The notes below the pieces were generated by a model that was given only the letters and a program-made list of their open reading frames with translations, had not been told where the DNA came from and did not search any database. From contig OY968780.1 in assembly GCA_963695385.1 (NCBI GenBank), positions 363,339 through 427,338 of the forward strand: 64,000 nt of DNA, read 5' to 3'. This document shows positions 1 through 64,000 of the stretch, piece by piece. Position 1 is the first letter of the stretch. Every line of letters starts with the position of its first letter. A program made the position numbers and the translations under genes. The DNA comes from an uncultured Coriobacteriia bacterium. Its GTDB lineage: Bacteria > Actinomycetota > Coriobacteriia > Anaerosomatales > PALSA-660.

Positions 1-140
1 GCGCGCGTGCGATCGATGGGCGATGGTTGGGAAGCGAGATACGCCTGTTCATCCTGCTCGCGCCTCCGGTCCGGTCGCCTGCTTCGCGCTGGATCGCATC
101 CCGATTCCGAGAATCACGCCCAGGCGTTCCCGCGCGGTTG

Positions 141-707
141 TCACATGACGTAGGGAAGCTTCGTGACCGTCGTCAGGTTCGCCAGAAGATAGAGCGTGTT
201 GGCGGCGTTGAAGACCGTCACCACCAGGATGAAGACGCGGTAGTAGGTCAGCATGCTGTTCTGCCGGCTCACGAAGGATCGGGGCAGGACTGCGGACTGC
301 GCACCGCGGAGTTGCGTGTTCAGACCGATGATGCGGACCAGGAAGAACATGTGAGCCGCGATGAGTGCGACGGTCGCCGTCAGCCACAGCGGGTTGAGCG
401 CGGCGGCCGCAGCGGTGTTTCGCATGATGGCGCTGCCCAGCAACGTGGTGACGGCTATGTAGGCCACCGGCAGGACCGCGCATCCGAAGGCGGCCGAGTC
501 GACGTCCAAGACCGCTCGCACGGCAGTCTGCGTGTCCGCCCTCTCGGGCTCCGACCCGACGCTGACACTTCCGCCCTGTGCGCCCGGCGGCTGGAGGCGC
601 TTGGCGAGCGAGGTGGTACGCGTGACCGAGTTCAGGTACTGCAGGCATGCGGCGGCGTATACGATCGAGAGGAGCAGGTACGCATAGACGTAGAGCCCAG
701 CGTCCAT
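141..707 (-). CDS. hypothetical integral membrane protein (about 4 hydrophobic helices)
   Basis: Complete 188-aa ORF with several long hydrophobic stretches. I recognise no family motif. Confidence 0.5.
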   Translation of the reverse strand: MDAGLYVYAYLLLSIVYAAACLQYLNSVTRTTSLAKRLQPPGAQGGSVSVGSEPERADTQTAVRAVLDVDSAAFGCAVLPVAYIAVTTLLGSAIMRNTAAAAALNPLWLTATVALIAAHMFFLVRIIGLNTQLRGAQSAVLPRSFVSRQNSMLTYYRVFILVVTVFNAANTLYLLANLTTVTKLPYVM

Positions 708-863
708 AGTCTCCCTCCCCTTCGCGAGCCGCGGCGCGATCCTGCGGCGATAGTGTAACGTACCCGTCGCGATGTCGGAACGCGACCGGGGCCGGGATCC
801 CCGGTCATGTGACCCTCGTCACGCGGCGGCCGAAGGCCGAGCCTTTTCTCGAGGAGCGTGAGT

Positions 864-1241
864 ATGGGCAGGGACATCATCCTGGTGGCGACGGGGGGCG
901 CGATGGGCGCCGTGGCGCGCTACGCCATCGGTGGGTTCCTCGGCGACCGAGGTGCGGCCGGTTTCCCTTGGCACACCATGGCGGTCAATATCTCCGGGGC
1001 GCTGCTCATCGGTATACTGATGGGCGCTTCCGTGGATCGCTCGCTCATCGGGCCGGACTGGCGGCTGTTCCTCGGGACCGGGCTCTTGGGCGGCTACACG
1101 ACCTTCTCCACGCTGGCCTACGAGACCACGAGGCTGATAGAGCAGGGTCTGCTGGGCCCGGCGGCCCTCAACATGTTCGGCACGGGCGTGGCGGGGATCA
1201 TCGCCGCCATCGTGGGCATGGCGCTGGGACGGCTGCTGTGA
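864..1241 (+). CDS. crcB: fluoride ion channel CrcB/FluC
   Basis: About 125 aa with four TM segments. Carries the VATGGAMGAVARY and GGYTTFST motifs typical of CrcB. ATG 864 sits 7 nt after GAGGAG; GTG 858 from the ORF track is too close to the RBS. Confidence 0.9.
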   Translation: MGRDIILVATGGAMGAVARYAIGGFLGDRGAAGFPWHTMAVNISGALLIGILMGASVDRSLIGPDWRLFLGTGLLGGYTTFSTLAYETTRLIEQGLLGPAALNMFGTGVAGIIAAIVGMALGRLL

Positions 1242-1324
1242 GAGGCGCGCACCCAGCGGCAGGGCAGGCCGGTTCGCTTGCACGGCGCGCGCGAGGCGCG
1301 CCAGGGACGGAATAGGAGACCGGA

Positions 1325-2056
1325 GTGCTGGATCTGTTCATGGAGCCCTCCAACTGGGCGGCGGTCGCGACGCTCACGCTGCTCGAGATCGTTCTGGGCA
1401 TCGACAACATCGTCTTCATAGCCATCCTGTCCGGGCGGCTCCCCAAGGACAGACAGCCCTTGGCCCAACGGCTCGGACTGGCCCTGGCGCTTGTGACCAG
1501 GCTCGTGCTTCTGTTCGCGATCTCATGGATCACCAGCCTGGAGCATCCGTTGGTGACGGTCGCGGGATTCGGCCTCAGCGGGCGGGCCATCATCCTCCTG
1601 GCCGGCGGCCTGTTCCTGATCGTGAAGTCGACACGGGAGATCTACGAGAAGACCGAGTTGGCCGGAGAAGAGGGCGGCCCGAAGGCTGGCCGGAGCACGC
1701 TTTCCGGCATCGTCGTGCAGATCGCCCTCATGGACGTCATATTCTCTCTGGACTCGATCGTCACGGCGGTCGGAATGGTGAACAAGCTGCCGCTCATGGT
1801 GACCGCGATCGTCCTGGCAATGATCGTGATGATCGTGTTCGCCAACCGCGTCAGCACGTTCATCAACGACCATCCGAGCCTCAAGATACTGGCGCTGTCC
1901 TTTCTCCTCCTCATCGGCGTGCTGCTAGTCGCCGAAGGCGCCGGAGTGGAGTTCCCCCGCGGATACGTCTACTTCGCCATGGCGTTCGCTTTGGGGGTCG
2001 ATCTCATCCAGATGCGCTCCGAGGCGAACGCGGTTCGAAGGCGTGCGGGGGGCTAG
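1325..2056 (+). CDS. TerC-family integral membrane protein
   Basis: Has the LLEIVLGIDNIVFIA and SLDSIVTAVGM repeated TerC signature. GTG start lies 6 nt after AGGAG. Confidence 0.85.
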   Translation: MLDLFMEPSNWAAVATLTLLEIVLGIDNIVFIAILSGRLPKDRQPLAQRLGLALALVTRLVLLFAISWITSLEHPLVTVAGFGLSGRAIILLAGGLFLIVKSTREIYEKTELAGEEGGPKAGRSTLSGIVVQIALMDVIFSLDSIVTAVGMVNKLPLMVTAIVLAMIVMIVFANRVSTFINDHPSLKILALSFLLLIGVLLVAEGAGVEFPRGYVYFAMAFALGVDLIQMRSEANAVRRRAGG

Positions 2057-2065
2057 AGCCAGTCG

Positions 2066-3031
2066 TCAGGCGCCGGGGGCCGCAGTGCCGGTGGGCACGA
2101 CGAAGGTGGCGGCCAACGGCAGCACGCGTGCCGAGAACGGGGTCGACGCTCCGAGGGTCTCGCCGTCGGCCTGCAGGGGCAGCGGCGGGGTGGACTCCAC
2201 CTGGATGCGCTTCGCGCGGTAGGTGTCGATGATCTCGCCGCGCTCCGGGAAGTCGACGATCCGGTCGAGCACGGCGGCAGCCACGGCAGGCAGCAGCTCG
2301 GCCATGAATCGCGCCCTGATCACCACGATCTCGAAAAGCCCGTCGGCGCCGTCGCTGTTGTGTGCGACCGACAGATCGAACTGGATCCTCGCGAAGTTCA
2401 CGAGCAGCACCGCGCTGCCCTCGGTCTCGATCTCACGGCCGTCGAGATCCATCCTGATCGAGGCCATCGTGGGCTGGATGATCTGTATGGCGGCGACCAG
2501 ATAGGCGCCGGCGCCTATCGTGTTCTTCAGCTCGCGAGCCCTCTTCATGATGTCCGCGTCGAAACCGGCGCCTGCGATGCCAGTGAATCCCATATGCACC
2601 TTGGGGCTCGTACGGGAATAGCGTCGGCGCTCGACCTGCACCGGTTCGCTCGAAGGCTCATAGTTCAGCTCGCCCAGGTCGGTGCGCAGGACGCGGCCCG
2701 TGAGCGTCGTTTCCGCGAGGCGTTTCGGGTCCGTCGGCATGCGCAGGTTCATCGCGATGAGATTGGCGGTGCCGGCGGGATAGGGGAGCAGAGGTATCCC
2801 TGTGTTGCGCAGGTGGTGAGCGGCGGCGGACACGGTGCCGTCTCCGCCCGCTGCGACGACGCGGTCGAAGGTCTCGGCATCGCGCAACGCCTGGGCGAGA
2901 TCGGCTCCCGAGGCCATGGGCCGCAGGGTGACCTCGGCGCCTGCGAGAGACAGTTCGCGCACGTAGTCGTACAGGCGCGAGTCGCCTTGGCCCGCCTTCA
3001 TGTTGTTGACCACGAGTATCTTCATCGACAT
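2066..3031 (-). CDS. diacylglycerol kinase-family lipid kinase (YegS/DagK-like)
   Basis: Contains MSMKILVVNNMKAGQG, AAGGDGTV and GTANLIA motifs. The ORF track extends to 3115, but the conserved N-terminus begins at ATG 3031. Confidence 0.8.
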   Translation of the reverse strand: MSMKILVVNNMKAGQGDSRLYDYVRELSLAGAEVTLRPMASGADLAQALRDAETFDRVVAAGGDGTVSAAAHHLRNTGIPLLPYPAGTANLIAMNLRMPTDPKRLAETTLTGRVLRTDLGELNYEPSSEPVQVERRRYSRTSPKVHMGFTGIAGAGFDADIMKRARELKNTIGAGAYLVAAIQIIQPTMASIRMDLDGREIETEGSAVLLVNFARIQFDLSVAHNSDGADGLFEIVVIRARFMAELLPAVAAAVLDRIVDFPERGEIIDTYRAKRIQVESTPPLPLQADGETLGASTPFSARVLPLAATFVVPTGTAAPGA

Positions 3032-3144
3032 GTGTCCGCCCGGCCGGGGTTCGTGCGCGTTTGATGTTAGACCACTCCGCGGGGATACTGGTACGGTTCC
3101 CTCAAGGCTAGTCACCGGCAGGACCGTGCAAAGAGGAGTCCGAT

Positions 3145-4290
3145 TTGTTCGCCAATGACCCCGAGACGCTCGCCGCGGTAGCCGCGGTGGCCCGAACCAA
3201 CGGGCTTCTGGCCATCGACACCGAGTTCATGCGCGAGAAGACCTACTACGCGAGGCTCTGCCTGATCCAGCTGGCGGCCGGGGACGAGGCATGGATCGTC
3301 GATCCGTTCGAGATCGCGGATCTTGGACCGCTTCGCGCCGTCATGTCCGACCCTGATGTCGTGAAGGTCCTTCACGCCGGATCCCAGGACCTGGAGATAC
3401 TGACTCGGATCCTCGACGCCCCTCCCAAGCCCGTGTTCGACACCCAGGTGGCCGCCACGCTTGCCGGATTCCCCACACAGGTCGGGTACGCGCGCCTCGT
3501 CAAGGAGATGTTCGACGTCGATGTGGACAAGTCGGACACATACTCCGACTGGGCCCGGCGTCCGCTCACGTCGGTGCAGATCGAATATGGACTCGCCGAT
3601 GTGCGCTTCCTGCCGAAGATGTACCTGCAGCTCAAGGAGCGACTCGAGCGGGAGGGGCGCCTCGCGTGGCTGGACGGCGACTTCGAGCGCATGGCCGACC
3701 CGGCGACCTACGAGGTCGTGCCCGAGGAGCAGTTCCGCCGGATAAAGCGCGCGTCATCCCTGGGCCGCCGCCAGCTGGCCGTCCTGCAGCAGGTGGCGGC
3801 ATGGCGCGAGCGCGAAGCCCAGCGCCGGGACCTTCCCAAGCGATGGGTGGTCTCCGACGAGACGCTGGTGGAGGTCGCGCGACGCCATCCGAAGGACGCC
3901 TCGGCCCTCGGAGAGCTGCGCGGGCTCAACCCGCGCTCGCTCGGAGACGGCGGCGCCGGTCTGCTCGAGGCGGTGCGGCGCGGGCTCTCCACGCCGGAGG
4001 ACTCGCTTCCGCGGCTGACCATGCGCCCGCGCACCAGGATCGACGTGGAGGGCATCGTCGAGTTGATGAACGCGCTGGTGCGCGTGAAGGCCTCCGAGCA
4101 CGGAGTCGCGGCGGCGCTGCTCGCGAGCCGCTCGGAGCTAGAGCGGCTCGCCGGCGGAGAGAGGGACGAGAGCCCCCTGCTCCAGGGCTGGCGGCGTTCG
4201 CTGGTCGGGGAGGATCTCGTCGAATTGGCCGAGGGGCGCCTGTCGTTGCGCGTGGCCGAGGGCAAGGTCGTGCCCGAGAGCATCGCGTGA
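3145..4290 (+). CDS. rnd: ribonuclease D (DEDD 3'-5' exonuclease plus HRDC domain)
   Basis: Contains the LAIDTEF, HAGSQDLE and YGLADV exonuclease motifs, plus an HRDC-like region (LAVLQQVAAWREREAQRRDLP). TTG start lies 6 nt after AAGAGGAG. Confidence 0.85.
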   Translation: MFANDPETLAAVAAVARTNGLLAIDTEFMREKTYYARLCLIQLAAGDEAWIVDPFEIADLGPLRAVMSDPDVVKVLHAGSQDLEILTRILDAPPKPVFDTQVAATLAGFPTQVGYARLVKEMFDVDVDKSDTYSDWARRPLTSVQIEYGLADVRFLPKMYLQLKERLEREGRLAWLDGDFERMADPATYEVVPEEQFRRIKRASSLGRRQLAVLQQVAAWREREAQRRDLPKRWVVSDETLVEVARRHPKDASALGELRGLNPRSLGDGGAGLLEAVRRGLSTPEDSLPRLTMRPRTRIDVEGIVELMNALVRVKASEHGVAAALLASRSELERLAGGERDESPLLQGWRRSLVGEDLVELAEGRLSLRVAEGKVVPESIA

Positions 4291-4362
4291 CCCCCAGGGT
4301 AAGGCCGCGGTCGTGAAGGCGTAAGGCCGCTCGTTCACCATGACCCAGTCGGGATCGGGGGA

Positions 4363-5610
4363 ATGAGCATGGTGCAGTGCGCGACGGTGTCCCGGCCCTC
4401 GCCCGAGCAGGTCCTCGCGGAGGTGTTCGGGCACACGGCGTTCAGACCCGGCCAGCGCGAGGTGATCGAAGCCGTCCTGTCGCGCAGGGATTGTCTGGCC
4501 ATCATGCCGACCGGCGCAGGCAAGTCGGTGACGTTCCAGCTTCCGGCGCGAATCGCCGCGATGACCGTGCTGGTCGTGTCGCCGTTGATCGCGCTGATGC
4601 GGGACCAGGTCGCTGGAGCGGTGCGGCGGGGGCTGTCGGCGACGTGGATCGACTCCACCCTCACGCCCGGCGAGCGCGAGACGCGTCTCGACGGTGTCCG
4701 GCGCGGTTCGTGGGAACTCGTCTACGTCTCGCCTGAAGGGCTCGAAGGCGTGCTAGAGCCCCTGACGGGCGCGGTGGGCCTTCTCGCTGTCGACGAGGCC
4801 CACTGCATATCGCAGTGGGGGCATGAGTTCCGGCCCGCCTACCGCCGCATCGGCGAGGCGCGCGTCCGACTGGGGGATGTGCCGGTCCTGGCGGTGACGG
4901 CGACCGCCACACCCCGCGTCGCAGACGACATACGCGACTCCTTGGGCCTGCGCGACCCGTACCTCTGGCGCGGAGGATTCTTCCGGCCGAACCTGCTGCT
5001 GGCAACTCGTGCCAAGGATCGTCTCACCGACGCGCGCCGGACGGTGATGGCCGCCGTGAGGGCTCACGAGGGCGATTCCGGCATCGTCTACTGCCTCTCC
5101 CGGCGCGATGCGGGCGCGCTGGCGACCTACCTGCGTGCGCATGGTTCCACCGCCGCGCCGTACCACGCGGGCATGGACCCGGTCGCGCGCCAGGAGGTGC
5201 AGGCGGCGTTCGCCGAGGGCGCCGTGAGAACCGTCGTGGCCACGATCGCCTTCGGCATGGGGATCGACAAGGCCGACGTCCGCTATGTGGTGCATTCCGA
5301 CCTGCCGGGCAGCATCGAGGCGTACGCCCAGGAGATCGGTCGCGGGGGAAGGGATGGCGCCGCCTCGGATTGCCTGCTGCTGTACTCGTGGGCCGACGTT
5401 CGCCGCCGATGGCGCATGGCGCAGGGTTCGTCGCCGCAGGTGCGCGAGGATGCGCGGATGCGGCTTCACGAGATGTATCGTCTGGCGGCCGGCGCGGACT
5501 GCCGGCACATGGTGCTGTGCGGGCACTTCGGAGAGGACACGGCGGCCTGCCGGACGTCGTGCGACGCGTGCGGCGGGCGCTCGGCGCTGACGATGACGGG
5601 CGGTCTCTGA
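4363..5610 (+). CDS. recQ: RecQ-family ATP-dependent DNA helicase, short form (helicase core plus Zn-binding Cys cluster only)
   Basis: Contains FRPGQREVI, MPTGAGKS and DEAHCISQWGHEFRPAY, followed by a C-terminal Cys cluster. At 415 aa there is no room for RQC-WH or HRDC domains. Confidence 0.85.
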   Translation: MSMVQCATVSRPSPEQVLAEVFGHTAFRPGQREVIEAVLSRRDCLAIMPTGAGKSVTFQLPARIAAMTVLVVSPLIALMRDQVAGAVRRGLSATWIDSTLTPGERETRLDGVRRGSWELVYVSPEGLEGVLEPLTGAVGLLAVDEAHCISQWGHEFRPAYRRIGEARVRLGDVPVLAVTATATPRVADDIRDSLGLRDPYLWRGGFFRPNLLLATRAKDRLTDARRTVMAAVRAHEGDSGIVYCLSRRDAGALATYLRAHGSTAAPYHAGMDPVARQEVQAAFAEGAVRTVVATIAFGMGIDKADVRYVVHSDLPGSIEAYAQEIGRGGRDGAASDCLLLYSWADVRRRWRMAQGSSPQVREDARMRLHEMYRLAAGADCRHMVLCGHFGEDTAACRTSCDACGGRSALTMTGGL

Positions 5611-5688
5611 GCGAACGCACGACGGAGCCGAGTCGCCTCGCTGGGCGGCTGGTAAGATGGGCGCACCGAGACCAGGAAGGATGGCCGC

Positions 5689-6966
5689 ATGGCCGACGAA
5701 CCGCGCGCGCTGACAGTCTCCGAAGCCATGATCATGGCGAAACGGCTGCTCGAGACGCTCGCGCTTCGAGTCGTTGGCGAGGTCTCGGAGGTCACGGACC
5801 GGCCGGGATACAAAGCCGTCTACTTCACTCTGGGTGACGGGTCCTCGGTCATGCCGTGTCTCGCGTGGCGCGACGTCTTTGACGCGTGCGCCATCACCCT
5901 GCGCCCCGGCATGCTGGTCGAGGTCACCGGCGGCATGACGGCCTACCCTCCCAAGGGCCGCATGCAGTTCCAGGTGCGCACGATCGCCGAGGCGGGCGAG
6001 GGGTTCCTGAGGCTCAAGGTGGCGGCGCTTGCGCGCAAGCTGGAGTCGGAAGGGTTCATGCGCGCGGATCGCAAGCGGGACCTGCTTACCTATCCCGAGA
6101 GGATCGGTCTGGTCACTTCGCCCCGGGGCAAGGCGGTTCACGACGTCATCCGCTGCCTCCGAAGACGATACCCGGCCGCGGAGCTCTTCATCGCGGGCGT
6201 GGCGGTCGAGGGAGCGGATGCGTGCGCGAGCATCGTGGAGGGCCTGCGGGCCATCGGGGAGTCGGGGGTCGACGTCGTGATCCTCGCGCGCGGAGGCGGC
6301 TCCTACGAGGACCTGATGCCGTTCAACGACGAGAGCGTCGCTCGCGCCGTGGTTGCCTGTCCGGTGCCTGTAGTCACAGGGATCGGGCACGAGCCCGACA
6401 CGACGATCGCCGACATGGTCGCAGACCTTCGTGCATCGACTCCGACCGCGGCGGCCGAGGCCGTCGCCCCCTCGACCGCCGAGGTGTCCGTCCGCTTCTC
6501 AGCCGCCGGCGGCCTGCTGGCTCGAGGCTTGCGCCACGCGGCCCAGCGCGCCGCGCACCGCCTGGCCTCCGTGGCCGGGCGCGCGGTCGTCAGTGACCCG
6601 AGGCTGCTGCTCGCTCTTCCCGCGCAGCGCCTGGACCTGACCAGCGGCGCTCTGGCCCGCGCGATGCCGGCTCGGATCGAGCTGGACAGGGACATGCTCT
6701 CGCGTCTGGCGGCCGACCTGCCACGTGCCTCCGACGTCTCGATCGGCCGCCAGCGCGAGCGTCTGGGGCTGATGGCCGCGAGGGTCGAGGACCTCTCTCC
6801 GCTGGGTATCCTCGCTCGCGGGTACGCCGTATGCTATGACGCGTCCGGGCGGGTCCTGCGCTCTGCCCTGGGTGTCGTGCCGGGACAACGCCTGCGCGTC
6901 AGACTGCATGAGGGCGCGCTCGGATGCCTCGTGGAAGGCGTCGACATGGAGGAGAGCGATGACTGA
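5689..6966 (+). CDS. xseA: exodeoxyribonuclease VII large subunit
   Basis: OB-fold N-terminus, then the IGLVTSPRGKAVHD, ARGGGS.EDL and TGIGHEPD motifs. Confidence 0.9.
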   Translation: MADEPRALTVSEAMIMAKRLLETLALRVVGEVSEVTDRPGYKAVYFTLGDGSSVMPCLAWRDVFDACAITLRPGMLVEVTGGMTAYPPKGRMQFQVRTIAEAGEGFLRLKVAALARKLESEGFMRADRKRDLLTYPERIGLVTSPRGKAVHDVIRCLRRRYPAAELFIAGVAVEGADACASIVEGLRAIGESGVDVVILARGGGSYEDLMPFNDESVARAVVACPVPVVTGIGHEPDTTIADMVADLRASTPTAAAEAVAPSTAEVSVRFSAAGGLLARGLRHAAQRAAHRLASVAGRAVVSDPRLLLALPAQRLDLTSGALARAMPARIELDRDMLSRLAADLPRASDVSIGRQRERLGLMAARVEDLSPLGILARGYAVCYDASGRVLRSALGVVPGQRLRVRLHEGALGCLVEGVDMEESDD

Positions 6967-7201
6967 CGACGCGCGTCCGGTCGAGGAGCTGCGCTTCTCC
7001 GAGGCGCTGGCGGAACTCGAGGACATCGTGGCCGGTCTCGAGAGCGGTCAGCTCGATCTCGAGGACAGCCTTCTGCGCTACGAGCGCGGCGTCTCGCTGC
7101 TAAGAGCGTGCCAGCGCAAGTTGGCCGAGGCCGAGCAGCGAGTGACCATGCTGATGGGGGAGCTCGAGACTGGCGGGAACGAGGACGGGCCCGCGTCCTG
7201 A
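6959..7201 (+). CDS. xseB: exodeoxyribonuclease VII small subunit
   Basis: ATG 6959 overlaps the xseA stop. The FSEALAELEDIV..LE.G.L.LE.S...YE.G sequence is typical of XseB. The ORF track start at 6836 is an out-of-context extension. Confidence 0.85.
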   Translation: MTDDARPVEELRFSEALAELEDIVAGLESGQLDLEDSLLRYERGVSLLRACQRKLAEAEQRVTMLMGELETGGNEDGPAS

Positions 7202-7243
7202 AGACGGGCGCCGGCCGCGCCGGAAGAACGGAGAGCGAGCATC

Positions 7244-7591
7244 TTGGAAGGCTGCATCTTCTGCATGATCGCCCGGCACGAGATCGATGCCAACGTGGTC
7301 TACGAGGACGACGAAGTGATGGCCTTCGACGACACTTCGCCGCAGGCTCCGGTCCACACGCTGGTCATCCCGAAGACCCACTACGCCAGCATGGACGACA
7401 ACGTCCCTCCCGAGGTGATGGCTGCCCTGTTCTCGGCCGTGCCGAAGGTCGCCTCGATCAAGGGGCTCACCGAAAGCGGCTATCGCGCGGTCGTCAACAA
7501 CGGCCCGGACGCGCGCCAGAGCGTTGCTCACCTGCACGTCCATGTCCTCGGCGGCGCGCCGATGTCACACGGCATGGCGCGATTCGAGTAG
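7244..7591 (+). CDS. HIT-family (histidine triad) nucleotide hydrolase
   Basis: CIFC N-terminus and the HLHVHVLGG histidine triad. TTG start lies after GGAGAG. Confidence 0.85.
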   Translation: MEGCIFCMIARHEIDANVVYEDDEVMAFDDTSPQAPVHTLVIPKTHYASMDDNVPPEVMAALFSAVPKVASIKGLTESGYRAVVNNGPDARQSVAHLHVHVLGGAPMSHGMARFE

Positions 7592-7660
7592 CGGGGAAAC
7601 GCGAACGCCGGGCGATCCCGTCCCGGCCGTCGGCGTGTGGAAAGGGTCCGGACGTGGGAC

Positions 7661-7684
7661 GAGCCCGGCCTTCGGGCCGAGCTC
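7661..7684 (+). terminator. candidate intrinsic terminator after the HIT gene
   Basis: A 10-bp stem with one mismatch (GAGCCCGGCC-TTCG-GGCCGAGCTC), followed by a T-rich stretch (gccttattccttccc). Confidence 0.4.
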
Positions 7685-8135
7685 GCCTTATTCCTTCCCT
7701 TATAGCCCCTGAGTCTCATCTGAGCCGCATAAGCGGCCCCGCCTGACGCTGCGTCGCAAATAGGAGTGCCGGCTCCCGCGCCTGCCGCGCCTGGTCTACC
7801 ACCTCCGATAACATCGAAGGTGAACGCAAGGGAAGGGAATCTGATCGAAGCTGTCAACGTGTCGACAATAGCCTACGTACCCATGCTCCGCAACGGCCAC
7901 ACGCATGCGGTCCGGCGAGCGGCATGTTCGCCGATGACGGCGACCGGGCGATACCGCGTACCGACGAAAGGAGCCGTCCACCTTCTGCGCTCCGTGTCGA
8001 ACCATGTCGCGCGTCGATACTGTTGTCCCATCGCCGTGCCGTGGACGAGTGCCGAAGGGGTACGTATGCATAAGCCGCGCCGTTGCGCGTCGAGGCCGGC
8101 GGGGGATAGACGGCCGGGAAACCAGGGAGGCGACC

Positions 8136-10118
<1,983 letters not shown>

Positions 10119-10355
10119 AGACCGGCGGGACCTTCCCGCACCCGGGACGAACGTGGAGTCCTGAGGGCGATGGAAGCCGGAAGTCGCCGCGGCATTGCGA
10201 CCCTCGCGACGGCCGAAACCTGTCTCCCGGGACCTTCTGATAGACTGTCGGGCGCGAGGAGCTGCCGCTCCAGACGGCGCCGCGGACTGCCGTCGGCGCC
10301 CCGCACGCACCGCCGCCACGTTCCCAGCATCGCATTCGAAGGGACCCTGCCGCAG

Positions 10356-11405
10356 ATGGCTTTCAACGACACGTTTCTGCGCGCCTGCAGGCGCGAGCCG
10401 ACCGAGAACACGCCGGTCTGGATGATGCGCCAAGCGGGGCGCTACCTGCCCGAGTACCGCGCCATCCGCGAGAAGCACGACTTCCTGGAGATGTGCAAGA
10501 CGCCCGAACTCGCGGCCGCGGTGACGCTGCAGCCCGTCGACCTCGTGGGTGTGGACGCCGCCATCCTGTTCGCCGACATCCTCCTTCCGCTGGAGGGCAT
10601 GGGTCTTGAGCTCGCGTTCGCCAAGGGCGGCGGGCCCGTCATCGGCAATCCCATCCGCACGGTGGCCGACGTCGGCAAGCTGCGCGTATCCGACCCGCTG
10701 GCTGACACCGGCTATGTCATGGACGCCATAAGGCTGCTCCGCCGGGAACTCGAGGGCAGGGTGCCGCTCATCGGCTTCGCGGGCGCGCCGTTCACGCTCG
10801 CCTCGTACATGATCGAGGGGGGTTCGACGCGCGACTACATCGAGTGCAAGAAGCTCATGTGGTCGGAGCCGGAGGCTTGGGACTCGCTCATGCGCGTCAC
10901 CACCGATACCGTCATCGCGTATCTGAAGGCGCAGGTCGAAGCCGGCGCGCAGGCTGTGCAGGTGTTCGATTCGTGGGTCGGGTTCGTATCTCCGGCCGAC
11001 TACCGCCGCTCGATCCTCCCGCACACCAAGCGTCTGATCGAGGAGGTCTCCACCACCGGTGTGCCCGTGATCAACTTCGCGAACAACGCCTCGGGCATGC
11101 TCGAAGACGTCGCGTCCGCCGGGGGGGACGTCATCGGCTTGGACTGGCGAATAGACATCGACGTGGCGATCGAGCGGCTTGGTGACGGCTTCGCGGTGCA
11201 GGGCAACCTCGATCCGACGTCTCTGTTCGCGCCCCCCGAGACCATCGAGAGACTCGCGGTGGACATCCTGGAGCGGGTCGGGACGCGGCCTGGGCACATA
11301 TTCAACCTGGGGCACGGCATCCACAAGGAGACGAAGCCCGCTCACGCACGCGCGCTTATAGACGCCGTGCACAGTCACTCCGCGCGCATCAGGTCGGCGA
11401 AGTAG
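10356..11405 (+). CDS. hemE: uroporphyrinogen decarboxylase
   Basis: PVWMMRQAGRYLPEYR N-terminal signature. The conserved start is ATG 10356, not ORF-track 10170. Confidence 0.9.
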   Translation: MAFNDTFLRACRREPTENTPVWMMRQAGRYLPEYRAIREKHDFLEMCKTPELAAAVTLQPVDLVGVDAAILFADILLPLEGMGLELAFAKGGGPVIGNPIRTVADVGKLRVSDPLADTGYVMDAIRLLRRELEGRVPLIGFAGAPFTLASYMIEGGSTRDYIECKKLMWSEPEAWDSLMRVTTDTVIAYLKAQVEAGAQAVQVFDSWVGFVSPADYRRSILPHTKRLIEEVSTTGVPVINFANNASGMLEDVASAGGDVIGLDWRIDIDVAIERLGDGFAVQGNLDPTSLFAPPETIERLAVDILERVGTRPGHIFNLGHGIHKETKPAHARALIDAVHSHSARIRSAK

Positions 11406-11407
11406 GC

Positions 11408-12418
11408 GTGGCCGAGACTCCGAACACGGGAGTCCTTCTCACGGCGTTCGGAGGACCAGACTGCCTCGACGCGGTCGCGCCGTTCATGTCGAGCCTCATG
11501 GGGCAGGAGGCGCCCGCCGAAGCCGTCGAATCCGCCAAGCAGCGATATGTGGCGATCGGCGGCTGCTCGCCCCTGCCCGCAATCGCCGAGAGGATAGCCG
11601 CCGCTCTGGAGCGGAGCCTGAACGGACTTCCCGTCGGCGAGGGACGTGCCGGCGAGGGCGAGGGAACGGTCCGCACGCCGGTGGCGCTCGGCATGCGCTA
11701 CTCGCAGCCCAGCATCGGGCAGGGCGTCGCGGACCTGTGCGCGCGGGGCGTAAGGCGCGTCGTGTGGACGAGCCTGTCGCCTTTCGAGTCCCAGGTGAGC
11801 ACGGGCGCGTATCGCAGCGCTGTCGAGTCCGCTTGCGTCGCATGTGGTGTCGAGGTCGTCGAAGCGGATCGCTACTCCTCCGCGGAGCCGTTCACTCGCC
11901 TGCTGGCCGAGGCGTGCATCGAGGCGCTCAACCGTATGCCTGACACTTCGCGCCCCCTGGTCGTGATGACGGCGCACAGCTTGCCTTCGACCGACGAGGG
12001 GGCGACCGTCTACGTCGGGCAACTCACCGCGGTAGCGGCACAGGTGGCGGCGCGGGTCGGGTTGGGTCCCGTGGACGCGGATTTCCTGTCCAGGATGCTG
12101 GAGATCCGCGCCTTCGGCGGGTACGGTCCACACGCCGTGTGGATGCTCGCATACCAGTCCAAGGGCAAGCGCGGCGGGCAGTGGCTCGAGCCCGACCTCG
12201 ACCAGGTGATCGACGCGGCTGCCGGTGTGGGATGCCGGGCCGTGGTGGTCTGCCCGATCGGGTTCGTCACCGACCACCTGGAGACGCTCTACGACCTGGA
12301 CATAGCAGCGGCGGCTCGAGTGACCGGTCACGGGATGACGTTCCTGCGCTCGCGCGTTCCCAACGACGACCCGCTGATGATCGAGGCGCTCGCGCAGGCG
12401 GTCGGGGCGCGCTTGTGA
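11408..12418 (+). CDS. hemH: ferrochelatase (coproporphyrin ferrochelatase type)
   Basis: Contains LLTAFGGP, MTAHSLP and GFVTDHLETLYDLD motifs. GTG start is 2 nt after the hemE stop. Confidence 0.9.
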   Translation: MAETPNTGVLLTAFGGPDCLDAVAPFMSSLMGQEAPAEAVESAKQRYVAIGGCSPLPAIAERIAAALERSLNGLPVGEGRAGEGEGTVRTPVALGMRYSQPSIGQGVADLCARGVRRVVWTSLSPFESQVSTGAYRSAVESACVACGVEVVEADRYSSAEPFTRLLAEACIEALNRMPDTSRPLVVMTAHSLPSTDEGATVYVGQLTAVAAQVAARVGLGPVDADFLSRMLEIRAFGGYGPHAVWMLAYQSKGKRGGQWLEPDLDQVIDAAAGVGCRAVVVCPIGFVTDHLETLYDLDIAAAARVTGHGMTFLRSRVPNDDPLMIEALAQAVGARL

Positions 12419-12470
12419 GGGCGCCATCCGGACGACGCGGCGCATCTCGACCCTCGGGGAGGAACCGCGC

Positions 12471-13946
12471 ATGAGGCGAGTGGTCGTCATCGGCGGCGGG
12501 GTCGCGGGACTGGCCGCGGCGTACAAGGTGCGGCGCGCGGCCGACGAGGGACACGACGTCGCCTTCACTCTGGTCGAGAAGGACTCGCGGCTGGGCGGCA
12601 AGGTGGCCACCGAGAGCGTGGACGACTTCGTGATCGACGGCGGCCCGGATTGCTTTCTGACCAGCAAGCCGGCGGTGCACCGTATCGCCCGGCTCACCGG
12701 CATCGAGGACGACAAGCTGCCCAGCGACGAGTCGCGCAAGGGAACGCTCATCCTGTCCCGCGATCGCCTGCACAGGATGCCCGAGGGCGTGATGATGTTC
12801 GCGCCCACGAAGTTCTGGCCGTTCGCCACCACAAGCCTGTTCTCGCTGCGCGGGAAGGTGCGCATGGGGCTGGACGCGTTCATTCCGAGGAAGCGCGTGG
12901 CCGAGGGCGAGCTCAACGACGAGACCCTCGAGAGCCTGATCGTGAGGCGCATGGGCCGCGAGTGTCTTGACCGCCTGGCCGAGCCTCTGGTCGGGGGAGT
13001 GCACGCCTCCGACCCGGCGACGATGTCTCTGGCGGCAACGTTCCCGAGCCTTCTGGAGATGGAGCAGAGGCACGGCAGCCTGCTGGCCGGCTTTCTGGCC
13101 CAGCGCAAGATGGTCGACGAGATGCGCCGCAAGTACCCCCCAGACCCCCTCAAGCCGCGGACCTTCTTCACGTCCTTCGCGCGCGGGATGGCCGAGCTCC
13201 CCCAAGCCATGTCCGTCTCGGCGGGCGCGGAAGACATGCGCACGGGCGTCTCGGTCGAACGGCTGGAGCGCGCGGGGTCCGGGTGGAGGGTTCACCTGTC
13301 GGATGGTGAGGCGCTCGACGCCGACGCCGTCATAGTGGCGACGGAAGGCTGGGCCGCGGCCAAGCTGCTCGCGCCGGTCGACGCGGACGTCGGCTCAGCT
13401 CTCGAGGAGATCCCATACTCGTCTGCTGCGACGGTGTCCCTTGCATTCGACACGGAGGACGTCGGCTTCGACCTCAACGCGTTCGGCGTGCTGTGCCCCA
13501 TGGCCGAGAAGCGTGCGCTGCTCGCCGCCACCTACTCGTCGACGAAATGGCGGGGACGCGCCCCCGAGGGCAAGACCCTCCTGCGCGGGTTCCTCGGAGG
13601 TCCGCACAACCAGGCGATCATGAAGCGCTCCGACGACGATCTCACGCAGGTGGTGATCTCGGAGATGCGCTCGATCCTTGGGCTGAAGGCGGACCCCTCC
13701 TTCGTCCGGGTGTTCCGCTGGCCCGACGCCATGCCGCAGTACACGATGGGGCATCTCGGCCGCGTTGCCCTGGTCGAGCGCGCGATGGTGGCCACGCCGG
13801 GGCTGGCGGTGGCCGGAGGCGCCTACAGCGGCGTGGGCGTGCCGAACTGCATCGAGACCGGGGAAAAGGCGGTTACCAAGGTACTCGCCGACTTGGGGAT
13901 GGTGCTGGAGGAGGACTTGGGGGAGCCGGAGAAGCGGGCATACTGA
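12471..13946 (+). CDS. hemY: protoporphyrinogen/coproporphyrinogen III oxidase (FAD-dependent, HemY type)
   Basis: N-terminal VVVIGGGVAGLAAAY dinucleotide-binding motif. Gene order hemE-hemH-hemY matches the Bacillus/Actinobacteria operon. Confidence 0.85.
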   Translation: MRRVVVIGGGVAGLAAAYKVRRAADEGHDVAFTLVEKDSRLGGKVATESVDDFVIDGGPDCFLTSKPAVHRIARLTGIEDDKLPSDESRKGTLILSRDRLHRMPEGVMMFAPTKFWPFATTSLFSLRGKVRMGLDAFIPRKRVAEGELNDETLESLIVRRMGRECLDRLAEPLVGGVHASDPATMSLAATFPSLLEMEQRHGSLLAGFLAQRKMVDEMRRKYPPDPLKPRTFFTSFARGMAELPQAMSVSAGAEDMRTGVSVERLERAGSGWRVHLSDGEALDADAVIVATEGWAAAKLLAPVDADVGSALEEIPYSSAATVSLAFDTEDVGFDLNAFGVLCPMAEKRALLAATYSSTKWRGRAPEGKTLLRGFLGGPHNQAIMKRSDDDLTQVVISEMRSILGLKADPSFVRVFRWPDAMPQYTMGHLGRVALVERAMVATPGLAVAGGAYSGVGVPNCIETGEKAVTKVLADLGMVLEEDLGEPEKRAY

Positions 13947-13959
13947 GCTTCTGCCGGGG

Positions 13960-14056
13960 GGCGAACGGCGGGTCCCTTCGCTCATGTCCTCGAAAGTCCG
14001 TCAGCGGGGCTGTCGGACTTTCTGCGGGAATTCGCTGCGGGGCCCCGCCGTTCGCC
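13960..14056. other. nested inverted repeats in the convergent hemY / IMPase intergenic region (probable bidirectional terminator structure)
   Basis: The outer 13-bp perfect arms are GGCGAACGGCGGG (13960-13972) and CCCGCCGTTCGCC (14044-14056). They enclose an inner 9-bp hairpin, GAAAGTCCG (13992-14000) with CGGACTTTC (14014-14022). Confidence 0.4.
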
Positions 14057-14126
14057 TGCGGCGCGGCAGCAGAGGGCGCTGCGCGCCCGAGCGGTCCCAC
14101 ATCAGGCGCGGTCGCGGGGTCGGCGG

Positions 14127-14948
14127 CTACGGCTGGCTGGGGGTGGGGGTGGCGATGGCGATGGCTTCCAGCAGGAGGGGGTGGAGCCGGGGTCCGGCGG
14201 CGACGTGGTCGGCGGTATCCACGGTCCAGGGGTTGCCGGCGAAGTCCGTGACCAGGGCGCCGGACTCGCGAAGGATGATGACGCCGGCGGCGGTGTCCCA
14301 GGTCTTGAGGGCGAACTCCCAGAAGCCGTCGGCGCGACCGGAGGCGACGTGGCAGCAGTCGATGGCGGCGGACCCGTCGCGGCGGATGCCGTGCACGTGG
14401 TGAAGCATGTGCGTCAGCACCAGCAGCTGCCTGTCCAGCGTCACCGTGCGATCGTACGGGAATCCGGTGATGAGAAGCGCCCGGTCGATGGAGTCGGCGT
14501 CGCTACAGTGTATGGCCGCGCCATCCAGTGTCGCGCCGTCCCCGGTCTTCGCGCAGGTCATCTCGTCCGCCGCGGCGTTATAGACGGATCCCGCGGCCGG
14601 CTGCCCGTCGCGCAGAAGCGCCACCGAGACCGAGTAGCACGGGTAGCCGTGAACATATGACGTGGTCCCGTCGAGTGGGTCGATCACCCAGACCTCGGGA
14701 TCCGTGAGCGAACCCTGGTCGACGCCGGCGAGAGCGTAGACCTCGGGCTCCTCGACCACGAAGCGTGCCCGCGGCAGCCGTGCGGCGATCGACCGGACCA
14801 CCGCCACGCCCGCGGCGATGTCGACCTCGGTCACCAGGTCGTTCGCGGATGACTTCGTGCGCACGGCGCCGATGTCGCGCGCTCTGGAGCGCAGGACGTC
14901 GCCGCCCGCCAGGGAGGCGTCGCGCGAGATCGCCAGGATGTCGGACAT
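14127..14948 (-). CDS. inositol monophosphatase family protein (SuhB-like)
   Basis: Contains VVEEPEV, WVIDPLDGT and the C-terminal WDTAAG motifs. ATG 14948 is preceded by GAAGAGGA. Confidence 0.85.
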   Translation of the reverse strand: MSDILAISRDASLAGGDVLRSRARDIGAVRTKSSANDLVTEVDIAAGVAVVRSIAARLPRARFVVEEPEVYALAGVDQGSLTDPEVWVIDPLDGTTSYVHGYPCYSVSVALLRDGQPAAGSVYNAAADEMTCAKTGDGATLDGAAIHCSDADSIDRALLITGFPYDRTVTLDRQLLVLTHMLHHVHGIRRDGSAAIDCCHVASGRADGFWEFALKTWDTAAGVIILRESGALVTDFAGNPWTVDTADHVAAGPRLHPLLLEAIAIATPTPSQP

Positions 14949-15075
14949 TCCTCTTCTCACTCCCAAGTCGTGTACGCCCGGTGGTGCGTGCGTGATACCG
15001 CGGTCGGGGATAGAACGAATGTGACGGGTCGAGTGTACCCGTGCCGGTACAGACGCACGCGCGACAGGAGCGACG

Positions 15076-16995
15076 ATGCTCGAACGAGGATTCGCGGTCC
15101 CCGAGATCGACGAGGCGAGTGCATCCGCGTTGCGCGAGCGTGCCCGACTCTGTCGCGGCGCCGTGCTGACGATGACGGCTCTGGCCGCTTCGGGACACCC
15201 CGGCGGGTCGATGTCGTCGATGGAGATGTACCTGCTGCTGTTCCACTTCGCCCGGCTGCGTCCTCAAGAGCCTCGATGGCTGCGGCGGGACCGTGTGGTC
15301 GTCAGCCACGGGCACACGTCTCCAGGCGCGTACACTGCGCTGGCCGACGCCGGGTTCTTCGACCTCGAAGACGCCGTCGCGCACTTCCGCCAGGCCGGCA
15401 GCATCTTCGAGGGTCACGTCGAGGCCTCCGTGCCGGGGGTCGAGTGGTCCACCGGCAACCTGGGGCAAGGCCTTTCCGCCGGAGTCGGAATGGCGCTCGC
15501 GGCCAAGATGACCGGAGTCGGCTGGCGCACATTCGTGGACATGTCGGATGCCGAGCAGAACAAGGGTCAGGTGGCCGAGGCCCGTCGTCTGGCCGCGAAG
15601 TACGGGCTGTCCGGCCTGACCGCCGTCGTGGACCTCAATCGAGTGCAGATCTCCGGGCACACGTCCGAGGTGATGCCGGTGCGAGTAGCCGAGGACTTCA
15701 CGGCCGACGGATGGGGCGTGATAGAGGCCGATGGCCACGACGTGGCGGACCTCTACGCCGCGATCGCCGCAGCCGTCGCTGACACGACCCGCCCCTTTGC
15801 CGTCCTGGCTCACACGACCATCGGCAAGGGCGTGTCGTTCATGGAGGACGACCCGGAGTATCACGGGAGGGGGCTCACCGCGGACGAGTACCCTCGTGCG
15901 ATGCGCGAACTCGGACTGGACCCGGGGTGGCTGGACCGTGCGCGGGCGGAGCGGCCGCAACCGCCGCGAACGGTCGCCGTCGCCCGTCCGGAACTGGTGG
16001 TCGCGCGCTCGACCGGGAAGCCGCGCACCTACGGCGCTGACTCGAAGACGGACTGCCGCTCCGCTTGGGGAGCCGCGCTCGCCGACATCGCTGCCGCCGA
16101 TCCGACTTCGCCGCTCGCGGTGCTCGACTGCGACCTGGCGGCGTCCGTCAAGACGGAGTCGTTCGCTTCGTCGCATCCGGAGTCCTTCATCGAGTGCGGG
16201 GTCGGGGAGCACAACGCCGCCGCGGCCGCCGGGGCGCTCTCGATCAGCGGCGTGCTGACCTTCTGGGCGGATTTCGGCGTGTTCGGCCTCGACGAGGCCT
16301 ACAACCAGCAGCGTCTGAACGACATCAATCACGCCGGCATCAAGCTGGTGCTGACCCACTGCGGCTTGGACGTCGGAGAGGACGGCCGAACCCACCAGTG
16401 CGTCGACTACGTCGGCGCGCTCAGGGATTTCTTCGGCTGGAGGGTCATCGTGCCGGCCGATCCCAACCAGACGGATCGCGCCGTGCGCGCGGCGGCGTCG
16501 ATGCCCGGCTGCGTCGCCATAGCCATGGGCCGTTCGAAGATGCCCGTCATCCTCGGAACGGACGGCGAGCCGTTCTTCGGGGGTGACCGGGCGTTCGAGT
16601 ACGGTCGCATCGAATGGGTGCGCCGGGGTGCGGACGCGGCGCTCCTGACCATGGGGACGGTTTCGGGTGCCGCGGTGGACGCCGCGGACGTCCTGGCTCG
16701 CGAGGGACATGCCGTGGCGGTCGGTGTGGCCGCGTGCCCCCTGCATCTGAATGATGACGACATGGCCGAGGCCTGCGCGTCCCGGCTGGTCATCACGGCC
16801 GAGGACCATGGCATCCGTACAGGGCTGGGGGCCTCGGTCGCGGAGTGGATCGCGGAGAACGCGGTGCCGGCCAGACTGGTCCGGGCCGGCGTCCGGGACT
16901 ACGCGTCGTCGGGCGTCTCCGCCGAGTTGCTGCGCCGCGCGGGGTTGGACGCCGAGGGGATAGCCGCCACGGTGCGGGACGCACTCGCCGGCTGA
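15076..16995 (+). CDS. tkt: transketolase (N- and C-terminal halves fused, short form)
   Basis: The ASGHPGGSMSSMEM and GNLGQGLSAGVGMA TPP-binding motifs, followed by a pyrimidine-binding/C-terminal domain. 639 aa. Confidence 0.85.
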   Translation: MLERGFAVPEIDEASASALRERARLCRGAVLTMTALAASGHPGGSMSSMEMYLLLFHFARLRPQEPRWLRRDRVVVSHGHTSPGAYTALADAGFFDLEDAVAHFRQAGSIFEGHVEASVPGVEWSTGNLGQGLSAGVGMALAAKMTGVGWRTFVDMSDAEQNKGQVAEARRLAAKYGLSGLTAVVDLNRVQISGHTSEVMPVRVAEDFTADGWGVIEADGHDVADLYAAIAAAVADTTRPFAVLAHTTIGKGVSFMEDDPEYHGRGLTADEYPRAMRELGLDPGWLDRARAERPQPPRTVAVARPELVVARSTGKPRTYGADSKTDCRSAWGAALADIAAADPTSPLAVLDCDLAASVKTESFASSHPESFIECGVGEHNAAAAAGALSISGVLTFWADFGVFGLDEAYNQQRLNDINHAGIKLVLTHCGLDVGEDGRTHQCVDYVGALRDFFGWRVIVPADPNQTDRAVRAAASMPGCVAIAMGRSKMPVILGTDGEPFFGGDRAFEYGRIEWVRRGADAALLTMGTVSGAAVDAADVLAREGHAVAVGVAACPLHLNDDDMAEACASRLVITAEDHGIRTGLGASVAEWIAENAVPARLVRAGVRDYASSGVSAELLRRAGLDAEGIAATVRDALAG

Positions 16996-17038
16996 GGCTC
17001 TTCGCGGATGCGGACGGAGTGGACGCCGGAGCCGGCGC

Positions 17039-17602
17039 CTAGGTCCGACGCGGTCCCTTGGAGAACGTGCGGATCGCCTCGAGCACCTGAGCGTCGGCAG
17101 AATCCCCGACGCGAGGCGTGGGGTGGACACCGTGCTCCCCAAGCACCTCGAGAACCGCCGCCGCGGCCGCCGGAACGGACGCCTCGACGCCTGGAGTCAG
17201 CCCGATCTCGAACGTGGTCATGTCCTCGATCTGGATGCCGATGCACTCGGCCTTAGGCGTGGCGCCGATCAGCATCGCGGCCTGGAGGACGTCCACGAAG
17301 CGGATGTCGTGGAGCGAGTGCATCACCTGGTTGGGCGCCATCTCCTCGGGCGAGAGGCGGACTATCGTGCCGGGTTCCTCGCCGGTGCCGTCCACCGCGT
17401 CGACGACCAGCATGTAGTCGCACTCGCGGAACAGGTGAAGGATGCTCATGCCCATCGTGCCGACATCCAGCACCTTGACGTTGTCGGGGAACTCGAGTGC
17501 GGCCATCAGTGACTCGACGACGCGGACGCCGACACCCTCGTCACGAAGGAGAGGGTTTCCCATCCCCATGACCGTTACGCGCTCGGCGGGCACCGTTACC
17601 AC
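17039..17602 (-). CDS. [NiFe] hydrogenase maturation endopeptidase (HyaD/HybD family)
   Basis: Contains VMGMGNPLLRDEGVGVRVV, then VVDAVD and a later His motif. Overlaps the upstream small-subunit stop by 7 nt. The exact start codon is uncertain (GTG 17602 or a downstream GTG). Confidence 0.85.
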   Translation of the reverse strand: MVTVPAERVTVMGMGNPLLRDEGVGVRVVESLMAALEFPDNVKVLDVGTMGMSILHLFRECDYMLVVDAVDGTGEEPGTIVRLSPEEMAPNQVMHSLHDIRFVDVLQAAMLIGATPKAECIGIQIEDMTTFEIGLTPGVEASVPAAAAAVLEVLGEHGVHPTPRVGDSADAQVLEAIRTFSKGPRRT

Positions 17603-18720
17603 TCGCCCGGGTCTTCGGCGACGGCTGCCTGCACAGGCGCCTCCGCGGTCTCCTCGAGTCGGCCGCGCGCCGTCTCGGCCACGCCGTACAGAGCGAACCC
17701 GCCTGCCACTCCGGCGGCCGAGATGGCCGCGACCGTCTCGGGCTGGAGCCCTGTTCCCCAGAGGCCCGTGCCGATCGCGCGTGTCCTCGACAGGAACGGT
17801 GCGTCGTTATCGACCCAGTTGAGGTTGCCGCACCCGATGCAGGGGGAGCCGGACTCTACGCACCAGCTGGCGCGACGGTTCCAGCGCACCCTCGGACAGT
17901 CGGTGAAGGTCTGCGGGCCCTTGCAGCCCATCTTGTACAGACACCAGCCGTTGACCTCGGCCTGCGTCCCGAACTGCTCGACGAACTCGCCGTTCTCGAA
18001 GTGCCCTCGCCTCGGGCAGTTGTCGTGGATGCTCGAGCCGAAGATCAGAGTCGGACGGTTGTGGTCGTCCATGGCCGGAAGCTTGCCCAGCATCAACACG
18101 TCGATGACCACCGCCACGATCCACTCGGGGTTGACCGGGCAGGTCGGCAGGTTGATGGTCTTGGCCGCAAGCTCGGGCATGAAGTCGAGCACGCCCTTGC
18201 CGCCGGCCGGGTTCGGGTTGGCCCGCACCCACCCTCCGTCGACCGCGCAGGAGCCGACGCACACGACGGCGTCGGCCTTGGGAGCGATCTCTTTGAGGAT
18301 ATCCACGCCCGTCCTGCCGCCGATCCTGAGCGTGTTGCCGCCTTCTCCGGTCATGACGGCGCCCTCGGCGATGAGTATGTAGCCACCATCGGCGACCGTC
18401 TTGGCCATGGCGTCCTCGGCCTGCTTGCCGGCCGCAGCCGATATGGTCTCGATGTAGTTGACCGAGAGCAGATCGAGCACGACCGTGGCCACGTCGGGTG
18501 TGTCGACCTGTGCCAGGGATTCGGTGCAGCCCGTGCACAGTCCCATGTCGAACCATATGGCGGGCTTGAGCTTTGCGCCCTTCTCGACCGCGGAGGCTAT
18601 CTGAGGGACATACATCTCGGACAGACCCAGCAGAGCCGCGACGGACCCGCAGTACTTCATGAAGTCGCGGCGGGACACTCCCCGTGCCGCGAGCAGGTCG
18701 TCGATCCACGGTTCCCGCAC
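17596..18720 (-). CDS. [NiFe]/[NiFeSe] hydrogenase small subunit, paralog 1 (Tat signal, C-terminal TM anchor), with no adjacent large subunit
   Basis: Twin-arginine signal SRRDFMKYCGSVAALLG, Fe-S ligand patterns (CTGCTES, HDNCPRRGHF, CLYKMGCKGP, PCIGC) and a hydrophobic tail. The likely start is GTG 18720, 10 nt after GGGGAGG. The ORF-track ATG 18795 adds 25 unconserved residues. Confidence 0.9.
   Translation of the reverse strand: MREPWIDDLLAARGVSRRDFMKYCGSVAALLGLSEMYVPQIASAVEKGAKLKPAIWFDMGLCTGCTESLAQVDTPDVATVVLDLLSVNYIETISAAAGKQAEDAMAKTVADGGYILIAEGAVMTGEGGNTLRIGGRTGVDILKEIAPKADAVVCVGSCAVDGGWVRANPNPAGGKGVLDFMPELAAKTINLPTCPVNPEWIVAVVIDVLMLGKLPAMDDHNRPTLIFGSSIHDNCPRRGHFENGEFVEQFGTQAEVNGWCLYKMGCKGPQTFTDCPRVRWNRRASWCVESGSPCIGCGNLNWVDNDAPFLSRTRAIGTGLWGTGLQPETVAAISAAGVAGGFALYGVAETARGRLEETAEAPVQAAVAEDPGEW
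17784..18706. repeat. 923-bp direct repeat, copy A (core of small-subunit gene)
   Basis: Aligns base-for-base with 24623-25545 at an offset of 6839. I count 12 mismatches and no indels. Similarity stops abruptly at both ends, inside the coding sequence. Confidence 0.9.
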
Positions 18721-18926
18721 GGACGATCTGCCTCCCCGATATGAGTGGTCTGCCACGAATCGTAACTCATGACATGCGCCACGCCGTGCGCTCATGGCCC
18801 GCCGGTGTCGAATGTCCTGATCCGCACCAGTGGTGGTGGTTCGGCGATGCTAGGCATGGCGGTTGCTCGTAACCCACGCATCAAGGGTCGGCGCCGCCAT
18901 CCGGCCGCAGGAGAGTGGGAGCGAAC

Positions 18927-20576
18927 ATGAGCCGGTCGCATGCGAGGGTCATCTTCATGATCCTGCTGTCCGTCGCCCTCGCCGGCGCGTCGCCGTTATC
19001 GTCATTCGCGGAGGCGGACACGGGATTCGGGCTGATCGCCTCCGCGTCGGTGCGCAGCTCGGCTGTGCGGGCGGCATCGGTGAGTATTCTGACGATCTCG
19101 GCTCCGGTATCGGTTTCGCCGGGTTCGCCGGTGTTGATAGTGGGATCGCTCTTCGAGGACGAGGTCGGCGGCTTTCGACCGGACGTTCAGGAGGTCTTCC
19201 TGGAAGCCTCGCCTGACGGCGTGTCGGGATGGACCGTGGTCGAGAGCACGTGGACAGACACGGAGATAGTGCCGGACAGCTACGGCTTCGTCCTGTATCC
19301 GAGCGGCTCGAGGTACTACCGGGTGCGCTACCCGGGCAGCGCATTTCCCGCGGCGACGAGCGACACGGTTCACGTAGCGGTCGAAGTGGCACCATCCCCG
19401 ACGCCGTCACCCACCCCGCCGCCGACACCGACGCCGACACCGACGCCGACGCCGATGCCGACGCCGACGCCTGCGCCGACACCGACGCCTGCGCCGACAC
19501 CGACGCCTGCGCCGACACCGACGCCGACGCCGACGCCTGCGCCGACACCGACGCCTGCGCCGACACCGACGCCGACACCCGCTCCCACGCCCACGCCGCA
19601 GCCAACACCCACGCCGACGTCTGACCCCACGCCGACGCCCGTCCCGCCCTCTCGCGCGCCCGTGGTCATCACCCTTGAGACCCCGACTTCGCTTATCGTG
19701 CCGGGGGCTTCACCGGTGCTTACGGGCGTAGTGAAGAACGCCTCGACTGGTGGTTCAATCGTTGGGATCCCGGTCGCTTTGCAGACATCTCCCGACGGCG
19801 CCACAGCTTGGATCGCCGTTTCCGAATCCAACAGCGACGTCAACGGTCACGCGTGCGAGGTGACCGTCACGACGAGCGCTCACTTCCGTGCCACCTTCGC
19901 CGGCGACGACGCCCACCTTCCCGCCACCAGCGAGCCGAAGCGGCTGGAAGTGGACAGCTCCGTGTCTTTGACTCTCGGCGCCTCTCAGGTCACTGTGGCG
20001 CCGGGGGGCAGCACGACCCTGTCGGGCTCGATCGCCGACGCCTCAGGCGCCCCGCTGACAGGTCCACGGGTCTCCTTGCAGGCGTCGCCTGACGGGATCG
20101 CCGGCTGGATCCCGCTGGGCACGCCGGTGACGGCCACGGGCGGCACGCTGACCTTCTCGATCCGGCCTTCCGCCACCGCCTTCTATCGCGCCGACTTCGC
20201 CACGGACGGGATCTATGCGGCCGCCACCAGCGCCGCGGTGCGGGTGGCGGTCTCGACGTCCAAGCCGGCATCCGCGCTCACGATCGCGACGAATCGCACG
20301 CTTCTCAGGATCGGCAAGGCAGCCACCATTTCCGGGCGCGCGACGCCCAGAGCCGGAATGGTCGGCGCGAGGCTGCGGCTTCTGGTGAAGAAGGCCCGCA
20401 GCTCGCGCTGGACCCTTCTGACGCGGCCGACCATCCGGGGAACCGCCGCGTCCTGGTCGTACCGTCTGACGCTGCGCAGGGGGTCGCCGAAGGGCACGCA
20501 TCAGTTCAAGGTCGTCTACGACGGCGGCGCCTTCCGGTCCTCCTCCTCGCGCGTGATCAAGATCGCCCTGCGCTAG
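18927..20576 (+). CDS. secreted surface protein with four repeated beta-sandwich-like modules and a Pro/Thr-rich linker
   Basis: Signal peptide ([30 protein letters not shown]). Four roughly 95-aa modules share ...SPDG..GW......... and F/YR..F/Y.....A.TS..V.V patterns. A PTPTPA-type linker is also present. Confidence 0.7.
19398..19648 (+). repeat. coding low-complexity tandem repeat (18-nt unit ccgacaccgacgcctgcg, encoding PTPTPA)
   Basis: Read directly from the sequence. It encodes [69 protein letters not shown]. Confidence 0.85.
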
Positions 20577-21919
20577 CCCGGGTGAAGAATGTTCGGAGCG
20601 GGGACGAGCCCGTCGTAGCAGTCGTGTCGAGTCAGGGGAACGCCGCTGCGGCCGTCATCGGCGCGCGCGAGCAGGGTCTGGTACACGGTGGTGAATCCCG
20701 CGGAGAAGCCGTAGGCGCACGCCGACATGTAGAGGCGCCAGATCCGGTAGGTGAGTTCATCCGATGCATCGCACGCGGCATCGCGCTGCCGCTCCAGGTT
20801 CGAGACCCAATGCCTCAGCGTGAGGGCGTAGTGCTCGCGCAGGCTTTCCACGTCGCGGACGTCGAACCCCGCCGTCTCGGCGGCGGCCAGCGTGGTGTGT
20901 ATCGGTACGAGCTCGCCATCGGGGAACACGTAGCGCTGCCAGAAGGTGGGGCCGGTCTCCGTCGGCACTCGACCGGCCGACTGGCGCACGGGGCTGTTCG
21001 CGATGCCGTGGTTCATGAACAGCCCGCCCGGCCGCAGCAGCCGGAATGCCCGGTCGAAGTAGTCGCCCAGCTTCGCTGCGCCGACGTGCTCGAACATGCC
21101 GACGCTGACGATCTTGTCGTAGCAGCCCCAGTCCGTCACCTCGCGGTAGTCCCGGACCTCGGCACGGCACCGATCGGCGAGCCCCGCGCGCGAGAAGCGC
21201 TCATTGGCGAGTCTCGCCTGCGGATCGCTGAGCGTGACGCCGAGCGCATCGGCACCGTATCTGGACGCGGCATGCATCATCAGCCCGCCCCATCCGCATC
21301 CGACGTCCAGCAGGCGGTCCCCCTCGCGCAGTCGCAGCTTCCGGCAGATCAGGTCCAGCTTCTGCTCTTGGGCGGTATCCAGGTCATCGCCGGCATCCTG
21401 GAAATAGGCGCACGAATAGACCATCCTCTGGTCCAGGAACAGCCGGTAGAAGTCGTTCGACACGTCGTAGTGATATGAGACGGCCGTCCGATCGCGACGT
21501 AGGGAATGGGTGGTACCGTGCATCTCCGCCGCCCGGTCGAGGCGGCTGGTCCCGGAGGATGGAAGTCTCGCCACGCGCTGAAGGGCGTTGACCGCGGTCC
21601 GCAGATCCCTGCGCCGCAGCAGCGCGCGGTCCGCCACCGCGATCAGGCTCTCGACGTCACCTTCCACATCGATGTCATCGGTGAGATACGCTTCTCCGAC
21701 CGTGAGGGTGCCGGGATTGAGGAGGATCCGTTTCACCACGGAGGGGTTTCTCAGGACCAGGGTGAACCTTGTGCCCATGCCCGGGTCGGGCCCCAAGGTG
21801 CTCCCGTCCCAAAGGCGCACGCAGAAGTCGAACGGGTGGAGGTCGGAAAGCACCAAGTCCAGGAGCTCGATCGTGGAGCGAGCGTGTCGATCGAGTTCGG
21901 GCGCGAGAGCCGTTCGCAT
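20573..21919 (-). CDS. cfa: cyclopropane-fatty-acyl-phospholipid synthase family SAM methyltransferase
   Basis: Contains [22 protein letters not shown], the SAM motif [10 protein letters not shown] and SVGMFEHVG. Its stop overlaps the stop of the convergent surface-protein gene by 4 nt. Confidence 0.85.
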
Positions 21920-22059
21920 CTGTCATCCCCCGTCCGCGCGTGTTGCCGCGACTCGTCACCGACGACTACGGAGTACCCGCGATGGACCGTTCAGCCACGA
22001 CGAACCGCGAGGCCATCCTGCGAGCGGCCCGAACGCCGGGTGAGCGGCGCAGGACGCGC

Positions 22060-22091
22060 AAAGGCCCGGGGCACGCGGCCCCGGGCCTTTT
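22060..22091. terminator. bidirectional hairpin terminator between the cytochrome b gene and the cfa promoter region
   Basis: A 12-bp perfect stem (AAAGGCCCGGGG / CCCCGGGCCTTT) with a 7-nt loop. A/T runs flank the stem on both strands. Confidence 0.5.
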
Positions 22092-22135
22092 CGCGTCCTG
22101 CGCTGTCATTGATGCACAGCGGCGCCTGGATGAGT

Positions 22136-22786
22136 CTAGCCTTCGTCCTTCGCGGGCGTCTCGATCCAGGCAAACATCAGCTTCGTCGGAGCGACTCCGT
22201 GGATGTTGGCCAGGTACACGTGCACCATGGTGAACAGGATCAGGATCCACATGCCGAAGTAGTGGATCAGGCGCATCGTCATCAGACCCCCCACGGCCTC
22301 CAGCCCCGCGTTGAAGAACGGCCAGATCGACCACTGCGTGGCTGGTCCGTAGATCGCGAATCCGGTGTAAGCCATCAGGTAGGTGATCGGGACCGTGGCC
22401 AGATAAGAGATCTTCTGGAGTGGCCCGTACTTACCCGATATGACGTGCTCCTTGCGCAGGAACAGGTAGAACTTCACGTTCTCCCAGAACTGGTGTCGGT
22501 TCTCCTCCTGCGGCAACCAGTTCTTGACGTCGACCTCCTTCTCGCGCGATCCGAGAAGGACCGCGTCCTTCACCCAGAACGACAGGATGATCCGCGCTGT
22601 CAGGTTCACCACGACCAGATACATCAGCACGAAGTGGATGGCGCGGGCTCCCTGCATGGTCCATGCGAAGAACGGATAGTGGATGTAGAAGCCCGTGAAG
22701 GCGAGTCCGATGATGCAGATCAGGTTCACCCAGTGGATCATCACGAATACCAGCGGGTGCGCCTCACGATAGTGTCCGTGGGACAT
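22136..22786 (-). CDS. Ni/Fe-hydrogenase b-type cytochrome subunit (HyaC-like)
   Basis: Four TM helices with conserved His residues (HWVNL, RAIHFV, RLIHYF, MVHVYL). ATG 22786 lies 5 nt after the extended large-subunit stop and is preceded by AGGTGA. The ORF-track start at TTG 22873 is only the alternative frame of the large-subunit tail. Confidence 0.85.
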   Translation of the reverse strand: MSHGHYREAHPLVFVMIHWVNLICIIGLAFTGFYIHYPFFAWTMQGARAIHFVLMYLVVVNLTARIILSFWVKDAVLLGSREKEVDVKNWLPQEENRHQFWENVKFYLFLRKEHVISGKYGPLQKISYLATVPITYLMAYTGFAIYGPATQWSIWPFFNAGLEAVGGLMTMRLIHYFGMWILILFTMVHVYLANIHGVAPTKLMFAWIETPAKDEG

Positions 22787-22791
22787 GTCGA

Positions 22792-24426
22792 TCACCTGCC
22801 TGCGGGCTTCGACATCACGAACGAGGACTTCTTTGTCTTGGGTTCTATCAACTGAACCCCGCAGCCGATTCAAGGATCGAAGCTGTGGATGATACGCAGG
22901 GCCTCGAGGGGCTTCTCGACGTCCGCCACCGGCGCGCCCACGAGCGCTTCCTCCAGAGGTCCTCGGACGCCCTTGGCGTCACGGGGACAACAGTCCCAAG
23001 TAGAGGGCGAGACAACCTGGTAGTTGGCGATCTTCCCATCCTTGATGTCGATCCAGTGGGCCACCGACCCGCGGGGCGCCTCCCACAGGCCGGCCCCGGC
23101 GCCGTTCGCCTCGACAGGCTCGGTGAAGAACTTCGCCTCGCCACCCTTGATCGCCGAGACGAGCTCGCCTATCCACTTTCCCATCTCATCGGCGATGAAC
23201 TTGGTCTCCAGGTTGCGTGCTGCGACGCGGCCCAACAGGGAGATCAGGACTTCCGGCTTCCCGGCCACTCCCAGCGCTGAGAGCGTGGTGTCGATCAGGG
23301 CCGTGACCTCGGGCACGCCGGAGAGGTACGCAACCAGCATGCGGGAGAGGGGGCCGACCTCCATCGGCTTCTCATTGAGGCGCGGCGCCTTGATCCACGA
23401 GTACTGAGCGGCCGTGTCATACGAGGTGAACTTCGCCTGGGTCTGTCCTTGGGCGGGATTGAGGCCCGAGGGGGAGGAGTACCAAGAGCGCTCGACGTAC
23501 TCCTTGACCTGCTTGACGTCGGGGTCGACGACCTGCAGCTTCCCGTCGAAGATGGCTCCTCGAGGCAGCACGCGCTTCTTGGGGTCGAGACTCTGAGACT
23601 CGAACACGCCCCAGGACAGGAAGTTCTTGCAGCCCTGCCCGTAGCCCGCGGCGTCGATGTAGTAAGGGGCGATCGCCAAGGTGTCGGGGATCATCGTGTT
23701 GGTGACCCAGTCGCTGACGCGTTGCCATCTGTAGAGGACATCATCGAGCTTCTCTTCCGTGGGCATCCAGGCGGTGCCCCCGGGCAGAGAGGTCATGAAA
23801 TGCGGGAACTTGCCGCCCATCACGGCGATGATCGCGGCCGCCTCGGCCTGCATCTCGAGCGCCTCGAGGTAGTGAGCCACGGCGATGAGGTTCAGCTCCG
23901 GGGGGAGCTTCATCGCGGGATGACCCCAGTAACCGTTCGTGAAGATGGACAGCTGCCCGCCGTCGACGAACGCCTTCACTCGCCTCTGGATCGCGCCGAA
24001 GTCCGCCGTGCTCGTTCCGGCCTTCTCGGCCAAGGCGTACGTGTCGGCGATGTTGGCCTTCAACGCGGAGACGACGTCGACGTAGTCCAGCGCAGTGAGC
24101 GTGTAGAACCACAGGATGTGGCTGTGGAGGGACTCGGCGCCCTCGATGATGTTGCGCACGATGCGGGCACCGTCGGGCGGGGTCAGTTTGAGCGCGTCCT
24201 CCGTCGCCTTGGTGGAGGCATGCCCGTGCGGTATGGGACACACGCCGCATATGCGTTGCGCCACGTAGAAGGCGTCCGCGGGTGCTCGACCCTTCAGCAC
24301 GGTCTCCATGCCGCGGTAGAGGCTGCCCGAGGACCAGGCGTCGGTGATCTTGCCGTCGACCACTTCGCATTCGACGCGAAGGTGGCCCTCGATCCTGGTG
24401 ACGGGGTCGATGATCGCTCTGGCCAT
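22792..24426 (-). CDS. [NiFeSe] hydrogenase large subunit, with TGA 22872-22870 read as selenocysteine (544 codons)
   Basis: The N-terminal RICGVCPIPH (RxCGxCxxxH) motif is present. The C-terminus reads HSFDP-TGA-IGCGVQ, so TGA replaces the first Cys of DPCxxCxxH. The frame then stays open for 25 more codons to TGA 22794-22792. ATG 24426 overlaps the small-subunit stop (TGATG). Confidence 0.8.
22840..22859 (-). promoter_or_regulatory. candidate bacterial SECIS hairpin
   Basis: On the minus strand, GGGUUC-AGUUGAUA-GAACCC forms a 6-bp stem with an 8-nt loop containing GU. It begins 10 nt 3' of the in-frame UGA. Confidence 0.45.
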
Positions 24427-25568
24427 CAGATATCGCCTCCCTTCGTGCTCTTGTGTTTCTTGTCCCAGGCCTTCTCGGTCTCGATCGGCGGACCCGACGT
24501 ACGGCCCGCGGCGGCAGATGCGATGCCATGTACCGCCAGACCGACGACCGCCGCACCACCGACTACGACCCCGACGGTCTCCGGCCGTACTCCGCCAAGA
24601 CCCGGCAAGCTGACATTGGTCATCCTCGACAGGAACGGTGCGTCGTTGTCGACCCAGTTGAGGTTGCCGCACCCGATGCAGGGGGAGCCGGACTCGACGC
24701 ACCAGCTGGCGCGGCGGTTCCAGCGCACCCTCGGGCAGTCGGTGAAGGTCTGCGGGCCCTTGCAGCCCATCTTGTAGAGACACCAGCCGTTGACCTCGGC
24801 CTGCGTCCCGAACTGCTCGACGAACTCGCCGTTCTCGAAGTGCCCTCGCCTCGGGCAGTTGTCGTGGATGCTCGAGCCGAAGATCAGGGTCGGACGGTTG
24901 TGGTCGTCCATGGCCGGCAGCTTGCCCAGCATCAACACGTCGATGACCACCGCCACGATCCACTCGGGGTTGACCGGGCAGGTCGGCAGGTTGATGGTCT
25001 TGGCCGCAAGCTCGGGCATGAAGTCGAGCACGCCCTTGCCGCCGGCCGGGTTCGGGTTGGCCCGCACCCACCCTCCGTCGACCGCGCAGGAGCCGACGCA
25101 CACGACGGCGTCGGCCTTGGGAGCGATCTCTTTGAGGATATCCACGCCCGTCCTGCCGCCGATCCTGAGCGTGTTGCCGCCTTCTCCGGTCATGACGGCG
25201 CCCTCGGCGATGAGTATGTAGCCGCCATCGGCGACCGTCTTGGCCATGGCGTCCTCGGCCTGCTTGCCGGCCGCCGCCGATATGGTCTCGATGTAGTTGA
25301 CCGAGAGCAGATCGAGCACGACCGTGGCCACGTCGGGTGTGTCGACCTGTGCCAGGGACTCGGTGCAGCCCGTGCACAGTCCCATGTCGAACCATATGGC
25401 GGGCTTGAGCCTGGCGCCCTTCTCGACCGCGGAGGCTATCTGAGGGACATACATCTCGGACAGACCCAGCAGAGCCGCGACGGACCCGCAGTACTTCATG
25501 AAGTCGCGGCGGGACACTCCCCGTGCCGCGAGCAGGTCGTCGATCTCGTCACGCGTTCCCTTCGCCAT
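24426..25568 (-). CDS. [NiFe]/[NiFeSe] hydrogenase small subunit, paralog 2 (Tat signal, C-terminal TM anchor), in an operon with the large subunit and cytochrome b
   Basis: ATG 25568 lies 8 nt after AAGGAGG. The Tat motif is SRRDFMKY. The core is identical to paralog 1 except for one K/R change, while the N-terminal 8 aa and the C-terminal roughly 60 aa differ. Confidence 0.9.
   Translation of the reverse strand: MAKGTRDEIDDLLAARGVSRRDFMKYCGSVAALLGLSEMYVPQIASAVEKGARLKPAIWFDMGLCTGCTESLAQVDTPDVATVVLDLLSVNYIETISAAAGKQAEDAMAKTVADGGYILIAEGAVMTGEGGNTLRIGGRTGVDILKEIAPKADAVVCVGSCAVDGGWVRANPNPAGGKGVLDFMPELAAKTINLPTCPVNPEWIVAVVIDVLMLGKLPAMDDHNRPTLIFGSSIHDNCPRRGHFENGEFVEQFGTQAEVNGWCLYKMGCKGPQTFTDCPRVRWNRRASWCVESGSPCIGCGNLNWVDNDAPFLSRMTNVSLPGLGGVRPETVGVVVGGAAVVGLAVHGIASAAAGRTSGPPIETEKAWDKKHKSTKGGDI
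24623..25545. repeat. 923-bp direct repeat, copy B (core of small-subunit gene)
   Basis: See copy A (17784-18706). There are 12 mismatches, 11 synonymous and 1 K/R. Confidence 0.9.
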
Positions 25569-26262
25569 CCCATACACCTCCTTGCGCTTCCAGAAGTCCA
25601 GCGTCACATGCATACCGGTCCTCACGATCGTTGCCGCGCGAAAGGCCGATCACGCCGATCCCCCCTCTCACTCCGGCAGACGATTGGGATGGATACGAAC
25701 GGAGGCGGGACCTGGAACGCCGCCCGATCCGGCGAGCGACCCGGAATGCGACGGCGTGGGACCGGATGCGGTTCGGGGGCGGGGCAGGGTCCGGTAGCGC
25801 GCGGGCAGACCTGCCCGAGAAGGACGTCAAGGGGCGGGTGAGGACGCGGATGGCCGTGCGTCGTTGCGGTGCCCCTCCGCATGACCAACCACGCCGACCT
25901 CGCGCCCGATGCCTTGATGACAAATGCCCATCGGTGCTGCCCCCTGTGAGGAATCCCCGCGCGCCGAGCATACAACACGTAATGGATGATTCACCTTCCG
26001 CTATTGGATACCCAAAAAGGAACCCGTACGGGCGGGTAGAGTACACAATGCCGCCCGCCGTGAATGCAAAGCGATCGGCGCCGGGTCCCGCGGGCGGTCT
26101 GCGTGCGCGGCAGGATAGAGCCCGCTGGCGTCGAAGTGGTAGGACAGCCACTTGGGATGCGTCTCTCCGGCGGGGGTCTGGAACGGGTCGGCGGATCTTG
26201 TGTGGGCATCGCCATGCCTTGTGGCCATGCCGTTGCTGCGGGAGGAGGTGCGTGTGTCTTCC

Positions 26263-26514
26263 ATGTCATCCGGGCTCGTCATCGACATCAGAGGGCTCAC
26301 GCCGGCGTTTCGACGGCCGCTCCTGTTCACGGTCATCGACAAGATGATCGACGTCGGCTGCACCGAGAGGCTCATGGTGATCAGCGACCATGAACCTGCG
26401 GGCCTCGTATATCAGATGGAACTCCGCAAGGAGACCAGAGGGCTCTTCGAGTTCTCATATGACCAGAGGCTGGACGGAGCGTGGGTGGCCATCATCCGGC
26501 GTCGGAGCGTCTGA
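26263..26514 (+). CDS. DUF2249 domain protein
   Basis: The pattern VIDIRGL.P..R.PL.F..ID.......L.VI.DHEP..L.YQ....... fits my memory of DUF2249. The start could instead be GTG 26254. Confidence 0.65.
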   Translation: MSSGLVIDIRGLTPAFRRPLLFTVIDKMIDVGCTERLMVISDHEPAGLVYQMELRKETRGLFEFSYDQRLDGAWVAIIRRRSV

Positions 26515-26540
26515 GGGATCCGGACGGGCTGCGAGAAAGG

Positions 26541-27260
26541 CTAGGCGGTCCCGTAGCTCTCGCCGTCGGGCAGGTCCCCTGTCAGGCGCGGCAGCAGATC
26601 CGCCAGGTCGTCGAGATCGCCGTGCCAATCCGCGTGGACCGCTGTATCGGGGCCGACGTAGAAGGTACGCATCCCCGTGTCGGCGGCCGGCATGTCAAGG
26701 AAGCGATCGTCGCCGACCATCAGACACTCCGAGGGCGAGCATCCGACCATCGCCGCGGCTTCCCGGAAGTACTCGGGCTGGGGTTTGCACGCGTGCATGT
26801 TCTCGTAGGTGGTGAGAATCTCCAGGCCCTCGTTCTCGAGGCCGGCCCACGCCAGTCTTGCCTCGATCGCGCGCCTGGGAAAGATCGGCTGAGTGGCCAC
26901 GACGACTTCGACGCCCACGGCTCGCGCGGTATCGACGGCGCGCAGGGCGCCCTTGGCCGGTCGCCCTCCGTCGCCGAGAGCGGGGAAATCCTCCACATAG
27001 AATCTCTCGAAGACGTCCCAATGCTCGTCCATGTCCACGCCCGTGCGCGCCACGAAGTCCTGGTTGAACACCTGCCTGTTCGTGCGACCGGGATGCGGTA
27101 GCTGCATCGCTTCGGTGGAGGCGATCACGGCCGGCATGACTCCGGCGCCCGGGAAATGACGCTCGGCGACCGAACCGAGCGCGGCGAAGTACCGGCGCAG
27201 GAACGCGCCCAGATCGATGTCCAGCAATGTGCCGTCAAGGTCGAACAGTATGGCGCGCAC
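26541..27260 (-). CDS. HAD-superfamily hydrolase
   Basis: Motif I is ILFDLDGTLLD and the C-terminal motif is MVGDD. GTG 27260 (9 nt after AGGAG) places the start just before motif I. The ORF-track start is 27308. Confidence 0.8.
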   Translation of the reverse strand: MRAILFDLDGTLLDIDLGAFLRRYFAALGSVAERHFPGAGVMPAVIASTEAMQLPHPGRTNRQVFNQDFVARTGVDMDEHWDVFERFYVEDFPALGDGGRPAKGALRAVDTARAVGVEVVVATQPIFPRRAIEARLAWAGLENEGLEILTTYENMHACKPQPEYFREAAAMVGCSPSECLMVGDDRFLDMPAADTGMRTFYVGPDTAVHADWHGDLDDLADLLPRLTGDLPDGESYGTA

Positions 27261-27422
27261 CGGTCGGGACTCCTGTTCGGTCGTCCGGGAACGCGGACAT
27301 GGTATCACCGTCCGATGGCGCGGGCCGTTCGGCGCGGTCGACCCCGGTCGATGACGGACGGGCGGACGATTCAGTCCAGAGCGTGTCTCAAGTCACAATC
27401 ACGGGAGTCCGATACAGCCGAT

Positions 27423-28121
27423 ATGAATATTCTGCAGACGCCGGGCAACATCGTGTCGAAACTCAGGTCGCTGCCCATGTTCACGGACCTCGACGAGAAC
27501 GCCGTGCAGGCGCTCGCCGGGATGGTGACCTACAGGCAGGTTCATCGGGGCGAGTTCATCGTCAGCCAGAACGAGCCTGGAGCCACGATGTATCTTCTTG
27601 TCTCCGGCCGGGTGAAGGTCTCTCTCGCATCCCCCGACGGCAAGGAACTCGCCCTGTCGTACCTGACGGCGCCGGGTCACTTCGGCGAGATGAGCCTCGT
27701 CGATTCCGGTCCGCGGTCGGCCGACGTGATCGCCATGTGCGACGTGGAGGTCCTGGCGATCGAGTCGAGGGACCTCGCGGCCGCGATCCGCGTGCAGCCG
27801 AAGCTGGCGCTGTCCATGATAGCCACGCTGTCCAGGCGACTCCGGGAGACGATATCGCGCCTGGAGGACATGGCTTTTCACGATGCGACTCACCGCATAA
27901 TGCGCGTTCTCCTCAACGTCGCCACCGCGTCGTACGAGGCACGCGGCGTCCCCGTTATCGCGGGACTGACGCACTACGAGATCGCCACATTGGGCGGTAC
28001 CTCCCGTGAGACGGCGAGCCGGATCATCTCCAGCCTGGTCAAGGAGGGAGTGCTCGCCACGAAGGGCAGGCGGATAGTGGTGGACCTGCTCCAGATGCGC
28101 GAGCGCCTGAAGACGGAGTAG
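27423..28121 (+). CDS. Crp/Fnr-family transcriptional regulator
   Basis: A cNMP-binding beta-barrel (GEFIVSQNEPGATMYLLVSGRVKV ... FGEMSL) and a C-terminal HTH (THYEIATLGGTSRETASRIISSL). No N-terminal Cys cluster, so it is not a classical FNR. Confidence 0.85.
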   Translation: MNILQTPGNIVSKLRSLPMFTDLDENAVQALAGMVTYRQVHRGEFIVSQNEPGATMYLLVSGRVKVSLASPDGKELALSYLTAPGHFGEMSLVDSGPRSADVIAMCDVEVLAIESRDLAAAIRVQPKLALSMIATLSRRLRETISRLEDMAFHDATHRIMRVLLNVATASYEARGVPVIAGLTHYEIATLGGTSRETASRIISSLVKEGVLATKGRRIVVDLLQMRERLKTE

Positions 28122-28164
28122 GGCGCCCCGGGGCGGGATTCCCGGGATCATGCACCACAAGACA

Positions 28165-28198
28165 GAGATCGGGCCCTCGAACGGCGGCCCGATTTCTC
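28165..28198 (+). terminator. candidate intrinsic terminator after the Crp-family gene
   Basis: An 11-bp stem (GAGATCGGGCC ... GGCCCGATTTC, including one G-U pair) followed by TTTCTC. Confidence 0.5.
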
Positions 28199-28321
28199 GC
28201 GCCCCGGCCCTCCAGCGGCGACCCGATCCCTCTCGCGCCCGGGCCTGTTTCGGGGTCGGTCGAGACAGGTATGAACTCCGATGCCCGGCGCTCCGCGTCG
28301 CGGCTACACCGGGGAGGATGC

Positions 28322-28549
28322 ATGAAGGACTTCACTGCCAAGGATCTCGCGGCCTTCGACGGGCGCAACGGGAATCCGGCCTATGTCGCCTACAACGGGG
28401 TCGTCTACGACGTCTCGAACAGCGGCATGTGGGCAGGGGGCGACCACGAAGGCATGCACCAGGCGGGGCAGGACCTCACCAGCGACCACGATGATGCCCC
28501 CCACGACGTGCTGGTGACCGGCTTCCCGGAGGTCGGACGGCTCGTCTGA
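28322..28549 (+). CDS. cytochrome b5-like heme/steroid-binding domain protein (small, soluble)
   Basis: FTAKDLAAFDGRNG.PAYVAYNGVVYDVS......G.H resembles the cyt-b5/MAPR-like fold signature. ATG 28322 follows GGGGAGGA. Confidence 0.65.
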   Translation: MKDFTAKDLAAFDGRNGNPAYVAYNGVVYDVSNSGMWAGGDHEGMHQAGQDLTSDHDDAPHDVLVTGFPEVGRLV

Positions 28550-28580
28550 CGATTCTCGGCTTCCGCAGGCATCGCGCGCG

Positions 28581-29882
28581 CTAGTCCCGGTCGAACACGG
28601 CCACCGTTTCGACGTGGTAGGTCTGCGGGAACAGGTCGATCGGCGTCGCGCGCACGAAGGTGTATCCGAGCGCGCGCAGACGCGAGACGTCGCGGGCCAG
28701 CGTGGCCGGGTCGCAGGACACATACACTATCCTGCGTGGGCTGCATGCGGCGAGCGCGACCGCGACTTCCTCGGCCATCCCGGATCTTGGGGGATCGACC
28801 ACCGCGAGGTCGAAGGACCCCGCGTCGGGAAGGAGACGCGCCGCATCTCCCGGCGAGACGTCCGCCTCCACTCCGGCCGTCTCGAGATTGCGACGCAGGT
28901 CGCGCACGCAGGAGCCGGCCGATTCCATGGCGACGAGCTCGCCGGCCTCCTGTGCGAGCGGCAGCGTGAACGTCCCGACTCCGGCGTAGACGTCCAGCAC
29001 GCGGTCCGACCCACTCGGGGCGAGTTCCTCGACGACGAGCGCGGCCATCCGCTCCGCGACCTTCGTGTTCACCTGGAAGAACGAGGGCGCCGAGACCCGG
29101 AATTCCAGGTCGCCCATCTTCTCACGCCAGTATCCGTGCCCCGAGAGCACCTCGACCTTGCTCACGTCGCGTGACTTGACGTCTCCGCGGACCAGGACGC
29201 GGGTGAGCGAGTCGAATCGCACGGCGCTCGAGAGCGTGTGCCGGGCCGTGGCGCGCGGGAACGGTCCGGGCGCCGCCCAGAGGGCCACCTCGACACTGGG
29301 GGTGTTCGCGGCCACCCGTATCGCCACGCGATGGAGGTCAAGCGGGCCGCCGCGCGAGAGATAGCGCAACGCGCCCCGGAGCGACTTGGGAAACGAGCGG
29401 CACTTCTCGGGCAGGAGGAGGCAACTGTCGATCGCCACGATCCTCTGGGAGCGCGCTGCCGCCAGTCCCAGGACAAGGCCTCCCCGGGCGTCGGAGTCGG
29501 CCGTTAGTTCGATCTTGTTGCGGTACCCGTAGGCCTGTCCTCCCGACACCGTCTCCGCGACCAGCGGCTCCGCGACGTGGCCGATGCGGTTCAGCGCGTC
29601 GGCCACGGCATGACGCTTCGCCTCCGCCTGGGCCGCATGCGACACGTGCTGCCACTGGCATCCGCCGCACTCGCCGAAATACGGGCAGGGCGGCGTCCTT
29701 CGCTCCGGCGAAGGCGTCAGCACCTCGGTCACACGCGCGTTGATGTACCTTTCGTGCTCGGCGGTCACGGCGGCCGAGACGGTGTCACCCGGGCAACCGC
29801 CCGAGACGAAGACGGTCCTGCCGTCCTCGGCCCGTGCGATGGCGTCTCCCCCGTAGGCGAGGGATTCGATCGCAAGGGTCAT
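28581..29882 (-). CDS. 23S rRNA (uracil-5-)-methyltransferase RumA/RlmD family (TRAM domain plus 4Fe-4S plus SAM methyltransferase)
   Basis: A Cys cluster (CPYFGECGGCQWQH), the SAM motif VLDVYAGVGTF, and C-terminal DPPRSG and YVSCDP motifs. Confidence 0.85.
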   Translation of the reverse strand: MTLAIESLAYGGDAIARAEDGRTVFVSGGCPGDTVSAAVTAEHERYINARVTEVLTPSPERRTPPCPYFGECGGCQWQHVSHAAQAEAKRHAVADALNRIGHVAEPLVAETVSGGQAYGYRNKIELTADSDARGGLVLGLAAARSQRIVAIDSCLLLPEKCRSFPKSLRGALRYLSRGGPLDLHRVAIRVAANTPSVEVALWAAPGPFPRATARHTLSSAVRFDSLTRVLVRGDVKSRDVSKVEVLSGHGYWREKMGDLEFRVSAPSFFQVNTKVAERMAALVVEELAPSGSDRVLDVYAGVGTFTLPLAQEAGELVAMESAGSCVRDLRRNLETAGVEADVSPGDAARLLPDAGSFDLAVVDPPRSGMAEEVAVALAACSPRRIVYVSCDPATLARDVSRLRALGYTFVRATPIDLFPQTYHVETVAVFDRD

Positions 29883-29994
29883 CGTCTGATCCACGTGGCC
29901 TCCAGTCGGCGCGTGCGGGCGGACGCCTCCGGCCCCGAGGTTGGCCGGGGCTCTCAGATGATAGGGCAAGGTACACCGCGGCGGCGTGTCCTGT

Positions 29995-30015
29995 ATTGTG
30001 ATATCGCGTCACAAT
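29995..30015. promoter_or_regulatory. perfect inverted repeat ATTGTGA-N7-TCACAAT, a candidate Crp-family operator
   Basis: Read directly from the sequence. TGTGA / TCACA half-sites lie in the divergent rlmD / REC-pilT intergenic region. The spacer is 7 nt rather than the canonical 6. Confidence 0.4.
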
Positions 30016-30137
30016 GCGTGTTTCGTTGTGCAGTCCGAGTGCCGATATACCCGTGGGGAAGCTCGGCCGACTGTGCGGCCCGCGGGCCACGCGTCTGGAG
30101 CGGAGATTCAAAGCGTACGAGGGAAGGGATCCGCCTG

Positions 30138-31745
<1,608 letters not shown>

Positions 31746-31875
31746 CCTATCTTGTATCATTGCGCCACCGTTGGCGCCCGTGGCTCCCTCCCGGGGCTGC
31801 GGGTGCCGTTCTGTTGGGGATAATGGGACGAAGGACTCCGGTCGAGTCCGCCAACTAGCAGACTGGGGCAGCGGC

Positions 31876-32301
31876 GTGGACAAGGTGCGAGTACGGTACT
31901 CCGGTGGCAGGCAGTTCGTGGGCTGGGACGAAGCCGGCCATGGGATCGTGATGGATGCTCTATCGGCGAGCAAAGGGGAGGGTACAGGACCGCGCCCGAT
32001 CGAGCTGGTCCTTTACGGCCTCGCGGGCTGTACCGCCATGGACGTGGTCTCGATCCTCGAGAAGAAGCGTCAACCGGCCAGCTCGATGGAACTGGTCGTG
32101 ACGGGCGTTCAGAGGGAGGATGAGTATCCTCACTCGTACGAGAGCATCCATATCGAGTACACGGTCAAGGGTGCGGGCGTGACCCCCGAGGCGGTCCGCA
32201 GAGCCATCGAACTGTCGGAAGACAAGTACTGCTCGGTGAAGGGCATGTTCGGTCCTCAGGTGACCGTGACCACCTCCTTCAACGTGGTCGAGGCCGACTA
32301 G
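31876..32301 (+). CDS. osmC: OsmC/Ohr-family peroxiredoxin-like protein
   Basis: Contains P.ELVLYGLAGCTAMDV and the second Cys in EDKYCSV. GTG start, about 141 aa. Confidence 0.8.
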   Translation: MDKVRVRYSGGRQFVGWDEAGHGIVMDALSASKGEGTGPRPIELVLYGLAGCTAMDVVSILEKKRQPASSMELVVTGVQREDEYPHSYESIHIEYTVKGAGVTPEAVRRAIELSEDKYCSVKGMFGPQVTVTTSFNVVEAD

Positions 32302-32302
32302 A

Positions 32303-33055
32303 GTGCCGGATCTCCCGCGCGCCTCGCGACGACCCGGCACGTCCGTGGTCGTGATGCCCGTGTACAACGAAGAGGCCACTCTGTGCGCCGTGCTCGATGC
32401 CGTTCGGCTGTGGTTCGTCGAGGCGGTCATAGTCGTCGACGATGGCTCGACGGACGGTACGAGTGAGTGCCTGGCGGCAAGGGCCGACGTCGAGGTCGTC
32501 CGTCACGAGTCGAACCTGGGCTACGGCGCATCCTTGATAGACGGGTTCGCGGCGGCGCGCGGCCTGGGGGCCGAGCGGGTGGTCACGATGGACTGCGACG
32601 GCCAGCACGAGCCGGCGCACATCCCCACGTTCCTGAAGGCGCTCGACCAGGCGGACGTGGCTTCGGGCAGCCGCTATCTTCCCGGCAGCGCCGTCGTCGG
32701 TTCCGCGCCTCCCGACCGTGTCGGCGTGAACGCGGCGATCACCCGCGAGGTGAACCGGGTCACCGGCTGGCACATCACCGACGCGTTCTGCGGGTTCAAG
32801 GCGTACCGCGCCTCGGCCCTCGATCGTCTCGAGCTGAGCGAGGCAGGTTACGCGATGCCGCTCGAACTGTGGGCGAAGGCGTGGGCGATCGGATTGCGGA
32901 TCACCGAACTGCCGGTGGAGCGGATCTACTACGATCACGACCGCTCGTTCGGCGCCGACCTCGATGACACGGACAAGAGGTTGTCGTACTACATGCGTGT
33001 GTGGCGCGACGCGCTGGCTGAGTCCGTTCGGCGGCCACGGGAGGAGATCGCGTGA
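32303..33055 (+). CDS. family 2 glycosyltransferase (soluble, DPM1-like catalytic domain)
   Basis: Contains VVMPVYNEE, VVDDGSTDGT and DCDGQH (DxD), then SGSRY and FCGFKAY. The start is 1 nt after the osmC stop. No TM segments. Confidence 0.8.
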   Translation: MPDLPRASRRPGTSVVVMPVYNEEATLCAVLDAVRLWFVEAVIVVDDGSTDGTSECLAARADVEVVRHESNLGYGASLIDGFAAARGLGAERVVTMDCDGQHEPAHIPTFLKALDQADVASGSRYLPGSAVVGSAPPDRVGVNAAITREVNRVTGWHITDAFCGFKAYRASALDRLELSEAGYAMPLELWAKAWAIGLRITELPVERIYYDHDRSFGADLDDTDKRLSYYMRVWRDALAESVRRPREEIA

Positions 33056-33732
33056 TCGACGTCATGTGCGTGGGGGCCCACCCCGACGACGTGGAGATAG
33101 GCATGGGGGGGACCGTGGCGGGCATGGTGCGCCGGGGCATGGACGTGGCGATCGTGGACCTCACGGACGGAGAGCCCACACCTCGTGGCTCCAGGGAGAC
33201 CCGGGCGCGGGAGTCCGCCTGCGCGGCCGACGTGCTTGGCGTGACTCGGCGCACTCTCGACCTGCCGAATCGCGAGCTGTTCGACACGGTCGCGGCGCGC
33301 AAGGCTCTGGCCGAGGTGATCCGGGAGATCCGGCCGCGACTGCTGTTCGCACCCTATCCGATGGATGCGCACCCGGACCACATAGCCGCGTCCGCGATCG
33401 TGGAGGCCGCGCGTTTCTACTCGAAGTTCGTGAAGACGGACATGTCTGGCGAACCGCACTACCCGGCCAAGGTCTACCACTACTGGGCGGTGCATCTCCG
33501 GTTGGTCGCCAAACCGTCCTTCGTCGTCGACATCTCCAAAGACCTGGATTCCAAGATGCGCGCGCTGCGCTGCTACGAATCACAGTTCGAGGACAAAGGG
33601 CGCAGCGCCGGTGTGCTGTCCTGGGTGGAGACGCAGGCAGCCTCCTGGGGGTCCCTGATCGGATGTTCCGCCGGAGAGCCGTTCCATGCGCGCGAAGAGG
33701 TCGGCATCAGCTCCGTCTCGGACCTGTTGTGA
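33052..33732 (+). CDS. LmbE/PIG-L family N-acetylglucosaminyl deacetylase, BshB1-like
   Basis: Contains VGAHPDDVEIGMGGT, DLT.G, FAPYP.DAHPDH, DIS......K..AL.CYESQF. By eye this matches the BshB1 pattern closely. GTG overlaps the GT2 stop (GTGA). Confidence 0.85.
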   Translation: MIDVMCVGAHPDDVEIGMGGTVAGMVRRGMDVAIVDLTDGEPTPRGSRETRARESACAADVLGVTRRTLDLPNRELFDTVAARKALAEVIREIRPRLLFAPYPMDAHPDHIAASAIVEAARFYSKFVKTDMSGEPHYPAKVYHYWAVHLRLVAKPSFVVDISKDLDSKMRALRCYESQFEDKGRSAGVLSWVETQAASWGSLIGCSAGEPFHAREEVGISSVSDLL

Positions 33733-33755
33733 GCCTGACGGGAGCGTCGTAGCAG

Positions 33756-35327
33756 ATGGCCCGGGCCAAGACGACGACACCGACCGGTCACGGCGAGGTC
33801 ATCACCCAACCGCCGCTCGCGGAGTGGCGCGAGCTCATGGAGGCCAACACCCGCGCTGCCGCGTCCTGGGGTTTCACCGTGTGCGGGACGCGCGCCCCGG
33901 AGTTGCGGCGCGTCGCGCGGAGAGAGGCCGTCTCGCTGGCACGGGACGTTTCCGAGCGCCTGGGCCTGACGGTCGCGCCGACACCGGTTCAGCCGGAGTC
34001 GCTGGTGATGACGGGACACCAGCCCGAGTTGTACCACCCCGGCATATGGGTGAAGGACTTCCTCCTGCAGAGGCTCTCTGACGAGACCGGCGCGACCGCG
34101 ATCGACCTCATCGTGGACTCCGACAGCTTCGACACGTTGGGCATCCACACGCCGTGTCTGCGCCCGGACATACGCGTGTGCACCGCATTCCTGGCGATCG
34201 GCGGTCCCGACCGCTGCTTCGCGACCTCGCCTGTCCCGTCCGCCGATGAACTCGAGGCATTCTGCCAGGCGGGGGCGCAACAACTCCGGACGCTGCCCGC
34301 GCCGGCGATAGGACATCACTGGGCCGCGTTCTGCGATGCCATGCGAGCCTCCGCGCCCGTGGCCGCGAACCTCGCGGAGCTGGTGACCGGCGCACGCAGG
34401 CGATACGAGGCGTCCGCGGGGACTGACTATCTCGAGTTGCCGGTGACCGAACAGGCGGGAGGCTTCGCGTTCGCCGCGTTCGTCGCCGACATCGCGCTGA
34501 GGGCGGAGGCGTTCGTGGAGTCGTACAACGGCGAGTTGGCCGCCTTCCGCGCGCGCACCGGCACTCGCTCGCTCGCGCAGCCCTTCCCGGACCTGCGGGT
34601 CGAGGGCGATCTGCTCGAACTGCCGCTGTGGGACCTCAGCGACCGCGGAAGGCGGACGGTGTGGACCCGGGCGGGAGAGCACCCCGCGCTCGTGGTGGAG
34701 GGGGCGGGCGAGGTTGCGCTTCCCTCGGACTGCGCCGATGCCCCGGCGGCGGTCCTTGGCGGACACATGCTCCTGGCTCCCAAGGCTTTGGTTCTGACGA
34801 TGTTCCAGCGGATGTTCGTGTCCGACCTGTTCATCCATGGTGTCGGCGGGGGGCGCTACGACCAGGTCACCGACGGGGTCATCCGGCGCTTCTACGGCGT
34901 GGAGCCTTTGCCCTACGTCGTCGCGTCCATGACGATGTACCTCCCTTTGGGCGCTCACGTCGTGACGGACGAGGAGATCGACTCGGCCACCCAACGCCTC
35001 AACCGGTTGCGCCAGAACCCCGACCAGATGCTCGGGGAACTGGATTTCGACGACGACAGCGAATACGAACGTGCCATGGGGCTCTCGGCCCGCAAGGCGC
35101 GTCTGGTGTCCGAGATCGCGGCCCCGGGGGCCGACAAGAAGACGCTTGGCGCCACGATAAGGCAGGTCAACGTGGAGATCGCGGGACTGCTCGGAACGCT
35201 GGAGCAGGAGATGAGGGATGACCTCGACAGACTGCTCCAGATGCGCGAGGCGTCGGAGATCCTGACGGACCGGACCTACCCGTTTTGCCTGTGGAGTCCG
35301 TTGGAGGTCGCCGACAAGGTGCGATGA
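33756..35327 (+). CDS. BshC-like protein (putative cysteine-adding enzyme family), C-terminal coiled coil
   Basis: 523 aa. VMTGHQPELYHPGIWVK at about residue 85 parallels BshC (V)GGQQAGLLTGPLYTIHK. LAPKALVLTMFQRMF..DLFIHGVGGGRY at about residue 345 parallels BshC SPNVLLRPVMQ......LA.V.GPGEI.YW. The BshC sequences are recalled from memory and were not checked by search. Confidence 0.5.
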   Translation: MARAKTTTPTGHGEVITQPPLAEWRELMEANTRAAASWGFTVCGTRAPELRRVARREAVSLARDVSERLGLTVAPTPVQPESLVMTGHQPELYHPGIWVKDFLLQRLSDETGATAIDLIVDSDSFDTLGIHTPCLRPDIRVCTAFLAIGGPDRCFATSPVPSADELEAFCQAGAQQLRTLPAPAIGHHWAAFCDAMRASAPVAANLAELVTGARRRYEASAGTDYLELPVTEQAGGFAFAAFVADIALRAEAFVESYNGELAAFRARTGTRSLAQPFPDLRVEGDLLELPLWDLSDRGRRTVWTRAGEHPALVVEGAGEVALPSDCADAPAAVLGGHMLLAPKALVLTMFQRMFVSDLFIHGVGGGRYDQVTDGVIRRFYGVEPLPYVVASMTMYLPLGAHVVTDEEIDSATQRLNRLRQNPDQMLGELDFDDDSEYERAMGLSARKARLVSEIAAPGADKKTLGATIRQVNVEIAGLLGTLEQEMRDDLDRLLQMREASEILTDRTYPFCLWSPLEVADKVR

Positions 35328-35417
35328 GGCGCGTCTTGCGCCGCGATGGTATGATTTTGGCTGTTCCGCCCGGGGGGTTGGAGCATCAAGCCAGTTCAGC
35401 GAAAGGAACAACAGCTC

Positions 35418-35594
35418 ATGGGCAAGCCCGTTGTCGATCCCGATCTGTGCACCGCATGCGGCATCTGCGTTGACGAGTGCCCCACGAATTCCCTCGACCT
35501 TGAGGACGTCGCCGTCTTGGGCCGTCCGGACGACTGTGATGAGTGCGGCACCTGCCAGGAGGTCTGCCCGAACGAGGCCATCGAGCTCAAGTAG
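35418..35594 (+). CDS. 2x[4Fe-4S] ferredoxin (58 aa), absent from the supplied ORF track
   Basis: My own translation is MGKPVVDPDLCTACGICVDECPTNSLDLEDVAVLGRPDDCDECGTCQEVCPNEAIELK, which carries two CxxCxxCxxxCP motifs. It is preceded by AAAGGAA and followed by a strong hairpin. Confidence 0.8.
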   Translation: MGKPVVDPDLCTACGICVDECPTNSLDLEDVAVLGRPDDCDECGTCQEVCPNEAIELK

Positions 35595-35616
35595 CAGCAG
35601 AGTCGCAAGCGGGCGT

Positions 35617-35651
35617 GAAGAAGGCCGGCCTCTCCAGGGTCGGCCTTCTTC
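35617..35651. terminator. bidirectional hairpin terminator between the ferredoxin gene (+) and plsY (-)
   Basis: An 11-bp perfect stem (GAAGAAGGCCG / CGGCCTTCTTC), extendable to about 14 bp. Confidence 0.6.
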
Positions 35652-35675
35652 CGTCGCCGTCGCGCGATACTCAGG

Positions 35676-36437
35676 TCAACCCCTGGGCCCCATGCGGTCG
35701 CCCGTGTACAGCTTCGGTTCCTGTCCGCGCAGCATGCCCACGAAGCGGTTGTGGTGCGCCGCGTAGACCACCAGGCCCAGGATGAGTGCGAACGGCCAGT
35801 CGGCCTGCCGGGTGACGATGGCGAAGGCCGGGATCGACATGGCCCCGGCCACCTGGCCGGCCATCATGTAGCGCGTTATGGCGATGGTGAGCAGGCCCAC
35901 GATCGCCCCGATCACGAAGTAGCGCCAGTCGTAGGCGAGTAGCGCCCCCCCGCCTGTCGCGAGGCCCTTGCCGGTTCGCGCGAAGCGCCCGTTCTTGATC
36001 GCGAGCCACAGCGAGTAGTTGTGGCCCAGGACGGCGCCGAGAACCGCGAGCATCGGTACGCACAGGGCGGCGATGAAGGGCCAGTCGGAGAAGCCCGCGC
36101 CTTCGCGGATGAACGGCCGCAGGGTGTCTGCCCAGGGCCTCAGGACCACACCCCAGTCCGGCGAGAACCCCGAGACGACCATCTTCGCTGCCAGCGTCGG
36201 CGCGAATCCCTTTGCCGCGTCGGCCACCATCGCCACGACGAACCAGCCCCACGAGCCCGTGGTCCGTCTGACGTTCATCGCCCCCACGTTGCCGGTACCG
36301 TGCTCGGAGATGTCCTCGTGCGATACCGACCTGACGATGATGTAGGCCCACGGGATCGAGCCGATCAGATACGAGAGTATCGGCGTCGCGATCGGCGCGA
36401 CGATCATCAGGAGGAGCGCATAGACTTCGTCGTCCAT
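35676..36437 (-). CDS. plsY: glycerol-3-phosphate acyltransferase PlsY
   Basis: A multi-TM protein with the GSIPWAY.....V..EDI.EHGTGNVGAMNV signature. ATG 36437 overlaps the upstream lipid-kinase stop (TGATG). Confidence 0.8.
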   Translation of the reverse strand: MDDEVYALLLMIVAPIATPILSYLIGSIPWAYIIVRSVSHEDISEHGTGNVGAMNVRRTTGSWGWFVVAMVADAAKGFAPTLAAKMVVSGFSPDWGVVLRPWADTLRPFIREGAGFSDWPFIAALCVPMLAVLGAVLGHNYSLWLAIKNGRFARTGKGLATGGGALLAYDWRYFVIGAIVGLLTIAITRYMMAGQVAGAMSIPAFAIVTRQADWPFALILGLVVYAAHHNRFVGMLRGQEPKLYTGDRMGPRG

Positions 36438-37327
36438 CACTTGGCACCCGCGACGATGCACTCCAAGGCGCCGGGCAGGATCGAGATATCGTAGCGCTTC
36501 TCCATCAACACCTCTCCATCGATCTGCGCGGGCAGGGGGGTCTGCGACTCGATCAGGATCGACGTGTGCCGCGACATGTGGACGGGCTTCATGCCGGTGT
36601 GCTTGCCGAAGATCACGAAGGGAAGGCGCGCGAGCGCTCCTGGAAGAGACAGCGGGTCGATGACGCACACGTCGAAGAGGCCATCGGTCGGCACGGAGTC
36701 CGGAGTGATGAAGAAGCCGCCGCCGTAGGTCGGGCCATTGGTGACCGCCACGACCAGCATGTCGTAGTCGAACGGCTCGCCGCCGTCCCAGGCGATCCGC
36801 ACCGGGTGGCTGTAGAGCTCGTGGAAGAGCACGTGGAAGAGCGCGGTCAGATACAGCCAGATCCCCGAACGCTTCTTCGTCTCCTTATACTCCACGGCCT
36901 TGATCGTCACGCGCGCGTCGAGGCCGGCGGCGAACGAGTTGTTGAAGTACACGGATCCGTTGCACAGCCCGACGTCGAAGCGCCTGCGGACGCCTGTGAC
37001 CAGGAGCATCGCGGCGTCCGCGAGATCCGTGGGCAGGCCCAGGGTCCTGCGCGTGTCGTTGCCCGAGCCCGTGGGCAGCACGCCGAGGGCCGGGCGGTCG
37101 TCCTCCGGGCGGCGCATGATGCCGTTCAGGACCTCGTGCACCGTGCCGTCTCCTCCGGCGGCCACGATGACGTCGTAGCCCCGCGCGCTCTCGGCGAGCT
37201 GCGCGGCATGCCCCGTGCGCTCGGTCTCCACGGAGTCGTGCGGCACGTTCTGGAGCAGCTTCTCGATGGCGGGCACCAGGGTCCGTGTCTCTCCGTGGTT
37301 GGCCATCGGATTGACGATCAGCAGCAT
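36437..37327 (-). CDS. diacylglycerol kinase-family lipid kinase (second copy in the window)
   Basis: Contains MLLIVNPMANHG, AAGGDGTVHEV and PTGSGND motifs. The conserved start is ATG 37327, not ORF-track 37453. Confidence 0.8.
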   Translation of the reverse strand: MLLIVNPMANHGETRTLVPAIEKLLQNVPHDSVETERTGHAAQLAESARGYDVIVAAGGDGTVHEVLNGIMRRPEDDRPALGVLPTGSGNDTRRTLGLPTDLADAAMLLVTGVRRRFDVGLCNGSVYFNNSFAAGLDARVTIKAVEYKETKKRSGIWLYLTALFHVLFHELYSHPVRIAWDGGEPFDYDMLVVAVTNGPTYGGGFFITPDSVPTDGLFDVCVIDPLSLPGALARLPFVIFGKHTGMKPVHMSRHTSILIESQTPLPAQIDGEVLMEKRYDISILPGALECIVAGAK

Positions 37328-37585
37328 GCGGGTCTCGGGCACGGTGCCCCTCCGTGTGTCACGTGCGCCAGGCCGGGTCGCGTCGCGGCAACAGGATAGC
37401 GTTCGGGGAGCGGGGCGGGGAAGCGGGAGAACTGTTGGGTCCGACGGCATCAAGATGTTCGGCTCACGCGGTGAGTCGCATCGTGAACGGCCGCTTTACC
37501 CGGATGCCTACCGCAAACTAGACTGGGCGCGTCGGGCTGCGAACGGAGGCGCAGCCCGGACGTCCACCGGGGAGGAGTCCGAGAA

Positions 37586-38875
37586 GTGGCATGGGCCGAG
37601 AGGATCGTCGAGCTGCTCTCTGTGTTGATGGTGGTCCTCGCCTTGGCGCTCGCCGGCGTCAGGATGTTCCGCGATCTGGTCAGCCGTCCTCGCGATGCGG
37701 AAGACATCCCGGAAGGCGAGGCAGAACCGGGCGAGCCTGCGACGGAGGCGCCTCCGGTGCCGGCGCGCCTGTCGGCCGTGAAGGTGACGGCCCTCACCCT
37801 CGCGAATCGGGCGGTCGTGTTCGTGATCGGCTACCTGGTGTTCCTGGGGATAACCGACAAGAAGGCCGGTTTCCTGGACTCGTTCAAGACGATCTGGTCG
37901 AGATGGGACGGCGTCCACTACCTCAACCTCGCGCAGAACTGGTATCGCGGGACCGGGGAAGACCGCGTCCTGATCGCGTTCTATCCGCTGTATCCGATCG
38001 CGATCAGGATCGCCCACCTGGCCATCCCCGACTACTTCTGGGCGGCTGTGGCGGTCTCTCTGGTGTGTCTGGTCGCTGCTTCCTACTTCCTGCAGGAACT
38101 GGTCCGGCTGGAAGTGGGAGACGGCGCGACCGCGCGTGACGCGGTCAAGTACATGCTGATCTTCCCGCTGTCCTTCTTCTTCGCGATCGCGTACACCGAG
38201 AGCCTCTTCCTGCTGCTGACCGTGCTGGCGTTCTACTTCTGCAGACGCGATCGGTGGCTGGCAGCCGGCATCGCCGGGCTGCTCGCGGCACTGACCCGCA
38301 ATGTGGGCGCGCTTCTGGTGCTTCCCCTGGTCATCGAACTCGCGTATGGCTACAGGCAGAGAGGAACCAGCCTGCGACGGACCATGTCCCGGGCCGCCTG
38401 CGTCCTGCTCGTGCCGGTCGGCACGGGGCTCTACTTGCTGCTCAACAAGGTGGTGACCGGGGACTGGTTCAAGTTCATGGAATACCAGAAGGGCCTCTGG
38501 TGCCACGATTTCGTGTTCTTCGGAGCCAACCTCGCGACGATGGTCCCGCGCATCTTCGAGCCCAACGTGCGCCTGGCGGTCGGGACTTGGCTTTCGGGGG
38601 TGGCATTCTTCTTCTTCGCGCTGCTGGTCGTGATCCTCGCGGCACGAGCGCTGCCCCCTTCGTACACGATCTACTCGGTCGCGTACCTCGTGACGGCCTA
38701 CTCTGTCACTTGGCTGCTCGGTGGCGCTCGCTACATCGCGGGGATGTTCCCTCTGTTCGTGGGGATGGCTCTGATGGCGCGCGGGCATCCGGTCAGAAGG
38801 CATGTCATGGATCTGGCGTCCGCGCTGGGGCTGGGGTTCATGATCGCGATGTTCATCCAATCGGCCGTGTACTAG
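37586..38875 (+). CDS. GT-C fold membrane glycosyltransferase (PIG-V / mannosyltransferase-like)
   Basis: About 10 TM segments. The W.RWDGVHYL.LA..WY ... AFYPLYP motif is typical of the PIG-V-like family. Confidence 0.65.
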   Translation: MAWAERIVELLSVLMVVLALALAGVRMFRDLVSRPRDAEDIPEGEAEPGEPATEAPPVPARLSAVKVTALTLANRAVVFVIGYLVFLGITDKKAGFLDSFKTIWSRWDGVHYLNLAQNWYRGTGEDRVLIAFYPLYPIAIRIAHLAIPDYFWAAVAVSLVCLVAASYFLQELVRLEVGDGATARDAVKYMLIFPLSFFFAIAYTESLFLLLTVLAFYFCRRDRWLAAGIAGLLAALTRNVGALLVLPLVIELAYGYRQRGTSLRRTMSRAACVLLVPVGTGLYLLLNKVVTGDWFKFMEYQKGLWCHDFVFFGANLATMVPRIFEPNVRLAVGTWLSGVAFFFFALLVVILAARALPPSYTIYSVAYLVTAYSVTWLLGGARYIAGMFPLFVGMALMARGHPVRRHVMDLASALGLGFMIAMFIQSAVY

Positions 38876-39014
38876 ATCCCGTCGACGTCCGGCGGGTCCC
38901 GATGCGATCGACACGACGGATCCGGCGAGCTGAGGGAAGAGGCGAAGAACGGTCGGGTATCATGTTGAGCAGGGCGGGGGAGCCGACGTCCCGCTCGGCC
39001 GGGCGAGGAGTCAC

Positions 39015-40046
39015 GTGATCCGACAGGAACTCCATTCGATCGTCGTTCCCATGTTCAACGAGGAACAGGTCGCCGAGGCCTTCTTCGCGCGCCTTCGCGC
39101 CGCGCTCAAACCGCTTCCCGCCTTCGAGGTGATCGTCGTGGACGACGGCAGCCGGGATCGGACGTGGGAGATCGTGTCGGACCTCGCCGCGAACGATCCC
39201 CGGATCCGGCTCGTGCGGCTGGCCCGGAACTTCGGCCACCAGACGGCGATCACCGCAGGGATCGACATGGCGGCCGGTGACACGGTGGTCGTGATCGATG
39301 CCGACCTTCAGGATCCCCCCGAACTCATCCCGGACATGGTCGCACTATGGCGCGAGGGCGCGGACGTGGTCTTCGCGGTCCGCGAGCGACGCGATGGCGA
39401 AGGCCCTTTCAAGCGCCTCACCGCCGCTCTGTTCTATCGCGTCCTGCGCTCCCTGTCGCGTACGGACATACCTGTGGACGCCGGAGACTTCCGCCTGATG
39501 AGCCGCCGCGCGGTTACCGGGCTTCGGGCGATGCGGGAGAAGAGCCGCTACATACGCGGCCTGGTCGGATGGATGGGACTGCGCCGCGCCACTGTCACCT
39601 ACGCCCGGGAAGAGCGGGCAGCGGGGGAGACCAACTATCCGCTGTCCAAGATGGTGCGGCTGGCCGTGGACGGGATCGTCTCCTTCTCGGCACGCCCGCT
39701 CCAGATCGCGACTTGGATCGGCTTCGCCGCCTCGGCGCTCGGCCTGCTGGCCGCGGTCCTAACCATCGTCGACTGGTTCGGTGGCCACACGGTACAGGGA
39801 TGGGCCTCCCTGATGACAGTGGTCCTGTTCTTCTGCGGGATCCAGCTGGTGACCCTGGGTATCGTCGGGGCATACGTCGGGCGCATATATGCGGAGGTAC
39901 TCGGCAGGCCTCTCTACCTCGTGGACCAGGTGCAGAACTTCCCGCCGTCGGTGCATGAGCACTTCGCCTCGTCGTGTCTGCCGGATGACGACGGTGCGCG
40001 CGAGCGAACCGGCCTTGCGGCGATCGTCACGGACGAAGCGTCATGA
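39015..40046 (+). CDS. polyprenyl-phosphate glycosyltransferase (GT2, GtrB/ArnC-like, with two C-terminal TM helices)
   Basis: Contains VVPMFNEE, VVDDGSRDRT, NFGHQTAITAG and DADLQDPPE, then two hydrophobic helices near the C-terminus. Confidence 0.85.
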   Translation: MIRQELHSIVVPMFNEEQVAEAFFARLRAALKPLPAFEVIVVDDGSRDRTWEIVSDLAANDPRIRLVRLARNFGHQTAITAGIDMAAGDTVVVIDADLQDPPELIPDMVALWREGADVVFAVRERRDGEGPFKRLTAALFYRVLRSLSRTDIPVDAGDFRLMSRRAVTGLRAMREKSRYIRGLVGWMGLRRATVTYAREERAAGETNYPLSKMVRLAVDGIVSFSARPLQIATWIGFAASALGLLAAVLTIVDWFGGHTVQGWASLMTVVLFFCGIQLVTLGIVGAYVGRIYAEVLGRPLYLVDQVQNFPPSVHEHFASSCLPDDDGARERTGLAAIVTDEAS

Positions 40047-40650
40047 CCAGATACTTGGCAAGACCCCGAGTGGGATGCGATCTGATCACCGTGGATTCGT
40101 CGACGGTCCAGCCCGCGTCGCGGGCGAGCGTCTCGTAGCCGCTCGGCGCCCGGCACTCGCGGCCCCGATCCAGGCGCGCCAGAAGATTGCTCACGGGCTC
40201 GCCGTCGAGGAAGACGATGTCCTGCGTGACGATCCGGCGCACGGTCCCGGGACCGCGCACGGCGCGCAGCAAGCCGTGAGCGTGCTCGTCACTCAGATGG
40301 TGCAGCAGACCCATCAGAACGACGACGGTCGGACCCAGTTCGACCGCGTCCGACTCGGACATGATGCGGGCCTCGAAGGTCACGCCCTTGCGCTGTGCGT
40401 AGCGCTGACGCGCCAACGCGACCGCCCGTCGGTCTATGTCGAAGCCGACGTAGCGCCGGAAGTCCGTGAGGTGGCGCAGCGCGTCGCCTGTCCCACAGCC
40501 GACGTCGAGCACCGTGTCGTCCGGTGTCGTCTCGGCCCGATGATAGACGGGCGACATGTCGATGCCGCCCACCACCAGCGGGCGAATGTGGTCGTATACG
40601 AAGGGCGTTCCGACTATTCGGTCGTACAGCCCTCTAGTTGCCGATCCCAT
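40027..40650 (-). CDS. class I SAM-dependent methyltransferase
   Basis: Carries the SAM motif VLDVGCGTGD. ATG 40650 is the first Met before the conserved region. Convergent with the GT2 gene, overlapping it by 20 nt. Confidence 0.75.
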   Translation of the reverse strand: MGSATRGLYDRIVGTPFVYDHIRPLVVGGIDMSPVYHRAETTPDDTVLDVGCGTGDALRHLTDFRRYVGFDIDRRAVALARQRYAQRKGVTFEARIMSESDAVELGPTVVVLMGLLHHLSDEHAHGLLRAVRGPGTVRRIVTQDIVFLDGEPVSNLLARLDRGRECRAPSGYETLARDAGWTVDESTVIRSHPTRGLAKYLVMTLRP

Positions 40651-40766
40651 CAGACCCCGCCCCCCTGTGTGACGATGCCCACCCAGTATGCCCCCGTCCG
40701 GCGCCGTGCACATGCGCCTGTTCCTGTGCTACCGTACACCGGCGGCTCGCTTCCGGGTCGCACCGC

Positions 40767-40842
40767 GCCCTCTTAGCTCAGGGGATAGAGCGTCTGCCTC
40801 CGGAGCAGAAGGCCATAGGTTCGAATCCTATAGAGGGCGCCA
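40767..40842 (+). tRNA. tRNA-Arg (anticodon CCG), 3' CCA encoded
   Basis: Hand-folded cloverleaf: acceptor GCCCTCT/AGAGGGC, D arm GCTC-AGGGGATA-GAGC, anticodon arm TCTGC-CTCCGGA-GCAGA, T arm ATAGG-TTCGAAT-CCTAT, discriminator G, then CCA. Confidence 0.9.
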
Positions 40843-40949
40843 GCTTCTCGACCCACCGACCCGGCCCTCGCGCCGGGTCGTGCCATGGAGGGCCCCAAAC
40901 CCTCCCGACCGGGTATCTAGCATGCGAACCGACGAGGGGAGACGCGGAA

Positions 40950-41510
40950 GTGAAAGAGCCGACGAACCACGTGTACGTGTTCCCGAACCCTGTGGCACTC
41001 GTGACAGTGCCTGACGGGGCCGGCAGCGCCAACATCATCACGCTGGCGTGGGTCGGGATGACCTGCTCGGATCCGCTCTGCATCAGCATCGCCATCCGCC
41101 CGTCCCGCCACAGCAACGTCCTTCTCAGAGCCGCGGGCGAGTTCTGCCTCAACATCCCCGGCGAGGAACTGGTGACCCAGGCCGACCACTGCGGGATGGT
41201 CTCGGGCCGCGACCACGACAAGTGGGTCGAGACCGGCCTGACCCCGGAGCCGTCCCAGCACGTCTCCGCTCCCCGGATCGCCGAATGTCGCTACGCGCTG
41301 GAGTGCAAGGTCATCGAGACGGTCCCCCTGGGCGCTCACGACCTGTTCATCGCTAGAGCCGAAGGCGCCTTCGCCGACCCCGCCATCCTGGACGACCGCG
41401 GCCACGTCGACTACGCCAAGCTCCGTCCCATGGCCTACATGCCCAACCAGTACTGGTCCCTGGGCAACCGCATCTACACCTACGGCGAGAGCAACAAGAA
41501 GCCCGAGTAG
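40950..41510 (+). CDS. flavin reductase-like (FMN-binding split-barrel) protein
   Basis: Contains P.ALVTV......NIITLAW.G...S.P....IAIRPSR.S...L...GEF.LNIP. GTG 40950 lies 8 nt after GAGGGGAG. Confidence 0.8.
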   Translation: MKEPTNHVYVFPNPVALVTVPDGAGSANIITLAWVGMTCSDPLCISIAIRPSRHSNVLLRAAGEFCLNIPGEELVTQADHCGMVSGRDHDKWVETGLTPEPSQHVSAPRIAECRYALECKVIETVPLGAHDLFIARAEGAFADPAILDDRGHVDYAKLRPMAYMPNQYWSLGNRIYTYGESNKKPE

Positions 41511-41603
41511 ACGCCGTCAGGTGATGCAGGTCGAGGGCCGCGTGGCACGGCGGCCGGACCGTAGGGGTTTGGAGTCGTTCCGCCCGATGGGGTATGCGCC
41601 CCA

Positions 41604-41699
41604 GGTTGGCGAGGGGCCGGAGCGAACACCCCGCAGGCGCCCGGCGATGCGAAGCCGCCGGGCTGCCGAGGACCGTTCGCGGAGCGCTCCTCGCCAACC
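41604..41699. other. nested inverted repeats in the convergent flavin reductase / EF-G intergenic region
   Basis: The outer 11-bp perfect arms are GGTTGGCGAGG (41604-41614) and CCTCGCCAACC (41689-41699). The inner 8-bp hairpin is GCCCGGCG / CGCCGGGC. Confidence 0.4.
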
Positions 41700-41711
41700 G
41701 CGCCCCGGACC

Positions 41712-43766
41712 CTACTCCTCGGCCTTGTTCTTCGCCTGCTCCACGATCTTGCGCGCCATGTCCCCCGGAACCTCGGCATACTCGCCGATCTCCATCGAGT
41801 ACCACCCGGATCCATGGGTCAGAGACCGCAGCTGCAAAGCGTAGTTGACGACCTCGGCGTAGGGCACCGTGGCGCGGATGACCTGCTTGCCGCCCTTGCC
41901 TTCCATGCCCAGGATCTTGCCGCGGCGAGAGGACATGTCGCCCATGACGTCGCCCGCGTAGTGTTCGGGCACGGTGATCACCAGGTTGGCGATGGGCTCG
42001 AGAAGGACCATCTCAGCCTTCTCCGCGACGGCCCTGAAGCCCATCGACGCGGCGGTGCGGAAGGCCATCTCCGATGAGTCGACGGCGTGATAGCTGCCGT
42101 CGTAGACGGCGATCTTCACGTCGACCACGGGGTAACCGGCCAGGACCCCGCGCTCCATCGATTCCTGGACACCCTTGTCGATCGCGGGGATGAACCCGCG
42201 AGGGATCCTGCCGCCCACGATCTCGTCGAGGAACTCGTAGCCGCCGCCGGGATTGGGCTCGATGCGCAGCCAGCAGTCACCGAACTGGCCGTGGCCGCCC
42301 GTCTGCTTCTTGTGACGGCCCTGGGCCTGCGCGACCTTCCGGACCGTCTCGCGGAACGGGATCCGCAGGTCGGTGAGTTCCGTGTCCACGCTGAACCGGC
42401 TCTTGAGGCGCGCCATGACGACCTCGATCTGAGTGTCGCCGAGCGCAGACAGCACTGTCTGGTGGGTCTCGGAGTCGCGCCTGAGGCGCAGCGTCGGGTC
42501 CTCCTCGACGATCTTGTTGATGCCTCCGCCGAGCTTGTCCTCGTCCGTCTTGACCTTCGCGCGGATGGCCACGGAATAGAGGGGTTCGGGGAGCGGCATC
42601 GCCGCGAACGCCACGTCTCCTTTGGCGGACAGCGAGTCGTTGGTGGCCGTATCAGCCAGCTTCGGAAGGACCGCGACATCTCCGGCGGGAACGCCGTCCA
42701 TGTCGCTCGCATCCTTGCCTATGAGCTTGAGGACGTGGCCGATGCGCTCCTTCTTTCCCGTGCGCGCGTTGACCAGTTCCGAGTTGGGCGACAGCGTGCC
42801 GGACACGACCTTGACGAAGTTGAGGCGCCCCTGATACGGGTCCGACATCGTCTTGAAGACGAAGGCGGAGACGGTCCCGCCGGTGGACACGTGGACCTCT
42901 TCGCCGTCGACGGTCGGCAGCGGACCGTGCGCCGTGGGCTCGGGGAAGAAGGAGACGATCTCGTCCATCAGGTCCTCGACGCCCTGCAGCTTGAGGGCCG
43001 ATCCGACGAACACCGGGATGAATATCCCCTGCGCGATGGCGAGCCCGAGAAGCTTGTCCAGCTCCTCCTGGGTGAGCCGCTCGCCCTCGAGGTACTTCTC
43101 CATGAGATCGTCGTCCGCCTCGGCCACCAGCTCGCACAGTTTGTCCCGCGCGGTCTCGGCGCGGTCGTTCTGATCCGCGGGGATCTCGTCCGTGTGCTCG
43201 CCGTCGGACTCGTGGTGATACGCCTTCATGCGGATGATGTCGATGACGCCGTGGAAGTCGGCTTCGCGCCCGAGCGGCAGCTGCACCGCGCCGACACGGT
43301 GCCCGAAGGCCGCCGTCAGAGCGTTCATGGCCGCGTCGAAGTCCGCGTGCTCCTTGTCCATCCGGTTGACGAAGACGGAGCGGGCGATCCCCATGTTGCC
43401 GGCGATCTCCCACAGGCGCTCCGTCTGCACCTGGACGCCGGCCACCGCGTCCACGACGAAGATGGCCATCTCGGCGGCTTCCATGCCCGCGATGGCGTCA
43501 CCGATGAAGTCGGCATAGCCGGGGGTGTCGATCACGTTGATCTTGACGTCGCGATGGGCGACGGGGGCCAGCGCCAGGTTGATCGTCATCTTGCGCTTGA
43601 GCTCTTCAGGGTCGTAGTCCAGGGTGGAGTGACCGTCTTCGACCGTCCCGAGGCGCTTGGTCTCTCCCGCCATGAAGAGCATCGCCTCGGCGAGAGAAGT
43701 CTTTCCCGCGCCCCCATGGCCGACCAGAACGACGTTGCGGACCTTGTCGGTGCTCACTGCTCCCAT
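41712..43766 (-). CDS. elongation factor G family GTPase (paralog located outside a str operon)
   Basis: G1 is GHGGAGKTS, followed by DTPGYADF and NRMD. Domains II-V are recognisable. ATG 43766 follows GGAGG. Confidence 0.9.
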   Translation of the reverse strand: MGAVSTDKVRNVVLVGHGGAGKTSLAEAMLFMAGETKRLGTVEDGHSTLDYDPEELKRKMTINLALAPVAHRDVKINVIDTPGYADFIGDAIAGMEAAEMAIFVVDAVAGVQVQTERLWEIAGNMGIARSVFVNRMDKEHADFDAAMNALTAAFGHRVGAVQLPLGREADFHGVIDIIRMKAYHHESDGEHTDEIPADQNDRAETARDKLCELVAEADDDLMEKYLEGERLTQEELDKLLGLAIAQGIFIPVFVGSALKLQGVEDLMDEIVSFFPEPTAHGPLPTVDGEEVHVSTGGTVSAFVFKTMSDPYQGRLNFVKVVSGTLSPNSELVNARTGKKERIGHVLKLIGKDASDMDGVPAGDVAVLPKLADTATNDSLSAKGDVAFAAMPLPEPLYSVAIRAKVKTDEDKLGGGINKIVEEDPTLRLRRDSETHQTVLSALGDTQIEVVMARLKSRFSVDTELTDLRIPFRETVRKVAQAQGRHKKQTGGHGQFGDCWLRIEPNPGGGYEFLDEIVGGRIPRGFIPAIDKGVQESMERGVLAGYPVVDVKIAVYDGSYHAVDSSEMAFRTAASMGFRAVAEKAEMVLLEPIANLVITVPEHYAGDVMGDMSSRRGKILGMEGKGGKQVIRATVPYAEVVNYALQLRSLTHGSGWYSMEIGEYAEVPGDMARKIVEQAKNKAEE

Positions 43767-43995
43767 GCGGCAATCGCCTCCACTGGCAAGATGCGAACGG
43801 GCCGCCCTCAAGACGGCCCGCGCGGTTCGCCGACTCGACCGGCCCCGGGGCCGGTCCGCCGTTACGATAGCACAACGTGCACGCGCGGCACGCGCGCGAG
43901 CGCCTTCGCGCGCGAACGGTCGTTGCGGCGGCAGATCAGCGTCGGCGACGGTCGTGTGGCAGCCCTGCGAGGCGGACTGGTACTATGTGCGAGCC

Positions 43996-44631
43996 ATGCA
44001 CCTGCCACCACGCCAGGCCGCCTTCGCGGCCCTCGTACTCATCGCGCTCGGCATGTCCATCGCCGGGTGCTCTCCCGTGTCCTCCGGCGGCGATACCTCA
44101 GGTTCCGGGTCGCTGACGGCAACGGCGCCCGCCGATCCCGACGCGCTTCCGCTGCATGTGTCGAAGGTGGTCGTCAGGGGAGACGAGAGGGCTGTCCTGC
44201 GCACGTCGAAGGGCGTCATCGAGATCGCGTTCTATCCCGGCAAGGCGCCCAACACGGTGGCCAGCTTCATCGAGCTGGCAGGGGAGGGCTTCTTCGACGG
44301 CACCAAGTTCCATCGCGTGGAACCCGGCCTTCTCATCCAAGGCGGTGACCCTCTCTCCAGGACGGATGATCCCGCGGTCGGGACGGGGGGTCCGTCGTGG
44401 CGGCTCAAGGCGGAGTTCAACGACTTGAAGCATGTCGAAGGCACTGTCGCCATGGCGCGGACTCAGTCTCCCGATTCCGCGGGCTCTCAGTTCTACATCG
44501 GGCTGGTGCCCATGTCCGGGCTCGACGGCAACTACACCGTGTTCGGCCGGGTGGTCAAAGGCATGAGCGTCGTACGCGCGATCTCGGTGGGCGACGTGAT
44601 CAGCAAGGTCACTATCGTGCACGGCTCATAG
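43996..44631 (+). CDS. cyclophilin-type peptidyl-prolyl cis-trans isomerase, lipoprotein
   Basis: Lipobox LGMSIAG-C. The cyclophilin core carries FHRV and the MAR...PDSAGSQF motif. Confidence 0.9.
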   Translation: MHLPPRQAAFAALVLIALGMSIAGCSPVSSGGDTSGSGSLTATAPADPDALPLHVSKVVVRGDERAVLRTSKGVIEIAFYPGKAPNTVASFIELAGEGFFDGTKFHRVEPGLLIQGGDPLSRTDDPAVGTGGPSWRLKAEFNDLKHVEGTVAMARTQSPDSAGSQFYIGLVPMSGLDGNYTVFGRVVKGMSVVRAISVGDVISKVTIVHGS

Positions 44632-44639
44632 GGGCGGAC

Positions 44640-45932
44640 GTGGACGAATCCAGACTGGTCTATGGCGACAAGGCGTACGCCGCAGGCGATTGGCGCGCGG
44701 CGGCGCGCGAGTATCTCGCCGCGGTCCAGGGCTCCGAGCCGGCAGGCACCGGTCGGGCGTACCACATGGCCGGCAACTCCCTCATGAAGCTGCGCCGTCA
44801 CGGCGACGCGGCCACCGTGTATGGTCACGCGCTCAGGGACGAGTCCTACGGCAAACGCGGGGCGATCCTGACCAACCTCGGCTCTGCGCTGGCCGCTGAC
44901 GGCCATCTCTCCGAAGCGGTCCAGGCCTTCGAGTCGGCCATGGAGGACCCCGCCAACGAAGCACCCTGGAAGGCTCAGCAGGGGAAGGCGGGAGCGCTCT
45001 ACGACATGGGTCGCTTCGAGGAGGCGTGCCAGGCGTACCGAGACGCCGCCTGGGCGGAGGGAAACCCAGACCCGGGCAAGTCGCTCAACAATCTCGGGAT
45101 GTGCTTCATGACCCTGGGACGCCCCGAAGAGGCCGTCGGTGCGTACAAGGCCGCCGTGTCCACGGACGGCTATGCCGCCAAGGGGCGCGCCTCGGCCAAT
45201 CTGGGCCTGGCCTATTCCTCGATGGGTTTCCATGAGGAAGCGGTGCGCGCGTTCGAGGCTGCCCGAGACGAGTTCGGCTACGAGCTGAGTGACGCGGTCC
45301 TGGCAGCGTACGAATCCTCCGTGGCCGCCGGATCCCATCCTGAGGCCGAGCCCGCCGAGGAGCCGGTCGCGGAGGTGGCCATTCCTCCTGCGCCGGAGCC
45401 GGAGGAGGCTGTTGCGACGGGCGATCTGGCCGCGACCGCCGAGGACGACGCCTTCTTCACGATGACCGAGGACGAGATGAGGGTTCGCGGGCGGGCGGCC
45501 AACAAGGCCGAGCGCCGAGACAGGCTGTCGGGCCGCGGATTGGCGCTGCGCGTCGGACTGTCGCTGCTCGCCTTGATAGTGATCTTCGGCGGCTTCGCCG
45601 TCGCGGCCTACATGGGGCTCGGGTATCCTTCGCAGAGCGCCACCGTGTCGGGACTGATCGACGCTTATCGTGCCGGCCGCCCGGTGGCCGGCTACTGGGT
45701 CGCCGTGCCGGTCACGGACGTGAGACGCGAGATGCGGACGCTCCCGGCTCGGTTCGAGTCGTATTCGATCGAATCCGTGGCGGCCAGCGCGGCGTCGTCC
45801 ACGGCGGATGTCACCGTAAGGCTGGACAGGAACGGCACGCAGAGGTTCCAGGTATCGCTGGTGCGCGAGGGCGTCGGGTGGAAGGTGAACGGCATCCGAA
45901 ACGACTGGCGCTCAACCGGCGACGGCATCTGA
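44640..45932 (+). CDS. TPR-repeat protein with one TM helix and a C-terminal extracytoplasmic domain
   Basis: Repeated A..Y..A... TPR-like units, a TM segment (LALRVGLSLLALIVIFGGFAVAAYMGL), and a GTG start 5 nt after the ppiase stop. Confidence 0.65.
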   Translation: MDESRLVYGDKAYAAGDWRAAAREYLAAVQGSEPAGTGRAYHMAGNSLMKLRRHGDAATVYGHALRDESYGKRGAILTNLGSALAADGHLSEAVQAFESAMEDPANEAPWKAQQGKAGALYDMGRFEEACQAYRDAAWAEGNPDPGKSLNNLGMCFMTLGRPEEAVGAYKAAVSTDGYAAKGRASANLGLAYSSMGFHEEAVRAFEAARDEFGYELSDAVLAAYESSVAAGSHPEAEPAEEPVAEVAIPPAPEPEEAVATGDLAATAEDDAFFTMTEDEMRVRGRAANKAERRDRLSGRGLALRVGLSLLALIVIFGGFAVAAYMGLGYPSQSATVSGLIDAYRAGRPVAGYWVAVPVTDVRREMRTLPARFESYSIESVAASAASSTADVTVRLDRNGTQRFQVSLVREGVGWKVNGIRNDWRSTGDGI

Positions 45933-46028
45933 CCGCGTCGGTATCGCGTCATCGAGGTCGCCGTCCGCGGGCGACATCGTCGGTAGGCGGAGAGTCCTGC
46001 AGGAACGTCGACAAACAGGGAGCGCGAA

Positions 46029-46430
46029 TTGCAGCAGAGCACATACGTGATGGTGAAGCCGGACGCCGTGAAGCGGGGCCTGGTCGGGCAGATAGTCAAG
46101 CGGTTCGAGCGTGCCGGCCTGGTCATAGAACGCATGGAGTTCGGGCACGTTGCACGCGCGCAGGCCGAGGCGAACTACGCCGAGCACGCGGGTAAGCCCT
46201 TCTACGAGGGCCTGATCGCCTACATCACAGGCGGGCCGGTGGTGAAGATGGTCCTGTCCGGTCCGGAGGCGGTGACGGTCGTTCGCAAGCTGATGGGCGC
46301 GACGAACCCGCGAGACGCGGCCCCGGGCACCATACGCGGCGACTTCGGACTCACGCTCGACGAGAACATCGTCCACGGCTCGGATTCTCCCGAGAGTGCG
46401 GACAGGGAGATAAAGATATTCTTCACTTAG
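46029..46430 (+). CDS. ndk: nucleoside diphosphate kinase
   Basis: Contains MVKPDAV.RGLVG.I..RFE, TNP..A.PGTIRGDF and NIVHGSDS. TTG start lies 7 nt after AGGGAG. Confidence 0.9.
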   Translation: MQQSTYVMVKPDAVKRGLVGQIVKRFERAGLVIERMEFGHVARAQAEANYAEHAGKPFYEGLIAYITGGPVVKMVLSGPEAVTVVRKLMGATNPRDAAPGTIRGDFGLTLDENIVHGSDSPESADREIKIFFT

Positions 46431-46580
46431 TCTCGTGGCCTAGCGTCCATGGCAGGTCTCGGACTATCATCGCCGAAATGTTACGGAGGTCTCCACGCAT
46501 CCGCGAGGGTCGGCTTTGCCATACCCGCGCATCCGCCTGGAGCGTACACGCGACTTTGGAGGTCGAAGAGGGGTGAGCGA

Positions 46581-47888
46581 GTGACGGTACGCACATTCCG
46601 AGGCGGCGTGCATCCTCCGGACCACAAGGAGGCCACCGCGGGCCGGGCGACTGAGCTGGGTCCCATGGCCGCGCAGTTGGTCGTGCCGATGAGCCAGCAC
46701 CTTGGCGCGCCGTGCCGACCGACCGTGGAGAAGGGTGAGCTGGTGCAACGAGGCCAGGTCATCGGCGATGTCGATGCGATGGTCAGCGCGCCGGTCCACA
46801 GCCCCGTCAACGGCGAGGTGGTCGCCGTGGGCAAGGTGCTGACCGCCGGCGGCATGCGAGTCGATGCCGTGACCATCGCACCGGACCCCGAGCAGGACTT
46901 CGAGCAGTTCGTGCCGGTGCAGGCCGCCGACGAAAGTGTCCCCGCTCTTGCGCGCGCCGCCGGCATCGTAGGTATGGGGGGCGCCGCCTTCCCGGCCGCG
47001 GTGAAGCTCCTTCCGCCCAAGCACTTCACGATCGACACCGTCATCCTCAACGGGTGCGAATGCGAACTCTTCCTGACCTGTGACCATCGGGTGATGATCG
47101 AGCAGACGGCGCAGGTGATGGCGGGCGCGCGTCACATCGCGACGGCCGTCGGCGCGAAGGACGTCTTCGTCGCGGTTGAGGACAACAAACCCGACGCGAT
47201 CGACGCACTGCGCAAGGCCGCGGCCGGCACCGGTATCGAGATCGTGCCGCTGCGGACGAGGTACCCGCAGGGCGCCGAGAAGCAACTCATCTTCGCGGTG
47301 ACCGGCAGGGCGGTTCCGAGGGGGCAGCTGCCGGCGTCGGTCGGTGTGCTGGTCCACAACGTCGGCACCGCCGTGGCGATAACAGACGCCGTGGAGCGGC
47401 ACAAGCCGTTGATGGAGCGGGTGGTCACGGTCTCGGGCCAGGTCGCCAAGCCTGGCAACTACCGGGTCCTGATCGGTACCCCGATCTCCGCGCTGATCGA
47501 AGCGGCCGGCGGGTTGGTCGAGCCGGTAGGGCGGGTGATCGCCGGCGGACCAATGACCGGCGCGCCGCTCGCGACTCTGGACGTTCCGGTCGTGAAGGGG
47601 ACATCCGGGGTCGTCGCTTTGACCCCGGCGCAATCCGCGCCCCTGGTCGACGGCGATCAGCCCTGCATCCGCTGCGGGAGTTGCGTCGAGGTCTGTCCGA
47701 TGACTCTGCACCCGTTCGCGATCGCGTCCTACGCGGATCGGCGCATGTGGGACGGGGTCGAGCGCTTCCATGCTCTCGACTGCATCGAGTGCGGTTGCTG
47801 CAGCTACATGTGCCCCACTCGGCGTCCGCTCGTCCAGCTCATCAAGACGGGCAAGGCCGCCCTCATGCTGAAGGGGGCGAAGAAGTGA
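46581..47888 (+). CDS. rnfC: Rnf electron-transport complex subunit C
   Basis: Contains FRGGVHPP, GMGGAAFP and two CxxCxxCxxxCP motifs. GTG 46581 follows a GAGGGG-type RBS. ORF-track 46449 adds non-conserved residues. Confidence 0.9.
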   Translation: MTVRTFRGGVHPPDHKEATAGRATELGPMAAQLVVPMSQHLGAPCRPTVEKGELVQRGQVIGDVDAMVSAPVHSPVNGEVVAVGKVLTAGGMRVDAVTIAPDPEQDFEQFVPVQAADESVPALARAAGIVGMGGAAFPAAVKLLPPKHFTIDTVILNGCECELFLTCDHRVMIEQTAQVMAGARHIATAVGAKDVFVAVEDNKPDAIDALRKAAAGTGIEIVPLRTRYPQGAEKQLIFAVTGRAVPRGQLPASVGVLVHNVGTAVAITDAVERHKPLMERVVTVSGQVAKPGNYRVLIGTPISALIEAAGGLVEPVGRVIAGGPMTGAPLATLDVPVVKGTSGVVALTPAQSAPLVDGDQPCIRCGSCVEVCPMTLHPFAIASYADRRMWDGVERFHALDCIECGCCSYMCPTRRPLVQLIKTGKAALMLKGAKK

Positions 47889-48949
47889 GCGACGAGAAGA
47901 AGGAAGCGCCGGTCGAGCAGCGCATGCCGGTCGTCGCACCGGCCCCGCATGTCGCGGCCGAGCAGAGCAGCCGCACGATCATGCTCTGGGTCATCGGCGC
48001 TCTCACCCCCGCCACGCTCTGGGGAATGTGGTGCTTCATAGCGGCCGATGCGAGCCTGGGCATACGGTCCCTGGTGACTCTGGTCGTCGGGATCGGCTCG
48101 TGCGTTCTGACGGAGGCTCTCTGGAACATCTTGCGCAAGGAGCGGCAGACCATCGGCGATCTCACCGCCGTCATCACGGGTCTGCTGCTGGCGATGTCGG
48201 TTCCGCCCCTCACGCCATGGTGGATCACGATGTTCGGCGGCATAGTCGCCATCGCGCTGGCGAAGATGCTCTTCGGCGGCCTCGGGTTCAACCTGTTCAA
48301 CCCGGCGCTGGTGGGTCGTGCGGTCGTCATGATGTCGTGGCTCGGCGTCATGTCCGACGTGAAGCCCTACCCCGGCGGATGGTTCCGCGCCCTGTCCATG
48401 CCCGCGGCGGGCAAGTTCGACGCCATCAGCGGAGCCACGCGGCTGGCCATCGCCTCGGCCGACCGGGCCGCCCTGGGAGCGTATCACTACGATCTTTCGG
48501 CCCAATACGGTCCGCTGCTGTTCAAGAACCTCGAGGGGTCGCTCGGCGAGGTCTCGGGCGCTCTGCTGATCCTCGGCGGGCTCGTTCTGATCGGCAAGCA
48601 GATCATCGACTGGCGAATCCCCGTCGGCTACATCGGGTCGGTCGCGCTCCTTTCCTGGGCATTCGGGTCCGACCCGATCTTCAACGTGCTCGCCGGCGGG
48701 GTCCTGCTCGGCGCGTTCTTCATGGCGACGGACTACGTCTCCTCATGCGTCACCAGGAACGGGAGACTCGTGTTCGGCATCGGGTGCGGCGTGTTCAACA
48801 TCGTCACGAGGTTCTTCGGCCCGATGCCAGAGACGACCACCTTCGCGATCCTGTTCATGAACGGCCTGGCACCTCTCATCGACCGCATGTTCATGCCCAA
48901 GCCGTTCGGCTGGATGAAGCCCGGGAAGGAGGCGAAGGCGAATGCTTAA
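47885..48949 (+). CDS. rnfD: Rnf complex subunit D
   Basis: Polytopic membrane protein containing FNPALVGR and SGATRL. GTG overlaps the rnfC stop. Confidence 0.85.
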   Translation: MSDEKKEAPVEQRMPVVAPAPHVAAEQSSRTIMLWVIGALTPATLWGMWCFIAADASLGIRSLVTLVVGIGSCVLTEALWNILRKERQTIGDLTAVITGLLLAMSVPPLTPWWITMFGGIVAIALAKMLFGGLGFNLFNPALVGRAVVMMSWLGVMSDVKPYPGGWFRALSMPAAGKFDAISGATRLAIASADRAALGAYHYDLSAQYGPLLFKNLEGSLGEVSGALLILGGLVLIGKQIIDWRIPVGYIGSVALLSWAFGSDPIFNVLAGGVLLGAFFMATDYVSSCVTRNGRLVFGIGCGVFNIVTRFFGPMPETTTFAILFMNGLAPLIDRMFMPKPFGWMKPGKEAKANA

Positions 48950-49559
48950 GTTCTACTTCAAGCTGGGCATCCCGGTGCTTGTGACGTGCATCGTCGCCTC
49001 CGCCGGCCTCGCTGTGACCTATGCGGTGACCAAGGACCGCATCGCGGAGCAGGACCGTCTGGCCAAGGAGAGATCGCTGCGTGTCGTGCTCGCCGATGTC
49101 GGAGCGAAGGGCACCTTCGAGCAGATCAAGGACGCGGCGGTTCTCAAGAAGGCGGCCGTCGCGGCCGGCGAGACCCCCGTCTACGCCCTCTACCGGGCGC
49201 TTGACGGCAGCGGTGGTCAGATCGGATGGGGCGTCCTGGTCGGACCCCGCGGCTACGGGGGTCCCATATCCATGGCGGTAGGTGTGGATAGGAACGGGAA
49301 AGTCACCGGCGCCACAGTAGTGTCCATGAACGAGACCCCGGGTCTCGGAACCAAGGTCAACACCGAGATGGTCAAGGGCAAGCCCTGGCTGCAGGGCTTC
49401 GTGGGAGTCGATGTGGTCGAGGGCGATGCGCTGGTGGCCGAGGTGGACACGATCACAGGAGCGACCAAGTCGTCCCGAGGCGTCAGGAACGGCGTTCAGG
49501 CGGCAGCGAACATCTACGCACAAGCGCTGGCCGGCTTGGGAGAGGTGAGCGGCAAGTGA
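48942..49559 (+). CDS. rnfG: Rnf complex subunit G (FMN-binding)
   Basis: An N-terminal TM helix, ETPGLG, and the flavinylation-site motif TGATKSS. Confidence 0.85.
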   Translation: MLKFYFKLGIPVLVTCIVASAGLAVTYAVTKDRIAEQDRLAKERSLRVVLADVGAKGTFEQIKDAAVLKKAAVAAGETPVYALYRALDGSGGQIGWGVLVGPRGYGGPISMAVGVDRNGKVTGATVVSMNETPGLGTKVNTEMVKGKPWLQGFVGVDVVEGDALVAEVDTITGATKSSRGVRNGVQAAANIYAQALAGLGEVSGK

Positions 49560-50215
49560 ATGAATGGATGCGCGTCTTCCGCAGCGGGATATCGCTGGAG
49601 AACCCGCTGACCGTGCTGATGATCGGTCTGTGTTCCACCCTCGCCGTGTCGTCGAAGCTCGAGGGCTCCCTGTTCATGGGGATCGCGGTCATCTTCGTGC
49701 TCGTCATGAGCAACGTTCTGATCTCGGCCACACGCAAGTTCATCCCGGACGAGGTCCGGATCCCGATCTTCATCGTGATCATCGCGTCGTTCGTCACGAT
49801 CGTCGACCTGGTGATGAAGGCGTTCCTGCCCAGCGTGTACGCCTTCCTCGGGGTGTGGATCCCCCTCATCGTCGTCAACTGCATCGTCTTGGGACGCGCG
49901 GAGGCCTTCGCCTACCACAACACGATCTGGATCTCCGTCGCAGACGGCATCGGGATGGGGATCGGATACACCATCATCATCGCGGGACTCGCCGCGTTCC
50001 GGGAGCTCTTCGGCACGGGCCAGATCGTGTTTCTCAACGCCACACTGATATCGCTGCCTGCCTTCTACAAACCCCCGAACATCCTGATGCTCTTCCCGGG
50101 CGCCTTCATTCTCTTCGGACTGATCGTCGCGGCATCGCATGCGCTCAATCGCAGGAGTCGGGCGAAAGAGGCCGCCCAGGCGGCCGCCCTCAAGATGAGG
50201 ACGGAGGCGGCCTGA
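49556..50215 (+). CDS. rnfE: Rnf complex subunit E
   Basis: Contains LENP......GLCSTLAV and IPLIVVNCIVLGRAE. Confidence 0.9.
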   Translation: MNEWMRVFRSGISLENPLTVLMIGLCSTLAVSSKLEGSLFMGIAVIFVLVMSNVLISATRKFIPDEVRIPIFIVIIASFVTIVDLVMKAFLPSVYAFLGVWIPLIVVNCIVLGRAEAFAYHNTIWISVADGIGMGIGYTIIIAGLAAFRELFGTGQIVFLNATLISLPAFYKPPNILMLFPGAFILFGLIVAASHALNRRSRAKEAAQAAALKMRTEAA

Positions 50216-50216
50216 G

Positions 50217-50837
50217 GTGAGCACACTGACGCAGTTCGCTCTACTGCTTGTGGGATCGGCGCTTGTCAGCAACATCCTGCTTACGAGGTTCATCGCGCTG
50301 TGCAGCTTCTTCGGCATCAGCAACGATATGAACACGTCGATCGGGATGAGCCTCGCCGTCATCTTCGTAATGGTGATGGCCTCCGCCGGAACGTGGCTCT
50401 TCTACTACCTACTTCTCGTACCGCTGGGTGTGGGTGAGTTCCTCTACATCCCGGCGTTCATCCTCGTCATCGCCGCTCTTGTCCAGTTCGTGGAGATGTA
50501 CCTGCGCAAGTACAGCCCCGCTCTCTATCGCGCCATGGGCATCTACCTTCCGCTCATAACCACGAACTGCGCGGTGTTGGCGGCGGCCACGGAGGCCGTG
50601 AAGCCCGGCTTCTTCAAGATGAACATGGCGTACCACTTCACGTTCGGCGAGACCCTCGTCTACAACCTGGGCGTGGCGCTGGGCTTCGGATTCGCGCTCC
50701 TGTGCTTCACGGCGATACGCGAGCGTCTCGAACTCGCGCCGGTGCCCCGCTCGCTGCGCGGGACTCCCATGGCGTTCATTACGGCCGGTCTGCTCTCGCT
50801 CGGCTACATCGGCCTCGGCTCGCTCTTCGGTCTGTAG
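50217..50837 (+). CDS. rnfA: Rnf complex subunit A
   Basis: Contains ALVSNILLT.F...C.F and LPLITTNCAVL. Confidence 0.9.
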   Translation: MSTLTQFALLLVGSALVSNILLTRFIALCSFFGISNDMNTSIGMSLAVIFVMVMASAGTWLFYYLLLVPLGVGEFLYIPAFILVIAALVQFVEMYLRKYSPALYRAMGIYLPLITTNCAVLAAATEAVKPGFFKMNMAYHFTFGETLVYNLGVALGFGFALLCFTAIRERLELAPVPRSLRGTPMAFITAGLLSLGYIGLGSLFGL

Positions 50838-50849
50838 GGGAGGCGCACA

Positions 50850-51761
50850 ATGGACTTCATGGTGGTCGTCAAGGCGGTAGGTGCGCTCAGCTTCATCGGC
50901 GCGATCGCCGCGGTCATGCTGGCGACCGCGGCGCAGAAGTTCCACGTCGAGATAGACCCGCGCATCCAGGAGATCCTGGATGCCCTGCCGGGCTCGAATT
51001 GCGGCGCTTGCGGCAACCCGTCGTGCTTCGCCACGGCGGAGGGGATCGCCGAGGAGCGCCTCGTCGTCACCGCGTGCGTCGCGGGTGGCCAGGAGGTCGC
51101 GGACAGCATCGCGACCATCATGGGTCTGGAGAGCTGTGCCGTGGCGTCCGTCGTGTCGTGCCGGCACTGCGGTGGCGGCACCAGCGCGACCCGCGCCTTC
51201 GACTACGGCGGCGCGCAGTCCTGCGCGGCTGTCAACAAGCTCGCAGGCGGTTCGATCCTGTGCCCCAACGGCTGTCTAGGGTACGGGGACTGCGTCAACT
51301 CGTGCCCATTCGACGCCATGAAGCTGGATGATCGGGGTCTGCCCGTCATCGACCTGGCGAAATGCACCGGGTGCGGGATCTGCGTGACCGAGTGTCCTCG
51401 CGGAACCCTGAACCTGCTCCAGCTGGTGCCCGATTCGGGGCCGATCATCGTCCGCTGCAGTTCTCATGACAAGCCCGCCATCCGCAGGCACTATTGCACC
51501 CGGTATTGCAGCGCCTGCAAGAAGTGCGAGAAGGCCTGTCCGGAGGACGCCATACACGTCATCGACTGGCTCGCGGTCGTGGACTACGACAAGTGCACCG
51601 GATGCAACGCATGCGTGGACGTATGTCCTCAGGACTGCATCGACGTCAGCGGGCGCGCGTCCGGCCTGAACGCCGACGTGACCGACGGCGCCTCAAGGAC
51701 AGTCCCGGGCCTCGAGGTCAAGGTGCCCGTGGCATCCGCTGGGGAGGCAGACGGGGCGTGA
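50850..51761 (+). CDS. rnfB: Rnf complex subunit B (N-terminal anchor plus poly-ferredoxin)
   Basis: CGACGNPSC, followed by several CxxCxxCxxxCP clusters. Confidence 0.9.
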   Translation: MDFMVVVKAVGALSFIGAIAAVMLATAAQKFHVEIDPRIQEILDALPGSNCGACGNPSCFATAEGIAEERLVVTACVAGGQEVADSIATIMGLESCAVASVVSCRHCGGGTSATRAFDYGGAQSCAAVNKLAGGSILCPNGCLGYGDCVNSCPFDAMKLDDRGLPVIDLAKCTGCGICVTECPRGTLNLLQLVPDSGPIIVRCSSHDKPAIRRHYCTRYCSACKKCEKACPEDAIHVIDWLAVVDYDKCTGCNACVDVCPQDCIDVSGRASGLNADVTDGASRTVPGLEVKVPVASAGEADGA

Positions 51762-52117
51762 CCCGCGGAGACCGGCTGGTGGTGGCGTTCGTCGCGCTTC
51801 TTGCCGTGCTGGCGTGGCCGGCTACGTTCCTGGCCGCCTCTGGACCCGCCGACGTTGTGGTCATCACCGGACCCCGTGGCACGACGGAGGTGCCGCTTTC
51901 CTCGGAGCGGACCCTGGACATCGACGGCATCCACGGGAGTGTCCTGGTCCGGGTCGAGGGCGGCCGCGTGCGGGTGGTCGAGTCGTCTTGCCCGGACAGG
52001 ATCTGCGTGAGGCAGGGTGCCGTCGCCGATGCTGGCGGCGCGATCGTGTGCGCTCCCAACGGCGTTACGGTTACGGTCGGGGGAGGCGGCGGTGGACTCG
52101 ATGCGGTCGTCCGCTGA
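51758..52117 (+). CDS. NusG domain II-containing protein (DUF1312)
   Basis: A signal/anchor, then VRVVESSCPDRICVRQGAV...GAIVCAPNGVTVTV, typical of this family. GTG overlaps the rnfB stop. Confidence 0.65.
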   Translation: MTRGDRLVVAFVALLAVLAWPATFLAASGPADVVVITGPRGTTEVPLSSERTLDIDGIHGSVLVRVEGGRVRVVESSCPDRICVRQGAVADAGGAIVCAPNGVTVTVGGGGGGLDAVVR

Positions 52118-52640
52118 GGGTTCGTCGGCGCGCATGCTGGCGACCGCCGGACTGCTGGTCGCGCTCGGCGCCGTGCTCGGGTTGGTGGAGAACGCCATCG
52201 TTCCGCCTCTGCCGGTCCCCGGCGTGCGCCTCGGGCTTGCCAACATCGCCGTCGTCCTGGCCTTGACCATGCTCGGCTCGCGCCGGGCTCTGCTCGTGAG
52301 CGTCCTTCGCGTCGTGATCGTGGGCATCGCCGCGGGATCGCTGGGCGGGCCCGCGGGGCTGCTTGCGCTCTCCGGCGCGGTGTCGTCTTGGGCTGTGATG
52401 GCGTTGCTGGCCCGCCACCCTGGGGTCTTCTCTGTCGTGGGGTGGGCGGTGGCCGGCGCCGCAGCGCACGTCCTGGGCCAGCTGGGCGCCGCCTGCGTGC
52501 TGACCGGGTCCGTCGCGCCGCTGATGCTCAGCCCAGTCTCTCTCGTGCTCAGTCTCGCCTGCGGCCTCACGATCGGACATGCGGCCCGTCTCCTTCTCTC
52601 CCGCCTCCCCGTCTTCGTGTCGGTGGAGGCCGCGGGATAG
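52101..52640 (+). CDS. Gx transporter family membrane protein (Hpre_diP_synt_I family)
   Basis: Contains E......LP.PGVRLGLANI.V..AL, five TM helices, and the usual pairing with a NusG-II gene. Confidence 0.65.
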   Translation: MRSSAEGSSARMLATAGLLVALGAVLGLVENAIVPPLPVPGVRLGLANIAVVLALTMLGSRRALLVSVLRVVIVGIAAGSLGGPAGLLALSGAVSSWAVMALLARHPGVFSVVGWAVAGAAAHVLGQLGAACVLTGSVAPLMLSPVSLVLSLACGLTIGHAARLLLSRLPVFVSVEAAG

Positions 52641-52668
52641 AGAGGGGGCGCCGGGAGTGGCGCCGCGC

Positions 52669-53319
52669 ATGTCGGTCGGTCGTGATGCACTGAGAGAGGT
52701 CGTCCTGTGCGGCAGGGCGGAGACGCTCTCCGACGCCGCTCTCGTGGGCATGCTCGTGTCCGAAGGATCCGAGGACGCGGGGCGGAGTGTGCTCGACGCA
52801 CACCCGATCCCGGACGGGTTCTGGAGGCTGACCGCCGAGGACCTGGTGCGCCTGCCCGGGGTCGGGCCCGCGGGTGCCGCGCGCCTTCTCGCCTGTCTCG
52901 AGATGAGCCGCCGGGCGTCGGCCTGGCCCGCATCGCGCCGGATCGCCGTCTCCACACCGGAGGACGTCCTCGCGCTGTGCGGCACACAACTGCGCGGGCT
53001 CGATCGCGAGCACTTCTGGGCACTCGCGCTCAACACGAAGAATCAGCTCTTGCGCATGGTGGAGATCTCCGTGGGCAGCCTCAACGCGTCCATAGTGCAT
53101 CCCCGAGAGCTGTTCAAGGAGGCGGTGAAGGTGTCCGCGGCATCGGTGGTCGTCGTCCACAACCACCCAAGCGGTGATCCCACGCCTTCCGGCGCCGACC
53201 TGCAGCTGACCAGGCGCCTGGCGCGCGCCGGCGAAGTACTCGGGATCGACCTGCTCGACCACGTCGTGATAGGCGACGGGGGCGCCCACGCGTCGCTTCG
53301 CGAGATGGGCGCGCTCTAG
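52669..53319 (+). CDS. radC: RadC-family JAB/MPN domain protein
   Basis: An HhH region (LPGVGPAGAARL) and the JAMM motif VVHNHPSGDPTPSGADL.LT.RL. Confidence 0.85.
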   Translation: MSVGRDALREVVLCGRAETLSDAALVGMLVSEGSEDAGRSVLDAHPIPDGFWRLTAEDLVRLPGVGPAGAARLLACLEMSRRASAWPASRRIAVSTPEDVLALCGTQLRGLDREHFWALALNTKNQLLRMVEISVGSLNASIVHPRELFKEAVKVSAASVVVVHNHPSGDPTPSGADLQLTRRLARAGEVLGIDLLDHVVIGDGGAHASLREMGAL

Positions 53320-53566
53320 ATCCCGCGATCATCGCCCTCTCGTTCCGGGCGTACCGCGGCGGCCCGCCCGCTCGGGAGTGGACGGGCCGTTCAGGTGCGC
53401 GAACGGCGCGCTGTGCTAGACTCATGGGCGTTCGGACCGCACGCGGGCCGACTTATCAGCGTGCCCTGGGGTCTGGCGCCGCAAGGTTGGCGGCGCTCCT
53501 GTGTCCCTGTTGAACTTCCCGGCGCATGGCGCCTTCGAGAGGAGAGCGCACTTGTCGCTCATCGAC

Positions 53567-54592
53567 ATGTTCTTCAATTCCTGGGGCTCTGACATGGCGG
53601 TGGATCTCGGGACCGCCAACACGCTTGTGTCCGTCCGCGGCCGGGGCATCGTCCTCATCGAGCCTTCAGTCGTTGCCGTTGAGAGGGATTCGAAGCGGGT
53701 CCTCGCGGTCGGCATCGAAGCCAAGAGGATGCTGGGACGGACTCCGGGGTCCATCGTCGCCATCCGGCCTCTGAAGGACGGCGTCATCGCCGACTTCGAG
53801 GTGACCGAGGCGATGCTGCGCTACTTCATCAACAAGACGAGGGTCAAGCGCTTCCCATGGCAGCCCAAGCCGCGCGTGGTCGTGTGTGTTCCCTCGGGCG
53901 TGACCGAGGTCGAGAAACGAGCGGTGTTCGAGGCCACGATGCAGGCCGGCGCGCGGCAGGCCTTTCTGATCGAGGAGCCGATGGCCGCCGCGATCGGCGC
54001 GGGCCTGCCCATTCAGGAGCCGACCGGCAACATGGTCGTGGACATCGGCGGAGGGACCACCGAGGTCGCCGTCATCTCCTTGGGAGGCATCGTCGTCGCG
54101 CAATCCATCCGGATCGGCGGAGACGAGTTCGACGAGGCGATCGTGGCTCACGTGAAGCGCGAGTACAACGTGCTCATCGGGGAGCGCACCGCCGAGGAGA
54201 TGAAGTTCGAGATCGGGTCGGCGTATCCTCTCTCCGAGGAGTTGGATGTGGAGGTGCGCGGTCGCGACCTCGGGTCCGGTCTGCCGCGGACGCTCCAGAT
54301 CTCATCGGAGGAGATCCGAGGCGCGGTCGAGGAGCCGACAAGGGCGATCCTCCAGGCCGTGAAGGACACCCTCGAGGAGACTCCCCCCGAGTTGGCCAGC
54401 GACGTGATGGAATACGGGATCGTGCTCACCGGTGGCGGCTCCCTTCTCAAGGGCATTGACGACCGGCTGAAGGTGGAGACGGGAATCCCGGTCCACGTCT
54501 CGGAGAACGCGCTCATCAACGTGGTCCTCGGAAGCGCCATGGCGCTCGAGGAGATCGACGTTCTGAAGAAGGTGCTGACCGTATCCCGCTAG
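53567..54592 (+). CDS. mreB: rod shape-determining protein MreB
   Basis: Contains [24 protein letters not shown] and [13 protein letters not shown]. The start is either ATG 53567 or in-frame TTG 53552, which has better RBS spacing. Confidence 0.9.
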
Positions 54593-54636
54593 CGGATGGC
54601 GAAGCCCGATCGCGATGGGGACGGAAAAGCGGATCC

Positions 54637-55494
54637 ATGAGACGCTTGGAGATAGACACAACACCGGGAGCCGGGCGGCCGTTCCTCCTGGTCGCGCTCG
54701 TCGTGGCCGCGCTCGTGATCACGACCGTGTGGTATCGCGAAGGTGTCGACGGCCCCATACACGTGGCGAGACGTGTCGTCCTGGCCGCGAGCACCCCCGC
54801 TGCGGTCGCCGGCACTGTGATCACCTCGCCGTTTCGGGCGGCCGCCTCCTACCTTCGGGACTCCGGCGTGTCGCATGACCAGTACGTGGCCCTGAAGCGG
54901 CAGAACGAGCAGCTCAAGGCGACGCTCGCGCAGCTGGAGGAGACGCGGCAGGAGTGCGACCGCGTCCTGGCGCTGATCGACATCACCCGCGCGCAGGACT
55001 ACAAGACGATCGGGGCGCGTGTGATCGGACGACCGACGGAGTCGTGGGAGCGCTCGATGCTCATAGACCGGGGCACTCGCGACGGCGTCTCAGCCGGCGC
55101 TCCTGTGATCGCCGCCGGCGGGCTGCTCGGCCAGGTGATCGACGTGACGTACGCGTCGGCAAAGGTCCGGCTCATCACGGCGGTGGACTCGGGCGTCGCG
55201 GTGCTGGTCCAGCGGACCAGGGCCGAGGGCCTGGTCCGCGGATCCGTGGACGGCAAGCTCACATTGGACCTTGTCACGAAGACCCCGTTGCCGGGTGATG
55301 TACTCGTGACGTCCGGCATGGGCAAGGTGTTCCCGAAAGGGTTGGTCGTGGGCGACGTGGAGCATGTCGCTGCCTCTCAGGGCGGCCTCTACCCCACGGT
55401 GGACGTGGTATCGCGCGTCGCGGTGGACAGCATCGAAGAGGTCGTGGTGATCGTCGGTTCCGTCGCCGAGCCGGCGGCCGGGGCCAACGAGTGA
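54637..55494 (+). CDS. mreC: rod shape-determining protein MreC
   Basis: An N-terminal TM helix, a coiled coil (LKRQNEQLKATLAQLEE), then a beta-barrel region with GLVGQV and TSG..G.FPKGL.VG. Confidence 0.85.
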   Translation: MRRLEIDTTPGAGRPFLLVALVVAALVITTVWYREGVDGPIHVARRVVLAASTPAAVAGTVITSPFRAAASYLRDSGVSHDQYVALKRQNEQLKATLAQLEETRQECDRVLALIDITRAQDYKTIGARVIGRPTESWERSMLIDRGTRDGVSAGAPVIAAGGLLGQVIDVTYASAKVRLITAVDSGVAVLVQRTRAEGLVRGSVDGKLTLDLVTKTPLPGDVLVTSGMGKVFPKGLVVGDVEHVAASQGGLYPTVDVVSRVAVDSIEEVVVIVGSVAEPAAGANE

Positions 55495-56003
55495 ACAGGA
55501 CATGGTCCACCGCGCTGGCTCTGCTAGCGGCGGTCATCCTCCAGGTCGCGATCGCATCCCGGATCGCGGTCTTCGGCATCGTGCCGAATCTGGTCTTCCT
55601 GGTCGTGGTCACGCTCGCGCTGGTGGAGGGCCCCGTCGCCGGATGTGTAGGCGGATTCATAGGAGGGCTTCTCTTCGATCTTCTGGGTGCCTCGGTCGTG
55701 GGCCCCTACGCCCTTGTCTTCTGCGTGGTCGGCTACGTGGCGGGACTCGTGCACGCGAACATGTTCGCGGAAGGGTGGCTGCTGCCCGTCTCCGTCGTGT
55801 TCGTGGCCGGGATCGGAATGGAGATCTCCTACGGGCTCATAATGGCCATCCTCGACGTGGGCATGCCGTTCGGGACCGCTCTGCTCAAGGTGATGCTCCC
55901 GGGGGCCGTGTATAATACGGCGCTGGCCGTGCTGTTCTACCCCCTCCTCACCCGGGTCCTGCGGCCAGACCGGACCGTGAAGTCCTTCCGCCGCCTGGCG
56001 TGA
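55491..56003 (+). CDS. mreD: rod shape-determining protein MreD
   Basis: A 170-aa polytopic membrane protein located directly after mreC, overlapping its stop by 4 nt. Confidence 0.75.
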   Translation: MNRTWSTALALLAAVILQVAIASRIAVFGIVPNLVFLVVVTLALVEGPVAGCVGGFIGGLLFDLLGASVVGPYALVFCVVGYVAGLVHANMFAEGWLLPVSVVFVAGIGMEISYGLIMAILDVGMPFGTALLKVMLPGAVYNTALAVLFYPLLTRVLRPDRTVKSFRRLA

Positions 56004-56073
56004 GAGTCGTTGCGCGACCCGCGGGCGAAGCGATCCGAGCCGCAGGACGCGCCCCCGCCGTCGGAAAGAGTCG

Positions 56074-57963
56074 ATGACCACCTTCCGCCAACAGCTCAAG
56101 GGCCGTTTCGGGGCTCTTGGCCTCATCGTGATGATGCTGATGGGCGTTCTGCTCGTGACGCTGTGGAGCATGCAGATCCTTCGAGGCCGATCCTTCGCGG
56201 CCAAGGCGGACGAGAACAGGATCCGTCAGGTCTCGATCGACGCGCCCCGTGGACGGATCCTGGACTCCAAGGGCAGGCCGCTTGTCACCAATCGCCCGGT
56301 CATCGCCGTGACAGCGGCTCCAAGCCTGCTCACCCGGGAGGACAGCGCGACGCTGCTCGCAAGGATCTCCGTGCTGATCGACGTGCCCGTGTCCGAGATC
56401 GTGACGCGCCTGGAGAGCTCCCGGCAGGAGCGCTTGAAGCCGCGCATCCTGCGGCTGGACGTCCCCATGGACACCGTGAGCTACCTGGCGGAGCACGCTC
56501 CGGAGTTCCCCGACGTGCAGGTCGAGGCCGCCGCGATCCGCGAGTATCGCAAGGGCGTCCTGGCGGCCCACGTGCTGGGGTACACGGGCGAGATATCCGA
56601 GGAGCAGTTCAAGAACGCCACGGCTCAACTGAAGCCGAACGAGAAGCCCTACTACCAGCTCGGTGACACTGTCGGCAAGGCGGGGGTCGAGTCCCAATAC
56701 GACCGGGTCCTTCAGGGTGAGAAGGGCTACCGGCGCCTCGAGGTCGATTCGCGAGGGCGGATCCACCGGATAGTGACACAGGGCGAGCCGCGCGCCGGCA
56801 AGGACATCATGCTGACCGTGGACGCCGGCGTCCAGAAGGTGGCCGAGCAGGCTCTGGCGGACGCCGTGGCTGAGGCGCACCGCCAGGGGTACAACCACGC
56901 GCGCGCCGGCGCCGCCGTGGTGCTGGACGTCAGGACAGGCGGGGTGGTCGCCATGGCGAGCGTTCCGACCTACGACCCCTCACTGTTCCTGGCTGGCATC
57001 AAGCAGGCGGACTGGGATCGGATGAACGCCAAGGGCAGCGAGTACCCGCTCAACAACCGGGCCGTGATGGCCGCGTACCCTCCAGCCTCGACCTTCAAGG
57101 CCAGTCACCGGGATGGCGGCCCTCGTCGACGGGGTCACCGGCGCGTGGACCCAGTACTACTGTGCCGGCAAGTGGACGGGGATGGGCAAGGAGTGGTCGA
57201 AATGGTGCTGGAACCATGCGGGTCACGGCGGCATCGGTTTCACCAACGGCATCGTTCAGAGCTGCGACTCGGTCTTCTACGAGATCGGAAAGGAGTTCTA
57301 CGAGAGCGATGGCGAGCCGCTCCAGGCGTTCTGCCGCAAGCTCGGTCTGGGCGCGGACACCAAGATAGACCTGCCGGGCGAGGTCAGCGGCCGCGTCCCC
57401 GACGAGGCGTGGAAGGCGAAATTCAACCGAAACTATCCCGAGTCCCAGAAATGGCTCGGCGGCGACACGGTCAACATGGCGATCGGGCAGGGCGACCTTC
57501 TCGTCACCCCGCTGCAGCTGGCGAGCGTCTACGCGGCGTTCGGCAACGGCGGCAAGGTCATGAAGCCACATCTGCTCAAGAGCGTTCTAGGCGACGACGG
57601 CCGGCCGACGCTGACTATCAAGCCGGTGGTCTCCTACGACGCCAGCATCCCCGCCTCCGATCTGGCGATCATGCGCCGCGCGCTCGTCGGGCGTCACCGA
57701 GACCGGGACGGGCAGCGGCGCCTTCGCGGGATTCCCCATCAGGGTGGCCGGCAAGACAGGCACCGCACAGGTCAAGGGCAAGGACGACTTCGCCGTGGTT
57801 CGCCTGCTACGCGCCGGCCAACAAGCCCCGCTACGCGATCAGCGTCATCATCGAGCAGGGCGGCCATGGCGGCTCCGTCGCCGGACCGGCCGCGCGCCAG
57901 ATCCTATCCAAGCTGTTCGGCGTGAAGTGGCGCGCCGTGCACACGACCGACGTCTCGAGGTAG
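56074..57963 (+). pseudogene. mrdA: penicillin-binding protein 2 (elongasome transpeptidase), with the reading frame broken by three single-base insertions
   Basis: The conserved sequence is spread over three frames. ...PPASTFK is in frame 1, up to 57099. PVTGMAALVDG...QSCDSVFY...RRALVG is in frame 2, 57101-57691. VTETGTGSGAFAGFPIRVAGKTGTAQVKGKDDFA is in frame 3, 57693-57794. WFACYAPANKPRYAISVIIEQGG... returns to frame 1, 57796-57963. Confidence 0.85.
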
Positions 57964-57967
57964 GGGC

Positions 57968-59107
57968 GTGCGCCGTCCGCGGATCAGGATCGTGACCGAC
58001 CGCCTGCATGTGAGTCTCGTGGCGTCGACGATCGCGCTGACCGCATACGGGACGCTGGTTGTCTGGTCCGCGATGGCCGGCATGACCCTGCACGACGCCA
58101 TGTTCAAGCGCCACCTTCTGGGGTTGGCGATCGGCCTGCTTCCTCTTGTCGGGCTGGGTCTGCTCGACTACCAGAAGTGGAAGGGCTGGACCGGGCCGAT
58201 GATGGTTGCCCTGTCGCTTCTCATCATCTCGCCCAGGATCCCGGGCATCGGCGCCACCTCCAAGGGAGCGGCTTCCTGGCTCGAGATCGCGGGCATTCGG
58301 CTCTTCCAGCCGTCGGAGCCGGCCAAGCTGCTCTACATCGTCGTCATGGCCGCCGTCATCGCCGAGTACGGCGGGCGCATCGCCGACAGGAGGGACATCG
58401 TCCGCATCGCCGGGTTCGCCCTGCTGCCGGTCGTGCTCATCCTCCTGCAGCCCGACCTCGGGACTGGAATGGTCTTCGCGGCGACCGCGCTCGGGATGCT
58501 GCTGGTCGGCGGCATGAGGGGGCGGTATTTCGCGATCGCCGGCGTGGTGGCGGTGATCTCCGTCGGATTGCTGCTCGCGTTGCCCGGGCCGCTCAAGGAC
58601 TACCAGAAGAACCGCCTGCTCGTCTTCGTCGACCCCGCACGGGATCCGCAGGGAGCCGGCTACAACCTCGCTCAGTCCAAGATCGCGATCGGGTCGGGCG
58701 GACTGACCGGCAAGGGGCTGAACATGAACCCGGCGAGGCTTGGGGCCGGGAGTCAGAGCAACCTCAACTTCCTGCCCGAGCGCCATACCGACTTCATCTT
58801 CGCCGTGCTGGGCGAGCAGCTCGGCTTCGTCGGGGCGATCGTGCTGCTGGGTCTGTACCTCGCCTTGCTGGCGTCCGCGCTGTCGGTCTCGACGTCTTCC
58901 CGGGACCTGTTCGGCGCGCTGATAGCTGCCGGGCTGATCTCGATGTGGATGTTCCAGATCATGGAGAACGTGGGAATGACATTGGGACTGATGCCCATCA
59001 CGGGAGTCCCGCTGCCGTTCATGAGCTTCGGGGCGTCCGCGATGGTCACCAATCTGGCCGGAGTAGGTATGCTGTTGTCGGTCTGGTCGCGCCGATACGG
59101 GACCTGA
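57968..59107 (+). CDS. rodA: SEDS-family peptidoglycan polymerase RodA
   Basis: FtsW/RodA/SpoVE signature: QPSE.AK, LQPDLGT, LPE.HTDFIFAV.GE..G and PLPFMS.G.S. Confidence 0.9.
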   Translation: MRRPRIRIVTDRLHVSLVASTIALTAYGTLVVWSAMAGMTLHDAMFKRHLLGLAIGLLPLVGLGLLDYQKWKGWTGPMMVALSLLIISPRIPGIGATSKGAASWLEIAGIRLFQPSEPAKLLYIVVMAAVIAEYGGRIADRRDIVRIAGFALLPVVLILLQPDLGTGMVFAATALGMLLVGGMRGRYFAIAGVVAVISVGLLLALPGPLKDYQKNRLLVFVDPARDPQGAGYNLAQSKIAIGSGGLTGKGLNMNPARLGAGSQSNLNFLPERHTDFIFAVLGEQLGFVGAIVLLGLYLALLASALSVSTSSRDLFGALIAAGLISMWMFQIMENVGMTLGLMPITGVPLPFMSFGASAMVTNLAGVGMLLSVWSRRYGT

Positions 59108-59132
59108 CGCCGCCGCACCGCCATAGGAGAGT

Positions 59133-60052
59133 GTGATCGTGGCCAATCTACCGATCGACGTACGCGCGCTGCTGAAGACGGGCTCCAAGCTCCTCGAACA
59201 GCGCGACATGCCGGTGCGAATCGCCGTGGTCGTCGAGTTGGACGCCCCCGATGAGCTCGTCGACGCCGTCCGCGAGGGCTTCCGGCCACGCACCGGCAAG
59301 GCGCTCGTCGACGTCGAGGTCGTGAAGCCCGGCGAGGTCGTGCGTGTGGAGTCCACCGTCGACGCCGTCGTCGTCCTGATCGGCGGCGCCGGCCCGGGAG
59401 TCACGGCGACGCTGGTCGATCTGCGCCACCGCGCGCATCCCCACGGCGGCGGTCGCCGTGCGTGAGTTCCCGGACGGGCTGGCCGCGCTCCTCGGGCATT
59501 CGGACGACGACGTGATCACCGGCACCGATCCGCATGAGATCATGCGCGGCCCGCTGGCCGACTGGCTGATTCGCCGTCTTCCCGACAAGCACACCGCGAT
59601 CGCCAGCAACTTCGAGTTCGTTCGCAGCGCGGTCGCGCGGGAGGCGGTGAAGGCCACCGCCTGGCAGAACGCCGTCATCGGGGGAGTGGCCATCATCCCC
59701 GGCGCCGACATGCCGCTCATGACGCTGAACCAGGGCAAGATGCTGCTCCAGATCGCCGCCGCCTACGGCCAGCAGCTCGGCGCCGAGAGGGTCAAGGAGC
59801 TGGCGGCCGTCGTCGGCGGCGGTCTGGTCTTCCGCGCCCTCGCGCGACAGGCGCTCACCCTCGCTCCCGGGGCTGGGCTGGGCTCTCAAGGCCGGGATCG
59901 GCTACAGCGGGACGCTCGCGATGGGGACCGCCGCCATCGCGTACTTCGAGAAGGGCGCCGACATCCCGGAGATGCTCGCCGGCCTGAGGGAGACTGCCGG
60001 AAAGGCCGCCAAGACGACGACGCAGCGCCTGAAGCTGGGCCAGCCCGAATGA
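59133..60052 (+). pseudogene. DUF697-like membrane-associated protein, with at least one +1 frameshift (near 59878) and possibly a second (near 59436)
   Basis: The DUF697-like core (IIPGADMPLMTLNQGKMLLQIAAAYG) is in frame 1. The hydrophobic C-terminus (WALKAGIGYSGTLAMGTAAIAYFEKG...) continues in frame 2, ending at TGA 60050-60052. The first 110 codons (59133-59465) are either a separate gene joined by a GTGCGTGA overlap or the frameshifted N-terminus. Confidence 0.55.
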
Positions 60053-61903
60053 CCGATCTCTGGCCGCGCGTGGAACGACTCCTCGCGCGAGTCGAGCGGC
60101 CCGCGCGCTACATCGACCGGGAGTGGGGCGCGCGTCACGCGCCCGAGGCCGGATACCGCGTGGCTCTGCTCTACCCGGACACGTTCGAACTCGGGATGGC
60201 CAACCAGGCCATCGGCATCCTCTACGACCGCCTCAACCGGCTCGATGGAGTCGCGGCCGAGCGCGTCTTCCTGCCATGGAAGGACATGGCTGCCGCGATG
60301 CGGGACACGGAGGTGCCGCTCTTCACCCTGGAGTCGTGCGCGCCGGTATCGGAGTGCGACCTGCTGGGAGTGACGCTGCCGTACGAGCTCACCTACACCA
60401 ACGTGCTGGAGGCCCTCGACCTCGCCGGCATCCCTCTGCGTTCCGCGGACCGCACGGAGGCGCATCCTCTCGTGGTGGGGGGCGGTCCGTGCTCGTACAA
60501 CCCCGAGCCGCTAGCCGAGTTCCTGGACGCGATCCTGATCGGCGAAGGCGAGGACGCGGCCGGTGAGATCGTCCAGGCCCACCGCGACGCCAGGTCCGAG
60601 GGCCTGTCGCGCGAAGGCCTGCTGGAGAGGCTCGCGGGCATCCAGGGCGTGTACGTGCCCTCGCTCTACGAGCCGGCCAGCGCCGAGGCGCCTGCCCGCC
60701 CCCGCGCCGGATCCTCCGCGCCCCCCGTGGTGCGCAAGAGGGTGCTCGCGACCCTGTCGGACGACTCGGCGCCCGCCTGCCCGGTCGTCCCGTTCATGGA
60801 CGTCGTTCACGATCGCGCGACGGTCGAGATCCTGCGCGGCTGCACTCGCGGCTGCAGATTCTGCCAGGCCGGCATGGTCTATCGACCGGTGCGCGAGCGC
60901 AGCGCGGACGAGGTGGTCCGCGACGCGGTGGCGCGGCTCCGATGCACCGGGTACGAGGACGTCTCTCTCACGTCGCTGTCCACCACCGACCACAGCCGGA
61001 TCGAAGAGGTACTGCGGCGTCTGGGCGCGGCGGTGCGCGGGACGGGTGTGTCGATCTCGCTGCCGAGCCTGCGCGTCGATTCGTTCGGAGTGGAGATGGC
61101 TGCCCTGGCGTCGGCGGGCAACAGGGGCGGTCTCACGTTCGCTCCCGAAGCCGCGACCCAGCGGCTGCGCGATGTCATCAACAAGAACGTGACCGAGGAG
61201 GATCTGCTCGAAACGGTCTCCGCGGCGTTCGCCGCGGGATGGAGGCGGGTGAAGCTGTACTTCATGTGCGGGCTGCCGACGGAGACCGACGAGGACGTGG
61301 CCGCTATCGGCGCGCTGGTGAAACGGGTCCTGGAGACCGCGCGCCAGGCTACGCCTCCCGCGCAGCGCGGAGGCATCCGCGTCGGCGTATCAGTGGCGGT
61401 CTTCGTCCCCAAGGCCCACACGCCCTTCCAGTGGGAGGGGCAGCTTCCCCTCGAGGAGGTCCGCCGCAGGCAGCGGATCCTGCGGGAATCCATCCCCCGC
61501 AAGGGCGTCGACCTGTCATGGCACGATCCCGACGTCGGTCATCCTCGAGGGCGCGCTCGCCCGTGGAGGACGCGAAGTGGGCCGCGTGATCGAGAGGGCC
61601 TGGAGATCGGGTTCGACGTTCGATGCCTGGACGGAGGAGTTCGGCCTGCAGCGATGGCTCGACGCTTTCGCGGCGGAGGGCGTGGATGCGGCCAGCCTCG
61701 CCACCGAGCCGCGCGACCCGGCGCGTCCGCTGCCATGGGATCACATATCGGCGGGCCTGGATCGCGACTTCCTGCTCGCCGAGCGCGACCGCGCGATCGA
61801 AGGGGAGACGACTCCGGATTGCCGTGCCGACGCCTGCACGGGCTGCGGGGTCTGCCCCGATCTGGGCGTGGACATCGTGTTGGCCGGTGGCAGCCGTGGC
61901 TGA
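60049..61903 (+). pseudogene. TIGR03960-like radical SAM protein (B12-binding-like N-domain plus radical SAM core), with a +1 frameshift near 61537
   Basis: CTRGCRFCQAG radical SAM cluster motif. The sequence ...SWHDPDV is in frame 1, then VILEGALARGGREVGRVIERAWRSGSTFDAWTEEF... continues in frame 2 to TGA 61903. ATG 60049 overlaps the upstream stop (ATGA). Confidence 0.8.
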
Positions 61904-62567
61904 GGGGACGTTCCGTCTGAGGGTCAAGTTCGGCAAGACCGGGCGCCTTCGTTTCCTCTCGCACCTGGAGGTCGTTCGCGCGTGCGAGCGGTCCATCAGA
62001 CGCGCGAGGCTCGAATACGCCGTGACCTTGGGTTTCAACCGTCGCATCAAGATGGCATTCGGCCCCGCACTGCCTGTCGGGACCGCGGGACTCGGCGAGA
62101 TGTACGACCTGTGGGTCAGGCGATTCATCTCGCCGGCAGAGGCGCTCGGCCTCCTTCGCGGGTCCACTCCAGAGGACCTGGCGCCCTTCGAGGCGCTATA
62201 CTTGCCGGAGTCGGCGCCTTCTCTCGGGGCGGCGATGACGATCGCGGACTACGAGGTATTGGTGGATTGTCCGGACGGCTGTCCGGACGACGTACGTGCG
62301 GGACTGGAGGCCATCGTGGCCGGCGGCAGCCTCGCGCTTGAGCACAAGGGAAAGTCCAAAGTCTTCGACCTGACCATCTGTCTCCCGAAGGGGATGGAAG
62401 TCAGGGCGATCCCCGGAGGAGCGGCCATCAGTATCACCACTCGAATGGGTGCGTGGGGCTCGCTCCGGCCCGAGGCGCTTGTCGCTCAGGCGCTTGAACG
62501 CTCGTCGGTCTCCGGCGCGGTCACCGCGGTGACGCGCATCGGTCTGCAGTCGGAGAAGGACGCCTAA
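61896..62567 (+). CDS. DUF2344 / TIGR03936-like radical SAM-associated protein
   Basis: The N-terminus FRLRVKFGKTGRLRFLSHLEVVRA.ERSIRRA is typical of this family, which normally follows or is fused to the TIGR03960 protein. GTG overlaps the upstream stop. Confidence 0.75.
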   Translation: MAEGTFRLRVKFGKTGRLRFLSHLEVVRACERSIRRARLEYAVTLGFNRRIKMAFGPALPVGTAGLGEMYDLWVRRFISPAEALGLLRGSTPEDLAPFEALYLPESAPSLGAAMTIADYEVLVDCPDGCPDDVRAGLEAIVAGGSLALEHKGKSKVFDLTICLPKGMEVRAIPGGAAISITTRMGAWGSLRPEALVAQALERSSVSGAVTAVTRIGLQSEKDA

Positions 62568-62594
62568 TCGGGCTTCCTTCTAAGGAGACCGTCT

Positions 62595-64000
62595 GTGCCC
62601 GACACCGTGAGGGAGATGCTCATCTCCCACGATCCTTCCGAGACACGGGTGGCCGTGCTCGAGGACGGATGCCTGGTCGAGTACTACATCGAGCGGGCGA
62701 AACACTCCGTGGTGGGCAACGTCTACCTGGCCAAGGTCAAGGACGTCCTGCCGGGGATGCAGGCTGCCTTCGTCGACATCGGGCTCGAGAAGAACGCCTT
62801 CCTCTACGTGGACGAGGTCGTCGCTCCCGAAGGGATCGAGGACATCCCGAGACGCGACATCCAGTCCATGCTCAAGCCCGGCCAGGACATCCTGGTGCAG
62901 GTGATCAAGGATCCGATGGGCACCAAGGGCGCCAGGGTCACCACCGACATCAGCCTTCCGGGCCGCTGCATCGTCCTCATGCCGTTCTCCGACTTCATGG
63001 GGGTATCGCGGAAGCTCCCGGAGGACGAGCGCATGCGACTCCATGACATCATCGCCTCCAGCGCTCCGGACGGTACGGGGCTCATCGTGCGGACCGCCGC
63101 CGCCGGCAGCAGCGAGAGGGACCTGCTGTCCGATCTGGAGTTCCTGCAGCGCCTGTGGAAGAGGGTCCAGCACCAGTCTCTCGAGGCGCTTGCGCCCGAG
63201 GTCGTGTACACGGAGATGGATCTTCCGCTGCGGTTCGTTCGAGACGTCTTTCGCGGCGACTTCAGGCGGCTGCTGATCGACGACAAGGTCATCTACGAGA
63301 AGGTGCTCGCCTTCCTGAAGAAGACCTCTCCCGAGCTCATGCGCCACGTCTCGCTGTACCGCGACAAGACCCCGCTGTCCGATTACTGCGGCTGGAGCGA
63401 GCAGGCGGCCATCGTGCTCGAGCGGGTCGTCCGATTGCCCTCCGGCGGCTACATCGCCATCGACGGCACCGAGGCGCTGACGGCCATAGACGTCAACACC
63501 GGCAAGTTCACCGGCCGCACCACCCTGGAGGACACGATCTTCCGCACGAACATGGAGGCCGCAGACGAGGTGGCGCGCCAGCTCAGGCTCCGAGACATCG
63601 GCGGCATCATCGTCATCGACTTCATCGACATGGACGACCAGTTCCACCGTGCCGAGTTGATGGCGCGGCTCAGCGCGGAGCTGGACCGCGATCGGACGAA
63701 GACGAGGGTCTCGGAGATCTCGCGGCTGGGCCTGGTCGAGATGACCCGCAAGAACGTCACGGACGGACTCGCGGTGGTACTCACCGAGCGCTGCCCCACG
63801 TGCGGAGGAGCCGGCCGCACGCTCTCCGACTCGACCAGGCGCATCATGGCCGAGCGCCGCATGCGAGAGGTTCTCCTGACAGGCCGGTCGGCGGCCTACC
63901 TGTTCGGACTGCACCCCGAGACGTTCGCGATCGTCAACGCGCCGGGCCAGAACGTCATAGCCTCGCTTCGAGCCGAGACGGACAAGCAGGTCGCGGTCGT
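62595..64000 (+). CDS. rng: ribonuclease G/E family endoribonuclease, 5' part (runs off the window end, so absent from the ORF track)
   Basis: My own translation from GTG 62595 (7 nt after AAGGAG). It shows an S1 domain (GNVYLAKVKDVLPGMQAAFVDIG), then ALTAIDVNTGKF and GGIIVIDFIDM, then the Zn-link CPTCGGAG. The frame is open to position 64000. Confidence 0.85.
   Translation, partial: MPDTVREMLISHDPSETRVAVLEDGCLVEYYIERAKHSVVGNVYLAKVKDVLPGMQAAFVDIGLEKNAFLYVDEVVAPEGIEDIPRRDIQSMLKPGQDILVQVIKDPMGTKGARVTTDISLPGRCIVLMPFSDFMGVSRKLPEDERMRLHDIIASSAPDGTGLIVRTAAAGSSERDLLSDLEFLQRLWKRVQHQSLEALAPEVVYTEMDLPLRFVRDVFRGDFRRLLIDDKVIYEKVLAFLKKTSPELMRHVSLYRDKTPLSDYCGWSEQAAIVLERVVRLPSGGYIAIDGTEALTAIDVNTGKFTGRTTLEDTIFRTNMEAADEVARQLRLRDIGGIIVIDFIDMDDQFHRAELMARLSAELDRDRTKTRVSEISRLGLVEMTRKNVTDGLAVVLTERCPTCGGAGRTLSDSTRRIMAERRMREVLLTGRSAAYLFGLHPETFAIVNAPGQNVIASLRAETDKQVAV

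Follow-up and report, generated by a model that had tools for sequence, protein, structure and literature searches.

Here, we identify two small-subunit genes beside a single gene for a selenocysteine (Sec) large subunit (LSU) in a hydrogenase operon, at a locus encoding a membrane-bound [NiFeSe] uptake hydrogenase of the Coriobacteriia type (OPB41/Anaerosomatales-like). The genes share near-identical cores and differ in their C-terminal membrane anchors. We think it rather probable that the second gene is an old paralogue, SSU-B, whose core has been converted in this genome and whose neighboring HemN-like radical-SAM gene has been replaced, and that the one LSU pairs with either small subunit.

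The gene order proposed in an earlier sequence-only reading of the 64-kb window (the whole stretch of DNA analyzed) is borne out, with Pfam or NCBIfam confirming every gene in its place. On the minus strand, SSU-A, which that reading called small subunit 2 (SSU2), is of the Tat-exported type and occupies 24426..25568 (PF01058, PF14720). Its junctions are as tight as had been described: SSU2 and the LSU gene (22792..24426, minus; 544 residues; PF00374, 564 bits) share 1 nt (TGATG), and 5 nt separate the LSU stop from the ATG of a hydrogenase b-type cytochrome subunit (22136..22786, minus), which scores 92 bits against PF01292, above the cutoff, and 115 bits against TIGR02125, slightly below the cutoff of 121.5. 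The second small-subunit gene, SSU1 (17596..18720, minus), lies next to a gene for a HyaD/HybD-type endopeptidase, the maturation protease (17039..17593, minus; PF01750, 98 bits; TIGR00072, 133 bits against a cutoff of 47). A 7-nt overlap claimed for these two genes exists only if a GTG at 17602 is used as the protease start; we favor the GTG at 17593, with a gap of 2 nt between the genes, a choice backed by database protein P0001 (184 aa) and by the homologue consensus MxxERITVMG. A b-type cytochrome and a HyaD/HybD endopeptidase in the cluster are group 1 traits, as is the LSU N-terminal motif RICGVCPIPH, which fits RxCGxCxxxH. The operon's genomic setting is high-GC and OPB41/Anaerosomatales-like, its closest matches are annotated Coriobacteriia MAGs, and its flanks are those of its relatives, with genes for a TRAM methyltransferase, cytochrome b5, Crp, HAD and DUF2249 on one side and for transketolase and IMPase on the other.

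The LSU is a selenoprotein that gene callers cut short, reporting it at about 518 residues. Its in-frame TGA (Sec codon) lies at 22872-22870, and its C-terminus reads DP-U-IGCGVQ before a 19-residue extension, following the pattern DP(C/U)xxCxx(H/R) with the last His changed to Gln in the subclade. The TGA and a conserved read-through frame are found in 21/21 clade loci, and the codon is TGC or TGT in more distant relatives. The enzyme thus has the [NiFeSe] hallmarks: a UGA in place of the codon for the Ni-ligand Cys, a reading frame that continues past it, and a stem-loop further downstream. The stem-loop, a SECIS-like hairpin (GGGGUUC-N6-GAACCC; 22840..22859, minus) beginning 11 nt past the UGA, is kept in the 21 loci, across which the RNAalifold consensus is a 7-bp stem that shows weak covariation; taken alone, it is no more stable than shuffled sequence, and an Rfam search returned no match to it. 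No sel genes or tRNA-Sec lie within the window.

Comparison with 87 related loci, each taken with +/-10 kb, reveals that the clade operon consists of two modules with a conserved strong hairpin between them: the structural genes (SSU-A, Sec-LSU and cytochrome b) make up one, and the other, accessory module holds a HemN-like radical-SAM gene, in some genomes SSU-B, and the maturation protease. The usual order in related contigs is SSU-A, Sec-LSU, cytochrome b, hairpin, radical-SAM gene and protease, and the last two are directly adjacent at 21 distinct loci. The idea that the protease should directly follow cytochrome b therefore fails as a norm for this clade, in which the HemN-like gene takes that place. 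L098 and L100 carry the complete six-gene operon on one contig, the L022 and L089 contigs begin inside SSU-A and span its 3' end through to the protease, and L088 and L092 have the radical-SAM gene, SSU-B and the protease in a row. Related loci have one LSU gene each, and no second LSU was found in the window or in the related +/-10-kb loci.

The strong hairpin reported after cytochrome b at 22060-22091 is real and larger than first drawn: it is a GC-rich 26-bp hairpin at 22047..22103 (minus; arms 22047-22072 and 22078-22103, a 96% complementary inverted repeat), and the 96-nt stretch that contains it (22040-22135) has a folding energy of -63 kcal/mol (z = -7.0). The hairpin lacks a U tract and is probably a terminator or attenuator between the structural genes and the accessory module. 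Its CCCGGGG/CCCCGGG core recurs in a hairpin 3' of cytochrome b in all six relatives checked (L002, L005, L089, L095, L098 and L100), so the hairpin is ancestral and no marker of an insertion.

What does set this genome apart is the content of the radical-SAM slot. Here, a cyclopropane-fatty-acyl-phospholipid synthase gene, cfa (20573..21919, minus; PF02353, 311 bits), faces a convergent gene for a secreted protein (18915..20576, plus) with a signal-peptide-like N-terminus, a PT-rich repeat and an Ig-like domain (a weak Big_3_5 match); the latter gene is divergent from SSU1 and contains tandem 12/18-nt repeats at 19354-19681. None of the related loci has the pair at this position: no CFA match occurs among the 87, and the surface-protein gene was not found in them. 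Among the loci compared, replacement of the HemN-like radical-SAM gene by cfa and the surface gene is thus particular to this genome. The two genes had been described as foreign-looking, a description at odds with their composition, since GC is 0.665 for cfa and 0.691 for the surface gene (GC3 0.84 and 0.82) against 0.671 for the window. Synteny accordingly divides the earlier proposal of an insertion/duplication event that split the operon: the insertion stands, with the cfa/surface-gene interruption seen only here, and the duplication falls, with SSU-B found before the protease in six relatives.

The two small subunits begin alike, each with the twin-arginine motif SRRDFMK and with matches to PF01058 and PF14720, and they end differently. 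The SSU2 tail (tail-A) has a transmembrane His and a KGGDI end, matches the orthologue tails in L002 and L005, and aligns with the tail of E. coli HyaA (PDB 4GD3), including the VH.[IV]ASA and P.ETE motifs; the His-bearing C-terminal anchor, associated with docking to cytochrome b, is thus present in SSU2, and its His recurs in 100/100 A-type tails. SSU1 lacks the canonical docking tail (transmembrane His, ASA...GR, basic P.ETE...KGGDK end) and has instead FALYGVAETARGRL followed by an acidic end. This 62-residue tail-B (17599..17783, minus) comprises a linker, the hydrophobic helix VAAISAAGVAGGFALYGVA, an ETARGRL motif and the acidic end, with the consensus AGAFA[LIVA][YW]GV[AV]ETARGRL before that end. 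It is homologous to the SSU-B tails of L022, L089, L092, L098 and L100 and to those of 19 database clusters. Tail-B is present in 20 of the top 120 small-subunit clusters, and 20/20 B-type tails have Tyr or Trp at the position of the A-type His. Mean Kyte-Doolittle hydropathy reaches 1.72 over 19 residues, and AlphaFold2 places a helix at SSU1 residues 327-358 (pLDDT 51-77 in the 10-residue blocks spanning it). The net charge after the helix is -5 in tail-B versus +2 in tail-A, so that tail-B fits the positive-inside rule less well. Rates of substitution indicate that tail-B is under purifying selection and that both tails are conserved: dN/dS is 0.10-0.42 for tail-B and, in all but one of 21 pairs, a similar 0.05-0.48 for tail-A.

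SSU1 itself encodes a 374-residue chimeric SSU-B, with the position and tail of B and a core of A type. It starts with a GTG that has a GGAGG Shine-Dalgarno sequence 10 nt upstream, scores 305 bits against TIGR00391, also matches TIGR01409, and is an exact match of database protein P0129; no sigma-70-like promoter was found upstream of it. The intact reading frame, the Shine-Dalgarno sequence, the Tat motif, a bias toward synonymous change and the adjoining, essential protease gene suggest that SSU1 is a functional gene. L022, L089, L088, L092, L098 and L100 likewise have a tail-B gene immediately 5' of the protease. SSU-B is carried by a minority of relatives and is missing in most, including the two closest (L002 and L005), and is therefore dispensable. 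Some copies are damaged, with frameshifts in L027 and L088, truncation or fusion in L026 and loss of the transmembrane helix in P0126, a set in which assembly error and real decay are not separable.

The cores tell a different history from the tails. The paralogy is old: identity between the A and B cores is only 61-62% in L098 and L100, and a tree of the cores splits deeply into an A and a B clade. Unconverted B cores keep the Tat signal and all Fe-S Cys/His motifs. In this genome, a 923-bp tract of SSU1 (17784..18706, minus) is 98.7% identical to a donor copy in SSU2 (24623..25545, minus), with sharp edges beyond which the flanks are unrelated. The 12 mismatches comprise 11 synonymous third-position changes and one K/R exchange (11/12 synonymous, P about 4e-6 under neutrality). 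Most SSU1 states in the block are derived G/C to A/T changes, and all SSU1-derived changes are synonymous. Together, the 98.7% identity and the synonymous bias point to gene conversion, and our sequence comparisons indicate that the near-identical cores are those of an old paralogue pair in which SSU-A has overwritten the core of SSU-B. In the tree, SSU1 adjoins SSU2 inside the A clade, and the cores of four genes with B tails (SSU1, L022_B, L089_B and P0133_B) nest there by A copies of their own or a closely related genome. L022 has a fresh A-type patch that shares 96% identity with the A copy in its sister L089, against only 80% with the B copy there. Core conversion thus appears in sister lineages as well, the cores having been repeatedly homogenized and the tails kept.

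One LSU per locus, conserved tails and repeatedly homogenized cores all fit a two-anchor arrangement, and alternative anchor tails for one LSU is the best-supported reading of these sequences, with LSU pairing as its inferred element. We propose that the single LSU, after cleavage by the protease, would pair with either SSU-A or SSU-B to give two tail-anchored isoforms. The isoform with tail-A would be wired to cytochrome b and menaquinone, and that with tail-B would be anchored otherwise and would either serve a different partner or stay uncoupled from cytochrome b. In this genome, replacement of the radical-SAM gene has left SSU-B and the protease as a separate, tightly coupled unit. We put forward only tentatively the more specific possibility that the two small subunits sharing the Sec LSU differ functionally in nothing but the C-terminal helix, and that the ETARGRL tail directs SSU-B to another membrane partner or leaves it uncoupled. 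On this view, the A-core/B-tail chimeras that repeated conversion has made in this genome, L022/L089 and P0133 would be a natural tail swap, suggesting that the tail alone carries specificity.

Several other explanations bear on the origin of SSU1. The identity of the 923-bp block, its sharp edges, and the presence of cfa and the surface gene at this site in this genome alone are what one might expect had a small-subunit fragment and foreign DNA been recently copied into the cytochrome b/protease junction, leaving an orphan that is probably useless. We consider this highly improbable, since tail-B and the pre-protease position are common to the six relatives named above, the A and B cores of unconverted genomes are only about 61% identical, it is very unlikely that an internal fragment would join, in the right frame, a working start codon on one side and a conserved transmembrane tail on the other, and the locus showed neither a target-site duplication nor the signature of a mobile element. 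SSU1 does not fit the profile of a recent tandem or segmental duplicate, which would lack orthologues in relatives and have flanks taken from the donor locus: tail-B orthologues stand before the protease in at least six other lineages, and the core clades are deep. That one small-subunit gene was wrongly resolved as two is scarcely credible: assemblies do break at repeats of about 0.9 kb, as the starts of the L022 and L089 contigs illustrate, yet the copies here have four distinct in-frame flanks and 12 fixed differences, both proteins are on record on one 2,668,373-bp contig, and the same architecture recurs in independent assemblies.

The role of SSU1 can likewise be read in other ways. It might be a decaying or redundant paralogue with no part in the enzyme, kept intact by conversion from SSU-A, and the two-anchor reading must be held with the caution that gene conversion alone can keep a copy looking intact. 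The absence of SSU-B from most relatives, the damaged copies in L026/L027, L088 and P0126, and the AT-biased derived synonymous changes in SSU1, which suggest weaker codon selection, would fit such decay. We nevertheless find it unlikely: the tail, which conversion never touches, has been constrained across deep lineages at the dN/dS given above, unconverted B cores retain their Fe-S motifs and Tat signal at 61% identity to A, and SSU1 has acquired zero derived non-synonymous changes since conversion. The E. coli Hyd-1/HyaC crystal complex has a 2:1 stoichiometry, and SSU-A/LSU and SSU-B/LSU dimers could in principle share one cytochrome b in an asymmetric supercomplex, with their tails at non-equivalent positions. 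The presence of both small-subunit genes in an operon that has just one LSU and one cytochrome b, the alignment of tail-A with its HyaA counterpart in the structure of Hyd-1 with cytochrome b, and the concerted evolution of cores that would bind the same partner are all compatible with this arrangement; it is rather unlikely given that most relatives work without SSU-B, and that SSU-B lies 3' of the hairpin in what is presumably a low-expression module, which argues against 1:1 stoichiometry. Lastly, the window covers 64 kb of a 2.67-Mb genome, leaving room for another LSU encoded elsewhere as the partner of SSU1. This is very unlikely, as the window and the related +/-10-kb loci lack a second LSU, the SSU1 core has been replaced by an SSU-A core that co-evolves with the local LSU, and cultured Anaerosomatales are reported to have one group 1i hydrogenase, with one strain also having a group 3b enzyme in the cytoplasm (PMC9686372).

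Among known systems, the operon is close to those of E. coli Hyd-1 (hyaABCDEF) and Wolinella succinogenes (HydABC-HydD), which share with it a Tat-exported, tail-anchored small subunit, an LSU, a b-type cytochrome and a HyaD-type protease; with Hyd-1, the likeness extends to the tail-A/HyaA alignment and its transmembrane His. The role of this tail residue in coupling to quinone is exemplified by His305 of W. succinogenes HydA. Both operons differ from the present one in having one small subunit, Cys for Sec, no radical-SAM gene and a protease directly after cytochrome b. Like Desulfovibrio HysAB (group 1a), the enzyme described here has Sec where the C-terminal motif (DPUxxC) would otherwise have its Ni-ligating Cys; unlike HysAB, a lipoprotein or soluble enzyme, it is cytochrome-b-linked and tail-anchored, and its NCBIfam scores fall well below the cutoffs for HysA (423 versus 780), HysB (218 versus 470) and the NiFeSe-type protease (109 versus 190). 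Organisms with multiple isoenzymes (Desulfovibrio Hyn-1/Hyn-2/Hys; E. coli Hyd-1/Hyd-2) also have more than one small subunit, with differing electron-transfer partners, but there each has its own LSU and operon, whereas here two share one operon and apparently one LSU. The near-identity of cores within a genome, with tracts that stop where homology stops, recalls the concerted evolution of tufA/tufB; unlike in that pair, conversion is limited to one sublineage of a deeply diverged pair and yields a domain-level A-core/B-tail chimera.

To our knowledge, what is known of how membrane-bound uptake hydrogenases couple through the small-subunit tail comes from a small number of proteobacterial models, and a conserved second small subunit, encoded in the operon and differing essentially in its tail, offers a direct handle on coupling to membrane partners. 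Since the cores are 99.7% identical in protein here, any isoform difference in localization, partner or acceptor must map to about 60 residues. The arrangement also bears on electron routing to sulfur compounds or Fe(III) in H2-oxidizing subsurface Coriobacteriia (OPB41/Anaerosomatales). The enzyme would belong to HydDB subgroup 1i, an assignment that draws on its Coriobacteriia-annotated relatives and the report on Anaerosomatales (PMC9686372). For the group 1i hydrogenase of Anaerosoma tenue and Parvivirga hydrogeniphila, that report lists an LSU, a small subunit, a cytochrome b and a protease, clustered as they are here; Sec, the HemN-like radical-SAM gene and a second small subunit go unmentioned in it (PMC9686372). 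For annotation, the clade operon should be taken as six genes, including the HemN-like radical-SAM gene, and its small-subunit repeat as a frequent assembly break point.

The hydrogenase operon in the window encodes one large subunit (LSU), one cytochrome b, one maturation protease and two Tat-type small subunits, and the two small subunits differ from one another only at the extreme N-terminus and in the C-terminal tail. Six-frame ORFs examined with Pfam and NCBIfam recover every gene named in the sequence-only reading, and bear out the gene order it described apart from small details. On the minus strand, the canonical small subunit SSU-A (SSU2 in the window; 25568-24426; N-terminus MAKGT, Tat motif SRRDFMK) is followed by the LSU gene (24426-22792), whose first base is the A of the SSU2 stop codon (TGATG) and which contains an in-frame TGA at 22872-22870, and then by cytochrome b (22786-22136), which begins 5 nt past the LSU. 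A hairpin follows, with the cyclopropane-fatty-acyl-phospholipid synthase gene cfa (21919-20573) 3' of it on the same strand, and a plus-strand gene (18915-20576), convergent with cfa, encodes a surface protein that combines a signal peptide with a PT-rich repeat and an Ig-like domain. The second small subunit, SSU-B (SSU1 in the window; 18720-17596, minus strand), has a GTG start with GGAGG 10 nt 5' of it and lies directly before the protease gene on the same strand. The 7-nt overlap earlier assigned to these two genes depends on a protease start at GTG 17602; a start at GTG 17593, which leaves a 2-nt gap, is more likely, since it agrees with both the database protein P0001 (184 residues) and the MxxERITVMG consensus of 33 homologues. 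A sigma-70 promoter scan and an Rfam search found nothing in the locus, and no hyp, sel or Tat genes are seen among the scanned window ORFs. Within the surface-protein gene, tandem 12/18-nt units at 19354-19681 encode a (PTPTPA)n linker, and their antisense frames give rise to long spurious ORFs.

We compared this arrangement with 100 related loci reached through protease homologues, of which 87 were annotated by tblastn with the window proteins and those fetched later were read from precomputed Pfam gene tables. We define the clade by a protease at least 51% identical to that of the window; most relatives are metagenomic contigs, some with frameshifts, and a scan of a genome collection with the protease as query returned just one distant relative. 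The flanks are collinear with the window, with T2SSE/response regulator, TRAM methyltransferase, cytochrome b5, Crp, HAD and DUF2249 genes before the operon, and transketolase, IMPase and haem-synthesis genes after it. In the window these haem-synthesis genes (10119-13946) include URO-D and a HemY-like amine oxidase; their synteny is kept in relatives, where a ferrochelatase is also among them. The gene directly 5' of the protease encodes a radical-SAM protein (rSAM) of 438-443 residues in 21 distinct clade loci, cytochrome b in four (L001, L023, L030, L033), the large subunit in one (L015), and a second small subunit in the window and in L022, L026/L027, L088, L089, L092, L098 and L100. The rSAM gene is a regular operon member between cytochrome b and protease in relatives (L002 8606-9922, L005 8586-9908, L098 8612-9931 and about 20 further loci); its product is a HemN-like member of the "coproporphyrinogen III oxidase family" (NF006385; 485 bits against a cutoff of 355) and may supply haem for cytochrome b. 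In L015 (2-945), a Sec large subunit is followed at once by the protease, with neither cytochrome b nor rSAM between them.

The sequence-only reading had asked whether the locus is contiguous elsewhere, and two relatives answer directly: L098 (25 kb) and L100 (21 kb) each carry SSU-A, an LSU with TGA, cytochrome b, rSAM, SSU-B and protease on one contig, as a contiguous six-gene operon. SSU-B occurs in roughly 10-15% of lineages, a rough figure from partly targeted sampling. The L022 (1-84) and L089 (1-455) contigs both open inside SSU-A, near the 3' end of the part outside the tail (the core), 84 nt and about 265 nt from the core/tail junction, respectively. Both starts fit assembly breakage at the A/B repeat, and short-read metagenomes therefore probably understate how often the operon has two small subunits. 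Some SSU-B genes look damaged: in L026 (486-1607) the C-terminal half is fused to an unrelated N-terminus of 230 residues, SSU-B is frameshifted in L027 (3-510) and L088 (596-1698), and the SSU-B protein P0126 ends ahead of the transmembrane helix; for all of these either decay or assembly error is possible.

The hairpin after cytochrome b is real but larger than the 22060-22091 at first assigned to it, extending over 22047-22103 on the minus strand with perfect 26-bp arms; the 96-nt stretch containing it (22040-22135) folds at -63 kcal/mol (z = -7.0). Lacking a U tract, it escaped a terminator scan. Each of the six relatives tested (L002, L005, L089, L095, L098, L100) has a GC-rich perfect hairpin of the same CCCGGGG...CCCCGGG core 45-60 nt past cytochrome b, and the 141-nt stretches containing it have z-scores of -3.5 to -5.6. 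The hairpin is thus ancestral and predates the cfa insertion. We infer that it most likely separates a structural module expressed at a high level from an accessory module of rSAM, SSU-B and protease that is reached by read-through, a division that would fit the AT-biased synonymous drift of SSU1.

One proposed history for the locus was that an insertion/duplication event split an ancestral operon. Its first half holds as a lineage-specific insertion or replacement: cfa and the surface-protein gene are found by tblastn in none of 87 related loci and only the window has them. rSAM has been lost from this locus in the window genome; tblastn detects no remnants of it in 17.0-22.2 kb, and no copy lies anywhere in the window. 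The description of cfa and the surface gene as foreign-looking does not survive, since their GC and GC3 are ordinary for this genome. We found no direct or inverted repeats flanking the insertion, and when the spacer between cytochrome b and cfa and the sequence 5' of SSU1 were compared with relatives by blastn, the hairpin core was the only match. Duplication, the other half of this history, is contradicted by the A and B cores, which are 60.7% identical in L098 and 62.2% in L100, two contigs that each have an intact copy of either gene; the B cores of both retain all Fe-S Cys/His motifs along with the Tat motif. Nor is an assembly artefact a likely source of the window's two copies, since the exact SSU1 (P0129) and SSU2 proteins are both recorded on one 2,668,373-bp contig.

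The near-identity of the window's cores instead points to gene conversion. In a simple neighbour-joining tree of cores, without support values, there are two deep clades, and the B clade comprises 16 tail-B proteins. Four tail-B proteins (the window copy W_SSU1, L022_B, L089_B and P0133_B) fall inside one A subclade, next to A copies of their own or closely related genomes, with core identities of 99.7% for W_SSU1/W_SSU2, 95.5% for P0133_B/P0138_A and 88% for L089_B/P0138_A. The sister lineages L022 and L089 share about 95% nucleotide identity, and a 90-nt segment of L022_B is 96% identical to the L089 A copy versus 80% to L089_B, the mark of a fresh conversion patch. The L089 A and B copies are 88% identical across the last 263 nt of the core; in L022, the contig end includes 79 nt of SSU-A core, 78 of them identical to L022_B, and divergence begins at the junction of APFL and the tail, as in the window. 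In this sublineage, then, A sequence has replaced the B core on more than one occasion, with the tract stopping at the tail each time, and the window SSU1, with an A-type core in the B position and with the B tail, is a chimera. Such repeated homogenisation is expected if both small subunits must fit the same LSU, or could be a passive effect of proximity.

In the window, the sequence common to both genes is a 923-bp block (18706-17784 in SSU1, 25545-24623 in SSU2) with sharp edges and unrelated flanks. Outside it, the proteins differ in about eight N-terminal residues and in the entire tail, which reads ...PETVGVVVGGAAVVGLAVHGIASAAAGRTSGPPIETEKAWDKKHKSTKGGDI in SSU2 and ...PETVAAISAAGVAGGFALYGVAETARGRLEETAEAPVQAAVAEDPGEW in SSU1; the cores are indistinguishable, and tail peptides of TRAIGTGLWGTGLQPETVAAISAAGVAGGFALYGVAETAR versus MTNVSLPGLGGVRPETVGVVVGGAAVVGLAVHGIASAAAGR would separate the two. 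The block holds 12 differences, 11 of them synonymous third-position changes and one K/R (P ~4e-6 for at least 11 of 12 synonymous under neutrality). Polarised with orthologues, 8-10 of the differences arose in SSU1 as synonymous G/C to A/T changes, and SSU2 has the derived state (R) at the K/R difference; SSU1 has A/T where SSU2 has G/C at 10 of the 11 synonymous differences, with outgroups mostly in the SSU2 state. This one-sided drift suggests weaker codon selection or lower expression of SSU1. SSU1 is intact, its derived changes are synonymous only, and it adjoins the protease gene needed for LSU maturation. As direct repeats of 98.7% identity separated by 6839 bp, the two 923-bp blocks form a built-in route to hydrogenase loss: if they underwent homologous recombination, the LSU and cytochrome b genes, cfa and the surface-protein gene would be lost, and a hybrid small-subunit gene would remain, fused to the protease unit.

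The two tails are each conserved. SSU-A orthologue tails in L002 and L005 match that of SSU2, and every small-subunit gene sitting before the protease carries an SSU1-type tail. With a full-length profile of four B sequences, tail-B is found in 20 of the 120 top clusters, with the consensus ...PG[IV]xG[LVI][KR]PE[NV].A....AAG.AGAFA.[WY]GV[VA]ETARGR[LM] and then an acidic end. Within the hydrophobic helix, each of the 100 A-type tails has a His where each of the 20 B-type tails has Tyr or Trp. Tail-A can be aligned residue by residue with the tail of E. coli HyaA in the Hyd-1/cytochrome b structure 4GD3 (tvGl...vGVHavASAvdqR...PTETE) and is thus the canonical anchor. Tail-B contains a 19-residue hydrophobic stretch (Kyte-Doolittle 1.5-1.7) and is predicted by AlphaFold2 as a single long helix at residues 327-358, in an SSU1 model (28-sequence alignment, pLDDT 59) that is poor as a whole and was used for the tail helix alone. 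Past the helix, net charge is -1 to -5 in tail-B and +2/+3 in tail-A. Pairwise dN/dS is 0.10-0.42 over tail-B and 0.05-0.48 over tail-A in 20 of 21 pairs (0.80 in the remaining pair); both tails are under purifying selection. A HMMER search of 50%-identity representatives with the 68-residue tail returned two spurious repetitive proteins only, presumably because SSU-B clusters there with other small subunits; only six fragments were retrieved with a profile built on the last 100 residues, and the full-length B profile did better. A sortase-type LPxTG signal was rejected by eye, the tails having PETV without TG.

The LSU that these subunits would share ends in HSFDP-U-IGCGVQ plus 19 residues. 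A TGA at the fourth Ni-ligand position, with the downstream frame kept (...GCGV[HQ][VL]IEPKT.K.SFVMSKP.GR*), is present in 21/21 distinct clade sequences, and this codon is TGC or TGT in relatives less than about 60% identical. A 7-bp hairpin 11 nt past the UGA is kept in all 21 clade sequences, with weak covariation support; Rfam, which has no matching model, gave no SECIS hit for it. The residue immediately before the endopeptidase cleavage site is usually His. This last Ni-motif residue is Gln in the window (DPUxGCGVQ, codon 22846-22848) and in L002, L005, L022, L089, L095 and L097, and His in L010, L013, L016, L021, L024, L098, L100 and others. The window enzyme scores under the cutoffs of the Desulfovibrio HysAB models, and published Anaerosomatales genomes have been described with a group 1i Coriobacteriia-type enzyme (PMC9686372).

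Comparative evidence favors the second proposal made for this locus, two alternative tails serving one LSU, as a better reading than insertion/duplication. We propose that the LSU, after Ni insertion and C-terminal cleavage, would bind either small subunit for Tat export. Tail-A would then dock to cytochrome b for electron transfer from H2 to menaquinone, and tail-B, without the His and the basic end, may anchor the enzyme without cytochrome b coupling, or to another partner. Alternatively, both small subunits could enter a single asymmetric (A·L)(B·L)·cytochrome b complex instead of forming two isoforms. In the literature we searched, no group 1 operon is described with an additional small subunit of variant tail. 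The window also encodes, some 20 kb away from the hydrogenase, an Rnf-type complex (46431-51761) with RnfC-like, FMN_bind, Rnf-Nqr membrane subunit and RnfB-like ferredoxin genes.

Follow-up and report, generated by a model that had tools for sequence, protein, structure and literature searches.

A predicted chimeric hydrogenase small-subunit gene in a Coriobacteriia bacterium and its probable origin by gene conversion between paralogs

Gene content of the hydrogenase locus

The analyzed window (the whole 64-kb stretch of DNA, to which all coordinates refer) comes from an environmental Coriobacteriia genome and includes a locus that is predicted to encode a respiratory, membrane-bound [NiFeSe] hydrogenase; a single gene for the large subunit is accompanied by two small-subunit genes that belong to different, old types. 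The canonical small-subunit gene, denoted small2 (24426..25568, minus strand; an A-type [NiFe(Se)] hydrogenase small subunit of 380 aa with the Pfam domains Oxidored_q6 and NiFe_hyd_SSU_C), heads an operon that encodes the small subunit, a selenocysteine-containing large subunit and cytochrome b. Its ATG start is preceded by AAGGAGG and its stop overlaps the start of the large-subunit gene (TGATG). The large subunit (22795..24426, minus strand; 544 codons; Pfam NiFeSe_Hases, 1.9e-168) contains an in-frame TGA at 22870-22872, the nickel-ligand position of the DP[C/U]xxC motif (DP-TGA-IGCGVQ), and the frame runs 25 codons past this TGA, encoding a conserved extension, IGCGVQLIEPKTKKSSFVMSKPAGR. 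The same position is occupied by TGA in 103 loci of relatives and by a Cys codon in 18. Where a SECIS hairpin would be expected, directly past the TGA, a structure with a stem of 6 bp and a loop of 8 nt begins 11 nt on (22859-22840), and the 61-nt fold does not surpass shuffled sequences (z = 0.16); none of selA, selB and selD was seen among the scanned ORFs of the 64-kb window. The cytochrome b subunit (Pfam Ni_hydr_CYTB) is encoded at 22136..22786 on the minus strand, and a GC-rich hairpin with a T run located just downstream (22063..22087) is the probable end of the small2-large subunit-cytochrome b transcript.

Two other genes separate this operon from the remaining hydrogenase genes, namely cfa, which encodes cyclopropane-fatty-acyl-phospholipid synthase (20573..21919, minus strand; Pfam CMAS, 7.6e-93), and a gene on the plus strand (18915..20576) for a secreted Pro/Thr-repeat protein with Ig-like domains, with an 18/12-nt tandem periodicity at 19354-19681. 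The two genes represent a lineage-specific insert in the place where many relatives, including the closest ones, have a radical-SAM gene; neither has a homolog in 86 related loci, and the radical-SAM gene is absent from the window. Divergently from the surface-protein gene lies the second small-subunit gene, small1 (17596..18720, minus strand; 374 aa; Pfam Oxidored_q6 and NiFe_hyd_SSU_C; identical to database protein P0001), which begins with GTG and lacks a recognizable promoter. It is followed, 26 nt after its stop, by the start of a gene for a hydrogenase maturation endopeptidase of the HycI/HyaD type (17039..17569, minus strand; Pfam HycI, 5.8e-28). This protease is the only hydrogenase gene downstream of small1, a second large subunit is absent from the 64 kb, and both small subunits presumably share one large subunit as their partner. 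The window ORFs that were scanned include no mobile-element genes in the vicinity.

Shared core and diverged tails of the two small-subunit genes

The initial annotation had described 923-bp direct repeats, with an offset of 6839, no gaps and 12 mismatches, within the two small-subunit genes. A base-by-base comparison of 17784-18706 with 24623-25545 reproduces these coordinates and the count exactly (98.7% identity); the mismatches are at 17809, 17857, 17875, 17896, 17938, 18049, 18079, 18385, 18436, 18520, 18572 and 18574. Both copies are on the minus strand, where copy 1 (17784..18706) corresponds to codons 6-312 of small1, the putatively converted core, and copy 2 (24623..25545) to codons 9-315 of small2, the inferred donor type (A). 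Read in the minus-strand frame, 11 of the 12 differences are synonymous and in the third codon position, and the remaining one, annotated as a K/R change, is K50 in small1 versus R53 in small2. At 11 of the 12 sites, small1 has A or T where small2 has G or C (p ~0.001). For the core, dS is ~0.05 and dN/dS is ~0.03, and under neutrality no more than one non-synonymous change among 12 would be seen with a probability of 1.5e-6. The low dN/dS suggests that small1 is still functional, its core having been under purifying selection since the proposed conversion.

The reported abrupt loss of identity was recovered as well: the 30-nt windows flanking the repeat match at only 8-12 of 30 positions, which is the background level, so that both edges are sharp. 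The repeat is preceded by 5 codons in small1 (GTG-REPW; annotated as VREPW) and by 8 in small2 (MAKGTRDE). The tails, described as about 60 codons long, diverged and distantly homologous, comprise 62 codons in small1 (17596..17783, minus strand) and 65 codons in small2 (24426..24622, minus strand) and are 30% identical in protein and 49% in gapped DNA alignment, versus 99.7% protein identity in the core. The annotated identities of the small-subunit core, the C-terminal anchor and the selenocysteine-containing large subunit are correct, and the segment between the repeats (18707-24622; 5,916 bp, given as 5.9 kb) indeed contains the genes for the surface protein, cfa, cytochrome b and the TGA-containing large subunit. 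It had been suggested that recombination between the direct repeats could delete or amplify this segment, which is plausible; a deletion would take away the sole large subunit seen in the window.

Both small-subunit genes encode the Tat motif (SRRDFMK, within copy 1 of the repeat; the twin-arginine signal, read from the sequence motif, is GVSRRDFMKYCGS and lies within the putative converted tract) and all the Fe-S ligand motifs. The two tails each contain a hydrophobic 19-mer (Kyte-Doolittle values of 2.09 and 1.72) and differ in the details. The small2 tail consists of a hydrophobic helix, VGVVVGGAAVVGLAVHGIA, followed by a basic end, ...EKAWDKKHKSTKGGDI, and aligns with the anchor of HyaA from E. 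coli, including the His residue (a weak match, E 0.014). In the small1 tail, GLQPETVAAISAAGVAGGFALYGVAETARGRL is followed by an acidic end, and Tyr is found in place of the anchor His.

Comparison of the related loci shows that this subunit has two old paralogous types, A and B, among related Coriobacteriia. Titled genome records among the close relatives belong for the most part to Coriobacteriia or other Actinomycetota, with an Anaerosomatales MAG among them. The gene order in relatives is small-large-cytb-radical SAM-(B)-protease-tkt. Type A, with a HyaA-like C-terminal anchor containing the His, is the canonical one, with orthologs in more than 80 loci. Type B forms a clade of its own, with 17 protein clusters, and its gene is found immediately upstream of the protease in every B-carrying locus examined and nowhere else; small1 occupies this position. 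The B tail is characterized by the motif AAGAAGAFAxWGVVETARGRL; in the alignment, W or Y replaces the anchor His, and ETARGRL is conserved. The end of the tail is basic in A and acidic in B (four tails scored). The Cys/His positions of the Fe-S ligands are invariant across the B clade. The B-type subunit appears to be without a description in the open-access literature searched.

Gene conversion or recombinational replacement of the core between old paralogs had been proposed in the initial annotation, with separate phylogenies of core and tail as a check. When such trees are built across related genomes (neighbor-joining, 200 bootstraps, short alignments, with only 70 columns for the tail), the two histories differ. 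The core tree places small1 next to small2 (200/200) as its sister within the A clade and keeps it out of the B clade (200/200), whereas in the tail tree small1 falls within the B clade (199/200) and never groups with small2 (0/200). The small2 tail groups with the A orthologs both in the alignment and in the tree, and the small1 tail matches that of the B gene on contig L010 (tblastn, E 2e-10). Both window cores are 85-86% identical to A orthologs and 58-65% to B (protein), and no B-type core is left in the window. In the comparator metagenome contigs that carry both A and B with unconverted cores (n=2; L010 and L087), the cores are 60-61% and the tails 28-29% identical (protein), and the DNA identity of unconverted A and B genes is 61-62%, with no exact run longer than 21 nt. 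Given such values, chance is excluded as the source of 923 bp at 98.7% identity. Thus, small1 appears to be a chimera that combines an A-type core with a B-type tail, and the disagreement of the trees, together with the near-identity of the cores of genes with so dissimilar tails, supports the gene-conversion reading.

Origin of the chimeric gene

It is very probable that gene conversion, in the direction from A to B, recently put the A core into a pre-existing B gene. Under this scenario, one non-reciprocal recombination event would have copied the A core, from A codon 9 up to where the NiFe_hyd_SSU_C domain ends (...NDAPFLSR), into the B gene, which would have kept its own start, tail and location. 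The tract ends fall at the outermost of the blocks that A and B have in common, and two of the exact runs shared by unconverted A and B genes, at TPFLSR and NWVDA, lie at the 3' junction of the window tract. The conversion would be recent, judging by dS, and would have been followed by purifying selection on the core. With the middle 923 bp of small1 overwritten, the two proteins would be distinguished by no more than a few N-terminal residues of the signal peptide and the anchor tails; after cleavage of the signal peptide, a single K/R site and the anchor of about 60 residues should be the only differences between the mature forms. The mechanism is presumably of the RecA type or template switching at short homologies, and selection for a tail-specific role would have halted the conversion at the tail.

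Two further genes with B tails and A-clade cores, P0042 and P0145, come from metagenomes. The core of P0042 is 93% identical at the nucleotide level to the A gene P0009, in a comparison across contigs of two separate samples (L170 and L171), so the A and B genes may not share a genome. This gene retains a B-like patch at codons 240-290, is more mosaic than small1 and has a different 3' limit. The cores of the chimeric B genes each group with an A gene near their own lineage and not with other chimeras.

These genes bear on the alternative that deserves most attention, namely that small1 arose by a one-off replacement through microhomology template switching or illegitimate recombination rather than by homology-driven conversion that continues as concerted evolution. 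Efficient RecA recombination usually needs exact identity of roughly 20-30 nt. The exact A/B runs, of 14-21 nt, are at or below this length; at an ancestral identity of about 62%, classical homologous recombination would be very inefficient, and microhomology or template switching, rather than textbook conversion, may account for the first replacement, a possibility with which the two exact runs at the 3' junction agree. Furthermore, the 305-bp mismatch-free stretch inside the repeat is not significant (p=0.10), so that the window gives no evidence of several conversion tracts. Against a single replacement, the different 3' limit of P0042 and its mosaic B-like patch suggest repeated or partial events in this lineage, the grouping of chimeric cores with A genes by lineage is as expected under repeated homogenization, and further RecA-mediated exchange is to be expected between the near-identical 923-bp segments. 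On balance, a one-off replacement is unlikely.

Other explanations are far less plausible. Short reads are shorter than the repeat, so A reads might have built or 'corrected' a diverged B core during assembly or polishing, or the segment might have been duplicated in silico. The initial annotation argued against an artefact from the scattered synonymous differences, and this argument holds: the 12 differences are not error-like, being nearly all synonymous and directional, both frames are intact with junctions at domain boundaries, both proteins are recorded on one public contig of 2.67 Mb, a true B core, only about 62% identical to A, would be too different for read mis-mapping, and similar chimeric B genes are present in independent metagenome assemblies. 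An artefact is accordingly very improbable. Hardly more can be said for a fresh partial duplication of small2 upstream of the protease, without a prior B gene and with ends that diverged or formed de novo. Its attraction is that the first five codons of small1 (REPW) align with neither A nor B N-termini and that the neighborhood is rearranged, with cfa and the surface-protein gene at the radical-SAM place. The small1 tail, however, has the B-clade motif and groups with B, the gene is in the exact B position, the tail is as similar to that of small2 as in old A/B pairs, and a uniformly young copy is incompatible with a core dS of 0.05 next to a tail with 49% DNA identity. Finally, the lineage-specific gain of cfa and the surface protein might hint at horizontal import of the small1 core from a close relative instead of the resident small2, but the resident copy is 99.7% identical (protein), whereas the closest A cores from elsewhere reach only 85-86%, and the scanned ORFs nearby include no mobile-element genes, which leaves this explanation scarcely credible.

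Relationship to known hydrogenases and to concerted evolution

The small subunit of group 1 membrane-bound [NiFe] hydrogenases carries a Tat signal and a C-terminal transmembrane anchor (PMC10924467). Like E. coli Hyd-1 (HyaABCD, group 1; PDB 4GD3), the locus encodes a small subunit, a large subunit, cytochrome b and an endopeptidase, and its A-type tail resembles the HyaA anchor. Unlike Hyd-1, it has a predicted selenocysteine in the large subunit; in addition, many of its relatives, including the closest, have the extra radical-SAM gene, and some have the second, B-type small-subunit gene before the protease. To our knowledge, no second small subunit has been described for Hyd-1. A group 1i 'Coriobacteriia-type' respiratory [NiFe] hydrogenase (HydDB class) is reported in Anaerosoma and Parvivirga in the hydrogen-metabolism passage of PMC9686372. 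It likewise includes genes for the small and large subunits, cytochrome b and a maturation protease, and close relatives of the window locus are mostly Coriobacteriia; unlike the window locus, this passage gives one small subunit, and a text search of the paper yields zero occurrences of 'selenocysteine'. As in the periplasmic [NiFeSe] hydrogenases of Desulfovibrio and Desulfomicrobium (PDB 1CC1, 2WPN), the predicted Sec takes the place of the Cys nickel ligand in the C-terminal DPCxxC. The alignment with the solved small-subunit chains of these enzymes stops at residue 313 of small2, with the anchor unmatched. We know of no cytochrome b partner for these periplasmic hydrogenases. The window small subunit is closer to the standard [NiFe] type (1H2A, 1.7e-81) than to the [NiFeSe] type (1CC1, 2e-49).

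It is conceivable, if rather doubtful, that type B is a second functional isoform that pairs with the selenocysteine large subunit of A, its specific role residing wholly in the His-less, acidic-ended anchor of about 60 residues. If so, the B anchor could take a second, non-equivalent position in a dimer of heterodimers on one cytochrome b or, alternatively, could route electrons away from cytochrome b. Conversion would then maintain the fit of both cores to a common large subunit, with the tail preserved by selection, and the window chimera would amount to a natural domain-swap experiment in which the tail alone defines the isoform.

The tufA and tufB genes of Salmonella and E. coli are the textbook case of concerted evolution by gene conversion between bacterial paralogs. 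As bacterial gene conversion, the present case is clean but ordinary, an event of an already known type. It shares with tufA/tufB the non-reciprocal homogenization of the coding sequences of two paralogs in one chromosome and the typical signs of concerted evolution, that is, near-identity that extends to synonymous sites, unrelated flanks and grouping of the paralogs within the genome. Unlike in tufA/tufB, the core alone is homogenized here, whereas the 3' ~190 bp, encoding the anchor, and the first 5-8 codons have histories of their own, and the partners, ancestrally only ~62% identical, form direct repeats at a distance of 6.8 kb in one functional locus.

Hydrogenase locus with two small-subunit genes

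The initial annotation described sharp-edged direct repeats at 17784-18706 and 24623-25545, aligned without gaps at an offset of 6839. A direct comparison reproduces this arrangement, with 12 mismatches in 923 bp, and the adjoining outer 30-nt windows fall to background (8-12/30 matches); read as codons, 11 of the mismatches are silent, the exception being the K/R replacement K50/R53. The G+C content of the window is 67%, and its distribution over codon positions indicates that the real genes around the repeats are on the minus strand. Each repeat copy falls within a [NiFe] hydrogenase small-subunit gene, as identified by the Pfam domains Oxidored_q6 and NiFe_hyd_SSU_C. The gene denoted small2 (25568..24426, minus strand) starts with ATG after AAGGAGG, and its stop codon overlaps the start (TGATG) of the large-subunit gene (24426..22795, minus strand; NiFeSe_Hases match, 1.9e-168), which is followed by a cytochrome b gene (22786..22136, minus strand). 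The gene denoted small1 (18720..17596, minus strand; product identical to database protein P0001) starts with GTG and lacks an adjoining large-subunit gene; 26 nt beyond the small1 stop codon begins a gene for a HycI/HyaD-type maturation endopeptidase (17569..17039, minus strand). Neither a second large subunit nor hyp genes are present in the 64-kb window. A formate dehydrogenase, a possible reading of the combination of a selenocysteine-containing large subunit, cytochrome b and a small subunit, is rejected given that the Pfam matches are to hydrogenase subunits.

The large-subunit gene has an in-frame TGA exactly where the C-terminal motif (DP-U-IGCGVQ) has its Cys ligand; 19 further conserved codons follow. 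Given that this position is TGA in 103 related loci and a Cys codon in 18, the TGA is best read as a selenocysteine codon; a SECIS search downstream yields a fold no better than those of shuffled sequences. The Ni-ligand motif (22795-22872, minus strand) ends in DPU-IG-C-GVQ, with Q in the window and its three nearest relatives and H in its place in 117 of 121 related loci (AVH, GVH, SVH or AIH); this is presumably the residue after which the maturation protease cuts. In its selenocysteine ligand the large subunit resembles the Desulfovibrio [NiFeSe] enzymes, and the cytochrome b and endopeptidase genes liken the locus to those of Escherichia coli Hyd-1-type membrane-bound hydrogenases, in which the small subunit possesses a Tat signal and a C-terminal tail, as in the window enzyme (PMC10924467). 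Hydrogenase clusters of cultured Anaerosomatales of this lineage are classed as Group 1i in a published report (PMC9686372); no paper on a NiFeSe hydrogenase in Coriobacteriia was found in the searchable literature.

The small1 and small2 proteins are recorded together on one 2.67-Mb contig. The closest relatives are metagenome contigs and MAGs, the titled records being mostly Coriobacteriia or other Actinomycetota, and a scan of the genome collection detects no relative above 72%. Synteny with the relatives extends to heme-synthesis genes, inositol monophosphatase and transketolase on one side, and to HAD hydrolase, Crp regulator, TRAM methyltransferase and T2SSE-type response regulator genes on the other. 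The operon order in the relatives is small subunit, large subunit (with selenocysteine), cytochrome b, a radical-SAM protein in many (the closest included), and protease. Most relatives encode a single small subunit, but two loci (L010 and L087) possess a second gene between the radical-SAM gene and the protease; in three others (L088, L089 and L170) a gene of this second type directly precedes the protease, and in the close relatives L004 and L007 it is absent altogether.

A second small-subunit type and its converted copy

A search started with the second gene of L010 delineates a separate family (hereinafter B type, as opposed to the canonical A type that heads the operons) of 17 protein clusters that are 64-99% mutually identical; no A-type gene exceeds 60% identity to the query. 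No variation occurs in this family at the Fe-S ligand positions or in the twin-arginine motif. The C-terminal tails, which form the membrane anchor, are distinct: the A tails contain a hydrophobic helix with a His residue (...GLLVHGIAS...) and a basic end (...EKAWDKKxKGGDK), and align with the E. coli HyaA anchor, His included; the B tails contain ...AAGAAGAFAxWGVVETARGRL and then terminate without the basic KGGDK motif, and both B tails that were scored carry a net negative charge beyond the helix. The B genes start with GTG or TTG in L010 (14416), L087 (10001) and the window, and V or L is the first residue in 9 of the 17 B-type database sequences (e.g., among P0127-P0135); all A-type genes start with ATG (MAQ...). 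The non-ATG starts suggest weaker translation of the second subunit. A metagenome scan with a B-type profile for further loci carrying both types returned only two short B contigs (L090 and L093). The searchable literature yielded no description of a second, tail-variant hydrogenase small subunit; annotation pipelines would call both genes 'hydrogenase small subunit', masking the difference. Conserved beside the protease in several environmental Coriobacteriia hydrogenase loci, this second type merits attention.

In L010 and L087, the A and B proteins are 60-61% identical in the core and 28-29% in the tail. In the window, the respective values for small1 and small2 are 99.7% and 30%. At the protein level, the window core reaches 85-86% identity with its nearest A orthologues, against 58-65% with cores of the B type. 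For the small1 tail, the identity is 36-53% with B tails and 22-35% with A tails; the B motif (...AAGVAGGFALYGVAETARGRL) is present in it. Separate phylogenies of core and tail across related genomes, the check proposed in the initial annotation, were built by neighbour-joining with 200 bootstraps. The core tree unites small1 and small2 as sisters (200/200) inside the A clade and leaves small1 outside the B clade (200/200); in the tail tree, small1 joins the B clade (199/200), and no bootstrap places it with small2. This discordance bears out the earlier proposal of gene conversion or recombinational replacement: a B gene had its core overwritten by A-type sequence, with its position, start and tail remaining of the B type.

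In short-read assemblies, near-identical direct repeats of 0.9 kb at a distance of 6.8 kb can cause breaks or collapses. An assembly artefact is very unlikely in this case. The initial annotation had already taken the synonymous differences as evidence against an artefact, and we agree: these differences are also directional, both reading frames are intact, independent chimeras exist, and a genuine B core would be just 62% identical to the A core. Specifically, at 11 of the 12 mismatches (17809-18574 versus 24648-25413) small1 has A/T and small2 has G/C (p ~0.001), a pattern unlike that expected from sequencing error; GC3 of the core is 0.880 in small1 and 0.916 in small2. The direction of these changes suggests weaker codon-usage selection on, or lower expression of, small1, and the former fits its GTG start. 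Both the tail tree and the position of small1 contradict a fresh duplication in the absence of an earlier B gene. Import of a foreign A core into small1 is an unparsimonious scenario; the simplest donor is the resident small2, given that no other A gene is closer than 86%. The locus is a clean example, verified by phylogeny, of gene conversion affecting part of a gene in a bacterial respiratory operon; the donor and recipient, the limits of the tract and its approximate age are all defined. Conversion between paralogues, as seen here, is a standard bacterial process; for hydrogenase small-subunit genes, no description was found in the searchable literature.

Tract limits and further chimeras

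The converted tract begins just 5' of the first A/B-conserved block (LLAARGVSRRDF) and extends to the final one (NWVD..APFLSR). In genomes without the conversion, the A and B genes are 61-62% identical at the DNA level, and the longest exact runs are 14-21 nt, two of them at TPFLSR and NWVDA. These short homologies imply that the tract covers the entire region capable of strand exchange and ends at the point where homology is lost. Ancestral identity being so low, the first A-to-B event would have been rare, perhaps a template switch between short homologous stretches; ordinary homologous recombination could have maintained the likeness of the copies as soon as 0.9 kb had become identical. The history may have been a single microhomology-mediated replacement or ongoing concerted evolution. 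Multiple conversion tracts within the window repeat are not supported, as a mismatch-free run of 305 bp is not significant (p = 0.10).

Among 5.8 billion sequences, a B tail of the 'Y' subtype is joined to an A-clade core in three proteins, P0001 (small1), P0042 and P0145; a third protein search, started with P0042, detects no other chimeric genes. The P0042 gene (L170:510-1661) is located between the end of a radical-SAM gene and the protease. Its core shows 95% protein and 93% DNA identity to the A gene for P0009 from a sibling sample (L171:5988-7136), so that the two genes possibly do not come from one genome. Codons 10-240 are almost identical to those of P0009, divergence is higher in codons 240-290, where B-like residues (FGSLEE, WCLYKVGCKGP) persist, and the tail is unrelated to the A tail. 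The B-like patch identifies P0042 as a mosaic with a tract limit unlike that in the window. In the core tree, each chimeric B protein groups with A genes near its own lineage, apart from the other chimeras, which suggests repeated A-to-B conversion with varied 3' limits and the tail always spared.

Constraint on small1 and the intervening segment

Since the conversion, the cores have accumulated a dS of ~0.05 and one replacement (dN/dS ~0.03); at most one non-synonymous change among 12 has a probability of 1.5e-6 under neutrality. Accordingly, the core is constrained at the protein level in both copies. Given that the divergent first codons lie in the cleaved signal peptide, mature small1 and small2 should differ only by the K/R site and the anchor. 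With Kyte-Doolittle values of 2.09 and 1.72, both anchors have the hydrophobicity needed to span a membrane; the charge after the helix is net positive in the A tail and net negative in the B tail. From the core swap and the single large subunit, we infer that both small subunits serve one large subunit and that the tail bears any B-specific role. The B core, as the interface with the large subunit, proved replaceable by an A core without loss of constraint. The B-type subunit is accompanied by a natural core swap that points to the membrane anchor as its distinguishing part and suggests it as the seat of any B-specific function.

Unlike in the window, all operon genes of the relatives are co-oriented. 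Here, cfa (minus strand) and a gene for a secreted Pro/Thr-repeat Ig-like protein (plus strand) separate cytochrome b from small1. At 18915-21919, these two genes occupy the place held in many relatives, the closest included, by the radical-SAM gene (~440 aa), between cytochrome b and the protease or B gene; the radical-SAM gene is absent from the whole window, and neither inserted gene has a homologue in 86 related loci. Just 3' of cytochrome b, inspection by eye reveals a GC-rich hairpin (GGCCCGGGGC..GCCCCGGGCC) followed by a T run (22063-22087); a consensus scan gave no sigma-70-like promoters and no useful terminators. Together with the surface-protein gene on the opposite strand, the hairpin implies that small1 and the protease are probably transcribed apart from small2, the large subunit and cytochrome b.

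The direct repeats could mediate loss or amplification of the sole large-subunit gene seen at the locus. Recombination between small1 and small2 would delete or tandemly duplicate 6.8 kb encompassing the large-subunit, cytochrome b, cfa and surface-protein genes. The deletion product would be a gene with an A start, the shared core and a B tail before the protease, in a locus without a large subunit; such a deletion would abolish the enzyme, unless the genome encodes another large subunit elsewhere.

The surface protein contains a (PTPTPA)n linker of ~80 residues, specified by DNA with tandem periodicity of 18 and 12 nt (19354-19681) and likely to vary in length. The remainder of the window carries housekeeping genes, and no mobile-element genes were seen. 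As in the relatives, heme-biosynthesis genes (10119-13946; URO-D and a protoporphyrinogen/coproporphyrinogen-oxidase-like amine oxidase) adjoin the hydrogenase locus. An Rnf-type complex is encoded ~20 kb from the locus (46431-51761).

Follow-up and report, generated by a model that had tools for sequence, protein, structure and literature searches.

The gene at positions 22792–24426 (minus strand) of the window, by which is meant the whole 64-kb stretch of DNA that was analyzed, is in all likelihood the large-subunit gene of an uptake [NiFeSe] hydrogenase that is bound to the membrane and faces outward, and its in-frame UGA at codon 519 is predicted to be decoded as selenocysteine (Sec). The Sec reading is strongly supported because the UGA is conserved in 29 loci, 119 of 120 homologues are shortened at the same point, a hairpin just downstream shows compensatory changes among relatives, and the stop codon of the extended frame abuts a cytochrome b gene. 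The TGA is neither an error nor the mark of a pseudogene.

Reading frame, UGA codon and operon

The full-length precursor comprises 544 sense codons, including UGA-519. Its frame opens at ATG 24426 (minus strand), arrives at ...EALRIIHSFDP and there meets TGA at 22872–22870, past which it goes on as ATC GGC TGC GGG GTT CAG ... (IGCGVQLIEPKTKKSSFVMSKPAGR in translation) until it is closed by a second TGA at 22794–22792. The first TGA (22870–22872, minus strand), the putative codon of selenocysteine 519, occupies the first Cys column of the Ni-ligand motif DP[C/U]xxC. The large subunit matches the Pfam family PF00374 with 564 bits (cut-off 25.8), and its shortened form already spans profile positions 1–501 of 508. 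The N-terminal Ni/Fe-ligand motif, RICGVCPIPH (residues 58–67; 24226–24255, minus strand), is of the RxCGxCxxxH type and intact on translation, and R58, I59, C60, G61, V62, C63, P64, I65, and H67 are invariant in an alignment of 22 sequences. HMMER alignments with solved [NiFeSe] structures pair residue 524 of the query with residue 494 in chain 2wpn_B (495 residues) and with residue 497 in chain 1cc1_L (498 residues). Counted back from 524, the TGA at residue 519 corresponds to residues 489 and 492, respectively, which we take to be the selenocysteines of these two [NiFeSe] enzymes. This is in agreement with the preliminary description, which had put the TGA on the first Cys column with the second Cys at +3, followed the frame to the second stop, reported the N-terminal motif as intact, and named an alignment as the way to confirm the column.

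The operon is ordered as a Tat-type small subunit with a transmembrane (TM) anchor, the large subunit, and a cytochrome b. The small-subunit gene (24426–25568, minus strand; start placed at Met20 of the ORF by comparison with relatives) matches PF01058, PF14720, TIGR00391, and TIGR01409, and its product has SRRDFMK as its Tat signal and ends in a hydrophobic anchor with the tail GVVVGGAAVVGLAVHGIASAAAG. In an alignment with the small subunits of D. gigas and D. vulgaris, a Cys is aligned with Pro239 of the D. gigas protein, and therefore a medial [4Fe-4S] cluster is predicted. This Cys is present in 24 of the 25 Sec-type loci (those with TGA at the ligand column) that could be scored and also in 48 Cys-type loci, so it was rejected as a [NiFeSe] hallmark and as evidence for Sec. 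The third gene (22136–22786, minus strand) encodes a b-type hydrogenase cytochrome similar to HyaC (PF01292, 92 bits; TIGR02125, 115 bits, cut-off 121.5). Its ATG at 22786 is preceded by AGGTGA and lies 5 nt past the stop codon of the extended large-subunit frame, a spacing that had been pointed out before and that recurs in relatives as an adjoining start. Of the 80 genome loci, nearly all that reach far enough have the cytochrome b gene directly after the large subunit, and so does L161, the closest relative of the window. The Tat signal, anchor helix, and adjacent HyaC-type gene are those of a group 1 uptake hydrogenase that is membrane-bound and linked to cytochrome b.

A HyaD/HybD-type maturation endopeptidase (17039–17602, minus strand; TIGR00072, 133 bits) is encoded ∼4.5 kb downstream of the operon, a displaced position, since in relatives the protease gene stands right after cytochrome b or is separated from it by one radical-SAM gene. 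A second small-subunit paralogue (17596–18795, minus strand), which has the same Pfam and NCBIfam matches as the operon copy and no adjacent large subunit, sits directly upstream of the protease gene. Positions 17784–18706 are 98.7% identical to positions 24623–25545, and both ends of the two copies differ.

The SECIS-like hairpin

In an NJ tree the Coriobacteriia-type clade consists of 25 Sec-type and 27 Cys-type sequences. The latter form a sister clade from gut Eggerthellaceae, which have TGC or TGT at the ligand column and are ∼47–53% identical to the window enzyme. Comparison across this clade bears on the SECIS-like hairpin at 22840–22859 (minus strand), which starts 10 nt past the UGA and is composed of a 5′ arm GGGUUC (22859–22854), the loop AGUUGAUA (22853–22846), and a 3′ arm GAACCC (22845–22840). 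With 6 bp and an 8-nt loop, the window hairpin is the weakest of its clade and lacks the lower CGG/CCG stem found in most relatives. Its fold taken alone is unremarkable (60-nt fold, z = −0.88; 38 of 200 shuffles fold as well or better), and its significance thus comes from comparison with relatives. Pairs 14–33 and 15–32 swap G-C for C-G in 5 and 6 sequences, and one of these swaps combines a synonymous Gly change with a matching Pro-to-Arg change. At 0.159, the covariation score stands above the 0.054 of shuffles and was beaten by 0 of 500 of them, the counts being drawn from related sequences that do not represent independent events. Stems of 6 bp or more are formed in 24/24 Sec-type sequences versus 45% of 118 Cys-type sequences. 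The codons GTT, ATT, and GAA are kept in the stem of the Sec clade where the Cys clade has G/C-ending codons, and these A/T-ending codons are retained despite a GC3 of ∼0.85. Within the loop, U is invariant and G nearly so.

A covariance model that was built from 18 relatives, excluding the window itself and the two relatives nearest to it, finds only the hairpin site in the window (40.5 bits, E 1.9e-8; next best 11.3 bits), and it scores held-out Sec loci at 31–58 bits and Cys loci at no more than 27 bits. An identical SECIS core, GGTTCACGTGATTGAACC, is present in L021, L074, and L080. An Rfam search at gathering thresholds gave no match of the hairpin to a SECIS-like family, and a permissive Rfam search of 22740–22920 returned only a chance Ocean-V match (E 5.4). 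The preliminary description had noted both the GGGUUC/GAACCC pairing at this distance and the use of a covariance model as a check; the hairpin is present as described and conserved with compensatory swaps, and the model built from relatives matches the site. Judged from these comparisons, the hairpin is under selection at the RNA level, which supports its prediction as a SECIS element. Like the fdhF-type SECIS of Escherichia coli, it lies inside the coding sequence directly downstream of the UGA. The spacer of the fdhF element is ∼11 nt, compared with 10 nt in the window, and the G and U of the fdhF-type apical loop are conserved in the hairpin of the window clade. The clade hairpin differs from fdhF in its sequence, in a loop of 6–8 nt, and in having no evident bulged U.

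These features also bear on the possibility that the UGA is read through without Sec, by near-cognate Trp or Cys, by Cys on tRNA-Sec under selenium limitation, or by a lineage-specific reassignment. Some UGA readthrough is possible in any bacterium, but we regard this explanation as quite unlikely. TGA is the most frequent ordinary stop within the window, closing 31 of the 58 ORFs that have a coding signature, and terminates the large-subunit gene as well, which argues against reassignment. A hairpin that is conserved, lies at the canonical SECIS distance, and has U and G in its loop fits SelB-dependent decoding and would be useless for mere leakiness. In addition, Trp could not ligate Ni, and low-level misreading could not sustain a respiratory enzyme.

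Conservation of the frame beyond the UGA codon

Among the best 120 database homologues (64–100% identity), 119 end at ...SFDP, and the homologous NCBI record MDO8963082.1 has 518 residues with Sec unmarked, which bears out the earlier expectation that gene callers would shorten this gene. TGA is present at the ligand column in 29 related, independently assembled loci, all of which stay in frame with [ILVM][GA]C[GA]V[HQ] and reach the next stop 21–27 codons on, adjoining the start of cytochrome b. In 23 Sec-clade genes, Gly+2, Cys+3, Val+5, Thr+12, and Lys+14 past the UGA are invariant, and the Gly+2 codon is unconstrained at its third base (entropy 1.73 bits). Downstream residues that are fixed while the third base of Gly+2 drifts are the signature of translated sequence; by this measure, the downstream peptide is under selection at the protein level.

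Searches for the Sec machinery gave no selA, selB, or selD in the 64-kb window (Pfam/NCBIfam scans of ∼50 ORFs) and no tRNA-Sec either in the window or in the flanks of 27 Sec-type loci. There was no tblastn match to SelD in L001–L160 or the window, a weak negative obtained with a possibly imperfect E. coli SelD query. A scan for in-frame TGA codons gave no second selenoprotein gene in the window, only a same-frame gene junction at 7199–7201, and in 22 Sec-type loci it gave gene junctions and antisense noise only. The genes at the 7199–7201 junction were taken as xseB and a HIT-family gene by synteny with L161.

The absence of Sec machinery from the window, together with gene calls and database records that finish at the TGA, would suit a true stop there, leaving a 518-residue subunit without both C-terminal Ni ligands, as a pseudogene or an inactive protein. 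This is very unlikely, as the same ‘truncation’ would have to be shared by 119/120 homologues and by 29 loci of different assemblies, the downstream frame is kept with invariant residues that include the second ligand Cys, the partner genes are intact in conserved synteny, and a decaying pseudogene would not retain a stop-free, protein-constrained tail across 62–85% identity. No more credible is a split gene, with the C-terminal 25 residues translated on their own into a small peptide that would then associate with the large subunit. Such a separate, Sec-bearing C-terminal peptide is the arrangement in one archaeal hydrogenase (VhuU of Methanococcus voltae), and in L001, L007, L013, and L080 the TGA is directly followed by GTG or ATG. 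In most relatives and in the window, though, the codon after the TGA is ATC, ATT, or CTC, with neither a start codon nor a ribosome-binding site. The TGA itself being the ligand column, the peptide would also be without the first ligand, whereas in VhuU the Sec is inside the peptide. A base-calling or assembly error, for which a single base that parts TGA from TGC or TGT would suffice and which a probable metagenome-assembled source might favor, is effectively excluded by TGA at this column in the 29 independently assembled loci, among them L161 with a local sequence around the TGA identical to that of the window.

Maturation, family placement and significance

With the UGA read as Sec, the C-terminal motif is DP-U-IG-C-GV-Q. 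The preliminary description had matched it to DPCxxCxxH, and this stands for the first-Cys column and the second Cys but not for the final position, a Gln that was overlooked. Compared with DPCxxCxxH(/R) followed by an extension, the window thus has UGA at the first Cys, Gln at the final His, and an extension of 19 residues. Gln525 (CAG, 22852–22854, minus strand) takes the place of the conserved His with which the mature large subunit ends, and the mature chains 2wpn_B and 1cc1_L finish one residue past query position 524. It was seen only in the window, in its two closest relatives L161 and L001, which belong to the same subclade, and in one Cys-type locus, L134. The extension (LIEPKTKKSSFVMSKPAGR; 22795–22851, minus strand), which is kept in relatives as [VL][IFTS]EPKTGK..., is the presumed substrate of the maturation endopeptidase and presumably removed by it, as judged from the established maturation of [NiFe] hydrogenases. 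The conserved C-terminal His is both the site of protease cleavage and a ligand of a nearby Mg/Fe ion. With Gln in its place, both the cleavage and the metal site close to the C-terminus may depart from the textbook case, and maturation or the metal site may be altered in the Gln525 subclade.

From what is established for such systems, the hairpin 10 nt past the UGA would recruit SelB with Sec-tRNA(Sec), and the ribosome would read through to produce the 544-residue precursor. The Ni-Fe center would be ligated by Sec519, Cys522, Cys60, and Cys63, and after metal insertion the HyaD/HybD-type protease would cut off the tail behind residue 525. The large subunit would be exported by the Tat system alongside the signal-bearing small subunit, and the complex would be held on the membrane by the C-terminal helix of the small subunit and the b-type cytochrome, through which electrons from H2 would pass to the quinone pool.

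The assignment as a [NiFeSe] enzyme that had been proposed for this gene holds with respect to the UGA/Sec on the ligand column; the enzyme is not, however, of the HysA or Desulfomicrobium baculatum type. The large subunit scores 441 bits with the HysA model NF045518 (cut-off 780) and the small subunit 217 bits with NF045520 (cut-off 470), both below threshold, and the large subunit is nearer to standard group 1 [NiFe] enzymes (470–477 bits) than to classical [NiFeSe] enzymes (318–349 bits). HysAB of Desulfovibrio vulgaris Hildenborough and the D. baculatum enzyme, of HydDB group 1a, have UGA/Sec at the same Ni-ligand column. Like the window enzyme, the classical periplasmic [NiFeSe] enzymes are Tat-exported heterodimers of a small and a large subunit, with a fourth Cys at the medial cluster of the small subunit and a dedicated maturation protease. 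Their partner is a soluble cytochrome c3, without a cytochrome b (PMC8020662), whereas the window has a HyaC-type cytochrome b, a TM anchor on the small subunit, and a C-terminal Gln in place of His. The pairing with cytochrome b, described earlier as unusual, is so only in relation to characterized [NiFeSe] enzymes; it is the norm in this clade, in the Cys-type sister clade, and in the NF033181 family.

NF033181 (NiFeSe_hydrog) is the top-scoring NCBIfam model for the window protein, at 533 bits under a cut-off of 600. Two Coriobacteriia relatives also fall below the cut-off (L012, 507; L036, 513), and L021 (616), L016 (622), and L023 (616) pass it. The score under 600 is probably why Sec is left unmarked by NCBI in the 518-residue protein MDO8963082.1. 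The NF033181 family, from Nitrospirota, deltaproteobacterial, and other MAGs, includes Sec (L021) and Cys forms with cytochrome b and protease genes downstream.

The Coriobacteria-type enzymes of HydDB group 1i (Eggerthellaceae) have the same gene order of small subunit, large subunit, cytochrome b, and protease, share the extension motif EP.TGK...WGVK with the window clade, and also have the medial-cluster Cys. The gut Eggerthellaceae enzymes differ in having TGC or TGT and a weaker or absent hairpin. Enzymes of Anaerosomatales/OPB41 isolates were assigned to group 1i by HydDB, in a paper in which selenium in the enzyme goes unmentioned (PMC9686372). Given the Eggerthellaceae sister clade, the same operon, and these isolates, we infer that the window enzyme belongs to group 1i. 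None of the retrieved loci bears the WGS prefixes of Anaerosoma and Parvivirga (JALNTY and JAMCCO). In HydDB, [NiFeSe] variants are given for groups 1a, 3a, and 3c only (PMC5037454). In Coriobacteriaceae sp. EMTCatB1, the transcripts of a three-gene NiFe hydrogenase rank in the top 10% (PMC7943316), and this cluster is likely the L012 locus, which comes from the EMTCatB1 genome.

The broader proposal is one that, with all its parts taken jointly, we consider evenly balanced between holding and failing. In environmental Coriobacteriia, a clade including the OPB41/Anaerosomatales-like lineage, the respiratory uptake hydrogenase would ancestrally and universally have Sec as its Ni ligand, and Sec would have been replaced by Cys once, on the branch of gut Eggerthellaceae; the subclade of the window would have exchanged His for Gln. 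Group 1i would thus hold a natural membrane-bound, quinone-reducing [NiFeSe] enzyme, unrecognized because the records that were checked end at the UGA. Since the homologous records, including MDO8963082.1, stop there, half of the active-site ligands are missing from them.

[NiFeSe] hydrogenases are described (PMC8020662) as a small set of soluble enzymes of the periplasm that occur in sulfate reducers and methanogens and work with cytochrome c3. Sec would also be used by an entire clade of Actinomycetota enzymes that have a membrane anchor and a cytochrome b partner. In engineered E. coli Hyd-1 C576U, Sec was imposed by way of an introduced SECIS (PMC8020662). This variant resembles the window enzyme as a membrane-bound, cytochrome b-linked group 1 hydrogenase with Sec at the same ligand position and differs from it in being engineered and in belonging to the O2-tolerant group 1d with a special proximal cluster. 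The Sec clade would be its natural counterpart and a system for probing the role of selenium in a quinone-linked, uptake-biased architecture, and with the closely related Cys-type clade of gut Eggerthellaceae it would form a natural Sec/Cys pair for comparison. A selenium requirement should be allowed for when the metabolism of these bacteria of the subsurface and of wetlands is reconstructed or when they are cultivated on H2.

The large-subunit gene, its operon and the nickel-ligand column

The large-subunit ORF lies on the minus strand, opens with ATG 24426, begins MARAIIDPVTRIEGH and runs to ...EALRIIHSFDP, where it meets TGA 22872-22870. In the same frame, the sequence continues as IGCGVQLIEPKTKKSSFVMSKPAGR up to a second TGA (22794-22792), and the ATG of the cytochrome b gene (22786), with AGGTGA in front, follows 5 nt past this stop. 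This layout, from which a preliminary description of the DNA had proposed a selenocysteine-containing [NiFeSe] hydrogenase, was fully present on translation, as was the N-terminal ligand motif, reported there as an unbroken RxCGxCxxxH and found intact as RICGVCPIPH. The read-through gene (22792-24426 (-); PF00374, 564 bits) forms an operon with the genes of a small subunit (24426-25568/25625 (-); Tat signal, PF01058 and PF14720, hydrophobic C-terminal tail) and a b-type cytochrome (22136-22786 (-); PF01292 and TIGR02125). A HyaD/HybD-type maturation protease was identified by a profile match at 17039-17602.

The last query residue covered by HMMER alignments to solved structures is 524, which corresponds to residue 494 of the 495-residue chain 2wpn_B (D. 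vulgaris Hildenborough [NiFeSe]) and residue 497 of the 498-residue chain 1cc1_L (Dm. baculatum). By counting back, the TGA (residue 519) falls on residues 489 and 492, respectively, which we take to be the selenocysteines of those enzymes, in agreement with its earlier placement on the first-Cys column. Gln525 matches the last residue of the mature PDB chains, a conserved His, and Gln takes the place of this His at the end of the motif (DP-U-IGC-GV-Q), a feature on which the preliminary description made no remark. The maturation protease cleaves directly behind this His, which also coordinates a Mg (or Fe) ion close to the active site. The Gln is found in the window (22852-22854 (-)), in the closest relative locus, L161 (11573-11575; GCA_025361335.1, protein 85% identical), and in the relative L001 (80% identical), all from one subclade, which indicates that it is fixed there and is not an error; the only other locus with it among those compared is L134, an unrelated Cys-type locus from a metagenome.

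In the small subunit, Cys occupies the position of D. gigas Pro239 (WCV vs WPV in the alignment). A Pro-to-Cys replacement at this site converts the medial [3Fe-4S] cluster to [4Fe-4S] and is typical of known [NiFeSe] enzymes. As evidence for selenocysteine it was rejected, because relatives with Cys at the ligand column have the same residue, which makes it a trait of the wider lineage.

Conservation of the TGA and translation of the tail

When the read-through protein, with C substituted for U, was searched against a large protein collection, 119 of the best 120 matches (64-100% identity) ended exactly at ...[HR]SFDP, and the sole exception had a frameshifted tail. These records are gene-caller products, so the whole family is cut at the ligand column; all 119 related protein records checked are truncated, including NCBI MDO8963082.1, as had been anticipated for standard gene callers. 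At the DNA level, the comparison with relatives drew on 80 loci of species-representative genomes, another 80 of metagenomic origin and three obtained by exact protein look-up. TGA occupies the ligand column in 29 of them (Sec-type: L001-L015, L020, L021, L074, L080-L087, L095 and L161), and the other relatives have TGC or TGT (Cys-type). The frame continues in 29/29 TGA loci as [ILVM]-[GA]-C-[GA]-V-[HQ] over 21-27 codons, and in the Coriobacteriia TGA loci its end directly adjoins the cytochrome b start (MSH..YREAHP). Across 23 Sec-clade genes, the amino acids Gly+2, Cys+3, Val+5, Thr+12 and Lys+14 are invariant, and the Gly+2 codon is free to vary at its third position (entropy 1.73 bits); selection thus acts on the tail as protein, which means that it is translated.

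A pseudogene is excluded to a high degree by this selection and by the continuing frame in every TGA locus, and a sequencing error, likewise to a high degree, by the recurrence of TGA at the same column in 29 loci. Reassignment of TGA was rejected, as it is the commonest stop in window ORFs with a coding signature (31/58) and also terminates the large-subunit gene itself. The ligand column is recoded, and family-wide conservation makes it very probable that UGA-519 is read as selenocysteine. The central reading of the preliminary description was essentially right, with TGA, frame and hairpin conserved across relatives.

The Pro codon just 5′ of the UGA (22873-22878 (-) together with the Asp codon) is CCT in 23/23 Sec-clade genes, and the preceding Asp codon is GAT in 20/23, despite a GC3 of ~0.85. 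In the Cys-type sister clade, the Pro codon is variable (entropy 1.45 bits) and Asp is GAC. The CCT/GAT preference is a constraint on synonymous sites 5′ of the UGA, which could be related to termination context or pairing.

The hairpin downstream of UGA-519

The hairpin GGGUUC-AGUUGAUA-GAACCC, previously noted 10 nt past the UGA, is present there at 22859-22840. With columns numbered from the U of UGA, positions 14-20 pair with 27-33 in 20 of 24 distinct Sec-type sequences, giving a 7-bp consensus stem (G[GC][GC]UUCA with UGAA[GC][GC]C) and the loop CGUGAU; in the OPB41-like loci L011-L014, another 7-bp hairpin, UGUCCAC-GUG-GUGGACA, forms with a shift of one register. Compensatory switches between G-C and C-G occur at pair 14-33 in five sequences and at 15-32 in six, one of them coupling a synonymous Gly change (GGG to GGC) with a Pro-to-Arg replacement (CCC to CGC). 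The stem keeps the A/T-ending codons GTT, ATT and GAA despite the GC3 of ~0.85, and the Cys-type sister clade has G/C-ending codons at those sites. The region is constrained at the RNA level: the covariation score is 0.159 vs 0.054 ± 0.020 for shuffled data (exceeded by 0/500) and collapses once the partner columns are slid, and a stem of 6 bp or longer is found in 24/24 Sec-type vs 45% of 118 Cys-type sequences.

A SECIS covariance model, a check proposed in the preliminary description, was built from 18 relatives with the window, L161 and L001 left out. In the 64 kb window it matched one site, exactly 22825-22872 (-) (40.5 bits, E 1.9e-8; runner-up 11.3 bits), and it gave 31-58 bits for held-out Sec loci and at most 27 bits for homologous Cys sites. 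Two weak hits inside small-subunit genes, 18421-18443 (-) and 24642-24680 (-) (11.3 and 7.9 bits), are false positives, being chance matches to AUCGGCUGCG...CCGGCAAG without a hairpin. All these figures, from covariation to model scores, come from related, homologous coding DNA and are not independent tests. No other hairpin of the clade is as weak as that of the window (6 bp, 8-nt loop, without the lower CGG/CCG stem), which on its own is not unusual (z = -0.88); neither the window search nor a permissive local search matched it to an Rfam family.

An identical hairpin core, GGTTCACGTGATTGAACC, is found in L021 (11528-11575), L074 (5647-5694) and L080 (7194-7241), Sec-type genes outside the Coriobacteriia clade with 46-57% protein identity, one of them from a Thermoleophilia MAG. 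This points to either very strong SECIS constraint or transfer of Sec-type genes between phyla.

Profile and tRNA searches of the 64 kb window detected no sel genes or tRNA-Sec, and tRNA-Sec was likewise not found in 27 Sec-type loci, nor was SelD matched in L001-L160 by tblastn with an approximate query sequence. An in-frame TGA scan of the window and 22 Sec-type loci yielded no second selenoprotein gene. In some bacteria, RnfC counts among the selenoprotein families (PMC5029168); the window's Rnf-type cluster (46449-51761 (+)) is complete, with RnfC, D, G, E, A and B homologues, and no in-frame TGA candidate was seen in it.

Enzyme class, gene neighborhood and proposed mechanism

By alignment score, the large subunit is nearer to standard group 1 [NiFe] enzymes (D. 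fructosovorans, 477 bits; D. vulgaris Miyazaki, 470 bits) than to the classical [NiFeSe] enzymes HysA (349 bits) and Dm. baculatum (318 bits). It failed the HysA model NF045518 (441 bits, cut-off 780) and, narrowly, NF033181 'NiFeSe_hydrog' (533 bits, cut-off 600), which is passed by Sec-type L021 and by Cys-type Nitrospirota and deltaproteobacterial loci, and not by the Coriobacteriia genes. In a rough neighbor-joining tree without support values, the window belongs to a Coriobacteriia-type clade of 52 sequences that splits cleanly into a Sec-type half (25 genes of environmental Coriobacteriia MAGs, EMTCatB1 among them) and a Cys-type half (27 genes from gut Eggerthellaceae). The cytochrome b pairing had been called unusual, which holds against characterized [NiFeSe] enzymes such as HysA and that of Dm. 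baculatum, whose partner is cytochrome c3 (PMC8020662); however, gene order in the loci shows it to be the norm in the window's clade, the Cys-type sister clade and the NF033181 neighbors.

HydDB defines group 1i for the enzymes of Coriobacteria, and the [NiFeSe] variants that it lists are confined to 1a, 3a and 3c (PMC5037454); in the literature searched, the HydDB paper alone names both NiFeSe and Coriobacteria, and it makes no link between them. The first cultured OPB41 bacteria grow on H2, and their only membrane-bound uptake hydrogenase was classed as 1i, with no mention of selenium in the enzyme (PMC9686372). In Coriobacteriaceae sp. EMTCatB1, a NiFe hydrogenase is among the top 10% of biocathode transcripts (PMC7943316), and this is probably the three-gene cluster homologous to the window operon.

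At least 16 Sec-type relatives carry a HemN/HemW-like radical-SAM gene (~438 residues, CxxxCxxC) between cytochrome b and protease (e.g. L161 12493-13809 and L001 12511-13833; also the related loci L162 and L163). This gene is absent from the entire window, where 17600-22140 instead holds a cyclopropane-fatty-acid-synthase-type methyltransferase (20573-21919 (-)), a secreted Ig-like protein (18915-20576 (+); signal peptide, weak bacterial Ig-like domain matches) and a second small-subunit gene. Within the Ig-like ORF, 13 copies of an 18-nt tandem repeat (19398-19639 (+)) encode a Pro-Thr-rich linker. The second small-subunit gene (17596-18795 (-)) is intact, has no adjoining large subunit and overlaps the maturation protease start by 7 nt. 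Compared with the operon copy (24426-25625 (-)), it is 98.7% identical over 17784-18706 vs 24623-25545 and diverges at both ends, in the signal peptide and in the C-terminal anchor tail, the latter having no match in related loci. This similarity suggests recent gene conversion or duplication, and the copy could possibly be an assembly artefact. The remaining neighborhood is syntenic (T2SSE response regulator, TRAM methyltransferase, CRP regulator, HAD hydrolase, transketolase and inositol monophosphatase).

Drawing on established knowledge of bacterial selenocysteine insertion and [NiFe] maturation, we propose that SelB with Sec-tRNA(Sec) would bind the hairpin and place selenocysteine at UGA-519, Hyp proteins would insert the metals, and the HyaD/HybD-type protease would cut the 19-residue tail off behind residue 525. 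The Tat system would then export the dimer, and the anchor helix and cytochrome b would tether the complex to the membrane and deliver electrons to quinone. UGA/SECIS-encoded selenocysteine as a nickel ligand is a known mechanism; it has no earlier record in this lineage and architecture, and the enzyme would represent a new setting for such a ligand, in a membrane-anchored, cytochrome b-linked, group 1i-like hydrogenase of Actinomycetota.
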